Shown: positions 1 to 55,773 of the stretch, one piece after another
How the letters are laid out: each line of letters begins with the position of its first letter
Position numbering within the stretch: the stretch's first letter is position 1
DNA from: Candidatus Firestoneibacteriota bacterium
GTDB lineage: Bacteria; Oederibacteriota; D2-FULL-39-29; JBBTED01
DNA length: 55,773 nt
Direction of reading: 5' to 3'
Assembly: GCA_038042445.1 (NCBI GenBank)
Contig: JBBTED010000087.1
Coordinates: forward strand, 1 to 55,773
Translations under genes and position numbers: made by a program
Notes under the pieces: generated by a model
What the model was told of the DNA's origin: nothing
The model's input: only the letters and a program-made list of their open reading frames with translations
The model's database searches: none

Positions 1-1698
1 GTTCAAAATCTTTTCGATTTCTTGGAGTGTAATTTTATTTCTTGATGAATTACTTTTCGAATCATAAGTATTATTATATGACACGACCAAATACTTCGCA
101 TCAATATCCTTTACCAATTCGGCAAATTTATTTTTAGCTTGGGTTCTACAATAATCACTCATATTTTCTGGCTCAGGTTTTAATGCTACTCCATATAATT
201 TCGGATTATCCCATTTAGTTAATGTCTCTAAAACATGGTAAAATCTACTATATTGTCTAGAGTTATAAGGTGGATCAATGTATGCAATATCTACTTTTAT
301 TTTTTTTACTAAAATGTTGGTATCCTCTCTAAAAATAGAAACATCTTTAACGCTAATAGGATCAATTGGTTTCATAAAAAAATCATCTTTTATAAAATCT
401 TTTTTAAAATAAGCATCGTAATGACCAACGGTATTAGCAATTCTATCAACAGCATACAGTAAAGAAGCAATAAGTATATAGTATTCTTTCTCAGTAAGAT
501 TGTTTTTGTTTTCTTCTATGTTCTCTCTGATAGAACCAATAATCTTTGATGAATTTTGACTGAAATATTTACCCCCAAAACACTTTGAAAAATAATTGTC
601 TTCCAAATCTTCACCGTAAATATTGTTGTAATTTTTAATAATATTATAAATTTTGTTTTGATTCCATTTACTATCACTAAAAAAAGCTTGATAAACTACA
701 TAATTAGAATAAAGAAAGTCATTTAATATGATTTTTTCAAAATGCCTTGATGCAATGGCAGACACAATTCCAGTTCCTGCAAACACATCAGCAAAAGAGC
801 TTCCTTCACATTCCTTCTTGATAATTGAAAAAATCCATTCAATTAGTTTATTTTTACTGCCAATATATCTACGATTCTGCAATTGAACATGATTTTTTTT
901 AACTTGTGGAATATAAAAGTAGTATTCTTTGATTGTTTCTGCACTTACCTCATAAGTTGGTTTTTTAATTTCTAATAAATTAAATAATGTTCCTTGTACG
1001 CCTTCAGCAACATAATCAACGGTTTCATTACGACCCTTCAAAGTTTCATAAAAGCTATAATTTCCATTCCTTGCGGTAATAATAAAATCTATAATAGAAA
1101 TTCCCATTATCTCGCCTGCTAGAACAATTTTTTCAATAATTGCACTATCTTTTTCGCTCGGAGTCGGATCTCCTGTTGGATGGTTATGTATTAAAATTAT
1201 ACTCGCGGAATTTAACTCAACAGCTGGATAAAAAATTTCTCTTGGGTGTAATAAACTTTTATCAAGTAATCCAATGCTAATTATTTCTTTTTTTATTAAA
1301 ACATTTCTTGCATTCAGGTATAAACAAACAAGATATTCTTTTTTCTTATCTTGTAAATCATAAGTAAGAGATAAAACATCTTTTGAATTTTTAATAACAA
1401 TATCAATTGTACGATTTTCTTCGTAAAATCTTTTTACTAAAAAAATTGCTGATACAATCTGCAACGCTTTTGCTTGTCCAATTCCTGAAACATTCAACAA
1501 ATCATCAATAGTTACATCCAAGAATTTTTTGCCAAATTTACTTATTATTTGTTGAGCAAGTTTTTGAACATTTTTTCCTTTAATCCCGCTTCCAAGCAAA
1601 ATGGCTAAAAGGTCGCTTTTGGAAAGTGCGTCAGGCCCCTTTTTCATAAATCTTTCTCTTGGACGATCTACTTTTGGAATGTCTTTTAATTTTGGCAT
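1..1698 (-). CDS. radC: RadC (HhH + JAB) fused to a D12/Dam-class N6-adenine DNA methyltransferase; runs off the left edge
   Basis: Missing from the ORF track; translated by hand from ATG at 1698. MPKLKDIPKVDRPRERF..LLAILLGSG..HPREIF..HNHPTGDPTPSEKD, then with no stop across the junction: NRRYIGSK..FADVFAGTG (motif I)..YIDPPYN (motif IV). Confidence 0.9.
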   Translation of the reverse strand, partial: MPKLKDIPKVDRPRERFMKKGPDALSKSDLLAILLGSGIKGKNVQKLAQQIISKFGKKFLDVTIDDLLNVSGIGQAKALQIVSAIFLVKRFYEENRTIDIVIKNSKDVLSLTYDLQDKKKEYLVCLYLNARNVLIKKEIISIGLLDKSLLHPREIFYPAVELNSASIILIHNHPTGDPTPSEKDSAIIEKIVLAGEIMGISIIDFIITARNGNYSFYETLKGRNETVDYVAEGVQGTLFNLLEIKKPTYEVSAETIKEYYFYIPQVKKNHVQLQNRRYIGSKNKLIEWIFSIIKKECEGSSFADVFAGTGIVSAIASRHFEKIILNDFLYSNYVVYQAFFSDSKWNQNKIYNIIKNYNNIYGEDLEDNYFSKCFGGKYFSQNSSKIIGSIRENIEENKNNLTEKEYYILIASLLYAVDRIANTVGHYDAYFKKDFIKDDFFMKPIDPISVKDVSIFREDTNILVKKIKVDIAYIDPPYNSRQYSRFYHVLETLTKWDNPKLYGVALKPEPENMSDYCRTQAKNKFAELVKDIDAKYLVVSYNNTYDSKSNSSRNKITLQEIEKILN

Positions 1699-1700
1699 AC

Positions 1701-1818
1701 TTAGTTTTTCATCACATCACCAATACTAATTCTCAAACCTTTAGAAATTATTCATAATCGTTTGAATTGAAAAATTAGTAATGGCATTTGTTTCAATCTT
1801 TGTAAACGTTGTGTATTT
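1701..1818 (-). pseudogene. Frameshifted remnant of an XRE-family HTH regulator
   Basis: Reads KYTTFTKIETNAITNFSIQTIM, then one extra base at ~1752, then IISKGLRISIGDVMKN*. This is the XRE C-terminal pattern; the stop lies 2 nt before the radC ATG. Confidence 0.6.
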
Positions 1819-1977
1819 GCAATCATCAATCTATCATAAATTAAAAACCGTTGTATTTATTATTACAATTGCCGAGCCCCTCACGGAACAAGCTTTCCGC
1901 ATTGGATCTACATTTTTATACTATCAAATAAAATGAACTCAATCAAATTAAATTTGGTTCTTCTAATTTTAATAGGT

Positions 1978-2038
1978 TCCCCCTCTTTTGGAAAAGAGGA
2001 CATGCCCTATATCGTATGGTATAGAGGTTAGGGGAAAT
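1978..2038. repeat. CCCCCT-hairpin repeat interrupted by a ~26-bp nested insert
   Basis: TCCCCCTCTTTTGGAAAAGAGG[ACATGCCCTATATCGTATGGTATAGA]GGTTAGGGGAAAT; the outer part matches the reverse complement of 20292-20327. Confidence 0.65.
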
Positions 2039-2073
2039 ATTACTGTAAATCCTCTAAATCCCTGAAAACCCAT

Positions 2074-3090
2074 TTATATTTCTTCCATTAATCTGGCTAC
2101 TTGTTCCGGTGATGGAAGTTCTTTTTTAAGATTTCCTGAAAGTTGTGTGGTCATCTTATACGTAGCAACGCCAATCGGTTTTTTTGATACACGCAATGCG
2201 TATTCCACAATAGTATGATCCTTATATTTACATAGGATAATACCTATAGATGGATTTTCATCTTTCATTTTTATCAAATCATCCAACGCAGCAAGATAAA
2301 ACTGCATTTTACCTGCATACTCAGGCTTGAACTCACCAACTTTTAATTCAATCGCTACAAGACATTTTAATCGCCGATGGTAAAGTAAAATATCGATAAA
2401 AAATTCTTTGCCACTGATTTCAAGCCGAAACTGATTTCCAACAAATGTAAATACTCCACCCATTTCAATTAAAAAGTGGTTGATTTTAGACATCAATGCT
2501 CGTTCTAATTCAAATTCGCTATGTTCTTCACCAAGTTCAAGAAAATCAAATATGTATTCATCTTTAACTGCCAATTTTGCCTGATTGCGAATTTTCTCAG
2601 GAAGAACTTTGCTAAAATTTGTTTGATTCAACATTGTTTTTTCATACGTTTTATTTTCTATCTGATGAATGAGAACATTCTTTGTCCATCCAAATTTGCG
2701 TGTCATACGGATATAAAATTCACGCTCAAGATTATTTTTACATTTTTCCATAATCACAATATTATGCGACCAACTGATTTCTCGCACCAATGGTGCGAGT
2801 TTTAAACTATTGTAATAATTCTCATAAAAAAGACGCATACGCCAAAGACTTGACACAGAAAATCCCTGCATTCCCGGAAATTCGTTTTGCAAATCTTTAG
2901 CCAGATTTTCTACCACTGCCTTACCCCAAGCATATTGATTTTGACGCTCAACAATCATCCTGCCAATATCCCAATAAAGCTCTATAAGTTCCTTATTTAC
3001 GGCTTTTAAAGCATTATATTGAGCATTACGTATTCTTTCTTTTATTTCGCCTAAAAATTCAATGTAATTGTTTTGCGCTATTTTCTTCAT
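2074..3090 (-). CDS. DUF1016 / YhcG PD-(D/E)XK nuclease family protein
   Basis: VNKELIELYWDIG, ISWSHN, KDEYIFDFL, FIDILLYH..AIELK, GKMQFYL, ENPSIGIILC. Confidence 0.9.
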   Translation of the reverse strand: MKKIAQNNYIEFLGEIKERIRNAQYNALKAVNKELIELYWDIGRMIVERQNQYAWGKAVVENLAKDLQNEFPGMQGFSVSSLWRMRLFYENYYNSLKLAPLVREISWSHNIVIMEKCKNNLEREFYIRMTRKFGWTKNVLIHQIENKTYEKTMLNQTNFSKVLPEKIRNQAKLAVKDEYIFDFLELGEEHSEFELERALMSKINHFLIEMGGVFTFVGNQFRLEISGKEFFIDILLYHRRLKCLVAIELKVGEFKPEYAGKMQFYLAALDDLIKMKDENPSIGIILCKYKDHTIVEYALRVSKKPIGVATYKMTTQLSGNLKKELPSPEQVARLMEEI

Positions 3091-3233
3091 AAATTACAAT
3101 ACGCCTCCTTACAAAAATAAACTACCCCTATACGTTTTTTTAGATTTGCATCCCCACTGTTTGTAATAAAATTTTTCATATCATTATTTTATTGCCATAT
3201 TTATTGTAACAGACAAATTACCGTTTTCCTTTT

Positions 3234-3258
3234 GGTTGGATAGTAATCCAACCGCTAC
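3234..3258 (-). repeat. GTAG-family REP-like palindrome
   Basis: Minus strand GTAGC-GGTTGGAT-TACT-ATCCAACC. Confidence 0.6.
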
Positions 3259-3329
3259 AATACACGATAACTGCTATTTATATTATCTTACTTGATTACA
3301 TAAGAAAATCAAGGATATTTTGGATTGAT

Positions 3330-4553
3330 TTAAACGGGGAGATTTATTTCTGAGGTGAGAATAATGGCTTCGGCTATTTCTCGCATGGATTTTCTGGAAT
3401 CCATGCTTTTTTTATGTATTTTTTTATATGCTTCTTCTTCATTCAAATCTAATTGTTTCATTAGTATGCCTTTTGCTCTTTCAACGAATTTCCTGGTTTC
3501 CAAAGCTTCTTTAGCTGTTGAAATCTGTTGATTGAGATTTGTGCTTTCAATAGCAACTGCTGCCTGATTGGCAATTGCTTGTAAAATATCTATTTCTTCC
3601 TTAGCAAATTTATGTTCATCCGCAGTATAAACATTTATAATCCCAATAACTCTATCTTTTATCATCATTGGCACAGAAAGCAGTGAAAAAACACCTTCTT
3701 TTTTAGCAATATCAGGATACATATATCCTGCTTCTTTAGTAACATCTAAAACACTAATTGGCTTCTTGTTTTTTACTACTTTTCCAATTACGGACTGATT
3801 CACTTTGACATTTGGCTTATTAATGTATTCCTTACTCTCACTCTGAGTCGCAGCAATTACCAATTCCTGTTTTTTATCATCTAAAAGCATAATTGAACAT
3901 ATTTTTGAATCCATAACCTGAGCAGTCATTGTAACAATTAAATGTAGTATTTCCTGTAAATAACGATTAGAAATTATTGTATTGCTTATTTCTGAAAGCA
4001 AATCCAATTGTTTTGCTTTCTTCTGAACTTCTTCATAAACTATTGCATTTTTAATAGCACTGCCTAAATATCTTGCAACAGTAAAAAGTAAATTTATCTG
4101 TGCCTCAGGATAATTATGCGTTTTTTTGTGCTGAATATTTATAACACCAATTATTTCATTTTTGGAAAGAATTGGAACTGATAAAAAGGCTTCATATTTG
4201 TCTTCCGGAAGACTTGTGAAATGTTTAAACCGCAAATCATTGTATGCACCTGAAGATAAAACAATTGGTTTTTTTTCTTTGGCTACCCAACCTGTAAGCC
4301 CTTCCCCAATTTTAAGTTTTATTCTGCCTAAAAACTTAGGATGTGGATTTTTAGATGTCTGCAATATTAATTCTTCATTATATTGATTATAAAGATAAAT
4401 CAAACAAGAATCTGCAGAAGTTAGATTAGTGGCAATTTCCACAATATGTGCCAAAATCTCATCAAGCTCCACACTACTGCTTATGTATTGAGCAACCTGA
4501 TGCAAAATTTTTAGTTCATATTCTTTTTCTAATAATTTTTTATTTTCTTTCAT
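3330..4553 (-). CDS. GAF-GAF-ANTAR RNA-binding regulator
   Basis: Two GAF repeats (GEGLTGWVA..FLSVPI..IGVINI; VIGKV..LLSVPM..VIGIINV) and a C-terminal ANTAR domain (ALETRKFVERAKGILM..EEEAY..SMDSRKSMREIAEAII). Confidence 0.9.
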   Translation of the reverse strand: MKENKKLLEKEYELKILHQVAQYISSSVELDEILAHIVEIATNLTSADSCLIYLYNQYNEELILQTSKNPHPKFLGRIKLKIGEGLTGWVAKEKKPIVLSSGAYNDLRFKHFTSLPEDKYEAFLSVPILSKNEIIGVINIQHKKTHNYPEAQINLLFTVARYLGSAIKNAIVYEEVQKKAKQLDLLSEISNTIISNRYLQEILHLIVTMTAQVMDSKICSIMLLDDKKQELVIAATQSESKEYINKPNVKVNQSVIGKVVKNKKPISVLDVTKEAGYMYPDIAKKEGVFSLLSVPMMIKDRVIGIINVYTADEHKFAKEEIDILQAIANQAAVAIESTNLNQQISTAKEALETRKFVERAKGILMKQLDLNEEEAYKKIHKKSMDSRKSMREIAEAIILTSEINLPV

Positions 4554-4708
4554 TGTTTATTGTTCTATGTGCATAGGTTCTATGTTCTATGTTTTTAACT
4601 TATGCACTTCGAACTTAGAACATAGACACTTTTATACACTTATTATTATATATTATCTTGCATTTTGCAAGTTTTTCTATAATTTTTGTAATGGATCAGT
4701 TGTATCGC

Positions 4709-4730
4709 GTAGGGGCAGATTTATCCGCCC
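4709..4730 (+). repeat. GTAG-family REP
   Basis: GTAGGGGCAGATTTATCCGCCC; 21/22 identical to 51889-51910. Confidence 0.75.
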
Positions 4731-4750
4731 AATAATTATTTCTCTTATCA

Positions 4751-6166
4751 TTAACCCATTGCTAATTTTTTATCAGAATGTGATAATTTTACAGACTCAA
4801 TTAATGCTTTTGCTTTATCTAATGTCTCTTTATACTCATCATAAGGATCTGAATCTGCAACAATACCTCCACCAACAGAAAAATATGCAATATTATTTTT
4901 TATTACAAAAGTGCGGATTGCAATATTCAAATCTATATTTCCATTAAAACTTAAATACCCCATTGAACCTGTGTATATATTTCTTTTAGTTGGCTCAAGC
5001 TCTTCAATTATTTCCATTGAACGTATTTTAGGCGCACCTGTAATAGAACCACCCGGGAAACAAGCGCGCAAACAATCAATAGGAGATTTAGCTTTGTGCA
5101 AAACACCTGTAACTGTTGATACTAAATGAAAAACAGTAGCATATTTCTCCAAAGCAAACATTTCACTAACTTTGACACTGCCATATTCACAAACTCTGCC
5201 TAAATCATTCCTTTCCAAATCTACTATCATTATATGTTCTGCCTTATCTTTAACACTATTCAAAAGCTCTTTTCCCATCTTTTTATCTTTATTAGTATCA
5301 TTCATTCTTGGTCTTGTTCCTTTTATTGGACATGTTTCAACATACGAACCTCTAATTTTCAAAAACCTCTCTGGCGAAGAACTTACTATTTTCACATTTT
5401 CAAAATCTAAATATGCAGAAAATGGAGCAGGATTTTTTTGACGCAATATTGAATAAAGATCAAACGCGTCAATGTTAAGTGAAGCCTGAAACCGTTGTGA
5501 CAAATTTACCTGATATATATCCCCTGCTGATATGTATTCTTTTGCCTTAAGTATCGCCTTGTAATATTTTTCTTTAGTAAAATTGCTTTCTATATAAAAT
5601 TTAGAATGTGACAATTTTATATTTGCACTATCTTGTGACTTTACATTTTTTTTAGAATTTGCACTCAATAAATTCAAATAGTATTTTTTCCTTTTTGCTT
5701 TATTTAAAAATATATTGGAGCAGATATAACTTTTTTTTAGAATATTGTCAAAAATAAAAATAGTGTCATAAAAATTAAGTTGGCAATCCGGGATTTTCAA
5801 ATCATCAATTGCAATTTTAGGTAATTTTTCAAGTATCTGGCATAAATCATAAGAAAAATATCCAACAGCTCCTCCAATAAATGGAAAATCATAAGTATCC
5901 GATTTTATTTTGTATTCTTCCATTAGAGAATTCAAAGCATCAAATGGATTATTATGTGTTTTATAAGTTTTACCATCTTGGACAATAGTAATTTCCTTCC
6001 CTTTGGACGTAAAATTCAAAAAAGGCTCTATACCAATAAAAGAATACCTGCCTAACTTTCCACCATTCATACTACTATCAAGAAAAAATACACCCGGAAA
6101 AGTTTTAAATGTGTCAAAAACATCTACTGCCGAATATTTTAGCTCTTCAATCTCTATTTTTTTCAT
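4751..6166 (-). CDS. pabB: Aminodeoxychorismate synthase component I
   Basis: FFLDSS, GGAVGYFSYD, GDIYQVNLSQRF, SSSPERFL, PIKGTRPR, EHIMIVDLERND, FPGGSITGAPK. Confidence 0.9.
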   Translation of the reverse strand: MKKIEIEELKYSAVDVFDTFKTFPGVFFLDSSMNGGKLGRYSFIGIEPFLNFTSKGKEITIVQDGKTYKTHNNPFDALNSLMEEYKIKSDTYDFPFIGGAVGYFSYDLCQILEKLPKIAIDDLKIPDCQLNFYDTIFIFDNILKKSYICSNIFLNKAKRKKYYLNLLSANSKKNVKSQDSANIKLSHSKFYIESNFTKEKYYKAILKAKEYISAGDIYQVNLSQRFQASLNIDAFDLYSILRQKNPAPFSAYLDFENVKIVSSSPERFLKIRGSYVETCPIKGTRPRMNDTNKDKKMGKELLNSVKDKAEHIMIVDLERNDLGRVCEYGSVKVSEMFALEKYATVFHLVSTVTGVLHKAKSPIDCLRACFPGGSITGAPKIRSMEIIEELEPTKRNIYTGSMGYLSFNGNIDLNIAIRTFVIKNNIAYFSVGGGIVADSDPYDEYKETLDKAKALIESVKLSHSDKKLAMG

Positions 6167-6594
6167 TCCTTTACTCGCCTTGCTCCAATATATCTTATGC
6201 GATAGTATTTATCTTCAAGACTATCAATACGCACCCCATGTCCTCCTGAATGTATAAATTTATTATCACCTATATATATGCCTATATGAGAAATTTTACC
6301 TGTTAATGTAGTAGTTGTAAAAAACAGTAAATCATCTGGAAGTAAACCTGTCCCTGCATTTATTCCAGCTCTATATTGTTCTTCACTGGTACGTGGAAGT
6401 TTTATACCATTTTCTATAAAAACTTTTTGCACAAACGATGAACAATCAAATTGTGTTGAACCAATGTATTTTTTAGCAGTTTTAATTATAGAATCTTCCG
6501 ACAAAACCTCAGATTGTCTTGTAATAATATAGGATTTAGTAACACATCCAGTCAAAGCAAATAAAATCAAAAAAAATAAGCAGATATATTTCAT
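6163..6594 (-). CDS. NlpC/P60 (C40) lipoprotein peptidase
   Basis: Lipobox LTGC; FDCSSFV, LPRTS, SHIGIYIG..FIHS. Confidence 0.85.
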   Translation of the reverse strand: MKYICLFFLILFALTGCVTKSYIITRQSEVLSEDSIIKTAKKYIGSTQFDCSSFVQKVFIENGIKLPRTSEEQYRAGINAGTGLLPDDLLFFTTTTLTGKISHIGIYIGDNKFIHSGGHGVRIDSLEDKYYRIRYIGARRVKE

Positions 6595-8858
6595 TTTATT
6601 TTCTTAAATACATTCACTCCATCATTACTATATATTGTGGTATATTTTTTATTATTCCTTAATTTTCTCACTTTTTCAAAATATTTTTCTCCCTTATCTA
6701 CATCCAATGGCCACCTATTTCCCTTTTCATCAATTATAACATACTCTGCAGTAGCAATATGAGGAAATAAATAATTTTTTTCATTTCGTGACAAATGAGG
6801 CAAAAGTGATGTCTGAGCTGACACAGAAGCTGTTTTAGGAATTTTAATTATAGCATTTTTCAATATTCTTGTATGCTCAGTAATTATAAACCAATTTCTA
6901 TCTATTCTACGGATGTATTCAAAGAGATTTAAAATATTCAAGTAAATTAGTAACAGTAAAATTATATTTTTAATTTTCCGCTTAGAGATTTTTTCAAATC
7001 CATAGATAGCTGCAATATATATAAAAATCAAAGATGGAATCGCATACTCTTTCTCAAGCATATATTGCCATTTATAATCACTCAATACTACTGTTGCAAG
7101 AGGCAAAAAAATTAAAATCAAAGTTTTCAAATTAAAAACTGGAAGAAATAACACACTACAAAAAAGTGTTAATGCAGGGAACAAACTGTTTTTATAGATA
7201 TGTTCTACCGGTATAGATGGATGCAAAATAATCGTATTTAATATCGCAAGGAAATTGTCTCCCAAATATGAATATCTACTTGCTGCTAGCCCCTGATTAA
7301 ATATGATATATTTAATAACTACAATAAACCAAATTATACTTATTAATATTGTAATTATTCCCATCTTTTTTTCTTTTTCTATTATTAAAAAATATGCTCC
7401 TATACCAATACTATAAATTGCTACATCTTCTCGGACAGAAAAAGCAATTAACATACAAATAAAATACCTAATATAATTTCTTTTCAAACCTTGATAAAAA
7501 GCAAATATTAAGAAAAATGGTAACAATATTTCCTGATGAAAATCAAAAAAGTTTGTTCCAAGTATTTTGGGTGAAACAAGATAAACAAATGAAAAAACTA
7601 AAGCACTCAATTTATCTTTTATAATATATTTTGCCAAAAAATATATTGCTAATGCTCCTAATGATAAAAATAAATTTTGCAATATTATCAATGTAACTGG
7701 ACTATTCAAAATCCAATAAAAAGGAACTAACAGAAAAAAAATAAAAGATGCATGCTCATTAAAATAATTTCTGCCCTCAAAACTAAATAAAGGTCCTCTA
7801 CCATTAGAAATATTTAACATTATCTGATCAAATAAAGCCATATCAGATGTGCCTGAATGAAAAGTATAATGCTTAAGTATTGTTAATGTTAACATTATTA
7901 CAAAATATAATCCTATAATTACATAGATTAAAACATCTGATTTTTTTTGAATAGAATCTGTAAATCTGGACACTGAATTTAACACTAAAGAAACAATTTT
8001 TAGTCTCACATAATTGCCAGTTAAACATAATGAAGTCATTTCTGTTATCAGGACTGTAAGAAGTATAAACACAAGAAAAGAACTTAAAGAAAACAGTATA
8101 TGGTATTTTGTTATAATGGAAGCAAAAATAACAATTAGATATGTTATTTCAGCTATTATAAAAGAATATACACTTTTTTGAATAGCAACAACTAATTCCA
8201 ACCCAACTAACTTAGAACGGATATATCCGCATCCAAACAATAGCAATGCAGCATAAAACATAACCAAAATTGTTCCAAATATTTTTTCATTCATATTTTG
8301 TTCTAAACATACAGAATTATCAGTTGTAATTTTAAATTTAGGAAAATGCGAATTATATCCTACGAAATTTTGAAATTTAAAAGTTGTAAAAACACTCTTA
8401 TTTAATAATTTATCATCAAAATTGAACTTTAAAATATTATTGCCTTCTTTTAACATTTCCCGCAATAGAATAAATTCAATGTATTTCTTATAACCTTTCA
8501 ACTCCACTTTAAACTTAACAAGTTTTATTTCATTCAAAAAAATATTTATTTGATTTGAATCAATATCTTTTTTTGAATAAAAAGTTGTTCTAAATAAATA
8601 GGTGTCAATTTTAGAAACTGGAAAATTTATTTTTGCTTCAGAATTAATAGGAAATACACCCTGGCCAAATTCTGTAGAAGTTATGCCAGACCAACCTAAT
8701 TGTGTATAGGCGTAAAAACCACTATCAAAGGTATTGTATTCAAATTCTATGAAATCAAATTTATCAGAAACATTGAACTTATAGAAATAAGAAAAAACAA
8801 ATACAATACAAAGTATTGTAGTAAATAACTTGAGATAAAAAAACCTTTTGGCTATCAT
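6591..8858 (-). CDS. Polytopic membrane protein, DUF2079-like (probable GT-C glycosyltransferase) with an N-terminal extracytoplasmic extension
   Basis: Many hydrophobic segments; DMALFDQ..N, FNEH, FDFHQE, REDV, IP..ASVSAQ..LLPHLS.R motifs. Confidence 0.7.
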   Translation of the reverse strand: MIAKRFFYLKLFTTILCIVFVFSYFYKFNVSDKFDFIEFEYNTFDSGFYAYTQLGWSGITSTEFGQGVFPINSEAKINFPVSKIDTYLFRTTFYSKKDIDSNQINIFLNEIKLVKFKVELKGYKKYIEFILLREMLKEGNNILKFNFDDKLLNKSVFTTFKFQNFVGYNSHFPKFKITTDNSVCLEQNMNEKIFGTILVMFYAALLLFGCGYIRSKLVGLELVVAIQKSVYSFIIAEITYLIVIFASIITKYHILFSLSSFLVFILLTVLITEMTSLCLTGNYVRLKIVSLVLNSVSRFTDSIQKKSDVLIYVIIGLYFVIMLTLTILKHYTFHSGTSDMALFDQIMLNISNGRGPLFSFEGRNYFNEHASFIFFLLVPFYWILNSPVTLIILQNLFLSLGALAIYFLAKYIIKDKLSALVFSFVYLVSPKILGTNFFDFHQEILLPFFLIFAFYQGLKRNYIRYFICMLIAFSVREDVAIYSIGIGAYFLIIEKEKKMGIITILISIIWFIVVIKYIIFNQGLAASRYSYLGDNFLAILNTIILHPSIPVEHIYKNSLFPALTLFCSVLFLPVFNLKTLILIFLPLATVVLSDYKWQYMLEKEYAIPSLIFIYIAAIYGFEKISKRKIKNIILLLLIYLNILNLFEYIRRIDRNWFIITEHTRILKNAIIKIPKTASVSAQTSLLPHLSRNEKNYLFPHIATAEYVIIDEKGNRWPLDVDKGEKYFEKVRKLRNNKKYTTIYSNDGVNVFKKIK

Positions 8859-9730
8859 TACTCATTATATCTATTTAATAATGCCTGTCGCATTACATTT
8901 ACAGGAGCTTTTTTACCTGTCCATATTTGCCAGGAAATTGCCCCCTGATAAAGCAACATTCCTAATCCATTCATTACTTGAGCCCCTCTTTTCTTAGATT
9001 CAGATAATAATTGTGTTCCTGATGGATTGTAAATTAAATCATAGACTAACATATTGGAATGAATTAAACTACAATCTATTACTGGTTTCTCCTCTGATTT
9101 CAATCCAACTGATGTTGTATTCACTAATATATCTGCTTTAGCAATAGCTTCTTTTAATTCTTTTGAATCAAGAGAACAAAATTCTATTTTACTGACAGAC
9201 GAGACGTCTGTCCTACTTATATTATTTAATACCAATGCTAATTTTTTAGCTCTCACTAACGTACGATTTACAATGGTAATATTTTTTGCTTTACTCAATA
9301 CAAATGCAAAACATACAGCTTTTGCAGCTCCACCAGCGCCAAGCACAACTATATTCTTATCTTTTGGATTGATTTTTGCATCTTTTTTTAACGACATTAA
9401 AAATCCGGAAATATCAGTATTATATCCAACCAATTTTTTACCAATTACTTTTACAGTATTTACTGCACCTATAAATCTTGCTTCTTTGGATATCTCATCT
9501 AAATATAGCAATACTTTTTCTTTATGTGGAATTGTTAAATTTACTCCACAAATATTCAAATACGGCAAACTTTTAATTGCTGTTTTTAAATTCTCTGGTT
9601 TAACTTCATACGGAACATAAACATAATTTAATCCTGCATATTTAAATGCAGCATTATGCATTGCAGGCGACAAACTATGCTTTACTGGATAGCCAAATAC
9701 ACCTGTTAATTTTGTATCTCCTGAAATCAA
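8858..9730 (-). CDS. aroE: Shikimate dehydrogenase
   Basis: HSLSPAMHN, NLTIPHK, GAVNT, GYNTD, GAGGAA, YDLIYNP, GLGMLLYQG. Confidence 0.95.
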   Translation of the reverse strand: MISGDTKLTGVFGYPVKHSLSPAMHNAAFKYAGLNYVYVPYEVKPENLKTAIKSLPYLNICGVNLTIPHKEKVLLYLDEISKEARFIGAVNTVKVIGKKLVGYNTDISGFLMSLKKDAKINPKDKNIVVLGAGGAAKAVCFAFVLSKAKNITIVNRTLVRAKKLALVLNNISRTDVSSVSKIEFCSLDSKELKEAIAKADILVNTTSVGLKSEEKPVIDCSLIHSNMLVYDLIYNPSGTQLLSESKKRGAQVMNGLGMLLYQGAISWQIWTGKKAPVNVMRQALLNRYNE

Positions 9731-10980
9731 GAAATTCCTCCTAAAATTTTTATTTTAAAACCAGCATTCCTCCACAAAGCATGCCGGACATAATTTCTGG
9801 TATCAACTAGAATCTTTTTTCGCATAAACTTAGCAATAGATACCGGATTAATTTTTAGAAACTCCTTGTGGTCCGCCAATATTAAAATACAATCAGATTC
9901 TTTAACTGCATCATTAAGTGACATAAGTTTATATTCAAAATTTTTTGCCAATGGGTCATAGCATTTAAGAATACAACCTTTTTTCTTTAAAGCATTAATC
10001 ACAGATATTGCAGGACTTTCACGAACATCCTCAACATTCCCTTTATAACTTACTCCAAAAATTGAAATGACCGGTTTTTTAATACCGATAAGTTGTTTTG
10101 AAACAATATCTGCAACATATTTGGGCATATCATCATTTATATTACGTGCTAATTTTATAAGTTTTGCAAATTTTGGCGATGTTTCCACCAAAAACCACGG
10201 GTCAACAGCAATGCAATGACCACCAACTCCAGGCCCTGGTTTGTGCAAATTAACCCTTGGATGCCTATTTGCCAGATTTATTGCATCCCATATATTCACA
10301 TTAATATTTTCAGCAATAAGCGCCAATTCATTTGCTAAAGCAATATTTACATCCCTGAAAGTATTTTCAATTAGTTTCACCATCTCCGCTGTATTTGAAT
10401 CAGTTATTAAAATTTCACCTTCAACAAACGTTTCATATATTTTTTTAGCAGCAGAAGATGATTCTTTTGTAATCCCACCTATAATACGGCTATTTCCTAC
10501 AAGTTCTTTCAAAATATTGCCAGGCAAAACTCTCTCTGGACAATATGCAAGTCCAATTTCTTTGCCCGCCTTCAAGCCAGACTCAGACAAAATCTTAGCC
10601 ACCAAGCCATTTGTTGTTCCAGGTGGCACTGTAGACTCAAGTATAACAAGACTCCCTTTTCTAAGGTAAGGTATAATGTTTTTGGATGCAGATTTAACCA
10701 TTGTCAAATCTGCTTTGGAATTTCTAACTGGCGTAGGAACAGTAATAATAAAAACATCTGCCTGCTCAGGAGACATAGAAACTTTTAGATTTCCGGAAAA
10801 TATTGCAGATTGAACTAAAGTTTTTAAACCCGGCTCCTGAATATGGACATTTCCTTTAGACAAAGACTCTATAACTTTCTCAGAAATATCAACACCAATA
10901 ACCTTATACCCATTTGACGCAAGAATACTCGCAGTAGGTAACCCTATATAACCTAAACCCAACACACAAATTTTAGCCAT
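9727..10980 (-). CDS. wecC: UDP-N-acetyl-D-mannosamine dehydrogenase-type nucleotide-sugar dehydrogenase
   Basis: GLGYIGLP, VPTP, ESTVPPG, CPERVLPG, KLIENTFRDVNIA, PGPGVGGHCIAVDPWF. Confidence 0.85.
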   Translation of the reverse strand: MAKICVLGLGYIGLPTASILASNGYKVIGVDISEKVIESLSKGNVHIQEPGLKTLVQSAIFSGNLKVSMSPEQADVFIITVPTPVRNSKADLTMVKSASKNIIPYLRKGSLVILESTVPPGTTNGLVAKILSESGLKAGKEIGLAYCPERVLPGNILKELVGNSRIIGGITKESSSAAKKIYETFVEGEILITDSNTAEMVKLIENTFRDVNIALANELALIAENINVNIWDAINLANRHPRVNLHKPGPGVGGHCIAVDPWFLVETSPKFAKLIKLARNINDDMPKYVADIVSKQLIGIKKPVISIFGVSYKGNVEDVRESPAISVINALKKKGCILKCYDPLAKNFEYKLMSLNDAVKESDCILILADHKEFLKINPVSIAKFMRKKILVDTRNYVRHALWRNAGFKIKILGGIS

Positions 10981-11016
10981 AATTTAAAAGATACCATACT
11001 TGCTAATACAAATCAA

Positions 11017-12111
11017 TTAAAAATCATTTAGCAATTTTTTGCAGGATTCAAAAACATCTGATACTTCTACAGAACCACAACTGCCATCTTTACTATACAC
11101 AAAAAGATGCTGTGACCCTATTGGATTCCAAAACTTCGGATTAGTCTGACCAAATATCGCAACTGTTGATGTATTTACTCCTGCGGCAATATGTAAAACA
11201 CCTGTATCATTACATATAAACAATTTGCACTGTTTTATAATTGCTGCAAGCTGCCTTATTGGAATCTGAGGTACAATAACTGGCTTTATAGTAGTAGATT
11301 TTAAAAATGTACTTACTAATTCTTTCTCATTTGGACCACACATAACTATAATACTTGCATTCATTTCTTTTTCTAATAATTCTACAAGCTGTGCAAATTT
11401 TTCCACTGGCCAACGATTCGGAAGTTTACCAGCACCTGGATGAATTGCAACCAGCAACTTATTATTTTTATCGATATTTTGCGCTATAAAATTTTTTCCA
11501 AATTGTATTTCTTCCTCTGTAAGTTCTACAAGATGCTGTTTGTCGTTTGTATCAATACCTAATATTCTTACATAATCCAAATTCAAATCTACCTGATGCT
11601 TCTCTATAGGCAAAACATTAAGATTAAATAAAAAATCTGTGTTTCCATAAAATCCAAAATGTTTTCCATTAGTTCCAACTTTAATTTTAGCTTTTGAAAA
11701 ATGTGATATCAACGCAGATGTCAAAGAAAACGACACTGTTGAAGGAACTATTGCCAAATCCATTTTTTTTATCCTTATTTTTTTAAAAAAAGAAAAAGCT
11801 GTCCATGGATGTTTCAGAAAATTTTTGCTGTCATAAATCAGAATTTCATTAACATACGGATTGTTTTTCATTAGTTCAGCAGTAAAGTTACGAGTTATAA
11901 GAGTTATATCAACCTCTGGTATTTTTTGCTTAATAGCTCTTAGCATTGGTACCATCAAAAGAATATCACCTCTTTCATTGTGTTGTCTGACTACAAGAAC
12001 TTTTTTTATCTGCTTCAAATCAATACCAGCAGTATTAATTTTCCTATTCTTTATGAAAACATGCAATACTGCTAATAACAAAACCCTAAGCAATTCTTCA
12101 ACTCTTCTCAT
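11017..12111 (-). CDS. GT9 heptosyltransferase-like glycosyltransferase
   Basis: GDILL..P, IHPGAG..RWPVEKF, FICNDTGVLHIAA, AIFGQT. Confidence 0.85.
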   Translation of the reverse strand: MRRVEELLRVLLLAVLHVFIKNRKINTAGIDLKQIKKVLVVRQHNERGDILLMVPMLRAIKQKIPEVDITLITRNFTAELMKNNPYVNEILIYDSKNFLKHPWTAFSFFKKIRIKKMDLAIVPSTVSFSLTSALISHFSKAKIKVGTNGKHFGFYGNTDFLFNLNVLPIEKHQVDLNLDYVRILGIDTNDKQHLVELTEEEIQFGKNFIAQNIDKNNKLLVAIHPGAGKLPNRWPVEKFAQLVELLEKEMNASIIVMCGPNEKELVSTFLKSTTIKPVIVPQIPIRQLAAIIKQCKLFICNDTGVLHIAAGVNTSTVAIFGQTNPKFWNPIGSQHLFVYSKDGSCGSVEVSDVFESCKKLLNDF

Positions 12112-13232
12112 AGAACATTCATACTTTCAATTATTTTAAACACATTCTCTGGATTTATTGATTCCATACAAATATGCGATTTAATTAAGCAGTGTTTTCC
12201 TCCATGAAGAACACAAGGTTTACACGGAATTTTAGCAAAAACAGTTCTATCCTTTTCTCCAAGCGGACCAAAACCAAATTCCAAAACTGTTGGCCCAAAT
12301 ATTGCAAGAACAGGAACTTTCATTGCAACAGCTATATGCATAGGACCTGTATCATTAGTTACAAATAATTTACACTTTCCTATTAATGCCGCAAGCTGCA
12401 ATATTGTAAGTTGTTCATTTATAATTACAGGTGGATATTTCATCATACTTGCAACTTCATTCATAATCTTTTTATCTTTTTCATCACCTAATATTATTGA
12501 TTTTGCCCCATAACGTTCCCAACATAAATCTCCTGTTTTTGCAAATCCGGAAGCGCCCCATCGTTTAATTGCCCACTTTCCACCAGAAAATACACCAATT
12601 ATTTTTGTGGCAGAATTATCCTGCAGAATTTTTGACACATATTTTTTATCATCTTCTGATGGATAAAGTACAGGCAATGCTTTGTTTGTCTGAATTTGCA
12701 CAGGCAAAAATTTGTCAAAAACAATCAAATAACGTTCTATAGTATGAACATATTTTTTTATATCACCAATTTCAATTTTCACAATGTCATTCCCAAGTAA
12801 TTGGGAATCCAGTGTCTTTTTAGTAATTAAACATAGCAATGCTCTCAATCTTGCAACAAATACCATAAATCTTCGCCTTAATATGCCTTTTTTATATCTA
12901 AGTCTTACTTTTCCACCACATAACATTGAAATTACAACAGTTTTTGGATTAAAATGCAGGTCAATAACAAGATCAAATCTTTTATTCCTAAGCCCAATTA
13001 CAAACCTAAAGAAACTTATTAAGTTATAGCGTTTAATTTCAATTATTTCATCTATGTAAGGATTATTTTGCAATACATTTACATATTTAGCAGAAGTCAA
13101 AAAAGATATTTTGGCTTCAGGAAATCTATCCTTTAAAACAGGAATAACAGACGTAGCAAGGACAACATCTCCAAGTGAACTCAAACGAAGAATTAATATA
13201 TTTTTATATGATGAATTATTGTTGTTTTGCAT
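12108..13232 (-). CDS. GT9 LPS heptosyltransferase (WaaF-like)
   Basis: LRLSSLGDVVL, FVTNDTGPMHIAVA, AIFGPT, C..C..HG..C..H.CM. Confidence 0.85.
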   Translation of the reverse strand: MQNNNNSSYKNILILRLSSLGDVVLATSVIPVLKDRFPEAKISFLTSAKYVNVLQNNPYIDEIIEIKRYNLISFFRFVIGLRNKRFDLVIDLHFNPKTVVISMLCGGKVRLRYKKGILRRRFMVFVARLRALLCLITKKTLDSQLLGNDIVKIEIGDIKKYVHTIERYLIVFDKFLPVQIQTNKALPVLYPSEDDKKYVSKILQDNSATKIIGVFSGGKWAIKRWGASGFAKTGDLCWERYGAKSIILGDEKDKKIMNEVASMMKYPPVIINEQLTILQLAALIGKCKLFVTNDTGPMHIAVAMKVPVLAIFGPTVLEFGFGPLGEKDRTVFAKIPCKPCVLHGGKHCLIKSHICMESINPENVFKIIESMNVL

Positions 13233-15291
13233 TTAACTCTGCAAGTTTCTTTTTGACATCTTCATAAAATGGCATATCTTCTGAACATTCAGAAATCACC
13301 CTATTATAATATTGCAATGCAATATCTTTTTTTCCTAAAGAAAAATTCGCCTCTGCAGTAAGATATAAAGCTTCACCTGTATAATCATCATTTTTTGATA
13401 TTTTCATACACTGCTCAAGATATTTTAATGCATCCTCATACTTATTTTGCTTAGAAAATACTTTCCCACGCAAAAGAAATGTATATCCATCAAGTTTTTC
13501 CCATGGCAATTTACTCTCCCATTCATCTAACATAGTTACAGCATCAGCAAAATTATTTGAATATATATATCCTTCAGTACGTGTAGCATAATCACCTGAA
13601 ATTATTGTCTCTTTTTCGTAAGTCATTGCATCTTTTTGTGCTACTTTCATATATTCTATCTTTGAAGATTGCAAATCTCCTTTTTTAAGATATGCATCTC
13701 CAAGTAATATCTGACCTGCACGAACTATAGGATTTTTCAAATCATTATTCTTTTTTAGCATTTCAGTAAAAGTCGCAATAGCTTTATCGTAATCCTGCAT
13801 ATTATCCAATAATGTTTTTCCAATTCCAAGATATGCTGAAGAAATCCATTCTGGCTTTGAAAACTTAAGAGTTATTTCTTCATAAGTTTTTATTGCTTTT
13901 TCATAATTTTTGAACTTGTCACTTTTCAAAGCTTCTGCACGATAAAGATAACCAAAATACTTTTTATCGTCTGAAACATCTAAAGATTTCTCCAGTATTA
14001 AATTAGATATATTTAATACCTGTTCATCATCTTTAGATTTATTTGCAATAATCAAAAACATCCATAAAGAATTTGCATCAAGGTTATCCAATTTATAATT
14101 TTTAATCTGCTCATAGTCATTCTTTAAAACTTTATCAAAATCTATTTCTTTTTCATCAGGATCCCATAAAACCTTTACCATCAATTTGTATTCTTCTATA
14201 GCATTTGTAGTATCCTCTACAGTTAAAACAACCTGATATTTACCGGAAACAAGATATATATGAGAAATTTCGTTTCCAGAACCTGTTGTTCCATCCCCAA
14301 AATTCCATAAATATTTGTTACCTTCTACAAGTGGTGCCCAAAAACGAAAACAGTAAATCTGGTTATCATTAATTCTTAGACTATGCTCCCGTGTATATGT
14401 AAAATCTGCTGTTGATATTTTCCCTGTTTTTTCCAGAAATTCAGCTTTTGCTTCTATAGGCTGCAAAAATCCTTTTTCTGGCACAGGCAAATATTTATTA
14501 TCACCTGGTTTTTTCACTGCCAAAACTACTTTTTGTTGAAATGCATACGCTTGATGATAAAATTCTATTTTATGTACACCAGCCATCAAATAAGTTTCAC
14601 CATGATATTTAGGATCTGGTAAAGCTTTATGCTCCCCTGGCCATTGAACCAAAGGTTCAGTTTCATCATCAATTAAAAAAAAAGAAGCTCCATCTGATGT
14701 TAATGCAAAACTATATTCTCCTGAAACAGGACAAGAAACATAACCAGTATATACACCTACGTATGACTCATTAGGAGACAATGGATTGTATGGACTAAAT
14801 ATCTGTTTTGCAATACTAACTCCAATTTTTTGCGGTGGCTTTTTCATCCACCTATTCATCTGTTCCCAATTCTTAACCATTTTTAAAGGTGCCTCATAAG
14901 TTGTCAAAATTAATCCTTTTTGTGGATTCCATATATCCCAGTCTTCAGCCATTATATTTGGATTTCCAAAATATATTTCATATTTCGACTGCCTGTTTGC
15001 TGCCTGAAATAAAAGTATAGTTTTATCCAAAGGTGCATAATACAAAATACGAAATGGCACTACTTTATCATTTTCATCTACTATAACTATATCTCTTCCA
15101 TCATTACGTGCCAATGCCCCAGTTGTAAACTCTACAGTTACAACAGTATTATATGGATCTTTATCAGCTGGAGTAACAAATGTTACTTTTCGTCTATATT
15201 GCCATTTATCATCCCACCAATTTTGAGAATCAGCAAAAACATTGGAATTAGTAAATATCAGAATAATTAAAAGTATAATATTCTTTAGCAT
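13216..15291 (-). CDS. Exported protein: DUF2341-like N-terminus, PA14-like, PKD and TPR domains
   Basis: Signal peptide; WWDDKWQYRR..DGRDI; GEYSFALTSDGASF..GVHKIEFYH; YLWNFGDG..HIY..GKY.V.LTV.D; TPR-like helices. Confidence 0.7.
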   Translation of the reverse strand: MLKNIILLIILIFTNSNVFADSQNWWDDKWQYRRKVTFVTPADKDPYNTVVTVEFTTGALARNDGRDIVIVDENDKVVPFRILYYAPLDKTILLFQAANRQSKYEIYFGNPNIMAEDWDIWNPQKGLILTTYEAPLKMVKNWEQMNRWMKKPPQKIGVSIAKQIFSPYNPLSPNESYVGVYTGYVSCPVSGEYSFALTSDGASFFLIDDETEPLVQWPGEHKALPDPKYHGETYLMAGVHKIEFYHQAYAFQQKVVLAVKKPGDNKYLPVPEKGFLQPIEAKAEFLEKTGKISTADFTYTREHSLRINDNQIYCFRFWAPLVEGNKYLWNFGDGTTGSGNEISHIYLVSGKYQVVLTVEDTTNAIEEYKLMVKVLWDPDEKEIDFDKVLKNDYEQIKNYKLDNLDANSLWMFLIIANKSKDDEQVLNISNLILEKSLDVSDDKKYFGYLYRAEALKSDKFKNYEKAIKTYEEITLKFSKPEWISSAYLGIGKTLLDNMQDYDKAIATFTEMLKKNNDLKNPIVRAGQILLGDAYLKKGDLQSSKIEYMKVAQKDAMTYEKETIISGDYATRTEGYIYSNNFADAVTMLDEWESKLPWEKLDGYTFLLRGKVFSKQNKYEDALKYLEQCMKISKNDDYTGEALYLTAEANFSLGKKDIALQYYNRVISECSEDMPFYEDVKKKLAELNAKQQ

Positions 15292-15351
15292 AACAATGAT
15301 TTTACCATAAATATTATTGGAAATAATACAAAAATTTGATATACTTTATTT

Positions 15352-16374
15352 ATGGATGAAATAAAGGATAAAGAAGATTTAAAACTTGTTGAAAAACTTG
15401 TTGATGGCAGAAAATCTATTATTGCACAACTAAAAAAAACAATTGTAGGTCAGGAACAAGTAATAGAAGAGTTATTAATTGCTTTGTTTGCAAAAGGACA
15501 CTGTTTGTTAGTAGGCGTGCCGGGACTGGCAAAAACAATGATAATAAACAGTCTTGCACAAATTCTTGACTTAGATTTTAACAGAATACAATTCACCCCT
15601 GATTTAATGCCATCTGACATAACAGGCACGGAAGTTATAGAAGAAGATGCCACAACAGGCAAAAGAAATTTTAGATTTATAAAAGGACCGATTTTTGCCA
15701 ATATTATATTGGCAGATGAAATAAATAGAACTCCGCCTAAAACGCAATCTGCACTTCTACAGGCAATGCAGGAATACAAAGTAACTGCTGGCGGAAAAAC
15801 ATATCCTATGGCTTTGCCATTTTATATTCTTGCCACACAAAATCCAATTGAACAAGAAGGAACATATCCTTTACCAGAAGCACAACTTGACAGATTTTTC
15901 TTTAATGTAAACATTACATATCCTACTATGGAAGAGGAAAAAGAAATTATAAAAAAAACTACTGGAAGCTATGATATAAAATTACAAAAAGTCCTGAACG
16001 CAAAAGAAATTTTAAAACTCCAGGAAATAGTCCGACGTGTTCCTGTTTCAGATTATGTAATCTCGTATGCTGTTCTACTTGCTTCATCAACAAGACCAAA
16101 TTTTGAGGAATCTCCAAAATTCATTAAAGACTGGATAAACTGGGGAGCAGGACCAAGAGCCTCACAAAGTTTGATATTAGGCGGAAAAGCTCGTGCATTA
16201 CTACAAGGCAGACTAACCGTATCTATTGAAGATATAAAAGCACTTTCATTTCCTGTATTGCGACACAGAATAGTATTAAATTTTAATGCTGAAGCAGAAG
16301 GCATAAAACCAGAAGATGTAATTCAAAAACTATTAGAACATATCACTCCGCCACCTAAAAGCACATCCTTGTGA
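15352..16374 (+). CDS. moxR: MoxR-family AAA+ ATPase
   Basis: GVPGLAKT, RIQFTPDLMPSD, LADEINR, ATQNPIEQEGTYPLPEAQLDRF. Confidence 0.92.
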   Translation: MDEIKDKEDLKLVEKLVDGRKSIIAQLKKTIVGQEQVIEELLIALFAKGHCLLVGVPGLAKTMIINSLAQILDLDFNRIQFTPDLMPSDITGTEVIEEDATTGKRNFRFIKGPIFANIILADEINRTPPKTQSALLQAMQEYKVTAGGKTYPMALPFYILATQNPIEQEGTYPLPEAQLDRFFFNVNITYPTMEEEKEIIKKTTGSYDIKLQKVLNAKEILKLQEIVRRVPVSDYVISYAVLLASSTRPNFEESPKFIKDWINWGAGPRASQSLILGGKARALLQGRLTVSIEDIKALSFPVLRHRIVLNFNAEAEGIKPEDVIQKLLEHITPPPKSTSL

Positions 16375-17408
16375 TAAAATACCGCTGACTGACCCGGAGT
16401 AATTGCACGTTGTTTCTTTACAAATTTTACTTTAACTGTGTTATCCGTTTCTGGAAAAACTTTTGCTCTTGCTGGAATCGCAGTATATCTAACTTTAACA
16501 TCTAACATCTGTGGCTTATCTAAATTAGATATTGAAACCCAATTTAACGAATCAACAGTTAATTCATCTGAATAAGTATCTTTTTCATATCCTACAACTA
16601 TTGTATTTTGCCCGGGAATTATCTTAACAACATAAAGCGGTTTTTTAGAATTTATCCCCAAACCTTTACGTTGACCTATAGTATAAAACTGTAATCCTTT
16701 ATGTGTCCCTATAATTTCACCATTTGTATTTAAAATATTCCCTGGTTTTATAGATGACGGGATTAACTCTTTTAGAAATTTGCAATAATCATTATCAGGA
16801 ATAAAACATATTTCCTGACTATCTGGAACATCAGCATTTGGCAAACCAAGTTCTCTTGCAATTATCCTTACTTCTTTTTTCTTAAATAAATTTCCTAAAG
16901 GAAAAAGTGCGTATTTTAATTTTTCTTGCGTTAAATTATATAATGCGTAAGATTGATCCTTTGATAAATCTTTCGCTTTTTTTAATACAAACCTATTCTC
17001 CTTTTTATTAAAATTTATTTTAACATAATGACCTGTAGCAAGATATTTTGCTCCAATTTCACGTGAGCGTCCAAGCAAATCATCAAATTTTGTATATGTG
17101 TTGCATTGCACACAGGGATTTGGCGTTCTGCCTTTTGAATATTCCTCGCAAAAATTTTTTATTACTTTTTCTTCAAAGATTTTTCTGAAATTAAGAACAT
17201 AATGTGGAAAATCAAGCCTTTTTGCAACTTTTTTTGCATTTTCTATTGCATCAATTGAACAACACCCTCCAAACCCTGTTTTCAATTTATTAGACGGCAA
17301 AACCTGCATTGTTATGCCAATCACATCATAACCCTGCTCCTTAAGAAGCGCAGCAGCAACAGAACTATCAACCCCCCCACTCATTGCTATAACTACTTTT
17401 TCTTTCAT
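16323..17408 (-). CDS. mnmA: tRNA 2-thiouridylase
   Basis: AMSGGVDSS, TPNPCVQCN, ATGHY, KDQSY, DSQEICF, TIGQRKG, TPGQSAVFY. Confidence 0.95.
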   Translation of the reverse strand: MKEKVVIAMSGGVDSSVAAALLKEQGYDVIGITMQVLPSNKLKTGFGGCCSIDAIENAKKVAKRLDFPHYVLNFRKIFEEKVIKNFCEEYSKGRTPNPCVQCNTYTKFDDLLGRSREIGAKYLATGHYVKINFNKKENRFVLKKAKDLSKDQSYALYNLTQEKLKYALFPLGNLFKKKEVRIIARELGLPNADVPDSQEICFIPDNDYCKFLKELIPSSIKPGNILNTNGEIIGTHKGLQFYTIGQRKGLGINSKKPLYVVKIIPGQNTIVVGYEKDTYSDELTVDSLNWVSISNLDKPQMLDVKVRYTAIPARAKVFPETDNTVKVKFVKKQRAITPGQSAVFYHKDVLLGGGVICSNSF

Positions 17409-17426
17409 TCAAAAATCTCCTTGTAT

Positions 17427-17585
17427 GTCATTCCCGCGAAAGCTTGTCCTTGTAAAAATAGAGAACGAGAATCTATTAATTATTTAATTGATCCTCGAAT
17501 AAAAATTTTATTATCTGGCATCCCTGCGAAAGCAGGAATCCAGACGGTTTTGTATTTCTTGGATTCTAACTTTCGTGAGAGTGAC
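17427..17585. repeat. GTCATTCCCGCGAAAGC-GGAATC-type palindromic repeats (three units)
   Basis: Units at 17427-17474 (with an inner GCTTGTCC insert), 17517-17543, and an inverted partner at 17560-17585. Confidence 0.7.
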
Positions 17586-17600
17586 TCTCCCCATCCTAAA

Positions 17601-17720
17601 GAGCCTGTGCCAAAAGGTGTCATTCTGAGGCAGTAGCCGAAGAATCTCGCTTTAAAGCCCTTTAAAAACGAGATCCTTCACTGCGTTCAGGATGACAAAA
17701 TAGGGTTATGGCACAAGCTC
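17601..17720. mobile_element. 120-bp MITE with 12-bp TIRs and a TAAA target duplication
   Basis: GAGCCTGTGCCA...TGGCACAAGCTC (11/12 match); TAAA at 17597-17600 and 17721-17724; internal GTCATTCTGA..GAATCTC / GAGATCC..TCAGGATGAC inverted pair. Confidence 0.7.
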
Positions 17721-17808
17721 TAAAGGGCGAGGCTTCTTTTTTTATACAGTATATCACGACTATGGTTCTTCCCTGCACTAAAAGTGCACAGTTTTTTTAT
17801 TCATTTTT

Positions 17809-20280
17809 CTAATTTATTTCTACTACTTTCATTACTTCGTCTCCATAGTGATTTATTACTTTTACGGCAATTTTACCTGTTTTTGGTTTTGGAAATGGTC
17901 TTGAGGATGTGGAATATAACTCTTCCCAAGCGGATTCATTAATATCTGTTTTAAGGGCTTTTTTAAGTTTTTCGTAGGGTTTATCGGCACCAAGAAAATA
18001 TGCATGGGTTACAAAAAAAGCATCTCCATTATAATTAGTGTCTATAAACCAAGCAGCAATGTCGTGTTCGGGATTGTCTGAACCACTCGAACGTATTTCA
18101 GATTTAACTGGGTCATACACATCTACACCTACAATTTCTACGATAATTCCATCTTTTGTTTCTTTTATTTTTAATTCAGGTTCGCCAAAAGCAAGAAATA
18201 AATTGCCTGAACCAGTCTTCTTCAGAAGATCTCCCATAGAAAGATCTGGATTAATTTTGACTTTCATAATTCGTACTCCGTTAATTTCCGAAGGCACAGA
18301 AAATGCTGAAGCATCAAAAGAAGTCGCAGTTACCACCAGAAGATTAGCAAATTTCTTTGCCACGACTGCCGCATCACGTATGAAATCATCGTCTATACTA
18401 CCAAATTCCGGGCCAATAGAAACAGCAGCTTTCTTCAAACCATCCTTTGTTTTATATTCACCAACAGCTTGCACTTCAGGACCACTTGGAATAATATCTA
18501 AATTAACAAATTCTACTCGTGCGCCTTTTTCACCTGTTTGCACTCCAGATTTAAGAAGATTTCCTATAACTATATCTACAAAACGTTCAGAAGAAAGCAT
18601 CTCCTGCGCATCAGAAACTCGATGTGGAGAAAGAGACTCAACAGTAAATGGTCCTGTTACGCGTACAATATTCTTATCCTCAAATGGCTGGTCGTAAAGT
18701 ACTTCTTGTTCTGCTGACTCGTCGTTTGCCAATGATTTTAAAGTAATATGTGGCACGATTTTACATTCAAAACCGTATCGCACATTGTCTTTCTCTTTGA
18801 GTTTGTAATATGAAAACTTGGCAGTCATCAGACGGATACGTGCCAAAGCAAGTGCCACACGTGAGGTATCAACCGTAATCCAACGTCTGCCCCATTGTTC
18901 AGCAACGAAAGCTGTTGTTCCAGAGCCGCAGGTCGGGTCAAGAACAAGATCTCCCGGATCAGTGGTCATTAAAATACACCTTTTTATTACTTCTGTTGAA
19001 GTTTGAACAACATAATCTTTGTCAGATTCCGACAATTGATTACTCCACATATTATTTAATGATATATATGAAAAATCATCAAAATATCTGATGTAATTAA
19101 AAGATTTATCATTTAGTTTTATTCTTCCTTTTTGATAAAGTTTGTTAAAACCTTCTTCTGTTGTTTTCCAACTACCCATTGCTGTTGTGTATGTTTTGCT
19201 GTTTATAATCACTACACCACCATTTCCCGATTGACTTTTCACATCACCATAATTGAAAATCTTTTCCCCAATTTTCAGTTTAGTCAAACTAATTTTTCCA
19301 TCATTTAAGAAACGTTTTTCATATTGCTTTATTGATATTACCTCATCATTGGTTAAAAGTATTTTGTGGCTGTTAGTTATATTATCATCTGTTTTCTCTT
19401 GATATAGTTGTCTATATTTAACTCGTTCTATATTTTTTGCATACCAAAGAATATAATCACCACATTTATCCAGTAATTTCTGTCCTAATCCGCTTGTTGT
19501 CTTAAACATAATTAGACTCGCAAAATTACTGTTACCAAATACTTCATCCATAATATTCCTAACCAAATGCACATTCTCATCACTAATTTGCACAAAACAC
19601 GAACCACTTTCTGTTAATAATTCTCGTGCAGTAATTAAACGGTCGCGTAAATAAGAAAGATAAGAATGAATACCCAATTCCCATGTGTCGCGAAAAGCTT
19701 TCACTTGTTCCGGCTGGCGGATAAAATCTTCTAATTTATTGTCTTTAACCTTAGGTTTGCGTGTAGAAACCTGCCAATTAGAGCCAAACTTAATTCCATA
19801 AGGCGGGTCAATGTAGATGGTCTGCACTTTGCCACGCATTCCTTCTTTTTCCAACAAGCTGTTCATCACAAGCAAACTATCACCAAGAATCATTCTGTTT
19901 TGCCAATTATCTTCGTGCTTGTAAAATTCAACTGCCTTGCCAAATTGCTCTTGTGCTGTTTCTCCAAAAAGAAGCATCTGCGAAGTTTCATTCGTACCGG
20001 CTTTAAGTCGAGCAATTATTGCTTCAGGTGCAATTTTTTCCTGAACATAAATTGGGACTGAAGCAACTTCGAATTCCACACCCGCTTCTTTTTTGCCTGA
20101 CCAGATAAGTTGTGGATCAAGAGACGGATCATACTCGTATTTTTTCTTCACTGGCTGTTTTTCACGTGCAGAAAGTTTAACTGATTCTTCTTGTGTAGGA
20201 ATACGAACACGTTTATCCTCGTGCTTATACGAAGCAACTGGCGCAGCATCTGTTGGAGCTTGTATTTTCTTTTTTCGCAT
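17809..20280 (-). CDS. mod: Type III R-M methyltransferase (beta-class m6A)
   Basis: NRMILGDSL, YIDPPYG (motif IV) before VLDPTCGSGTT (motif I); AT-richer central TRD; C-terminal IAVKVINHYGDEV. Confidence 0.88.
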   Translation of the reverse strand: MRKKKIQAPTDAAPVASYKHEDKRVRIPTQEESVKLSAREKQPVKKKYEYDPSLDPQLIWSGKKEAGVEFEVASVPIYVQEKIAPEAIIARLKAGTNETSQMLLFGETAQEQFGKAVEFYKHEDNWQNRMILGDSLLVMNSLLEKEGMRGKVQTIYIDPPYGIKFGSNWQVSTRKPKVKDNKLEDFIRQPEQVKAFRDTWELGIHSYLSYLRDRLITARELLTESGSCFVQISDENVHLVRNIMDEVFGNSNFASLIMFKTTSGLGQKLLDKCGDYILWYAKNIERVKYRQLYQEKTDDNITNSHKILLTNDEVISIKQYEKRFLNDGKISLTKLKIGEKIFNYGDVKSQSGNGGVVIINSKTYTTAMGSWKTTEEGFNKLYQKGRIKLNDKSFNYIRYFDDFSYISLNNMWSNQLSESDKDYVVQTSTEVIKRCILMTTDPGDLVLDPTCGSGTTAFVAEQWGRRWITVDTSRVALALARIRLMTAKFSYYKLKEKDNVRYGFECKIVPHITLKSLANDESAEQEVLYDQPFEDKNIVRVTGPFTVESLSPHRVSDAQEMLSSERFVDIVIGNLLKSGVQTGEKGARVEFVNLDIIPSGPEVQAVGEYKTKDGLKKAAVSIGPEFGSIDDDFIRDAAVVAKKFANLLVVTATSFDASAFSVPSEINGVRIMKVKINPDLSMGDLLKKTGSGNLFLAFGEPELKIKETKDGIIVEIVGVDVYDPVKSEIRSSGSDNPEHDIAAWFIDTNYNGDAFFVTHAYFLGADKPYEKLKKALKTDINESAWEELYSTSSRPFPKPKTGKIAVKVINHYGDEVMKVVEIN

Positions 20281-20291
20281 AATAATTTATA

Positions 20292-20327
20292 AAATCTCCC
20301 CTAACCCCTCTTTTTCAAAGAGGGGGA
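20292..20327. repeat. CCCCT-hairpin repeat between res and mod
   Basis: AAATCTCCCCTAACCCCTCTTTTTCAAAGAGGGGGA. Confidence 0.65.
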
Positions 20328-20374
20328 CTAAAATTCCAGAAGAACCTAATTTACTTTAATGTATACTATATTGC

Positions 20375-20413
20375 ATTTTAGTATATATTGTAAACTCCGA
20401 TATATACTAAAAT
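20375..20413. promoter_or_regulatory. Perfect 14-bp inverted repeat over the res stop codon
   Basis: ATTTTAGTATATAT-(11 nt)-ATATATACTAAAAT. Confidence 0.45.
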
Positions 20414-23352
20414 TTAAGAACTTCATGAATTAGATTTTGCGTCTCGTGAATATCCTGTATTTCGAGAATTGCCCATTTCCCAAATTTATTCATATTATTT
20501 ACAGCTGGAATCCACATTTCACGTGCAGTTTTTACTTTCATTGTTTTTTTGTCATCTTTTTTACCTGTAACTTCAATAATAAGACTTAAAATAGATTTGT
20601 CTGGCATTTCAGTTTTAACAATAAAATCAGGAAGATAATGATGCGATACTCCCTGATGTTCATAAGGAATAGTAAATCCTAAATTCTGGTTTTTAACATA
20701 CGTCAACACCTCAGGCATTTGCTCCAATCTTTTGGCAACACCTTGTTCCCATTCTTCTGTATCTGCTACCATATAATTCACATGACTTTTTACGGTTTCC
20801 TGCACATCTTTAGTAGTTAAAAAATCAACATAACGAGTAGAACCAATCGTATCATACGGAGCAAGAATTGGTAAAAGTTTTTTATCTTTTTGATTTTTGA
20901 TGTTCTCAATTACAACTGCCTGCTGAATTTTGGTAAGAGCTCCTGAAAAATATTCTCCCACTGAAAGATAGCCTATTACCATACGGTCTTTCAATACCAC
21001 ATAGTTTTTAACATATTCTTCTGCAATCCGTTTAAGTTGTGGAAAAAGCCAATATTTTTCCGAACCGTCGGCATCAGTGTAATAACGTTTCAGAAGTGCT
21101 TGTGTAAGACGCACAACTACTTCGCCCTCACGACGTTCTTTTATCTTTACCATTTTCTCTTTTTCTTCTTTACCAATCACTCCACTCAGAATTATCTCAG
21201 TGGGTTCGTTTTCTATTATTGTTTTAGATTCTTCGGTAAATTTTGCTGTAAGTTTATCTTCTTTTAGTTCATAACGATATCCTTCAACACGTGGATAAGT
21301 AATTTCATATTGTTCACGTTCAGGTAATGCGTGAACACGATGGAAAACTTTCGGCGGTTGAGGTGAAATGTCACCCTCTGCTTTTAAGAAGTTAAACGGA
21401 ACACCATACACCTCTGCGTATTCAGGTGTCATAAAACCAGTTGATTTGTCAACACTGTAATCAATACGTCTTAATGCTCTACCTACAACCTGTTCACAAA
21501 GCAGTTGAGTAGAAAAAGCCCTAACACCTAATATATGGGTAACAGTATTTACATCCCACCCTTCTGTAAGCATAGAAACTGAAACAACGCATTTGATATT
21601 TTCACCAAGTTTACCTTGTTTGCCTACTGTATTCATAACTTCACGTAACAATTCTTCATCTGTTGGTTCTGTTCTACCCTGGAAACGACGACGATATTCT
21701 TTGTGAAAATCGTCTATTTCTTTGGCAAAAATTCTTTTAAACTCATCACTTATTTTCTCTCCACTTTCAATTTGAGCACTATCAATAAGCAAAGTATTTG
21801 GACGGTCAAAAAAACGCACACCATCTTCATTACGAAATATTTCTATATTGCCTTTCTCAATTTTAATCTTACCGTTTGGAGTCTCAACCTCATACCCTGC
21901 TATCCAACGATACACCAATTCTGAAACTGTAGTATTGTTGCATACCACAATCATTACAGGAGGCATCACTGCTGGATTATTTTTCTTTTGGGTTTCGTAT
22001 TCGCGATAGTATCGTTCATAACTACCATAAAGAGATTCCAAAGCTTCTTGCAATTTTGTTGGTAAATTTAATACTGAAAGATTATAATCCCCTGTTTTTA
22101 ATCCTTTTTTCGGAAGATTCTCGCGAACATAAAGCCATAGATTACGAAACTCAGGTTCATCATCTTTAGAAATAGTATCTGATTCAATTGGCAAACGAGG
22201 AATCTTTACAATACCACACTCCAAAGCATCTAAAAGAGAAAAATCGTAAAGTGTCCAGGGGAATAAGGTGCCTTCTTGATAACCAGAGCCACGCAAAAAA
22301 TATGGAGTAGCAGAAAGATCTATAATTCCATTTATGCCAATTTTTTTAGAAAATGATTCTAACCCACTAATCCAAACACGAGCTGCCCTGTTATTTTCAT
22401 CTGCCTCTTTTCTATCTTCACCAGACAATTTCTCTGTAACAGGTTTTTCACGATAACAATGGTGAGCTTCATCATTAATAACTAAAACACGTGGTTTATT
22501 GAGAATACTTTTAAATACCCTGTTTATCATTGTATTAGCTGTTTCTTTTACCGCCTCATCTTTAATTATACCAGATGCTTTCATAACTGCTCCAACTTGG
22601 AAACGAGAATTTTGACGTAATTCTAATTGATGAAAATTTGTTATAAAAACAACTGCTTGTTGAATAAGTTCAAAATCCTGATGTGAAACAACCCCATGCT
22701 TTAAATAATAGTTATTAGGATCATTTGGCAATAAAACATTAAGACGATCGCGAATAGTAATACCGGGAGTGATAACAACAAAAGCATCGGTAAAACGAAT
22801 GTCTTGCGGATAATGAATTTTGTTTAACGTGTGATAAGCAATAATCATTGCCATCACCACAGTTTTTCCAGAACCTGTGGCCATTTTAAAAGCTAATCTA
22901 TACAAAACAGGATTTGCATCTAAATTTGCTTTTTTGAGTTCATTGAGTATCCAATTTTCTCCAGATTTTTCTGCAATTTCATTAACATACATTAGTGTTT
23001 CAAGAGCTTCTATCTGGCAGAAAAATAATTTGTTCTCCCTGGTTTCATCATTCCAATAAAAAAGTAGATTCCGAGATATCTTCGTTAATCCTTGGTAACC
23101 ATTTTTGCGCCACTCGTTAATTTTAACACGGACTTTATTAATAAATTCGTTTTCTTTCTGAAGTTCAGTACCAAAAGCACCTTCAGCAATATTCAAATCT
23201 AATTGCTTCTGTTTAGCCTTTGCTCGCGGAACAGGAATATAAAAACTACTAGGCCTTCTATATTCAAGAATATGATTTGTTATCCCTTTTTCATCCGATT
23301 TAAAATGTTTGCATGGTTCTTTATATGGTGAATTAAGTATTGGATTATTCAT
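20407..23352 (-). CDS. res: Type III restriction endonuclease/helicase subunit
   Basis: PILNSPY, FFCQIEA, KMATGSGKT, INDEAHH, LSATP, MLTEGWD, EQVVGRALRR; C-terminal nuclease YLPDF..IIEVTG. Confidence 0.88.
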   Translation of the reverse strand: MNNPILNSPYKEPCKHFKSDEKGITNHILEYRRPSSFYIPVPRAKAKQKQLDLNIAEGAFGTELQKENEFINKVRVKINEWRKNGYQGLTKISRNLLFYWNDETRENKLFFCQIEALETLMYVNEIAEKSGENWILNELKKANLDANPVLYRLAFKMATGSGKTVVMAMIIAYHTLNKIHYPQDIRFTDAFVVITPGITIRDRLNVLLPNDPNNYYLKHGVVSHQDFELIQQAVVFITNFHQLELRQNSRFQVGAVMKASGIIKDEAVKETANTMINRVFKSILNKPRVLVINDEAHHCYREKPVTEKLSGEDRKEADENNRAARVWISGLESFSKKIGINGIIDLSATPYFLRGSGYQEGTLFPWTLYDFSLLDALECGIVKIPRLPIESDTISKDDEPEFRNLWLYVRENLPKKGLKTGDYNLSVLNLPTKLQEALESLYGSYERYYREYETQKKNNPAVMPPVMIVVCNNTTVSELVYRWIAGYEVETPNGKIKIEKGNIEIFRNEDGVRFFDRPNTLLIDSAQIESGEKISDEFKRIFAKEIDDFHKEYRRRFQGRTEPTDEELLREVMNTVGKQGKLGENIKCVVSVSMLTEGWDVNTVTHILGVRAFSTQLLCEQVVGRALRRIDYSVDKSTGFMTPEYAEVYGVPFNFLKAEGDISPQPPKVFHRVHALPEREQYEITYPRVEGYRYELKEDKLTAKFTEESKTIIENEPTEIILSGVIGKEEKEKMVKIKERREGEVVVRLTQALLKRYYTDADGSEKYWLFPQLKRIAEEYVKNYVVLKDRMVIGYLSVGEYFSGALTKIQQAVVIENIKNQKDKKLLPILAPYDTIGSTRYVDFLTTKDVQETVKSHVNYMVADTEEWEQGVAKRLEQMPEVLTYVKNQNLGFTIPYEHQGVSHHYLPDFIVKTEMPDKSILSLIIEVTGKKDDKKTMKVKTAREMWIPAVNNMNKFGKWAILEIQDIHETQNLIHEVLKF

Positions 23353-23436
23353 AATTTCCTGTTTTAACCTTAATTTCTGAAATAATATTATCTCTAATTA
23401 TTGTTTTTAACATAATATCACTTTATTTTTTCATTA

Positions 23437-23517
23437 GCAAGGCTAAAGCCTTGCCCTACGTAAAACCTATGATTTATTACATCTGTATACTTAAAACGCT
23501 GATAAATCAGCAACTAC
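23437..23517 (-). repeat. Two GTAG-family REPs at the R-M island border
   Basis: Minus strand GTAGG-GCAAGGC-TTTA-GCCTTGC (23437-23459) and GTAGTT-GCTGAT-TT-ATCAGC (23498-23517). Confidence 0.7.
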
Positions 23518-23523
23518 ATACTT

Positions 23524-24303
23524 TCACAAATCACGGGCTAGGGTTAAGACATTGACTTCTTTGGCGCCTGACTCTGTTAGGACTCTGGCGCATTCGTTTA
23601 TTGTGGCGCCTGTTGTCATAATATCGTCTATTAAAAGAATTGATTTGTCTGTAATATTGTTTTTTGTAGTATCAACTATGAATGCATCTTTTATATTCTC
23701 AAATCTTTCATTTCGTTTTAAGCCTACTTGCGATTGTGTTTGTTTTGATCTTTTTAAGATATTCTTGTGCATAGGTAGATTAAATTTGTCTTTCAAAAAA
23801 CTTGCAAGTATCTCAGATTGATTATAATCCCGTTCTTGTAATCTGGATTTATGAAGAGGCACTGGAATAATTATATCAATATCTACCATAATATTTTCTC
23901 TTTGTGCATAATTTACCAAAATTTCTCCAAAATGTTTGCCAAGACTTCTTTTGTTTTTATATTTAAACAAATGAATTGCTTCACGTAAAACACCTTCATA
24001 AATTCCTGCAGAACGTGCACATTTAAAATAGAATGTGTTTTTGCTTTGTTTACATTCCAAGCAAAAATCAGATTGTTTCGTTTTTGCCGATGAATCGGCA
24101 ACTACATCACCCGCAATGACAGGTGCGAGAGAGTTTCTAAATGCATTAAACGGTTTGCCGCAACGTTTACATACAGGTGGAAAAATAAATTTAATCTGAT
24201 TCCAGCATTCTGCACATAAGCAGGAATATCTACTTTTTTCTAATGGCTTATCACAAACTTTGCAATTAACAGGAAAAATTATATCAAAAATTTCCCGAAT
24301 CAT
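23524..24303 (-). CDS. comF: ComF family protein (double zinc ribbon + PRTase)
   Basis: CKVC..CAEC..CKRCG..CLEC; IPVPLH..R..ER.YNQ; LLIDDIMTTGAT. Confidence 0.9.
   Translation of the reverse strand: MIREIFDIIFPVNCKVCDKPLEKSRYSCLCAECWNQIKFIFPPVCKRCGKPFNAFRNSLAPVIAGDVVADSSAKTKQSDFCLECKQSKNTFYFKCARSAGIYEGVLREAIHLFKYKNKRSLGKHFGEILVNYAQRENIMVDIDIIIPVPLHKSRLQERDYNQSEILASFLKDKFNLPMHKNILKRSKQTQSQVGLKRNERFENIKDAFIVDTTKNNITDKSILLIDDIMTTGATINECARVLTESGAKEVNVLTLARDL
24070..24121 (-). repeat. Composite palindromic repeat in frame inside comF
   Basis: Minus strand TGTCATTGCG..[TGTAGTTGCCGATTCATCGGCA]..CGAAACAATCT, encoding VIAGDVVADSSAKTKQS. Confidence 0.7.
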
Positions 24304-24816
24304 TTAAGCCCATTTTTCATAACATATTATCTCCTCAAGATTTTTCCTTGAAGTAGGAACAGGTTGATGTGCAGGATACCCAATAGGCAATAAAACAACA
24401 ACTGCTACAGCATCTGGTATTTGAAGTATTTTTTTAACATCTGGTTCATTAAATGAACCTATCCAACAAGTTCCAAGCCCTTCTTCTACTGCTTTTAAAG
24501 TCATATGGTCTATTGCAATTGCTAAATCTATAGGACAGGTAAATTGTCCACCACGCATTTTTCTTGTTGGATTTGTACCACAAGCAATAATAACAACAGG
24601 TGCCTCGCCAATAAAATTTTGATTTCTGGCTGCAGCTGCTAATTCTTTACGTGTATTTTTATCGTGCACAACTATAAATTTTAAGTCTTGCTTATTTGAA
24701 GCAGATGGAGATAATCTTGCTGCATTCAAAACTAATTTTAGTTTTTCTTCTTCTACATCTTTATCTTTATATGCCCTTATACTTCTTCTGCTTTCTATTG
24801 CTTCCATTACGGTCAT
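24304..24816 (-). CDS. Nitroreductase family protein
   Basis: AIESRRSIRAY, AARLSPSASNKQ, GLGTCWIG, LPIGYP. Confidence 0.92.
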   Translation of the reverse strand: MTVMEAIESRRSIRAYKDKDVEEEKLKLVLNAARLSPSASNKQDLKFIVVHDKNTRKELAAAARNQNFIGEAPVVIIACGTNPTRKMRGGQFTCPIDLAIAIDHMTLKAVEEGLGTCWIGSFNEPDVKKILQIPDAVAVVVLLPIGYPAHQPVPTSRKNLEEIICYEKWA

Positions 24817-24832
24817 AATTTATCTCCTCTTT

Positions 24833-24864
24833 AATTCCCCCTACCCCCCTTTAATAAAGGGGGT
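24833..24864. repeat. CCCCCTTT-AAT-AAAGGGGG hairpin repeat
   Basis: Near-identical to 46614-46646. Confidence 0.75.
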
Positions 24865-24880
24865 GAAAGAATTTAGTTTT

Positions 24881-27800
24881 TTAAAATGTTGCGTTTACTT
24901 TCACAAGTGCATTATAAGATTGATAATTGCTTCCTATTTTTAAACGATCATTGAATACATTATAAGTAAAATCAAAATTCATTCTTATATTTTTGGCAAA
25001 ATTATATTCCAAACCAATTCCTGCATTATATGATTCAGTTGAAACATTACTAGTAGCATTATTACCTGTATTTCGTGTTATTGTAACACTAAATTTGTAA
25101 TTAAATCTCATTGCTTGCTCTATTCTAAATTCACCGCCACCTAAAAACCATTTTGGTAATTTTAATGGATGGTCAAAAGATATTGTATGATAAAATTCTA
25201 TTGATGGCGTATAATTTTTGTTTTTGAATATATTACTTCCTTCTTCTTTATCCTCAAAATTAGCAGTAAATCCTAATGTTCCATTAAAATTATCATAAGG
25301 TTTAAATGGCAATGCAAATTTACCGTTATTACTGTATGATACAGAACTTACTGCATCTTTTGCATCCTTTCTGATAATTCTTTTCCAATCGTATCCCAAA
25401 TTAACAGCACTAGGATTTAACCAACTTCTAAAAAAAGGAGGTTCATCCAATACAAAATCACTTCCTGCTGAAACAACATTTGTCTTTGTAACTTGTTGAG
25501 GCGCACTCATATTTCTTTCATTACTTGTACTTCCTCTTGGAGTAAATGTCATTTTTGAAAATATTTTAAAACGCGAGTTAAGAGAATCCGTAATAATCTG
25601 TGAAGCTATTTGTGCTATGTCTTCTCTTGGCCAGGCAAGCCATATATCAAGAAACCTTAATTTTTCATAAGTAGTTGGTTCCTTCGAATCTTTAGGCTTT
25701 GTATATTCAGCGTATACAGCATTACCCGTTACTCTATGTGAATAATTTATAGTTGGAGATGACTCTTCAAGTGCATTCCACCATTCTGCAAACCTTAATT
25801 CTCCTGCACCTTCTAAGGAACTATCTGGGCGTAATTCATCACGTGGAAAATCACGACTAACTTTTCCTGCAAATGTACCTTTTGGCGTAATACCTGGTAT
25901 ACCTGAATAAATAAGTGTTAATCCCGCCCCATGGTCAAGCGCCTGTGGTTCAAAATTTTCTGAAAAAGGTGAAGATTCTAAAGATGGATTATATGCATAT
26001 AGATTTCCTCTTTTATCTAAAAACCTGTAACTATAGTTTGGACTAAAAGTCAACTTTGAAAATGGCTCATATCCACCTGTATATTTATAATTTTGCTCAC
26101 GTGACACACTATAAGTATCTCGATTTTTCTGTTCAACATGCTTACTTGCGTCTTCAGTATATCTGAATTGCGCATCAAAATCATTTTTCCCAAGAAATTC
26201 AAGGGCATAAGTTACTTTTGGTGCCAATCCATAAGAAGTATTAAACGTATCATCCAAAGTTGTAGGCCTTTGTGGTAGATAATATAAACTTTCACGTTTA
26301 TAATTACCATCAACATTTAAATTAAAAGGACTTAAGTATAAAAAACCAAGTGTGCCATTATAATTGTCTGCAAGTTTATCTGGATATGAAAAATAATTTG
26401 GATCAATTTTGTCCGGTTCATCAGTTAATAACTGTTCTCTTCCCCAACCAAGTGTCATAGGCAAAAAATCAATCGGCTTAACAGCAGATGTAATACCAAG
26501 ATTTCTTGTTGTCTGACGCACACTCAAATAAGTTTGCGTAGAAGCTAATGCCTGATTTGTACTTGAGTCTTCAAATAATTTAAACCTGCTGTCAACCTGG
26601 CGATAATTTGAATCAACAGACAATACATCTCCAAAACTTATACCACCTGATACTCTACGTGCCAACCCATTCATACTTTCCATATCTGTTACCCGCAAGT
26701 TATTCACCCATATTTCACCATTACTTCCACCACTTAGGACACCAATAGATATTTTCATAACATTATTTATATATGGTGTTCCAACTGTTTTTCTTATTCC
26801 AGAAGAACCATCTAATGTTAAAACTACTGTTTGCCAATCAGCTTCAACTTTATCAAGTGAATATTCATATTGATAGTAATTATTATCATCAGCGCCTAAT
26901 CTCACAAATATAGTGTCACCTGCAAAGGTATTTCTTTTAAAAACATCAAATCTTAAGGAATTGTATTCTACATAACTTTGTGGACGCATAAATGTTCTGT
27001 AAGCATAAAACTGTTCGTCACTATTAGAATAAGTAATGTCTAATGATTGTTCACGTCTACGTTCAGTTTCTGTTTCAACTCTATAAAAAGTACCTGTACC
27101 TGCTAATGGCTGATAATTCGGGTCAATATCATAACTTATACTTCTAACATTAAAACGTTCAGGTTTAGTCTCATCTTTTAATTCCCATTTATTTCCGCTT
27201 ACTTGTATGGACTCAATTGTAACTTTACCGGATAATTTGTTTTCATTCTTCAAAGCCAATCTTATGTGTTTTATCAATGATCTATCAGATGGTAATACGG
27301 CTCCTGTAGCACTTCCATCAGACAAAGGAATCTTTATAAGCTTCCACTCGCCCAAATCAGAAGCAATATATTTTGGATTAATAGATGCAGTATTAAATGA
27401 ATATCTGTAATAGCTATCTGTAACATCCAATTTTCCATTATTATCCATATCTTCTGTATCAAAACGATTATTATTTGCTCCAACTATTTTGTCTTCACCT
27501 GCAAAATTCATATTTAAACCAGTATCTTCCCCTGGATTTAATGATCCATCATTATTTTTATCTTCTGTATCAAGTAAACTATTTCCATTTATATCTTCAC
27601 TTATCACACCTAAATCAATATTAACATCTACAGATTTATTCCAGTCAGCCTTCATCCAAACTTCCAGAAATTTATATCTTGTATAATCCTGTCCACTTGT
27701 TGAAATCGAGTAACGTATAGCATCCCAAGTTCCATAAGCAAAATTGTATTCTATGTTAAATAACTGACGTCTTACTGCTCTTTCACTTAAATCATGACCA

Positions 27801-30052
27801 TAATCTTCCTCATTATATATATAAATTTGACCTGTCCTGTTTGTTCGCTCTATTCCAACCCCTGAAGGCTGACTTGCAGGAAACCAGCTATAATCAGCAT
27901 TTGCCATAGAAACTATGTTATCTGTTCCTTCCATTGAATCTACCATTGCAACAGCTTTCTCTCCATTATCAGGATCATAAGTGTTAGGATTATATGTACT
28001 TTTTGCAATTTCACCTGAAAACCTTAATTCTGTAGGAGCAATTGCATCAGGCAAAGGGAAAATCGTCTGAATATCATCCTTATCAAATTTAATTTTTGCA
28101 TCACCATCAACAATATTTAAACTTGTAGGTGTCGCTCCAATATTTGGAACTTCAAGTGGCTGCTGACCTCCACTATAAAGATATGTTGACCCAAATGAAA
28201 TGTTTTCAGTAAAATCATACGTACCACGAATTCCAAAAATATTACTCTGCACACCAGCGCCAAATGGAGTATATTCATAAGTTATTGTTATTTCTGTCTT
28301 ATCCGTTATTTTGTCTTCATTAAAAAACAGCAAAAATCCTGACTCATAATCTACTGTATAATCTACATCACGCATAAGCAATTTCCCATCCATTGTTACT
28401 TTTTCACTTTTTTTCACAATATTAAAATCAGGTAGATTATAAGTCCTGAATTTATATTTATATTCAATATGTATTTTATACTTGGAAATAATATTATTTA
28501 TTGTATAGGCATCCGGATCATCTGCATCAAATGGTTTATTTTTATAAAATTTTAATATGCCAAAATCTATATCTATTGTATAAGGATAATTTGCAACATC
28601 CATTTCCTGGTTATTAGCTAAACTAGATATTTTTAATTGAAAATCAGGGTCGTATTCTTTTGGCAATATTTTTTTGTTACCAAGATAATAATAATTCTGC
28701 AATTGGTGAGACGTATCTTTTGTATCTTTTTGAATAACATGAGTAGTTATATTATCACTAAAATCAAATGTTCCATCAGACAAATATCCCACTTGCCCAC
28801 CTGCATATTTATAACCAACAACTATAACATAGTTTGAACTTATAGATTTATTAAAAGTAATTGTTCCTGTATTGTAATCAATAGTATAATCTGTGCCGGG
28901 ATGGAAATAATTAAATGAATACAAACCTGCCGTTGATGTTTTCTGAGTATACAAAGTTGGATCAGTTCCTCTGCCAAAAGGTGGATAATTATTATCCAAT
29001 CCATTTTGGTTGTCCACCCAAACTTGCTCAGAACCAGCAGTTATTGGCAAATGAGAAGAATCCATATAAATTGTATAATACTTATTTTTCACATAACTTA
29101 TATCCTGAATATCTGTTTTTACCTGTGTATATCCTCCTTTAAATGCAACTGTTTTAGCTTTACCTTTTGTCTGCGCGCCTATAGCAGTTAACCCAAATTT
29201 TTTGTATTTTGCTCTAATTTCTGCACCAAAAATCTCTTTATTGTAACCTGTAAATTCTGTATTAGGCAAAGTAAGAGTAACATCTCCGAATTTGGCTTCT
29301 TGTATTAATTCTTCTTCCTTACCTTTATATGAAACCCCAATATCTCTCTGTTGTTCTTTAGTATCATCATAATCAACATTCACAGTAACACGTTTTCCAA
29401 CATTCCCGGACAATCGCACCTGCAATTCCTGTTCTAAAGCAAATCCGCCGGCAACAGGAGGAGCAGCAGCAGAAGAAGGAGCTGCTCCTCCTGGACCTCC
29501 TGTTGGCCTATCTGCAGAATAATTTGTTTGCCCATATTTTAAAGTAACTCCTTTTCTACCGGATATTTCAAGCCGTGATTCTAATGGCAAAGTTAAGCCC
29601 AGAATTCCTGATTCAGGAGGTGCAGGTGCTAATGCAGGAGTTAAAGCATAAGCCCCTGGTTTTGTTAATATTTCAGATGGAAGTGGTAAAATTGCTCTTT
29701 CTTTTCCTTTTGAACCAGAAACTCCTATTTTTATTGCAGGTTCCTCTTCTAAAATTGGACGCATCTTCAAACCTGGTCTATTTACAGATACTTTATCTGT
29801 AAAAACCACATCACTTGATATATCCTGCCCAATTTTTTCCGGCAGTAATAAATTAGGAATAGTAGTTTGCCCTGATAAAAATTCTGTTCTCGCCTTTTTA
29901 ATACTTCCAGTATTCCCTTCGGTCACTATTTTATCTGAAGGCTGTATTTGTTCCTTAAATCTAGAAGTTGAAAATGTAAAACTTGGCATAAGAAACAACA
30001 CAACGAAGTGGCAAGTTATTGCTATAAGCAAAATAAGTAAAGTTTTTTTCAT
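24881..30052 (-). CDS. Giant outer-membrane beta-barrel protein, SprA (T9SS translocon)-like
   Basis: Probable start MKKTLLILL at 30052 (signal peptide; upstream gene stops at 30055). Blocks resemble SprA: EQELQVRLSGNVG..VDYDD..YKGKEEELIQEAKFGDVTLTL and DYTVDYESG..ITYE..FG.R..Y.F. Also Asp-rich DxNxNGxLD loops, an amphipathic beta-rich C-terminal half, and a terminal Phe. Confidence 0.7.
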   Translation of the reverse strand: MKKTLLILLIAITCHFVVLFLMPSFTFSTSRFKEQIQPSDKIVTEGNTGSIKKARTEFLSGQTTIPNLLLPEKIGQDISSDVVFTDKVSVNRPGLKMRPILEEEPAIKIGVSGSKGKERAILPLPSEILTKPGAYALTPALAPAPPESGILGLTLPLESRLEISGRKGVTLKYGQTNYSADRPTGGPGGAAPSSAAAPPVAGGFALEQELQVRLSGNVGKRVTVNVDYDDTKEQQRDIGVSYKGKEEELIQEAKFGDVTLTLPNTEFTGYNKEIFGAEIRAKYKKFGLTAIGAQTKGKAKTVAFKGGYTQVKTDIQDISYVKNKYYTIYMDSSHLPITAGSEQVWVDNQNGLDNNYPPFGRGTDPTLYTQKTSTAGLYSFNYFHPGTDYTIDYNTGTITFNKSISSNYVIVVGYKYAGGQVGYLSDGTFDFSDNITTHVIQKDTKDTSHQLQNYYYLGNKKILPKEYDPDFQLKISSLANNQEMDVANYPYTIDIDFGILKFYKNKPFDADDPDAYTINNIISKYKIHIEYKYKFRTYNLPDFNIVKKSEKVTMDGKLLMRDVDYTVDYESGFLLFFNEDKITDKTEITITYEYTPFGAGVQSNIFGIRGTYDFTENISFGSTYLYSGGQQPLEVPNIGATPTSLNIVDGDAKIKFDKDDIQTIFPLPDAIAPTELRFSGEIAKSTYNPNTYDPDNGEKAVAMVDSMEGTDNIVSMANADYSWFPASQPSGVGIERTNRTGQIYIYNEEDYGHDLSERAVRRQLFNIEYNFAYGTWDAIRYSISTSGQDYTRYKFLEVWMKADWNKSVDVNIDLGVISEDINGNSLLDTEDKNNDGSLNPGEDTGLNMNFAGEDKIVGANNNRFDTEDMDNNGKLDVTDSYYRYSFNTASINPKYIASDLGEWKLIKIPLSDGSATGAVLPSDRSLIKHIRLALKNENKLSGKVTIESIQVSGNKWELKDETKPERFNVRSISYDIDPNYQPLAGTGTFYRVETETERRREQSLDITYSNSDEQFYAYRTFMRPQSYVEYNSLRFDVFKRNTFAGDTIFVRLGADDNNYYQYEYSLDKVEADWQTVVLTLDGSSGIRKTVGTPYINNVMKISIGVLSGGSNGEIWVNNLRVTDMESMNGLARRVSGGISFGDVLSVDSNYRQVDSRFKLFEDSSTNQALASTQTYLSVRQTTRNLGITSAVKPIDFLPMTLGWGREQLLTDEPDKIDPNYFSYPDKLADNYNGTLGFLYLSPFNLNVDGNYKRESLYYLPQRPTTLDDTFNTSYGLAPKVTYALEFLGKNDFDAQFRYTEDASKHVEQKNRDTYSVSREQNYKYTGGYEPFSKLTFSPNYSYRFLDKRGNLYAYNPSLESSPFSENFEPQALDHGAGLTLIYSGIPGITPKGTFAGKVSRDFPRDELRPDSSLEGAGELRFAEWWNALEESSPTINYSHRVTGNAVYAEYTKPKDSKEPTTYEKLRFLDIWLAWPREDIAQIASQIITDSLNSRFKIFSKMTFTPRGSTSNERNMSAPQQVTKTNVVSAGSDFVLDEPPFFRSWLNPSAVNLGYDWKRIIRKDAKDAVSSVSYSNNGKFALPFKPYDNFNGTLGFTANFEDKEEGSNIFKNKNYTPSIEFYHTISFDHPLKLPKWFLGGGEFRIEQAMRFNYKFSVTITRNTGNNATSNVSTESYNAGIGLEYNFAKNIRMNFDFTYNVFNDRLKIGSNYQSYNALVKVNATF

Positions 30053-30054
30053 AG

Positions 30055-31746
30055 TTATAATTCCATTTGCAAAAGATTTCTCATCCCAAGTTTCATTGGT
30101 ATATAACAAGTCAGAATACTAACAAATATTATCAACACAAAAATAAACCCCACATATCCAACATCAAATAAACTAAATGAAATCTTGTGCATATAATACA
30201 TTCTTACAGGTCCGGATTCTAATATTAGTATTAAAGTTATATATAGAATACTTGTAACCATATATAATAATCCCCCAAAACTTGTTGCTATTTCAGCAGG
30301 ATTATCAACATAAAATTTTGGATACATAGATCCAAGCCCAATACCAAGCGCAGTTAAAGTTATACTAAAAAGAAAAACTGTCCACAGTGAGATAATAGCC
30401 ATAAAAATATCTATTTTCATCAAATATACAGAACACAAAATCAAAACTTCTGCTAACACAAATAATATAAAAAAATTAATCCAGAATTTTTCCAGTAGAA
30501 ATTTTTTTACTGTAATTGGAGCTAATCTTACTAACCAATAACTTTTACCTTCCATACTTACTGATGAAAAAACAAATCTGGCACCAACAGCAGCTATAAT
30601 AAAACCAGAAAACCCCATATTCAAAAAGAAAATTAAATCTTTTAAGTATTTTGAATAAATATTTATAGGGAGTTTATCTAAAGGCAATGTGTGCATATTA
30701 AAAAGATAAATTATAACTATAGAAAAGAGTAAAAGAAGCTGTGGCCATTGCGTAGGATCTCTTCTGAAAATTTTTATATCTTTTACTAATAACACACGAG
30801 TAACTGAAGGCAAGAAATTAAATATTTTATCCCAATTTATTCTCTCAAGAAATGTGTTTTTTATTTTCACTTCATGTGTTTCCTGAGCATTACACCATGC
30901 AGGATAATAATTTTTTTTTGCAACTAATAATAGCATAAATACTACCATTATTGCACTACCCCACAATATACTATAGTAATAATAAAACTGTCCCCATTTC
31001 CTGTATAATGCAAAAATTGCTGCCTGAGATGCCCAATAACTTGGTAAATAAGGAGCAGTTGGGGCTTTTAATTCTGCAATATATTGCATAACCTCAACTA
31101 TCTCACTGGGATTTACAAGACGTTCCGGCTGAAGCAAACGAAATAAAACAACAACTATGCAAACAAAACCTATGGAAAGCAAAACAAATATATCTCTTGT
31201 TCTACGTGCTGGAAAAATACGCATTAAAAAAATAGTAAAAAACAATGCAATTGCTGTTGCTATTAAAAGAAATGGTATAAATATGGTAACTGCAACAGGA
31301 TAAAATATAAACTCTGCCTTACATACCATACCATAAGCTACAAATATAGGAATAGACATTATCAATATCATCCATGAACTATTAATAAGAGTTTCTAATC
31401 CCTTCATAGTAAAAGGAACGGACACAGGTATAGGATTTGCCATTAACAAATTAAGGTCTTCAGAAAGATATAACGTTGATATAGAAACTACTACATTTGA
31501 AAAAAGCAACATTGTAAAAAATGTTAGAAAAACCATTGATAACAATTTTGCGATTAAAATAGGACCAAAAAGTGGAACCTGATTAAAATAGGTAAGTATT
31601 CTAAAGAAGACAAAATTTATACTTGCAAGAAAAAAAAATCCCAATACAAAAAATAAAAAATATTTTAATAAACCGGATTTCGTGCTTTTTTTTGTAGAGT
31701 GAAACAGTATTCTCAAACGTGTATTTATAACAATCCATAATTTCAT
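30055..31746 (-). CDS. Putative ABC transporter permease (large polytopic)
   Basis: Many TM segments; LYLSEDLNLL..P, KDIKIFRRD, SMEGKSYW; coupled to the upstream ATPase. Confidence 0.8.
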   Translation of the reverse strand: MKLWIVINTRLRILFHSTKKSTKSGLLKYFLFFVLGFFFLASINFVFFRILTYFNQVPLFGPILIAKLLSMVFLTFFTMLLFSNVVVSISTLYLSEDLNLLMANPIPVSVPFTMKGLETLINSSWMILIMSIPIFVAYGMVCKAEFIFYPVAVTIFIPFLLIATAIALFFTIFLMRIFPARRTRDIFVLLSIGFVCIVVVLFRLLQPERLVNPSEIVEVMQYIAELKAPTAPYLPSYWASQAAIFALYRKWGQFYYYYSILWGSAIMVVFMLLLVAKKNYYPAWCNAQETHEVKIKNTFLERINWDKIFNFLPSVTRVLLVKDIKIFRRDPTQWPQLLLLFSIVIIYLFNMHTLPLDKLPINIYSKYLKDLIFFLNMGFSGFIIAAVGARFVFSSVSMEGKSYWLVRLAPITVKKFLLEKFWINFFILFVLAEVLILCSVYLMKIDIFMAIISLWTVFLFSITLTALGIGLGSMYPKFYVDNPAEIATSFGGLLYMVTSILYITLILILESGPVRMYYMHKISFSLFDVGYVGFIFVLIIFVSILTCYIPMKLGMRNLLQMEL

Positions 31747-32498
31747 ATAACTTTAATTATTTCTGTTAAATCAGTTGCACCTGTAAGTTTTAAAAAAATG
31801 TCTTCCAAATCTTTTTCCGTTGTTTTTGAAAGCATTCGTAATTCTTCCATCGTGCCCAGTGCTATTAATTTACCGTTTTGTATTATTCCAATACGGTTAC
31901 ATAATTTTTCAACTAATTCCAAACTATGAGTAGATACAAACAAAGTTATTCCACTTTTTGCTAAATTCTGGAATATACTTTTAACTAATCTTGCACTCTT
32001 TGGGTCTAATCCAACCATTGGCTCATCAATTATCAACACTTTTGGATTATGTAAAAGCGAAGCAATCATAACAACTTTTTGTTTCATTCCATGAGAATAT
32101 GCTTCAATAAGCTCATCACCCCAATCCTTGAGTTCGAATAATTCTAAAAATTCTTCAATTCGCAAACTTGTAGCTTTGTTATTTATTCCATACATCCCGG
32201 CTATGAAATTTAAAAATTCTCTACCAGTAAGTTTTTCATAAACAAATGGCCTATCTGGTATAAATCCGATTATTTTCTTTGCAGCAATTGGATCAATTTG
32301 TATATCGTATCCATCAATTAATACCTTGCCTTCATTTGGAATTAAAAGACCAGTCAGCATTTTTATAGTAGTAGTTTTACCTGCACCATTTGGCCCTAAA
32401 AATCCAAACATCTCTCCACTTTCAACACAAAGATCCAAATGGTCTACTGCCACTACTTTACCAAATTTTTTTGTAAGCCCAATTGTCTGTATCATCAA
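31743..32498 (-). CDS. ABC transporter ATP-binding protein
   Basis: GPNGAGKTT, YSHGMKQK, IIDEP, STH. Confidence 0.92.
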   Translation of the reverse strand: MMIQTIGLTKKFGKVVAVDHLDLCVESGEMFGFLGPNGAGKTTTIKMLTGLLIPNEGKVLIDGYDIQIDPIAAKKIIGFIPDRPFVYEKLTGREFLNFIAGMYGINNKATSLRIEEFLELFELKDWGDELIEAYSHGMKQKVVMIASLLHNPKVLIIDEPMVGLDPKSARLVKSIFQNLAKSGITLFVSTHSLELVEKLCNRIGIIQNGKLIALGTMEELRMLSKTTEKDLEDIFLKLTGATDLTEIIKVI

Positions 32499-32893
32499 AT
32501 TCCAGTTTTTAAGAATTGATTTGCTGTTAATATTTTGATTCCCATATATTCTCCAACACCTATTAGCAATTTATCTCCTGTTATAATAACATTGGCATTT
32601 AATGCAATTGCACATTCTATAAATTTATCATCATCTGGATCTTTAACAATTCTTATTTTAGGCGTCTTTGTTGTAAAAACCATATTAAACCCTTTAGCAA
32701 AAACAGAAAGCAGTTTATTAAGTTCTTCTTTATCCTGCAAACCAATTCTTTGTAAAACCTCTATATATTCATCAAGAATATCCTTTGACAAACAAAGTGT
32801 TATTTTTTCTTTCTTCCATAGATCTATTATTTCTTTAGGATAACCTCCAAAAAAAGATGAAACAAATATATTTGTATCAATTACTACTCGCAT
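32495..32893 (-). CDS. PIN-domain (VapC-like) toxin
   Basis: MRVVIDTNIFVS, EY.EVL, DPDDDKFIECA, IITGD. Confidence 0.88.
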   Translation of the reverse strand: MRVVIDTNIFVSSFFGGYPKEIIDLWKKEKITLCLSKDILDEYIEVLQRIGLQDKEELNKLLSVFAKGFNMVFTTKTPKIRIVKDPDDDKFIECAIALNANVIITGDKLLIGVGEYMGIKILTANQFLKTGI

Positions 32894-33137
32894 GTCGCTT
32901 TTTCCTTACCTCCTTTATTGCAAAATCTATATCAGTAACTTTTGCACCTTGGGATTGTAATTTTTTCCCAATTTTCTCCCAAATATTATCAATATATGTA
33001 CTAATATCCCGTTCGTTTATATAATTTTCAATAAGCTCGCGCAACATTTTACTTCTGGTTTTTCCTTCTGTCATAGCAAGTCTATTAAGTCTATCTTTAG
33101 TATTTGAATCTATTCTTATAATCATCTGTGTAGTCAT
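32877..33137 (-). CDS. Ribbon-helix-helix (CopG-like) antitoxin
   Basis: QMIIRID..K.RL..LA..EGKTRS..LRELI; overlaps the toxin start; AGGAGG RBS. Confidence 0.82.
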   Translation of the reverse strand: MTTQMIIRIDSNTKDRLNRLAMTEGKTRSKMLRELIENYINERDISTYIDNIWEKIGKKLQSQGAKVTDIDFAIKEVRKKRHASSN

Positions 33138-33192
33138 AGTATCACCTCCTGAATTTCAGTAAACTGTTGTATTTTTTTCCATTTAACTAACA

Positions 33193-33235
33193 TATATCAT
33201 GTATATATTGTATATCATTTATATCAATCTGTCAA
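33193..33235 (-). promoter_or_regulatory. Sigma70 promoter overlapped by four 9-bp direct repeats (probable RHH operator)
   Basis: TTGACA-17-TACAAT; plus-strand repeats TATATCATG / TATATATTG / TATATCATT / TATATCAAT at 33193, 33202, 33211 and 33220. Confidence 0.7.
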
Positions 33236-33341
33236 TATTATTGTACGATTTTCTGTGATTCAGATAGTAACTAGTTTTTTTGAACCCTTTCACCTATAAC
33301 CCCATATAATATGGAAAATTATAAAAATAATTTATTATATC

Positions 33342-34127
33342 TTAATTGTTTTTCAAAATACTATTAATTTTCGGTTTTAATCTTTCTATTCCTTCATTAT
33401 GTACTTTTGACCACTTTTCATTATTTCTCATTAATATACCCGGATGAACCATATGTATTATTTTATATTTTCTATTGTTTATAGTTATTTCTTTTATTTC
33501 ATATTTTTTTAATAAATCATTTCTTTTATTGTTACCTTTTACTTTTCCTATAATACCTGCCACTTCATTACCTAATGTTATAATAATTTTGGGTTCTGCG
33601 ATTTCTATTTCTTTATCTAACCAACATAAACTTTTTTGTGCATACTGTTCGAAATTAGCTCTTTCTGAAATACTATCTAATTCATTTTCATAATGACCTT
33701 TTTTAAATAAAAAAACTTTAACAAGATTTGTGATCCAACATTTATTTCGTAAAATACCCAATGGTTTTAGATATTTTTCCTCCAATTCTTCGCCACTTTT
33801 ATTTCTATTTTTGACACCATCTTTTATATATATTTCATCATCAAAAGGTTTTTTCAAATTGTCGATTGGTATAGTTTTTTTACCATCTCTATCAAATTTT
33901 GCCGAAGGATAAGCTCCAACAATAAAAACTCCATTCTTTGTAGTCTCTACTGGTGGCAACGGTTCAACTTGCTTTCCATTAGAAAAAGAATAATTTTCTG
34001 GTAATCCAATACTATTACAATAGTTTTTTATTACATCCTTTTTGTACTGTTCTAAACTATATTTTTCTGCCATAATAATATTTTCTCCTATCAATATTAA
34101 AATAAAACTAATTATACACTTTTTCAT
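33342..34127 (-). CDS. Atypical uracil-DNA-glycosylase-superfamily protein (true start may be 34073)
   Basis: VFIVGAYPS, SG..L..LG..CWITNLVK, EI.I.EPKIIITLG..A, HMVHPG; AGGAG upstream of MAEKYS. Confidence 0.7.
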   Translation of the reverse strand: MKKCIISFILILIGENIIMAEKYSLEQYKKDVIKNYCNSIGLPENYSFSNGKQVEPLPPVETTKNGVFIVGAYPSAKFDRDGKKTIPIDNLKKPFDDEIYIKDGVKNRNKSGEELEEKYLKPLGILRNKCWITNLVKVFLFKKGHYENELDSISERANFEQYAQKSLCWLDKEIEIAEPKIIITLGNEVAGIIGKVKGNNKRNDLLKKYEIKEITINNRKYKIIHMVHPGILMRNNEKWSKVHNEGIERLKPKINSILKNN

Positions 34128-34307
34128 TTGCTATTCTTTCTGCATCTGCCAATGGTATTTTATGACCTCCATATTTTTTCTCTCCTTTCAAATGCTTAAC
34201 CAATAAACCTACGGTTAAATTAGATTTTTCAAGGTCTCCTGTAAATTTCCAGATATAAGACATTTAGATTAACCTGATGTTATTATAAATCGACTTATAC
34301 GTACTTA

Positions 34308-35075
34308 TTAGTTTTTATCAAAATAAATTTTTCCTGTCTCTTTATTAGTAACAATAATCCTTACTTTGTCAGATTTAAGCAAAATCTTCTTGATATTATA
34401 CCAATTATAAGTAGCAATGTTCATATATTTGTATGTTATCGTTTCTTTGCCAGAAGGTGTAAATAAAAAATAAACATCAATTTTTTCCCTGTTTTCTTCT
34501 ATCTCTAATCCAGATGTCTCATTTATTGGTAAAAATAATTTTTCATCATTATAACCTTTTCCAAAATAAATATTAGTTATTTGTTTAGATGGTAACGATT
34601 TAAACAAAATATGGACAACATCAATAGAAGAAAGAGCTGCAGCATAACTTAATTGTGAACTTGATTCACTGACTGGGATTGATTTTGGTGGTCTTGTTTC
34701 CGTCAGCATACCCCAATTTTGTCCCAATGTAATGTTAAAACCTTTATATTTAATATCATAGTCAACCTTTTCAAACTTTCCTTCAACTCTTATATAGTAA
34801 GTTGCCTTTAACATTTCTGTCCTCATTTTCTTAAGTTCTTGCAGATAATTCTCATGCTGTGGAGTTTTCTTAAATACTTCTCTTTTTAATTCTGTATCAC
34901 AATCATCTATATTATAATAATTAAAAACATCTAAATTATAAATTAAATACAGTTCTTCCGGTACTTCTTTTAAGTTCTCTATAATCTCAAAAATTGTTTG
35001 CGAGGAAATTGCTGCATGTGTAAGATTTGCCAATAAAAACATAACTGCTATCAAATAAATTTTTAGCATCTTCAT
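34308..35075 (-). CDS. Hypothetical exported protein
   Basis: 255-aa ORF with a signal peptide (MKMLKIYLIAVMFLLANLTHA); no family recognised. Confidence 0.65.
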   Translation of the reverse strand: MKMLKIYLIAVMFLLANLTHAAISSQTIFEIIENLKEVPEELYLIYNLDVFNYYNIDDCDTELKREVFKKTPQHENYLQELKKMRTEMLKATYYIRVEGKFEKVDYDIKYKGFNITLGQNWGMLTETRPPKSIPVSESSSQLSYAAALSSIDVVHILFKSLPSKQITNIYFGKGYNDEKLFLPINETSGLEIEENREKIDVYFLFTPSGKETITYKYMNIATYNWYNIKKILLKSDKVRIIVTNKETGKIYFDKN

Positions 35076-35285
35076 TTTATATCAATTTATTTTTTATAAT
35101 ATTGTAAGTTCCTTTTATTATTATATATATACTTATTCACTTTTTTAACTTTATTTCCTGTATATTTAGTTGAAAATTATAATCACCTAAAAAGATATCT
35201 TCGCATTTCTTAAATAAATTTTTTGGGGCTTTTCTTTATTCCCATTTACATCATCAATAATATCAACAGTATCAGCCATAATCAC

Positions 35286-35771
35286 CTATCGTATTAACCC
35301 ATCTTTATGACCAAAAAGATTTAAATATTTATTCATCAAATCTTGTAGCGTATTAATTTCTCTAAATATTTCAGTAGCATATTCCTTGTCATCACCATCC
35401 AATATAAATACAAATTTCATATAACCATTTAATGTTTTTTTATTTTCTACACCACTATAATAAACATATCTTACCTCACCATCAAAAATCCCTGTCATTA
35501 ACGCAAGTATATGTCTATCATCACCATTAAAACCATCATCAAAAACCTTTGCTCTATAAGTAACTAACTTCTGTTTAGAATGAGCACCCCACCGATAGGA
35601 TAACTTTGCTTTTGAATTCAAAATAGAATCTGAAATACTATCTTTATTATACCATACTTCATAAGGAAACAAAGCCACATCAGTCTCCCCAGTAATCTTA
35701 GTAACAGATAATGCAAAAGACTGCGGTATGCCTAAAAACAACAAAATTAATAACATTATTATACGAAACAT
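35286..35771 (-). CDS. Hypothetical exported protein
   Basis: AGGAGG RBS; signal peptide ending SFA; no family recognised. Confidence 0.65.
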   Translation of the reverse strand: MFRIIMLLILLFLGIPQSFALSVTKITGETDVALFPYEVWYNKDSISDSILNSKAKLSYRWGAHSKQKLVTYRAKVFDDGFNGDDRHILALMTGIFDGEVRYVYYSGVENKKTLNGYMKFVFILDGDDKEYATEIFREINTLQDLMNKYLNLFGHKDGLIR

Positions 35772-35819
35772 ATTTCCTCCTAATTAGATTCTTTTAATTT
35801 TAAAAATAATTTATTTAAA

Positions 35820-36069
35820 TAATCCGCTTTCCATTTTATTTGTGCTTCACAATAAACCCTATAGCATTACAATCCATTAATTTCAAAAGATTCGCCATTT
35901 GTCTTTTTAAATTGTTCTATAGTGATACAATGATCAAACAAATTTTGGAAGGTTTCTCTTGCTTTTTTTCATTTGGAATAGAATTAAATACGCATCCTGA
36001 TATTAAAATCCATATAAAGATTAAAAATATATTTATTTTTCTTATTAAATCTTCTTCTACTTTTGCCAT
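35820..36069 (-). pseudogene. Decayed lipoprotein gene
   Basis: MAKV..IFIWILISGC (lipobox). After a frameshift in an A-run it continues ARETFQNLFDHCITIEQFKKTNGESFEINGL*CYRVYCEAQIK. Confidence 0.45.
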
Positions 36070-36131
36070 TTTAATTTTTCTCTATTTCAAATGTTATCAT
36101 TTATTTTAATATAAATAAAATGTGTTCAATT

Positions 36132-36953
36132 TTATTGTATGTTTTGTGGTTGTTCTTCTTTAATTATACGTTTGGCACCTAAAAATCTACTTAGGTAATA
36201 AGAATCGGATATTTTCGCGATAACAACTCTTCTATCAGTTGAAGACGCATGGATAAAATTATTTTTTCCTAAATAAATACCTACATGGGTTGCATACGGA
36301 GCCCGTGTGGCGAAAAACAAAAGATCTCCAGGTTTTAATCCATCTGCAAGTTCTCCAACTTCAAATTGAGCTCTTGCTGTTCTTGGCAATAATATATCGA
36401 CTGATTTATACGCCTCACGAACAAGAGCAGAACAATCAATTGCTTTAAAACTTTCTCTTCCAAATTTATAACGCACACCAAGATATTTTAAAGCAGTTGT
36501 CACTACATTTTTAATTCTTTCATCACCTGCTATTTCTTCTTCATTATAAGAATCAGGAGGAAATTTAGCCGGTTTTATAGAAAATTTTCGTGAAGAACTC
36601 ATTATTAATACCTGTTTAGGACGAATTGTAGAATTTTTAAAATGATTAAGAATCATTATTCTTTTAACAGTGGTTTTATATTTTTTCGCAATACCACTTA
36701 ATGTCTCACCTGGTCTAACAGTATGACGTATTCCACTTTTTGAAATCACAGTTATGACTGCACCAGTATTTTTAGTCGTAGAAGTAGTATTTTTTAAAGA
36801 ATTACCTGTTAATTCTTGTGCCTTTTTGGAATCAGCAACTGAAAGCGCTATTCCCGTTTGGGGAATTGATGCAATCATTCCTGTATTTAACAACAGCTCT
36901 GCAAATACAAGCTGACTGCTAAACAAAAAAATCAATGCTATAAATTTAAACAT
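36132..36953 (-). CDS. LysM + NlpC/P60 peptidoglycan endopeptidase
   Basis: Start MFKFIALIF preferred because the longer N-terminus is repeat-derived. HTVRPGETLSGIAKKY; YLGVRYKFG..IDCSA..LPRTA..HVGIY..FIHASS. Confidence 0.88.
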   Translation of the reverse strand: MFKFIALIFLFSSQLVFAELLLNTGMIASIPQTGIALSVADSKKAQELTGNSLKNTTSTTKNTGAVITVISKSGIRHTVRPGETLSGIAKKYKTTVKRIMILNHFKNSTIRPKQVLIMSSSRKFSIKPAKFPPDSYNEEEIAGDERIKNVVTTALKYLGVRYKFGRESFKAIDCSALVREAYKSVDILLPRTARAQFEVGELADGLKPGDLLFFATRAPYATHVGIYLGKNNFIHASSTDRRVVIAKISDSYYLSRFLGAKRIIKEEQPQNIQ

Positions 36954-36968
36954 AAATATATATTTAAA

Positions 36969-37030
36969 AATCCCCTTTAATCCCCCTTCCCCGCTTAAAG
37001 ATTGCGAGGACAAGCTTTCAAAGGGGAAAC
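36969..37030. repeat. CCCCTTT-hairpin repeat with a nested GGACAAGC-type insert
   Basis: AATCCCCTTTAATCCCCCTT[CCCGCTTAAAGATTGCGAGGACAAGC]TTTCAAAGGGG; the insert end matches GCTTGTCC at 17442 in reverse. Confidence 0.6.
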
Positions 37031-37033
37031 ACA

Positions 37034-38971
37034 TTACTTTAACGCTGCACTCACTGTTGGAAAAAGTGACAGATCAGTATGAGGCAGAAAAAGTGCAGAC
37101 ATATATTCATCCATATATTGTGGAACACTTGAAAGCTCAAAACTTGTCATCTTCTGAGCAATCTCAGAAGCTTCTTCATAATTTTCCATAGAAAGCAAAC
37201 ACATTCTGGCACCTGCTATTGAACTATTTCCTATAAATTTATATTTTTCACGTGGAATATCAGGAAGCAACCCAAAAAAAATTGCTTTTTCAATATTAAG
37301 ATGACTTCCGAATGCTCCTGATATATAAAAATGCTTAACATCATTAAAACCCAAGCCCATACTTCTGACTAAAATTGCTGTGCCGGAATATATAGCTCCT
37401 TTTGCTCTTATTAAATTATCTATATCAGTTTCACTTATAACAATATCTTCGTTTGTATCTGTTTCCTCTTTAAATACAAGCACAAATTCAGCAATATTGT
37501 CTTCATTTATCCGAATGCGATTTGTATTTAAAGAACGTTTTATTTTTCCAGACCGTTCTACTACACCAACCTTTAAAAATTCAGCTAAAATATCAATTAA
37601 AGCTGACCCGCAAATCCCATGTGGCTTACCATTGCCAATTACTGCATATTGGACATCAAAATCTTTAGATATTTCTACAGTCTGAATAGCACCTAACCTA
37701 GCACGCATACCACACTTCATACCACTTCCTTCAAAAGCCGGGCCTGATGAACAAGCAGCGCAAACAGTCCAATCCTTATTTCCAAGAACTATCTCGCCAT
37801 TTGTTCCCATATCTATCAAAACAGATAAATCCGATGATTTATTAATACCTGCCGCTAAAACTCCTGCAGTCATATCCCCACCTACATAGCTCGCAACTGC
37901 CGGCACACATGATAATAAACCCCGTGGATTAATCTTTATGCCAACTTCTGAAGCTCTTATTACAGGAACGAAAGATGCAGTAGGAACATACGGCTCTTTT
38001 CTTATATATTGTGGATCTATTTTAAGTAACAAGTGAGTCATTGTTGTATTTCCCGCACAAAGAACAGCTGCAACATCACTTAAGCGAATGTTATTCTCAG
38101 TTACAAGTGAAGCGATTAAACTATTTATATTTTCAACTATTGCAGCATTCAATTTTTCAAGCCCATCTTTTTCACTTGCATAAACTATTCTTGTTATAAC
38201 ATCATCTCCATAAGTAATTTGCTTATTGTATGTACCTTTTGCTCCAAGTGTTTCCTGAGTATTCAAATCAATTAAATGCGCTACTACAGTTGTAGTTCCA
38301 ATATCCACTGCAATCCCAAAATTATTTTTTGATGTATCACCAGCTTCTATCTGAACAATTTCTGTTGTTTCATTTCTCTTGCCCAACGTTACAGTAACAT
38401 CCCAATTTGAAGAACGAAGTAAAGCACTAAGATTTTTTATATTAGTTAGGCCTGTTTGCATTATTGGTATACTTCTGCCTTTTCTTAACTCACGATATAA
38501 ACGTGTTAGATCACTTACATTGTCTTTTAAATCTGGTGAAGGTAACTTTAAAAATAATTTTGTTGCAAGCGCGCTATGTATAAATATTTCTTTTTCTTCA
38601 AGTTCTTTTGATCTGTCTACTTCTGCAATAGGACTATAAGCAAATTTATTTTCTACACCTTCTATTACTATCTGTGCACCTTCAAAAGTAGACTCTGCTG
38701 GAATTTCAACTTCAAGATCACTATTAATTATAGCTTTACACGCAAGCACAAACCCTCGCTGAATCTCACCTCTTGTTAATAAAACAGTAGCTTCAGCAGA
38801 AACAGCTCCTTCTCGGACAACTACTTTGCATTTACCACAAATGCCATCTCCACCACATACGCTATTTATCTCTATACCTGCTTTACGCGCCACTTCAAGA
38901 AGATTATCACCCTTACTTGCCTTTACGATTTTAGGCCCTGGATAAAAAGTAACCTTACAATCAATTTGCAT
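37034..38971 (-). CDS. RACo/AcsV-type reductive activator of corrinoid proteins (2Fe-2S + ASKHA ATPase)
   Basis: CGGDGICGKC..LAC; DIGTTT; GNTTM; YVGGD; DMGTNGE; GPAFEG; GICGS. Confidence 0.9.
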   Translation of the reverse strand: MQIDCKVTFYPGPKIVKASKGDNLLEVARKAGIEINSVCGGDGICGKCKVVVREGAVSAEATVLLTRGEIQRGFVLACKAIINSDLEVEIPAESTFEGAQIVIEGVENKFAYSPIAEVDRSKELEEKEIFIHSALATKLFLKLPSPDLKDNVSDLTRLYRELRKGRSIPIMQTGLTNIKNLSALLRSSNWDVTVTLGKRNETTEIVQIEAGDTSKNNFGIAVDIGTTTVVAHLIDLNTQETLGAKGTYNKQITYGDDVITRIVYASEKDGLEKLNAAIVENINSLIASLVTENNIRLSDVAAVLCAGNTTMTHLLLKIDPQYIRKEPYVPTASFVPVIRASEVGIKINPRGLLSCVPAVASYVGGDMTAGVLAAGINKSSDLSVLIDMGTNGEIVLGNKDWTVCAACSSGPAFEGSGMKCGMRARLGAIQTVEISKDFDVQYAVIGNGKPHGICGSALIDILAEFLKVGVVERSGKIKRSLNTNRIRINEDNIAEFVLVFKEETDTNEDIVISETDIDNLIRAKGAIYSGTAILVRSMGLGFNDVKHFYISGAFGSHLNIEKAIFFGLLPDIPREKYKFIGNSSIAGARMCLLSMENYEEASEIAQKMTSFELSSVPQYMDEYMSALFLPHTDLSLFPTVSAALK

Positions 38972-38977
38972 TTTTAA

Positions 38978-40315
38978 TTATTTCCACACTGTTTTGAGAA
39001 AATTTGGAATTCCTGATGCTTCCCTTGGACCAACAAGCACTTCACATCCCAAATCTTCCTGTAATTTTCCTGAAAGAACAGCTACTCCACCAGGAATTAT
39101 TATTTTATTATGCTTAACTTTTTCTGCTATATTGTAAGTTTTCATTGCTTTTGTTATTTTTTCAGAATTAAATTTATCTGCAGCCCAAGCAGTTAAAACT
39201 GAAGTCCCATCAGTATCAACTACCACAATATAAGATGGCACCCTACTTCCTTCAACCTCTGATTCTACTGTAAAATATGTAAGAGAAAAATTAGTTGTTA
39301 TCAAAACAGGAGAATTTTCTGTAACATTACCTACAGTATATAGCTTTGCTTCTACCTGTATTGGCTTTTGAGGATCCGTATAAATATTTTGCCTCAGTGT
39401 AACTAATGCTAAAAGCTGCCAATTTTCCACACATTTTAGAACAACAATACCTGCATATTTACAAATATACGTAGTTGCTTCCACTAATTCTCCATAGCAA
39501 TCACTATCCGAAGTAAATGCAATAGTAGAATAACCTAATGCTCTAAAATTCTTCTTTAACGCCAATCTTCTAATTTGAACCTGATCAGTCAACCCTGCCA
39601 AAATACCACTTGGACTTGAATCTAATACTAAATCTGAAATTCCTGCTAATGTTACAGTTCCAGTTAAATTAGCTAATTCATCTAAATTTTTACCGCGAAC
39701 AACAAGAGGACAGGAATATTGCTTTGCAATAGCAATAATATCCTGAACATTTTCAGAAGTAGCAGCATATATCAACGGTTTTTTATCTGCACAAATTTTT
39801 AATGCAGCATTTAAAGCATCTTTATTAAAACTCACAAGAATTAATGCCAATTGTGATAATTCCTGAGCAATTTTTACTGCATTTGCGAATTTTTCAGGAC
39901 TTCCTGAAACTTCACGAATTGCAATAATATTCACTTTTAATAATTGAGCCACTCTTTCAAATTTTAAATTGTTTATCTGATTAATTTTTGTCTTTAATTC
40001 ATCATCACTTAAATTATCTGAAACTTCTATAGCTAATCCTGTTTGATGAAAAAATGTCTGCTCATGCCTAAACAACACTGTTTCATTACCTATTTCAACC
40101 TTATTTTCACCAACTCCAATTGTTACAAGTTTAATTGGTGGCGCAGATGCAGCGCCAAGTGCAGCCTTTGCTTGTGCTGATACATCAGGACATTCATCCA
40201 AAGATGCCTTTTTAGAAGCAAGCCGCATTGCAAAAGCCAAACAAGTTGGAGAACTACATTTACCACAATTTGTTTTAGGTAATAATTTAAAAATTTCAAG
40301 TCCTGTTAATGCCAT
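38978..40315 (-). CDS. acsC: Corrinoid iron-sulfur protein large (gamma) subunit
   Basis: MALTGLEIFKLLPKTNCGKC..PTCLAFAM..CP; TVLFRHE; RQNIYTDPQKP; TTNFSLTYF; SVLTAWAA. Confidence 0.95.
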   Translation of the reverse strand: MALTGLEIFKLLPKTNCGKCSSPTCLAFAMRLASKKASLDECPDVSAQAKAALGAASAPPIKLVTIGVGENKVEIGNETVLFRHEQTFFHQTGLAIEVSDNLSDDELKTKINQINNLKFERVAQLLKVNIIAIREVSGSPEKFANAVKIAQELSQLALILVSFNKDALNAALKICADKKPLIYAATSENVQDIIAIAKQYSCPLVVRGKNLDELANLTGTVTLAGISDLVLDSSPSGILAGLTDQVQIRRLALKKNFRALGYSTIAFTSDSDCYGELVEATTYICKYAGIVVLKCVENWQLLALVTLRQNIYTDPQKPIQVEAKLYTVGNVTENSPVLITTNFSLTYFTVESEVEGSRVPSYIVVVDTDGTSVLTAWAADKFNSEKITKAMKTYNIAEKVKHNKIIIPGGVAVLSGKLQEDLGCEVLVGPREASGIPNFLKTVWK

Positions 40316-40437
40316 AATTCAACCCTCCTTTTGGTCAAACAAATTGATTATAATGCTTAATTATAACGATTGAAAAAGGTTTTTGCAATAATAATCATTG
40401 GCGGAAAAAAATAGTTGATAGTTAAGAGCTCAAAATT

Positions 40438-41493
40438 ATGATAAAATATGTTTTACTAATGAAAATAACTGCTAATTATTATAGAATACTTGCAATATTT
40501 ACAGTAGGGTTATTGTTTTCAAATAGCAATCTTTATGCAGAAAGCAAAACATTAAAAAATATGGATAATAAAAAAATAGAAAAAGCGACATTTGCAGCTG
40601 GATGTTTTTGGGGTGTGGAATCCGCTTTCACAAAAATAAGAGGTGTTATATCAACTACAGTTGGATATACGGGTGGTGACAAAAAGAATCCCACTTATGA
40701 GGATGTCTGTTCAGATAAAACAGGCCATACTGAGGCAGTAGAAATTAAATTTGATTCATCTGTAATATCATACGACGAACTTTTAGGTATATTCTGGCAG
40801 ATACATAATCCTACTACAATAAATAAACAAGGAACGGATATAGGCACGCAATATAAGTCGGCAGTCTTCTTCCATAGTAAAGAACAAGAAAATAAAACTA
40901 CGAAAATGAAAGCAAAGTTCGAAAAATTAAAGATATATGAAAAACCTATTGTTACAGAAATTACACCAGCTTTAGAATTTTATGATGCAGAAGAATACCA
41001 CCAGAAGTATTATGAAAAGAAAGGTGTAATTGGATGTGCATTAAACGATATGTCAGAAAAAGTTTTGATTTATAATCATATAACAGGCATAGTTGAAAAA
41101 CATAACAAAATCATTAAAACTGATAAAGAATGGGCTAAAAAATTAACTCCTAAACAATACAGAGTGACAAGACAAAAAGACACAGAAAAACCTTTTGCAA
41201 ATGTATGCGAAATTCCAAAAGAAAAAGGCATTTACCAATGTATTTGCTGTGGAATTGATTTGTTTAATTATGGAGAAAAATTTGAATCCGACACTGGATG
41301 GCCAAGCTTTACTAAACCAATTTCAGAACTTAATGTAAATTACAATGAAGATAACAGTTATAATATGCACAGAGTAGAAGTATTGTGCGCAAAATGCAAT
41401 GCACACTTAGGACATATTTTCGATGATGGTCCTTCTCCTACACATAAAAGATATTGCATAAATTCAATTGCCATTAAATTAGCTGAAAAATAA
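40438..41493 (+). CDS. msrAB: MsrA-MsrB fusion with a predicted signal peptide
   Basis: ATFAAGCFWG, AEEYHQKY; KFES.TGWPSF, HLGHIFDDGP, RYCINS. Confidence 0.92.
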   Translation: MIKYVLLMKITANYYRILAIFTVGLLFSNSNLYAESKTLKNMDNKKIEKATFAAGCFWGVESAFTKIRGVISTTVGYTGGDKKNPTYEDVCSDKTGHTEAVEIKFDSSVISYDELLGIFWQIHNPTTINKQGTDIGTQYKSAVFFHSKEQENKTTKMKAKFEKLKIYEKPIVTEITPALEFYDAEEYHQKYYEKKGVIGCALNDMSEKVLIYNHITGIVEKHNKIIKTDKEWAKKLTPKQYRVTRQKDTEKPFANVCEIPKEKGIYQCICCGIDLFNYGEKFESDTGWPSFTKPISELNVNYNEDNSYNMHRVEVLCAKCNAHLGHIFDDGPSPTHKRYCINSIAIKLAEK

Positions 41494-41509
41494 ATTATAT
41501 TTGTGCGTT

Positions 41510-43435
41510 TTAACTATTGTTCTCCAGTTCTTCAACGTATTTGCCCCAATCTTTAGTGAGAGTTTTAATTCTATCTTCAAGCAATTTGTGCTCTTTAACT
41601 AAATCAATAAATTTATTGCTTTCATAAGTCCCCGGGTCAGCAAGTATTTTATTCAATTCTTCAAACCGAAAAGTAGATTCATTGATATCTTTCTCTGTTT
41701 CTTTAATTTTTTTGTTTATCTCTACAATTTTGTCATCCTGAATGTTCTTTTTGTTTTTAGGTAAAATTGCTATGTGTTTCGTTTTCTCCTTTGTATATGA
41801 TTTTAATGGGATTTTTTGTTCATCTTTGCTTTCCAATTTCTTTTTGTGCAAATAATAATCGTATCCATCTGGATAAATTTTCAGTTCTTTGTTTTCAACT
41901 TCAATAACTCCATTTGCAATTGCTCTTATAAAATAAACATCATGGCTTATAAAACACAATGTGCCTGAATACCCGCTTATTGCTTCTATCAGTACATTCC
42001 GTGAAGGTATATCAAGATGGTTCGTAGGCTCATCCATTAAAAGCAGATTCGGAGGATTGGAAAGTATTTTTGCCATAACTAATCTGCTCTTTTCTCCTCC
42101 ACTCAATACTGACACCTTTTTGTAAACAGCATCGCCTGAAAACAAAAATTTTCCCAGTAATTTTCTAATCTCTGTCTGAGAGTTACTTATGCTTACTTCC
42201 TCAATATTTTTCAGACAAGTAGCATCTGCATTTAAAATATCCAGCCTATGCTGAGGATAATATCCTATAGATACATCATACCCTACAATTCTTTCACCAC
42301 TATCTATGCCCAATACTCCTGCAAGTATTTTCAAAAGAGTGGATTTTCCAGCACCATTTGACCCAACTAACGCAAATTTATTTCCCCTGATTATGTTTAA
42401 ATTTACATTTTGATATACAATATGGTTTCCATAATTTTTATTAATATTTTTCAAGATCATTACTTCTTTTCCGCTGCGCACCGGCTGAGGAAACTGAAAA
42501 TGTATATGCTTCCTCTCTTTTTCAATTGTAATTACTTCCATTTTTTCAATTGCTCTTATCTTGCTCTGTACTGATTTAGCTTTTGAAGCTTTTGCGCGAA
42601 ACCTATCAATAAACACTGTTGCTTTCTTAATCTGTTTTTCCTGATTTTTCAAAGTAGCCATTAAGATTTCTTTTTTCATGTTTTTTTCTTCAATATAATA
42701 ATCATAATTTCCGCTATAACTCACAAGTATTCCGTTGTCAATGTCCACAACTCTTGTTGCAACATGATTAATAAAATCAATATCATGAGAGGTAAATATC
42801 ATAGTCACATTACAAGACAACAGGTATTCCTGAAACCAAAGAAGTGTTTTAAGGTCAAGATGATTGGTAGGTTCGTCCAGCAAAATGAGGTCAGGCATCT
42901 TCAACAACAGCTTTGCCAAAGCAATCCTCATCATCCAGCCTCCGCTAAACTCATCTGTAGCCCTCAAATAATCGCTTTCTTTAAATCCAAGCCCCAGTAA
43001 AATAATTTTTGCTTTATGCTCGTATTCATATCCTCCAAGCTCGTCAAATCTCTCCCTTAATTTTGAATACTCATTTAAAAGCACATCATGATTATTTTGA
43101 TTAGGCATTGACAATTCAGTTTCGATTTCTTCAATTTTGGTTTTGACTTTGTTTATCTCATCAGAATATAGCATTACTTCATTTAATACAGTTAAACCCC
43201 TTATAACATCAATTTCCTGTGGTAAAAACCCAACAGTTGAGCCTTTTTCAATAATTATAGATCCTGATCCTGAATCATAAGATTCAGTTCCTGCAATCAT
43301 TCTGAACAAAGTTGTTTTTCCTGTTCCATTTGCACCTATTAAAGCCACTCTTTCTTTTATATTTAAGTTCAAAGAACATCCGTTAAACAAAACTCTACCA
43401 CCATAACTCTTTTTTAATTCTTTTATTTGAAACAT
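41510..43435 (-). CDS. ABC-F family ATPase
   Basis: Two NBDs (GANGTGKTT/FSGGW/LLDEPTNHLD and GSNGAGKST/LSGGE), no TM segments, C-terminal coiled coil. Confidence 0.92.
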   Translation of the reverse strand: MFQIKELKKSYGGRVLFNGCSLNLNIKERVALIGANGTGKTTLFRMIAGTESYDSGSGSIIIEKGSTVGFLPQEIDVIRGLTVLNEVMLYSDEINKVKTKIEEIETELSMPNQNNHDVLLNEYSKLRERFDELGGYEYEHKAKIILLGLGFKESDYLRATDEFSGGWMMRIALAKLLLKMPDLILLDEPTNHLDLKTLLWFQEYLLSCNVTMIFTSHDIDFINHVATRVVDIDNGILVSYSGNYDYYIEEKNMKKEILMATLKNQEKQIKKATVFIDRFRAKASKAKSVQSKIRAIEKMEVITIEKERKHIHFQFPQPVRSGKEVMILKNINKNYGNHIVYQNVNLNIIRGNKFALVGSNGAGKSTLLKILAGVLGIDSGERIVGYDVSIGYYPQHRLDILNADATCLKNIEEVSISNSQTEIRKLLGKFLFSGDAVYKKVSVLSGGEKSRLVMAKILSNPPNLLLMDEPTNHLDIPSRNVLIEAISGYSGTLCFISHDVYFIRAIANGVIEVENKELKIYPDGYDYYLHKKKLESKDEQKIPLKSYTKEKTKHIAILPKNKKNIQDDKIVEINKKIKETEKDINESTFRFEELNKILADPGTYESNKFIDLVKEHKLLEDRIKTLTKDWGKYVEELENNS

Positions 43436-43578
43436 TTAACCCCTTTTCAATAAAATTATTGTATCTTTAATATATGATTGCATCAAACCATATACAAATG
43501 TTTATTTGAAATAGATGCAACTGTTATATGAAACACATTAAATATTTCTGATTTTTTATTATTTTCTGGCATAAATTT

Positions 43579-44340
43579 TTATACTCCGCTTAGCTGACGA
43601 TTAAGCTCTCTCTCAAGCATAGCAGAAAAAGATTTTACAATTTGATGTTGATCCATAGGTAAAAAAGCTCCTAGTTCTCTCCGAAAATCAATATTTTTTG
43701 CATCTGCCAATATGTTGTTCTTGACTTCGGATAGTTTCTTTTTTTGTTCATTGGAAATCATACCTTTTCGCATCATAAAATAAAGATCATAAAAATCCCG
43801 TGGTTTTTTGCGCTCAAGTAATGCTCCAAAAATTTTTTCTTCCACAATTTCTTTTTGTGGCAAATGAATAATTGTATAGGTGGGCACAAAATTGTTAGCG
43901 ACACTATCTACTTCACCTCTAATATTCTGACTCTTACGAAATGATACATTTATTTCTACGCTAACTGGTGGATGTTCAAACATGTCAAAAGTTGCAACAC
44001 CAAAATATCCACCGCTTGTAGCACCAATTTTATCTCCAAGTTTAACCTTTATATCAGAACGTTCCATTTCTACCAAAACATGAACAAAAAGTCCCTCAAC
44101 AAATGATTTAACCTCATTTTGTGCAACACCAAAAATAGAAAAGTCCAAATCTTCGGAAAAACGCGGGCTATCATATACAATACGTAGTGCCGTTCCGCCC
44201 TTAAAAAGTAATTTTCCGGTATCTGGTAATTTATATAATTCTAATAAAAAAATATGCTGAAAATATTCCCTGACAATATTCGGAAATACTTCCATTTGGT
44301 ATTGTCTACTTAATTTTTCAAGTGTTTCTATTGATATCAT
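43579..44340 (-). CDS. abiEii: AbiEii-family nucleotidyltransferase toxin (type IV TA)
   Basis: FKGGTALR..RFSEDLDF; EK..ALL.R..PRDFYDL. Confidence 0.88.
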   Translation of the reverse strand: MISIETLEKLSRQYQMEVFPNIVREYFQHIFLLELYKLPDTGKLLFKGGTALRIVYDSPRFSEDLDFSIFGVAQNEVKSFVEGLFVHVLVEMERSDIKVKLGDKIGATSGGYFGVATFDMFEHPPVSVEINVSFRKSQNIRGEVDSVANNFVPTYTIIHLPQKEIVEEKIFGALLERKKPRDFYDLYFMMRKGMISNEQKKKLSEVKNNILADAKNIDFRRELGAFLPMDQHQIVKSFSAMLERELNRQLSGV

Positions 44341-44936
44341 TGCAATGTGGTCTTTATTATACTAATAAGTTTTTTATTGCCAAATAATAAAGCATATCTT
44401 GTGGCCTTTGATAGATTAATTTTTTCTTTATCAAAACGAGAAATTGGCTTTTGTCCGTTCAATAGTCGTAAATAATTTGTATCCACAAAAGCTTTTTCAG
44501 CATCAGCAATATAAAAACTTAGACTTTTTTGTTTTTGAACTTCATAACCAGTATAAGCAGCTTTTTTTATTTTGCGGTAAGAAAAAATTTTTCCTAATAT
44601 TTCAAATCTACGCGTAGCTTTAGTAGTTACTGAAGTAATCTCGTAAACAGTCTCTGGAATAACTCCATGATAAGACAAGGCAAATTCTAAAGAAACATAC
44701 GACGGAGCATAAATCTTATTAGCAACATAAACATCTGGTGGTAAAGCGTCCGGAAAAACATAAAATCCTTGTTTAAGCTGTAGTATAAAGCCTCGTTTTT
44801 TATATCTATAAAGCAGAGCAGATGCGGCAACAGCAGACACGCCAAAAAGCAAACGAATATCGTTTGCGCTGAATATGTATAGGTTTTTACCCTTTATTTT
44901 AGCGGCAAAAATTGTCTGATTCACTAATTTGACCAT
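44337..44936 (-). CDS. abiEi: AbiEi-family antitoxin/regulator
   Basis: N-terminal wHTH (L.RY...G.I..LK.G.Y); PSYVSLEFALSYHG.IPE..ITSVT; IADAEKAF.D. Confidence 0.85.
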   Translation of the reverse strand: MVKLVNQTIFAAKIKGKNLYIFSANDIRLLFGVSAVAASALLYRYKKRGFILQLKQGFYVFPDALPPDVYVANKIYAPSYVSLEFALSYHGVIPETVYEITSVTTKATRRFEILGKIFSYRKIKKAAYTGYEVQKQKSLSFYIADAEKAFVDTNYLRLLNGQKPISRFDKEKINLSKATRYALLFGNKKLISIIKTTLQ

Positions 44937-44971
44937 ATTGTCAATTTACCAGAACGCACTAAAAAAGTCAA
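44925..44971 (-). promoter_or_regulatory. Probably leaderless promoter with an operator palindrome
   Basis: TTGACT-17-TAAATT, then 6 nt to the ATG; 24-bp palindrome TAAATTGACAATATGGTCAAATTA (20/24) spans the -10 box and ATG. Confidence 0.65.
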
Positions 44972-45028
44972 TGACATACTGTGTATAACTAACCTATCAA
45001 ATAAGACCTTTATCCTTAAAACTGAATG

Positions 45029-45105
45029 AATTTTGCCATCCTGAATTTTCTCTTTGCTTTTAGGTAAAATTGCTATACGTTTCGTTTTCTACTTTGTATA
45101 TGATT
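45029..45105 (-). repeat. 77-bp direct copy of ABC-F internal segment 41726-41802
   Basis: Ungapped hand alignment, 70/77 identical, offset 3303. Confidence 0.85.
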
Positions 45106-45139
45106 AAATGATGCTACTTATTGAAATGCATATTTTATT

Positions 45140-45949
45140 TTAAATATGTGTTAATGTACCATTGATTTTTGATTTTTTAAGAGCAAAATTAAATGCAAAT
45201 ATACTTAATGGAAGCAAAATAATCAAAAAAATCAAAAGTGCAAATATATCATTTTTAATTTCAAAAATATTATGGCCTTGCAAAAGAGATGCTCTTAAAC
45301 CGTTAAGTGAATATGTTACAGGCAACATATATGAAACATTTTGCAACCAACTTGGCAAAACTGCTATAGGAAAATAAACACCTCCAAAAAGTTCAAAACC
45401 AGTAACAAGAAACCAATTCACAGGACTTCCTCTTTTAAATAGCAATATAAATGCCGCAGACAAAATACCAATTACAAGATAAACAATAGCACTTAATATA
45501 AGCACAGATAAACCTGCAAAAATATTACATTTTGATAAATTTGCGCCGAATATAAATACACCGGCAATTAAATAGATACACACTTCAAAAGAACTATAAA
45601 TAAATTTAAAAACTGAAGATAAAAATGGTAATAAAAAAACTGATACTGGAGATATCAAAAGATATTCAAATGTCCCTTGCGAATTTTCCTCCTGTATTGT
45701 ATTTATAAAATTCGATAAACTTATACCAATAAAATTGGAAAATGCAATACCAATTAATATAAATGAAAAGTAATCACCATTATACTCCAACAGATATCCT
45801 TCAAAAACTTTATTCCCAAATGTTTTTGTAAGAAAGAAAAATATAGCAATTTGAGAAATAACACCAAAAACATCAAATACCGAAGAAAATCTGTAGCTAA
45901 AATGTTTAATGCAATCCCGTTTAAAGAAATTAAAAATTAAATTTGTCAT
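45140..45949 (-). CDS. ABC-2 type permease
   Basis: DYFSFILIG, EE..GTFEYLLISP, GGVYFP..LP.WLQ..LP.TY. Confidence 0.85.
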   Translation of the reverse strand: MTNLIFNFFKRDCIKHFSYRFSSVFDVFGVISQIAIFFFLTKTFGNKVFEGYLLEYNGDYFSFILIGIAFSNFIGISLSNFINTIQEENSQGTFEYLLISPVSVFLLPFLSSVFKFIYSSFEVCIYLIAGVFIFGANLSKCNIFAGLSVLILSAIVYLVIGILSAAFILLFKRGSPVNWFLVTGFELFGGVYFPIAVLPSWLQNVSYMLPVTYSLNGLRASLLQGHNIFEIKNDIFALLIFLIILLPLSIFAFNFALKKSKINGTLTHI

Positions 45950-46614
45950 TTTATAATACCATTATTTAAAACAATAGAATTTGTAGCTAATTTTTCAATT
46001 TCACTTTTATTATGACTCACAAGGACAATTGTTTTTCCCTCTTTTTCTACCAATTCTTCTTTTAGAAATTTATAAAAAGTATCCACAAACTTGAAGTCCA
46101 GACTTCTTGTTGGTTCATCTAATAATAGAATAGACGGATTATGTAAAAGAGCTCTTACAATTGCTAATCTTTGTTTAATGCCTGTTGGAAGCTTTTGGAA
46201 ATTAATATTTATATATGGAAACAGCTCAAAAGAATTTATTAAATATTTTAACCTTTCATTTATCTTACTACTGTGCAAATCATACAAACTGCCAAAAAAC
46301 TGTAGATTCTGCATCCCTGTTAATCTTGGATAAAATCCAAATAATTCGTTATTAACAAGACCTATTAAAGGTTTTATTTTGTCTGGATTTTTTATTATAT
46401 TTATATCATTTATATAAACTTCTCCGAAGTTAGGAAGTATTAAGGTAGCAAGAATCTTTAGAAGTGTAGTTTTACCTGCTCCATTTTCGCCTGTTATTCC
46501 AAATATTTCTTTGGAATTAATTGAAATATTTATATTATTTAAAACAGTAATTTTACCAAAATTTTTTGTGAGATTTTTTATTTGTATCGCAGGCGTCATT
46601 TTCATTAAAAGCAA
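45946..46614 (-). CDS. ABC transporter ATP-binding protein
   Basis: GENGAGKTT, LLLDEPT, VSH; start may be 46605 or 46599. Confidence 0.88.
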   Translation of the reverse strand: MLLMKMTPAIQIKNLTKNFGKITVLNNINISINSKEIFGITGENGAGKTTLLKILATLILPNFGEVYINDINIIKNPDKIKPLIGLVNNELFGFYPRLTGMQNLQFFGSLYDLHSSKINERLKYLINSFELFPYININFQKLPTGIKQRLAIVRALLHNPSILLLDEPTRSLDFKFVDTFYKFLKEELVEKEGKTIVLVSHNKSEIEKLATNSIVLNNGIIK

Positions 46615-46658
46615 ATTCCCCCCTACCCCCTTTAATAAAGGGGGGTAGGGGGGAATTT
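46613..46658. repeat. Full palindromic copy of the CCCCCTTT-AAT-AAAGGGGG repeat (possible terminator or stabiliser after nrdJ)
   Basis: AAATTCCCCCCTACCCCCTTT-AAT-AAAGGGGGGTAGGGGGGAATTT. Confidence 0.7.
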
Positions 46659-48933
46659 ATCCGCATTTGGAATAGCCACAGAAGCGGCAAAGCACACAAT
46701 CTTCAACATATTCTAAAACATTGCTGCAATCAGGACACATTCCTGCTAAATCTTTCGTTCTGGTTTTAATACCTCCGTTTCCATTACCGTTTCCATTTTT
46801 TTTAGTTGAAGGTTCACCATTAGCAAAATATCTTTCTATTGCTTTTGCAATAGCATCAGGACAAGAAAGAACCATATTCCCATTATCCCAAAATGGAGAT
46901 GGACAACGTATTCCTTTAAGTTGTTTTAAAATTGAATCTATATCTACACCAGAGCGAAGTGCAAGTGAAACAAGCCTGCTTGTAGCTTCAGATTGTGAAG
47001 CAGCACATCCACCTGATTTACCCATCTGTGCAAATACTTCACACAATCCTTTTTCATCTTCATTTATAGTTACATACAAACTTCCACACCCTGTTCCAAT
47101 TTTTTGTGTCCTGCCAATAGTTACAGATGGCCTGGGTCTTGGAATTATTTTACCTGCATCAGTTTTTTGTTGTTCTGCATTTTTCTTTGTTGATAAAACC
47201 TGATTTTCTCTGCTTCCATCCCTGTAAACTGTAACACCTTTGCAACCTTCACGATAAGCTAATATAAATACTTCTTTGACATCGTCAATTGTAGCATTTT
47301 TTGAAAAATTTACAGTTTTTGATACAGCATTATCTGTGTTTTTTTGAAACATCGCCTGCATTTTTAAATGCCCTATAGGAGTTATATCATGCGCAGTAAT
47401 GAAAATTTTCTGTATATCTTCAGGAATCTCCTGCATTTCATGAATAGAACCTTTTTCAGCAATTTTTTCCATAAGTCCATTATCCCAAAATCCTCGTTCC
47501 TTCGCAATTTTTTCAAAATAGGAATTCACTTCAATCATTTTAGTATTATCCAAACATGTTCGAATGTACGATATTGCATAAAGTGGTTCTACGCCACTTG
47601 AACAATTAGCTATTATTGAAAGTGTACCTGTAGGAGCTATAGTTGTAGTAGTAGCATTTCTCATTGGAGTGTCATTTTTATTGTAAACACTCAATTGAAA
47701 GTTTTGAAATGACCCTCTTTCTTTTGCTAAATCAATTGATGCATTTTTAGATTCTTTTTCTATAAATCCCATAATTTCACCAGCTAAATTTAAAGCCTCT
47801 TCAGAATTATATGGAACTTTAAGTTGAATAAGCATATCTGCAAATCCCATAACACCTAACCCTATCTTCCTATTACTTCTTGTCATTTTTTCTATTTGTG
47901 GAAGAGGAAAAGCGCTCATTTCTATAACATTGTCCAAAAATCTAACTGCATTATGAATCGTTTTACGCAAATTATCATAATCTACAATTGATACATTGCC
48001 ATCACCTTGCTTAACCATTTTTGCAAGATTAATTGAACCTAAATTGCAAGATTCATAAGGTAAAAGTGGCTGTTCACCACAAGGATTAGTACTTTCTATT
48101 TCTCCAAGCTCTGGAGTAGGATTATCTTTGTTTATCCTGTCAATAAATATGATACCCGGCTCTCCTGTTTTCCATGCGTTTTCAACTATTAAATCAAAGA
48201 TTTCTCTTGCTCTGAGTTTTTTAAACGGCTCTTTAGTTCGTGGATTCATTAAGTCATATTCTTCATCTTTCTGAACAGCTTCCATAAATTTTTCTGTTAT
48301 TGCAACTGAAATATTGAAATTCGTAAATTCAGTTGTATTCTGCTTAGATGTTATAAAATCAATTATATCAGGATGGTCAACTCGCAAAATTCCCATATTT
48401 GCTCCACGACGTGTTCCACCCTGTTTAACTGCCTCTGTAGCCGCATTAAAAACTCTCATAAAAGAAATAGGCCCACTCGCTACACCACCTGTAGTTTGAA
48501 CATTATCGTTTCTGGGTCTTAACCTTGAAAAAGAAAATCCAGTTCCTCCACCGGATTTATGAATTAATGCAGAATGTTTTATTGTTTCAAAAATACCTTC
48601 CATACTGTCTTCTATTGGCAAAACAAAACAAGCAGATAATTGCTGAAGATCCCTACCTGCATTCATAAGAGTAGGCGAATTCGGTAAGAATTCCAGATTA
48701 AACATCATTGTATAAAATACATCTTCCATTTGTTGTAGTTTTTCTGGAGAAATATTATTATCGTATTTTTTTTCTGCCTGCGTTATATTATGCGCAACTC
48801 TTCTAAACATCTCTTCTGGTTCTTCTAAAAGTTTATCACCATCACGTCTTAAGTATCTTTTCTTTAAAACATTTAATGCGTTTTGAGACAAATTCAACAC
48901 CGGTTTTACCATATCATTGGCCATAAATATCAC
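46657..48933 (-). CDS. nrdJ: Class II (B12-dependent) ribonucleotide reductase with TSCPD and Zn-ribbon tail
   Basis: [66 protein letters not shown]. Confidence 0.95.
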
Positions 48934-48993
48934 CTTCTTAGGACATAAGAGGTAAACTTACAAACTTACCTTTAGGGTTAATTATTTCAAACT

Positions 48994-49049
48994 ACACCAT
49001 ATATTGTAGTGCGGTGGTAAATTTACCACTAAATATGGTATCTTGTCAA
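48994..49049 (-). promoter_or_regulatory. Tandem NrdR boxes overlapping the nrdJ promoter
   Basis: ACACCATATATTGTAG (48994) and CCACTAAATATGGTAT (49026), 32 bp apart; TTGACA-18-TAAATT on the minus strand. Confidence 0.8.
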
Positions 49050-49059
49050 GAAAAAGTTA

Positions 49060-49197
49060 AATTTTTTAAAAAATAAACGTAGCATCGCCAAAACCTAAGA
49101 ATCTATAATGGTTTTTAATGGCCTCTTGATATGCTTTCAACAAGAAATCTTTTCCTGCAAATGCACAGGTTAGAAGTAAAACAGTGAATTTTGAAAT
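49060..49197 (-). pseudogene. 138-bp duplicate of the queA 3' end
   Basis: 126/138 identical to 49801-49938, ungapped, stop codon retained. Confidence 0.9.
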
Positions 49198-49215
49198 GGG
49201 ATGAATTATTATGTG

Positions 49216-49515
49216 TTACTTTTTTCGCTTATCAAAAGCTTTAGAAAAATCTTGCTTGGCATGAATTATCGTAAGAATTTCTATTCTATTGGGAGATACT
49301 TCATATATAAGGCGATACGAATAAATAATTAATTCCCGTATGTTTGGATTTCCAATTTCTGGAACTATTCTGCCAATTTTAGAAAATTTAGTTAATCCCT
49401 CAGATTTTTCAATAAATTCCTGAGAAACTTTTGTAGCATAGTATTTAGAATCACACGCTATAAAATCGTGTATACTTTTTAAATCATGCTTTGCTGGAAT
49501 AGACCAAATTACCAT
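49216..49515 (-). CDS. RelE/ParE-family toxin
   Basis: VIWS..A..DL..I..FI; GRIVPE..IRE..YSYRLIY..IEILTIIH. Confidence 0.88.
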   Translation of the reverse strand: MVIWSIPAKHDLKSIHDFIACDSKYYATKVSQEFIEKSEGLTKFSKIGRIVPEIGNPNIRELIIYSYRLIYEVSPNRIEILTIIHAKQDFSKAFDKRKK

Positions 49516-49688
49516 GATTTCAATTCTTCTTTTAGCGATTTGACAGAAATTGTTTTCCCATTCCGAATAGCTTCCTGTCCTTTCTTGATTTTATCAATTA
49601 CATAAAGTCTATACATTATATCATCAATATCTACAGACTCTGGCAATTTTGAAATTGCACTTAATACTTCATCCTTTAAAGTTTCCAT
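49509..49688 (-). CDS. Cognate antitoxin (59 aa, not in the ORF track)
   Basis: METLKDEVLSAISKLPESVDIDDIMYRLYVIDKIKKGQEAIRNGKTISVKSLKEELKSW*; AGGAGG RBS; overlaps the toxin start. Confidence 0.82.
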   Translation of the reverse strand: METLKDEVLSAISKLPESVDIDDIMYRLYVIDKIKKGQEAIRNGKTISVKSLKEELKSW

Positions 49689-49806
49689 ATTTATCCCTCC
49701 TGAAAATATTGCATTTTATTTTTGCATAACACAAAACTCACATTACTAATAAAAATATATCATATACAGTTTTCATTAACAATAAAAACTATATGTGCAA
49801 AATTTT

Positions 49807-50841
49807 TTATACAACAAACGTAGCATCGCCGAAACTTAAGAATCTATAATGGTTTTTAATGGCTTCTTGATATGCATTTAACAAAAAATCTTTTCCTGCA
49901 AATGCACAGGTTAGAATTAAAACAGTGGATTTTGGAATATGAAAGTTAGTAATCATTGCATCAACTACTTTAAATTTATATCCGGGATAAATAAATAAGT
50001 TAGACCAATCTTTTTTATATTCAAGTTTTCCCTGTTGCACTGAAGATTCTAAAGTACGAACAGCAGAAGTTCCATTTGCAATAACTCTTCTACCTGATTT
50101 TTTTGCAGAATTTATTTCGTATGCAATCTCTTCAGTAATTTCATATTGTTCTTCATGCATTTTGTGATTTTCAATATCTTCAACTATTATTGGTTTAAAA
50201 GTTCCGTAACCTATATGCAAAGTTATCTCAAGAACTTTAACACCAATTTTTTTTACCTTATCTAATAGTTCTGGTGTCCAATGCAACCCAGCAGTTGGAG
50301 CTGCTATTGCACCATTATGTTTCGCATATGTTGTCTGATAATTGATTTTATCATCCTGCAAAACTTTTCTGTGCTTCATAATATATGGAGGCAATGGCAT
50401 CTCTCCAAATTTAGAAATTTCAGCAAATTCAGAAGATGATGCAAATTGAATATCCCAAGTTCCTGTTTCACTTCTTGCTATAACCGTTCCATAAATTGCA
50501 TTATTTCCAAATTGTATTTTATTTCCAATTTTAATTTTTTTGCCAGGCTTAAGCAGAGCTTCAAATATAATAGGAGCTTCACTTTTTTTCTTTAACAGCA
50601 GAATTTCTATTTTAGCTTTTTTTTCGTTTTCACCAAAAAATCTTGCAGGAACAACTTTTGTATTATTTAAAATCAGAACATCGCCTTTCCTAAAATATTT
50701 TCCGATTTCAAAAAAATTGCTGTGTTCTATTTTTTGTGAACACCTATCCAAAACCATAAGTTTTGCATTATCGCGTTTTTGAATAGGTTCAAGGGCTATT
50801 AATTCTTCAGGTAAGTTATAATCAAAATCAGAAAGCTTCAT
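49807..50841 (-). CDS. queA: SAM:tRNA ribosyltransferase-isomerase
   Basis: SDFDYNLPEELIA, MPLPPYI, YQT, AAPTAGLH, TLHIG.GTF, TNFH.P.ST, YRF.SFGDA. Confidence 0.95.
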   Translation of the reverse strand: MKLSDFDYNLPEELIALEPIQKRDNAKLMVLDRCSQKIEHSNFFEIGKYFRKGDVLILNNTKVVPARFFGENEKKAKIEILLLKKKSEAPIIFEALLKPGKKIKIGNKIQFGNNAIYGTVIARSETGTWDIQFASSSEFAEISKFGEMPLPPYIMKHRKVLQDDKINYQTTYAKHNGAIAAPTAGLHWTPELLDKVKKIGVKVLEITLHIGYGTFKPIIVEDIENHKMHEEQYEITEEIAYEINSAKKSGRRVIANGTSAVRTLESSVQQGKLEYKKDWSNLFIYPGYKFKVVDAMITNFHIPKSTVLILTCAFAGKDFLLNAYQEAIKNHYRFLSFGDATFVV

Positions 50842-52004
50842 TCTATTTTTGCTAATTTGGTTCCGGTATAATAATGTAGTAATATCTCTTTATAATCGTA
50901 TCCTTCTTTAGACATACCAACTGCTCCATCCTGGCACATACCAACTCCATGCCCCCATCCTCGTCCTTTAAATATAAATGAACCTAACCTTTCTTTTAAT
51001 GTAAAATAAGTGCTTTTTATAGTAGATGGACCCACAGCAAGCCTGAATTTATTACTATTTAAAATAGTTTTGCCTTTACTATGTATTATCTCTATTTCTT
51101 TAGACCTTCCTGAATCACTTGTAGATTTAATTTTTATTTCCTCAATTATTCCAACATTTATATTGCTATTATTCAAATTTCTTCTGATTTTATCTTTGCT
51201 GATTTCTGTTTCCCATGTGCTATGTGGAAAATCTGCGCAATATTTACAAGACACAGAAATTAAATATGGACAATCACCTGACCACACATTTTTATTAGTT
51301 TCTGTATGTCCTCCACAATTTGCAAAAAATGGTGTAGATATATTTTTACCGTTATATGTTAAGATTTCTCCACGTGTATCTTCAATAGCTTTATTTGTTG
51401 TCTCCCTCTCAGCACTAACACCATTATAAACTTGAGAAAAAACAGTATCCACTAATTGATAATCTTTATTTTGATTTCCCAACATTTGATAATGCGCAAA
51501 GGTACGTGCAGCTACAGCTTGTGATTTCAATGCCTCAGCAGGAGATTTACTTGAAATTTCACAAGGAACCACACCCTGCAAATATTCTTCCATATCAAGC
51601 TCATTTATCACAAGCAGATAATTTGAATTTCTCTTTATTATTATCCCAAACCTATAGCTTTTTTTATCGTTCACTGTAATAATAGAACTTATAATTTTAA
51701 AAGTATCTTTCTGATACTGACCAAATCTTATTTTAGAACCAGATACTGAAACATCCCAATTTCCACTTTTTCCTTCGTCAAGCTCCGATTTTCCTGAAAT
51801 AATTTTATATGGACTTTTTACTTTAATATTTATAGATTTTGCATTAGTAATTAGTGCAATCTTAACTATGTTTTTATTGTCTTTTCCTGTAGGGGCGGAT
51901 TTATCCGCCCAAACTACAGACTTCAGCGATAGGGCAGGTAAACCTGCCCCTACAGAAAAAATCACAAAAACAAAATATAAAATTATTTTTTTCTTAAAAA
52001 TCAT
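50838..52004 (-). CDS. SpoIID/LytB-domain exported protein
   Basis: INEL..EEYL.GVVP.E, EALKSQAVAARTFA, QVY.G, G.GWGHGVGMCQ.GA, IL.HYY. Confidence 0.9.
   Translation of the reverse strand: MIFKKKIILYFVFVIFSVGAGLPALSLKSVVWADKSAPTGKDNKNIVKIALITNAKSINIKVKSPYKIISGKSELDEGKSGNWDVSVSGSKIRFGQYQKDTFKIISSIITVNDKKSYRFGIIIKRNSNYLLVINELDMEEYLQGVVPCEISSKSPAEALKSQAVAARTFAHYQMLGNQNKDYQLVDTVFSQVYNGVSAERETTNKAIEDTRGEILTYNGKNISTPFFANCGGHTETNKNVWSGDCPYLISVSCKYCADFPHSTWETEISKDKIRRNLNNSNINVGIIEEIKIKSTSDSGRSKEIEIIHSKGKTILNSNKFRLAVGPSTIKSTYFTLKERLGSFIFKGRGWGHGVGMCQDGAVGMSKEGYDYKEILLHYYTGTKLAKIE
51887..51955. repeat. REPIN-like inverted REP pair in frame inside the spoIID-like gene
   Basis: GTAGGGGCGGATTTATCCGCCC-(21 nt)-GGGCAGGTAAACCTGCCCCTAC; 69 bp including the flanking CT/AG. 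Confidence 0.8.
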
Positions 52005-52570
52005 AGATTTAAATACCTTTCTTTTTCACTGTAAATACATCCACAGTATTTCTGATGATAAAGGTTATGTTCTTTTGAAATACATCTGCCTTGTTTATAA
52101 CCCACACGCCAATCTTCATAATAAAAATTCATACCAATTTCTTTGGCTATGCTTTCTGCTATTTCCTTTATTGCAATGTGCTGTTGATAAGGACTAACTA
52201 ACAAACTTGTGGTAAAATATTCATAAGACATTTTTTTTGCATAAATTCCAATTTTTTTTAGCCGAAGTTCATAGCAAAATTTACATCTGGCAATCTTACC
52301 ACCATTTTTCATTGCAAAACTTGCGTTTTCAAGAAAATCTTCAATCTCATATCCATTAGATTCAAAAATATTGTTTTTATCAGGGAATAATACATTTATA
52401 TTAATACTGTCAGCGTATAATTTTGCTGCATCCATTCTTTTAATATACTCAGTATAAGGATGAATGTTTGGATTATAAAAAATCCCTGTAATTTCAAAAC
52501 CCTTCTCTTTAAGTTTTAAAAGAGGATATGTAAAACAAGGAGCGCAACATAAATGAGCCAGTATTTTCAT
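52001..52570 (-). CDS. queH: Epoxyqueuosine reductase (DUF208)
   Basis: HLCCAPC, FYNPNIHP..EY..R, RC..C...RL, FTTSLL.SPYQ, Y.Q.YCGCIYS. Confidence 0.9.
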   Translation of the reverse strand: MKILAHLCCAPCFTYPLLKLKEKGFEITGIFYNPNIHPYTEYIKRMDAAKLYADSININVLFPDKNNIFESNGYEIEDFLENASFAMKNGGKIARCKFCYELRLKKIGIYAKKMSYEYFTTSLLVSPYQQHIAIKEIAESIAKEIGMNFYYEDWRVGYKQGRCISKEHNLYHQKYCGCIYSEKERYLNL

Positions 52571-52573
52571 ATA

Positions 52574-53374
52574 TCACTTGTTTACAACAGGATGAAACAA
52601 AGTACCTACTTCTTTGCCTGCGATAATATCAGTTAAACAATTAGGTAAATTTCCATTTGCTATAATCATTGGAATACCAGCATTAACAACACGTTTTGCA
52701 GCTGCAATTTTAGTAATCATTCCACCAGTTCCAACACATGTTCCTGAATCTGAACAATATTTTTCTATTTCATTAGTTATTTCTTTAACTTCATGAATAA
52801 GTTCTGCTTTTGCTTTATGTTTTCGCGGATCACAAGTATATAAACCATCAATATCTGAAAAAACAATTAAAAGATCTGCATCAATAAGTATTGCAACAGA
52901 TGCAGACAAATTATCATTATCACCAATTTTTATCTCATCAACAGCAGTAGTATCATTTTCATTAACAATAGGTATTACATTTTTCTTAAATGATGTTAAA
53001 AATGTATTTCTTGCGTTAGACTTCCTCTGAGACGATCCAAAATCGTCTTTAGTTAGTAATACCTGCCCAATTGTCTGGTGAAAATCAGAAAATATGTTTT
53101 CATAAGTATGCATAAGTATTATCTGACCAACTGAAGCAGCAGTTTGTTTAACTGAAATTGACATTTGCCTTGAAGTAAATCCTAATTTATGCATTCCAGC
53201 ACTAATAGCCCCTGAAGTAACTATTACTATATCTTTTTTCTCTTTACGAAGCGAAACAATCTCTCTTGCAATATTCTTTATTTTTTTAGCATCCAAACCA
53301 AAGCCCTGTTTTGAAAGTAAATTGCTTCCTAGTTTTATAACTATTCTTTTAACTTTTGATATGTTTTGACGCAT
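52574..53374 (-). CDS. proB: Glutamate 5-kinase (short form, no PUA domain)
   Basis: IVIKLGS, VTSGAI, ASVGQ, PIVNEND, GDNDNLSA, GTGGMITK. Confidence 0.93.
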   Translation of the reverse strand: MRQNISKVKRIVIKLGSNLLSKQGFGLDAKKIKNIAREIVSLRKEKKDIVIVTSGAISAGMHKLGFTSRQMSISVKQTAASVGQIILMHTYENIFSDFHQTIGQVLLTKDDFGSSQRKSNARNTFLTSFKKNVIPIVNENDTTAVDEIKIGDNDNLSASVAILIDADLLIVFSDIDGLYTCDPRKHKAKAELIHEVKEITNEIEKYCSDSGTCVGTGGMITKIAAAKRVVNAGIPMIIANGNLPNCLTDIIAGKEVGTLFHPVVNK

Positions 53375-53433
53375 AATATTAAATTTAAAACCTACATTAG
53401 TTCTACGTTTTTCGTTTTTAGCTTTGCATTATT

Positions 53434-54723
53434 TTATGGTTTATATTTTTGCACTAAATCATAATCAAACTCTTCATCCCCTACCTTTACAATATCACCA
53501 TATTTTATACCGTTATTTTTAAGCGCCTTGATCAACCCCATCTTATCAAATATAAACCACAATCGTTCTAATGCTTCTACATTTTCCATATCAGTCATAG
53601 CAACCCACTTTTTGGGCTCTTTACCATCAACATAATACACATTATTCTCTTTGTGAATTGTAAAACGCGGTTCATATTTGTAAAGTTTTGTTTCCTGTGC
53701 GATTTTAGGGATTTGTTTTTCTTTGGCTTTATTAACCTTTATAAATATTTTCACTATATGTTGCACTAATTCATTAACTCCTTTTCCTTCAATCGCTGAT
53801 ATTGGAAAAATTTTGTATTTTCGCTTAATATATTTCTTGAAAGTTAAAAAACGCTCTTTAGTATTTTTAAGGTCCATTTTATTTACTGCTATCACCTGTG
53901 GCAATTTTAATAATTTAGGATTATAAAGCTTTAGCTCATTCATTATTATCTGAAAATCCAAAATTGGATCTCTGTCAAAAGCACCCATATCAACTATATG
54001 CACTAAAATTTTTGTTCTTTCAATATGCCTTAAAAAATTATGCCCAAGACCTACACCATTATGCGCATTTTCAATTAAACCCGGCATATCTGCCCATACC
54101 AAATCAATTCCATCATCAAATTTAACAACTCCCAAATTAGGAGCTAAAGTAGTAAAAGGATAATTTGCAATTTTAGGATGCGCAGCAGATATCTTTGAGA
54201 GAAGTGTAGACTTGCCTGCATTAGGAAAACCTATTATTCCAACATCTGCTATTATTTTAAGTTCAATTTCAAGCCAACGTTTTTCACCAGGCTCTCCTTT
54301 TTCTGCCAATCTTGGAGCCTGCCTTATTGAATTAGTAAAAGAGGTATTACCCCTTCCACCTCTTCCACCTTTAGCAACTATAATACTTTTGCCATCTGAG
54401 TCCAAATCAGCAAGTATTTCTTTAGTTTCAAAATCTTTTATTATACTACCAGGCGGTACTTTTATAATCAAATCATCTGAATGCCTGCCAAACCTATTTG
54501 CACCTTTACCATGTTCACCATAATGTGCCACATATTTTGGCTTATAATGAAAATCTATAAGTGTACGTTTTGATTTATCAACTACTATTATTACATTTCC
54601 ACCTTTACCTCCATCTCCGCCATCAGGTCCACCAAAAGGTATAAATTTTTCGCGCCTGAAACTCACACACCCATTTCCGCCTGCACCCGCCTCTACAAAT
54701 ATTTTTGCTATATCAAGAATCAT
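53434..54723 (-). CDS. obgE: GTPase Obg/CgtA
   Basis: SFRREKF.P.GGPDGGDGG, GFPNAGKST, YPFTTL.PNLG, D.PG, NKMD. Confidence 0.96.
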   Translation of the reverse strand: MILDIAKIFVEAGAGGNGCVSFRREKFIPFGGPDGGDGGKGGNVIIVVDKSKRTLIDFHYKPKYVAHYGEHGKGANRFGRHSDDLIIKVPPGSIIKDFETKEILADLDSDGKSIIVAKGGRGGRGNTSFTNSIRQAPRLAEKGEPGEKRWLEIELKIIADVGIIGFPNAGKSTLLSKISAAHPKIANYPFTTLAPNLGVVKFDDGIDLVWADMPGLIENAHNGVGLGHNFLRHIERTKILVHIVDMGAFDRDPILDFQIIMNELKLYNPKLLKLPQVIAVNKMDLKNTKERFLTFKKYIKRKYKIFPISAIEGKGVNELVQHIVKIFIKVNKAKEKQIPKIAQETKLYKYEPRFTIHKENNVYYVDGKEPKKWVAMTDMENVEALERLWFIFDKMGLIKALKNNGIKYGDIVKVGDEEFDYDLVQKYKP

Positions 54724-54781
54724 AGTATTTAGATATCATAACACCTAACTAAAAGTCAATTATTTTAACTTCATTATTTCA

Positions 54782-55773
54782 CTACTTAACAAAATGTTTT
54801 AAATATTGCAAAGCTTCTGTTTTTGTTTTAACCTTTCCTTCTGCCTGAGCTTGAGTTACTGTTTCTAATAATTTACCGATAAGTGGACCGGAGATAAGTT
54901 TAAATTTTTTCATTATATCATTTCCGGAAATTATTTTAGCAGGTTTAACTATTTCCTTTTCCGAATAATAACTATCTATAAGCTGTGCAATAATTTCAAA
55001 ATGCCTGTGCATAGAACTCAAATCAGACTTCTCACCACGTGTAGCAAGCCTATCTGCTAAAGCTAACAAACATACATCAATTGCCTCGTCTTTTGTATCC
55101 CGAAAAAATTTATATATTGCGCGCTTTGTTATATATTTTGAATCACTTAAAAAACCTATTCTTAGATGTTCATGGACAATTTTTGATAATATTTTTTGTT
55201 CTTTTAAACTCAATTTTAAATTTTTAGCAATTACTTTGATTTTTTCAGCACCTAATTTTTCATGACCTACAAATTTTGTCTTTCCATCTTTATATGTTTT
55301 TGTTTCTGGTTTTCCAATATCATGAAGTAATCCAGCAAACTTAAGCAAGGTATATCGTGTTCTACCTTTAACTGGTTCTACACTTAAATGCTTTTCAATT
55401 TTTATTAACCACATTGAATCTATTTTTTCTATCTCTTTCAAAATATTGTCCAAAAAATCTACAGTTTCAAGGGAATGCCCCCAAACATCCAAATGGTGAT
55501 ATCCAGGCTGCTCAACACCTTTCATAGATTTTATTCCAGGTATAACTTTATCTAAAAGTTTCAACTTGTCTAATTTTTGGATATACAAATTGCTATTTTC
55601 AAGAATTAAAATTCTAAATAATTCATCTCTTATTCTTTCTTGTGAAATATCTGCAATTAAAGAACACTGTTTTTTAATCAACGTCTCAGTTTTTTTGCTT
55701 ATAGTAAAATTTAACTCACCAGCTATCCTAACAGCACGTATCATACGCAAAGCATCATCATTAAAAGCTTGTG
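54782..55773 (-). CDS. CCA-adding enzyme / poly(A) polymerase with HD domain; 5' part outside the window
   Basis: Frame is open to the edge (QAFNDDALRMIRAVR); SQERIRDE, HHLDVWGHS, LLHDIGKP, F.GHE. Confidence 0.9.
   Translation of the reverse strand, partial: QAFNDDALRMIRAVRIAGELNFTISKKTETLIKKQCSLIADISQERIRDELFRILILENSNLYIQKLDKLKLLDKVIPGIKSMKGVEQPGYHHLDVWGHSLETVDFLDNILKEIEKIDSMWLIKIEKHLSVEPVKGRTRYTLLKFAGLLHDIGKPETKTYKDGKTKFVGHEKLGAEKIKVIAKNLKLSLKEQKILSKIVHEHLRIGFLSDSKYITKRAIYKFFRDTKDEAIDVCLLALADRLATRGEKSDLSSMHRHFEIIAQLIDSYYSEKEIVKPAKIISGNDIMKKFKLISGPLIGKLLETVTQAQAEGKVKTKTEALQYLKHFVK

Follow-up and report, generated by a model that had tools for sequence, protein, structure and literature searches.

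We identified in the window, the whole 55,773-nucleotide stretch of DNA analysed here, a gene for a compact outer-membrane translocon of the SprA family, and we consider it likely that this protein exports CTD-tagged proteins by way of PorV-family carriers and does so without a GldKLMN motor. Judging from the arrangement of the genes, the carrier used most often is likely the one encoded beside the cargo. Among the traits of a canonical T9SS, carrier barrels and CTD cargo were found, whereas GldK and PorU were not, and the best reading is that of a T9SS-like system that should not be filed as a canonical T9SS.

The gene occupies positions 24881..30052 of the window on the reverse strand and encodes 1,723 aa ending in VKVNATF, with Phe as the terminal residue. 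Its ATG follows the TAA stop of an ABC permease gene after 2 nt, and an in-frame TTG 19 codons 5' of this ATG overlaps the end of the permease gene. The sole hydrophobic stretch of the protein is its N-terminus, which by hydropathy fits a signal peptide; residues 1 to about 28 (29969..30052) are thus likely a Sec signal peptide with a putative cleavage site at their end. This is followed by a Pro-rich extension (residues 29-159; 29576..29968) that is presumably periplasmic and lies mostly outside the modelled range. Two conserved Asp-rich loops that align to SprA (residues 828-876; 27425..27571) start at D831 and D868, their key acidic residues being 84-98% conserved in a 63-row alignment, and from the sequence we infer that they may bind calcium. 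Translation, hydropathy and alignment therefore bear out the initial annotation, which had described an ORF of ~1,723 aa with an N-terminal signal-like segment, Asp loops and a terminal Phe. It was also right about the neighbours: an ABC ATPase and the ABC_tran_2 permease (PF16949) lie upstream (30055..32498) and are probably co-transcribed with the gene, and a nitroreductase (24304..24816) and then a ComF-type protein (23524..24303) are encoded downstream, all on the reverse strand. Promoter and terminator scans at the locus returned 52 sites, compared to 54 in shuffles.

The 1,723-aa ORF was confirmed as a full-length SprA homologue. It matched TIGR04189 (SprA/Sov) with 226 bits (E 5.4e-67), above the cut-off of 200 and below the 1,956-2,544 bits of Bacteroidota-type proteins. 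Pfam SprA_N did not match the protein, nor did phmmer with the single sequence find a match in the PDB, and homologues are annotated as hypothetical because these searches miss the link to SprA. A profile of 105 homologues, however, had SprA as its sole match in the PDB sequence set (E 1.7e-46), along three colinear stretches (SprA 149-545, 589-894 and 1005-1796). The Atlas clusters matched contain proteins of 1,623-1,843 aa, and two of these clusters carry SprA_N on 12-20% of their members. Weak matches to phage tail models were also observed within residues 526-595 (28268-28477 of the window), namely to the tail tube model NF052337 (E 2.2e-6) and to DUF2460. Phage tail models likewise match two distant SprA homologues, and an inserted domain of SprA may share its fold with phage tail proteins.

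The chain was modelled with AlphaFold as two overlapping halves, with the barrel never closed: residues 150-760 (72 alignment rows, pLDDT 79.9, pTM 0.60) and residues 596-1723 (63 rows, pLDDT 84.6, pTM 0.57). Each of the four structure searches placed the four SprA entries at its head, so that the SprA-like character first noted from the sequence is corroborated by both half-models as well as by TIGR04189. The model of residues 596-1723 matched 8GL8 chain A with a Foldseek E of 2.4e-44 and a TMq of 0.59, and VIA aligned 1,043 of its residues to SprA (Z 20.3, rmsd 9.2), with model residues 1..1128 falling on 749..2401. For the N-terminal model, SprA was again the best match (E 1.8e-25); the alignment, which begins at residue 155 (SprA 131), gave a Z of 16.9 and an rmsd of 20 over 419 residues against SprA 131-845, and an rmsd of this size fits misplaced domains in the half-model. 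Residues 150-709 were also predicted as a complex with a lone PorV-family barrel (G000:C96:11671-12627); the score was 0.12 and the mark 0.32, which speaks neither for nor against binding.

The barrel of SprA has 36 strands. By DSSP, the two half-models together contain 7 long strands at residues 160-295 (29168..29575), 4 at residues 603-688 (27989..28246, delimited identically in the two models) and 25 at residues 1127-1721 (24884..26674, together with the terminal Phe), for a predicted total of 36. Strands 3 and 4 have 8 residues each; the predicted strands keep a consistent up/down parity, and short turns alternate with long loops as a membrane barrel requires. Between the barrel segments lie a first inserted beta domain, presumably extracellular (residues 296-602; 28247..29167; model and profile), and a cap region (residues 689-1126; 26675..27988) with a CBM11-like jelly-roll fold (VIA Z 13.3, rmsd 2.9 and 152 aligned residues against 6r31). 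Since the predicted barrel keeps 36 strands, the 680 missing residues would come from loops and inserted domains; the compact SprA is thus predicted to have trimmed its loops and cap and kept its pore. The idea of a shorter translocon, put forward in the initial annotation, holds for the chain but not for the predicted barrel.

Compared with the Bacteroidota SprA/Sov proteins (F. johnsoniae; PDB 6H3I, 6H3J, 8GL6 and 8GL8), the protein is colinear from SprA residue 131 to 2401 and shares with them the three barrel segments, the two inserted domains, the predicted 36 strands, an N-terminal extension, a terminal Phe and a single copy. Its extension takes the position equivalent to the N-terminus of SprA that is bound by SkpA, according to the available part of one report (PMC10994853). 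It is 1,723 aa long versus 2,403 aa for F. johnsoniae SprA, and its residues 596-1723 (1,128 aa) cover SprA 749-2401 (1,653 aa). The differences are an identity of 12-19% in the structural alignments, a branch shared with Elusimicrobiota homologues, a host outside FCB, and lptFG and comF as neighbours.

That the host groups with Candidatus Firestonebacteria, outside FCB, is supported by several observations. The closest homologues in five of five loci belong to this candidate phylum (42-50% identity), and same-class genomes give the highest scores, the gene being present in 41 of 41 genomes of that search. In the accessible text of two studies, Firestonebacteria are placed beside Goldbacteria and Elusimicrobia (PMC7031533) or grouped with PVC (PMC12057145), in both cases not in FCB, and the early impression of a host outside Bacteroidota is thus supported. 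The profile detected the gene in 92 of 99 phylum genomes and in 58 of the 60 good ones. Of the 92, 88 have a single match and the other four a pair of partial ones; in the host genome, which is 90% complete, the 1,723-aa protein is the only SprA homologue. A FastTree phylogeny of 58 chosen SprA-family proteins (1,077 columns, midpoint root) placed the protein within its class (100) inside the phylum clade (100), which adjoins a clade holding Elusimicrobiota-labelled proteins (100). Both clades are set apart (100) from nine Bacteroidota-type proteins and four proteins of 2,270-2,310 aa. The tree follows taxonomy, a pattern that is consistent with vertical descent and makes recent acquisition from Bacteroidota less likely. 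An ancestral system is compatible with this midpoint-rooted tree, which lacks an independent root. At E<=1e-30 the N-part profile matched 1,073 representatives, a number that rose to 4,392 with the threshold relaxed to E<=0.001. The phylum-level homologues L021, L023-L026, P0028, P0042, P0045 and P0065 are longer, at 1,900-2,300 aa; several have fn3 domains that are apparently N-terminal, and the next gene is not comF but a co-oriented gene for a secreted protein, a candidate partner or handle.

Although no PorV or Gld family was matched among the 37 window proteins scanned, just as had been noted from the sequence, cargo and carriers are abundant elsewhere in the host genome. The CTD model TIGR04183 had 19 matches above cut-off and PF19572 had seven; HMMs built from the genome itself recovered 28 PorV-family barrels and 27 CTD ORFs, of which 26, two of them fragments, have the domain at or near the C-terminus. 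Six of seven barrels tested exceeded the cut-off of NF033709, and none of the seven reached the PorV or PorQ equivalog cut-off. All 24 CTD tails tested matched TIGR04183 at E<0.01, and two exceeded the cut-off of the type B model TIGR04131. By score, the tails are of type A, type B or FlgD-Ig, frequently of several kinds at once, and those scoring as type A have a basic residue near the C-terminus. Domains found in the 24 cargo proteins scanned were NHL, laminin-G, Ig, Kelch, fn3, PKD and peptidase. Several carriers end in LysM, TPR, CsgG-like or caspase domains. The PorV family (NF033709) is present in 60 of 60 good phylum genomes, with at least 7-30 matches each. B. thetaiotaomicron, which is not known to have a T9SS, was used as a control and is also matched by NF033709, so the family alone is no proof of a T9SS. 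Bacteroides spp. are likewise named as an exception lacking T9SS in the accessible text of one article (PMC11285876).

The genes for cargo and carriers are paired far beyond chance. An adjacent co-oriented barrel gene accompanies 17 of 26 CTD genes (mean 0.54 and maximum 4 in 2,000 shuffles) and a barrel gene lies within two genes of 20; nine of the 26 have no adjacent barrel. CTD similarity was correlated with carrier similarity over 18 pairs, comprising the 17 adjacent ones and one with a small gene between (rho 0.54; 0 of 5,000 permutations), and over 12 dereplicated pairs (rho 0.35; 10 of 5,000). In addition, the CTD tree and the carrier tree each unite the same ten pairs, those whose tails are type B-like, in a single group. 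At the level of the genes, this shows that the pairs are kept as units; co-duplication alone could give congruent trees without binding.

Some of these genes are unusual in their own right. A CTD cargo frame of at least 5,146 aa (G000:C112:19311-34751) is cut by the contig end, and Pfam matched nothing in the final 4,029 aa of this frame at E 1e-5; another giant open frame, also cut by a contig end, extends over at least 6,018 aa (G000:C163:1-18057). One tandem array contains six genes for CTD cargo and five for carriers within 28 kb (G000:C63:3561-31675), and one PorV-family barrel is fused to TIG and caspase (C14) domains (G000:C67:28786-31755; L125).

We also searched for the motor and attachment components of the T9SS. 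GldN was found in 0 of 99 phylum genomes, GldM in 0 of 13 and 0 of 46, and GldL in 0 of 6 genomes; these model searches were run without a positive control because no control genome has these genes. GldK is better tested, as the one component of the chain whose search had a working control. No protein in 46 phylum genomes scored above the GldK model's cut-off of 350, yet the model found unrelated FGE-sulfatase domains (49-76 bits, E 1e-13 to 1e-21) in 14 of the 46 and in two controls, and it returned nothing at E<=1e-12 in the remaining 32, one of which is a single contig. PorU-type C25 was absent from the host genome and from four same-class genomes searched, and C25/PorU was present in 7 of 46 phylum genomes and absent from 39. 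DUF6089, which we take to be PorG-like, was found in none of five genomes, likewise without a control. The genome search thus yielded the PorV-family barrels and CTD cargo that the initial annotation had asked about but not GldK-N, and its suggestion of a simplified T9SS-like export system is upheld by carriers and cargo encoded genome-wide with no Gld chain detected.

An ordinary T9SS whose energy chain (GldKLMN, SprE and PorG) has diverged beyond HMM detection is an unlikely explanation, though one with arguments in its favour. Divergent envelope proteins can escape detection in this phylum: SprA itself is just 12-19% identical to the F. johnsoniae protein, Pfam models miss LptD in most of the phylum, and the GldL, GldM and GldN searches were without a positive control. 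In addition, F. johnsoniae requires energy to extract the carrier-cargo pair, as stated in the accessible text of PMC10994853. However, GldK has a conserved FGE-sulfatase fold, and a model that detects even unrelated members of it still left 32 of 46 genomes empty; the four FGE proteins of the host differ from GldK in architecture and, by eye, have no evident lipobox. The DUF6089 result, although uncontrolled, may point the same way. Finally, 26 of 28 carriers have no cysteine in their last 40 residues, unlike SprF and PorG, which are reported to be disulfide-linked to GldK through cysteine tails (PMC12635249, in the part available).

The host genome does have motor genes, namely those for ExbBD-TonB together with a receptor, an isolated one of ExbB/TolQ type and those of an orphan MotA/MotB pair (G000:C72:55376-56930; L136), with no FliG match in the genome. 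Close orthologues of this pair (63-70%) were found only in G001, G005 and G015, which carry FliG_C-containing frames of 544-722 aa, one of them adjoining motA in G015; the pair is possibly a non-flagellar rotary module. As a general energiser it was rejected, as MotA was not found with the L136 query in 11 of 60 genomes, and the MotA-negative genomes include 98-100% complete ones with pore and carriers.

Gene neighbourhoods were compared over 101 homologue loci, a set in which some loci share a genome or come from closely related ones. By eye and BLAST, the recurrent neighbours are comF, lptFG and housekeeping genes, with no conserved motor-like gene among them. ComF is next 3' in 50 of 71 loci with 700 nt downstream, and lptF is found in 55 of 101 loci. 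Neither the nitroreductase nor a homologue of the ABC_tran_2 permease occurs in any of the 101, 67 of which have at least 1.5 kb upstream; 44 of these 67, same-class genomes among them, instead have lptF/lptG divergently upstream. In the host genome lptFG lie on another contig. Since the permease and the nitroreductase never recur and lptFG are usual, the ABC pair is best explained as a local rearrangement, and the nitroreductase as a local insertion outside the system. Of the order ABC-sprA-comF, only the comF part is therefore conserved.

The conservation of comF and the CBM11-like fold of the cap could be taken to mean that the pore mainly imports macromolecules, either DNA via comF or polysaccharide via the cap. 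This role, which had been offered as an option from the sequence, is very improbable: an exporter is required for the products of tens of CTD cargo and carrier genes, and the genome has a sole SprA homologue; the cap aligns with the same region of SprA by both profile and VIA; comF is not beside the gene in six phylum-level loci examined; and the genome has a separate TonB-dependent receptor with ExbBD-TonB. That the neighbouring ABC ATPase and permease energise the pore or work with it, as the 2-nt gap and the probable single transcript might suggest, was rejected as next to impossible given a permease in 0 of 101 loci and lptF/lptG in its place in 44 of 67. The chance that the barrel takes over LPS insertion from LptD, a role that would account for the lptFG neighbourhood and the failure of Pfam LptD models in most phylum genomes (13 of 60 matched, weakly, and 0 of 5 in another set), is just as negligible, as the genome encodes a 706-aa, very divergent LptD-like protein (G000:C48:24752-26872), which a profile built from six relatives matched at E 1.5e-60 and LptD_N matched weakly.

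For export of CTD cargo through the compact SprA, we propose the following steps. Cargo and carrier would cross the inner membrane by Sec, as their N-terminal hydrophobic segments suggest. By analogy with F. johnsoniae, the carrier would then dock at the barrel's putative lateral opening, and within the cavity its loops would be bound by the folded CTD. In F. johnsoniae, this binding inside the SprA cavity is reported to occur without energy, extraction of the pair to need energy, and release to require the motor and SprE/SkpA (PMC10994853, in the text accessible). Carrier and cargo would leave sideways and stay together, so that the cell surface would display the cargo in the manner of type B substrates, which are reported in the available parts of two papers to remain bound to their cognate carriers (PMC9143113; PMC12635249). 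Retention of the cargo at the surface is suggested because the genes are paired, because they co-diverge and because there is no PorU-type sortase. As for release, spontaneous exchange from a lower-affinity, loop-trimmed pore ranks first and may well be the mechanism. A pull on periplasmic tails by an ExbBD-TonB or TolQR-type motor, ranked second, is conceivable, and we weakly favour spontaneous exchange over it. A Gld-like chain diverged beyond detection ranks third and is rather doubtful.

The proposed system most resembles the type B route of the T9SS (SprB-SprF and PG1035-PorP; PMC9143113 and PMC12635249, in the parts available), with many carriers, cargo-carrier pairs, cargo expected to stay carrier-bound and no need for PorU. 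Unlike that route, its carriers score mostly as PorV/PorQ family rather than PorP/SprF, lack the cysteine tail for the GldK link and in several cases carry an additional periplasmic domain (LysM, TPR, CsgG-like or caspase), and its cargo tails are a mixture by score, type A and FlgD-Ig as well as type B, frequently more than one for a single tail. With the type A route (PorV as general carrier, PorU/PorQ/PorZ for attachment) it shares barrels of the PorV/PorQ family as well as tails that score as type A and have a basic residue near the C-terminus. It differs from that route in that no PorV/PorQ equivalog was found among 7 barrels tested, no C25/PorU is present in the host genome, and many paired carriers take the place of one general shuttle.

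Partial T9SS gene sets without Gld have been reported for some members of FCB, such as Rhodothermus. In the accessible text of reviews, T9SS is confined to FCB (PMC11205867, PMC9127263); a further article lists additional FCB phyla and states that the genes are absent from other phyla (PMC11285876), and TXSScan, as far as its text was available, reports T9SS in Bacteroidetes only (10.1101/031039). A phylum outside FCB with the pore, at least 7-30 carriers per genome and cargo contradicts the claimed absence (PMC11285876). No description of an SprA-type system in the Firestonebacteria or Elusimicrobiota lineage was found in the literature covered, largely open-access main text, and no paper naming Firestonebacteria, judged by title, was on secretion. 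A pore without a detectable Gld chain makes two published proposals testable, as worded in the parts of the sources available: that ejection requires energy (PMC10994853), and that the T9SS originated within the gliding machinery (PMC12635249). A natural minimal translocon would reveal the purpose of the motor and whether motor or translocon is the older. It is a tentative idea that SprA, carriers and CTD cargo were a self-sufficient export and display machine predating the gliding motor, inherited vertically in the Elusimicrobiota-Firestonebacteria-Goldbacteria lineage with each cargo served by its own carrier, and that the Gld chain came later; if true, this would reverse the published gliding-origin proposal. 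For these uncultured bacteria, the system is a probable route by which their large surface proteins are exported, and a SprA of 1,700 aa is a candidate for structural work.

Finally, several other genes of the window were recognized. The host had been called acsC-bearing, and an AcsC-type corrinoid Fe-S protein (FeS and CdhD-family) is indeed encoded next to a RACo activator at 37034-40315. The window also contains a GAF-GAF-ANTAR regulator (3330-4553), a type III restriction-modification pair (17809-23352), an AbiEi/AbiEii toxin-antitoxin pair (43579-44936) and a ribonucleotide reductase with a TSCPD domain (46657-48933).
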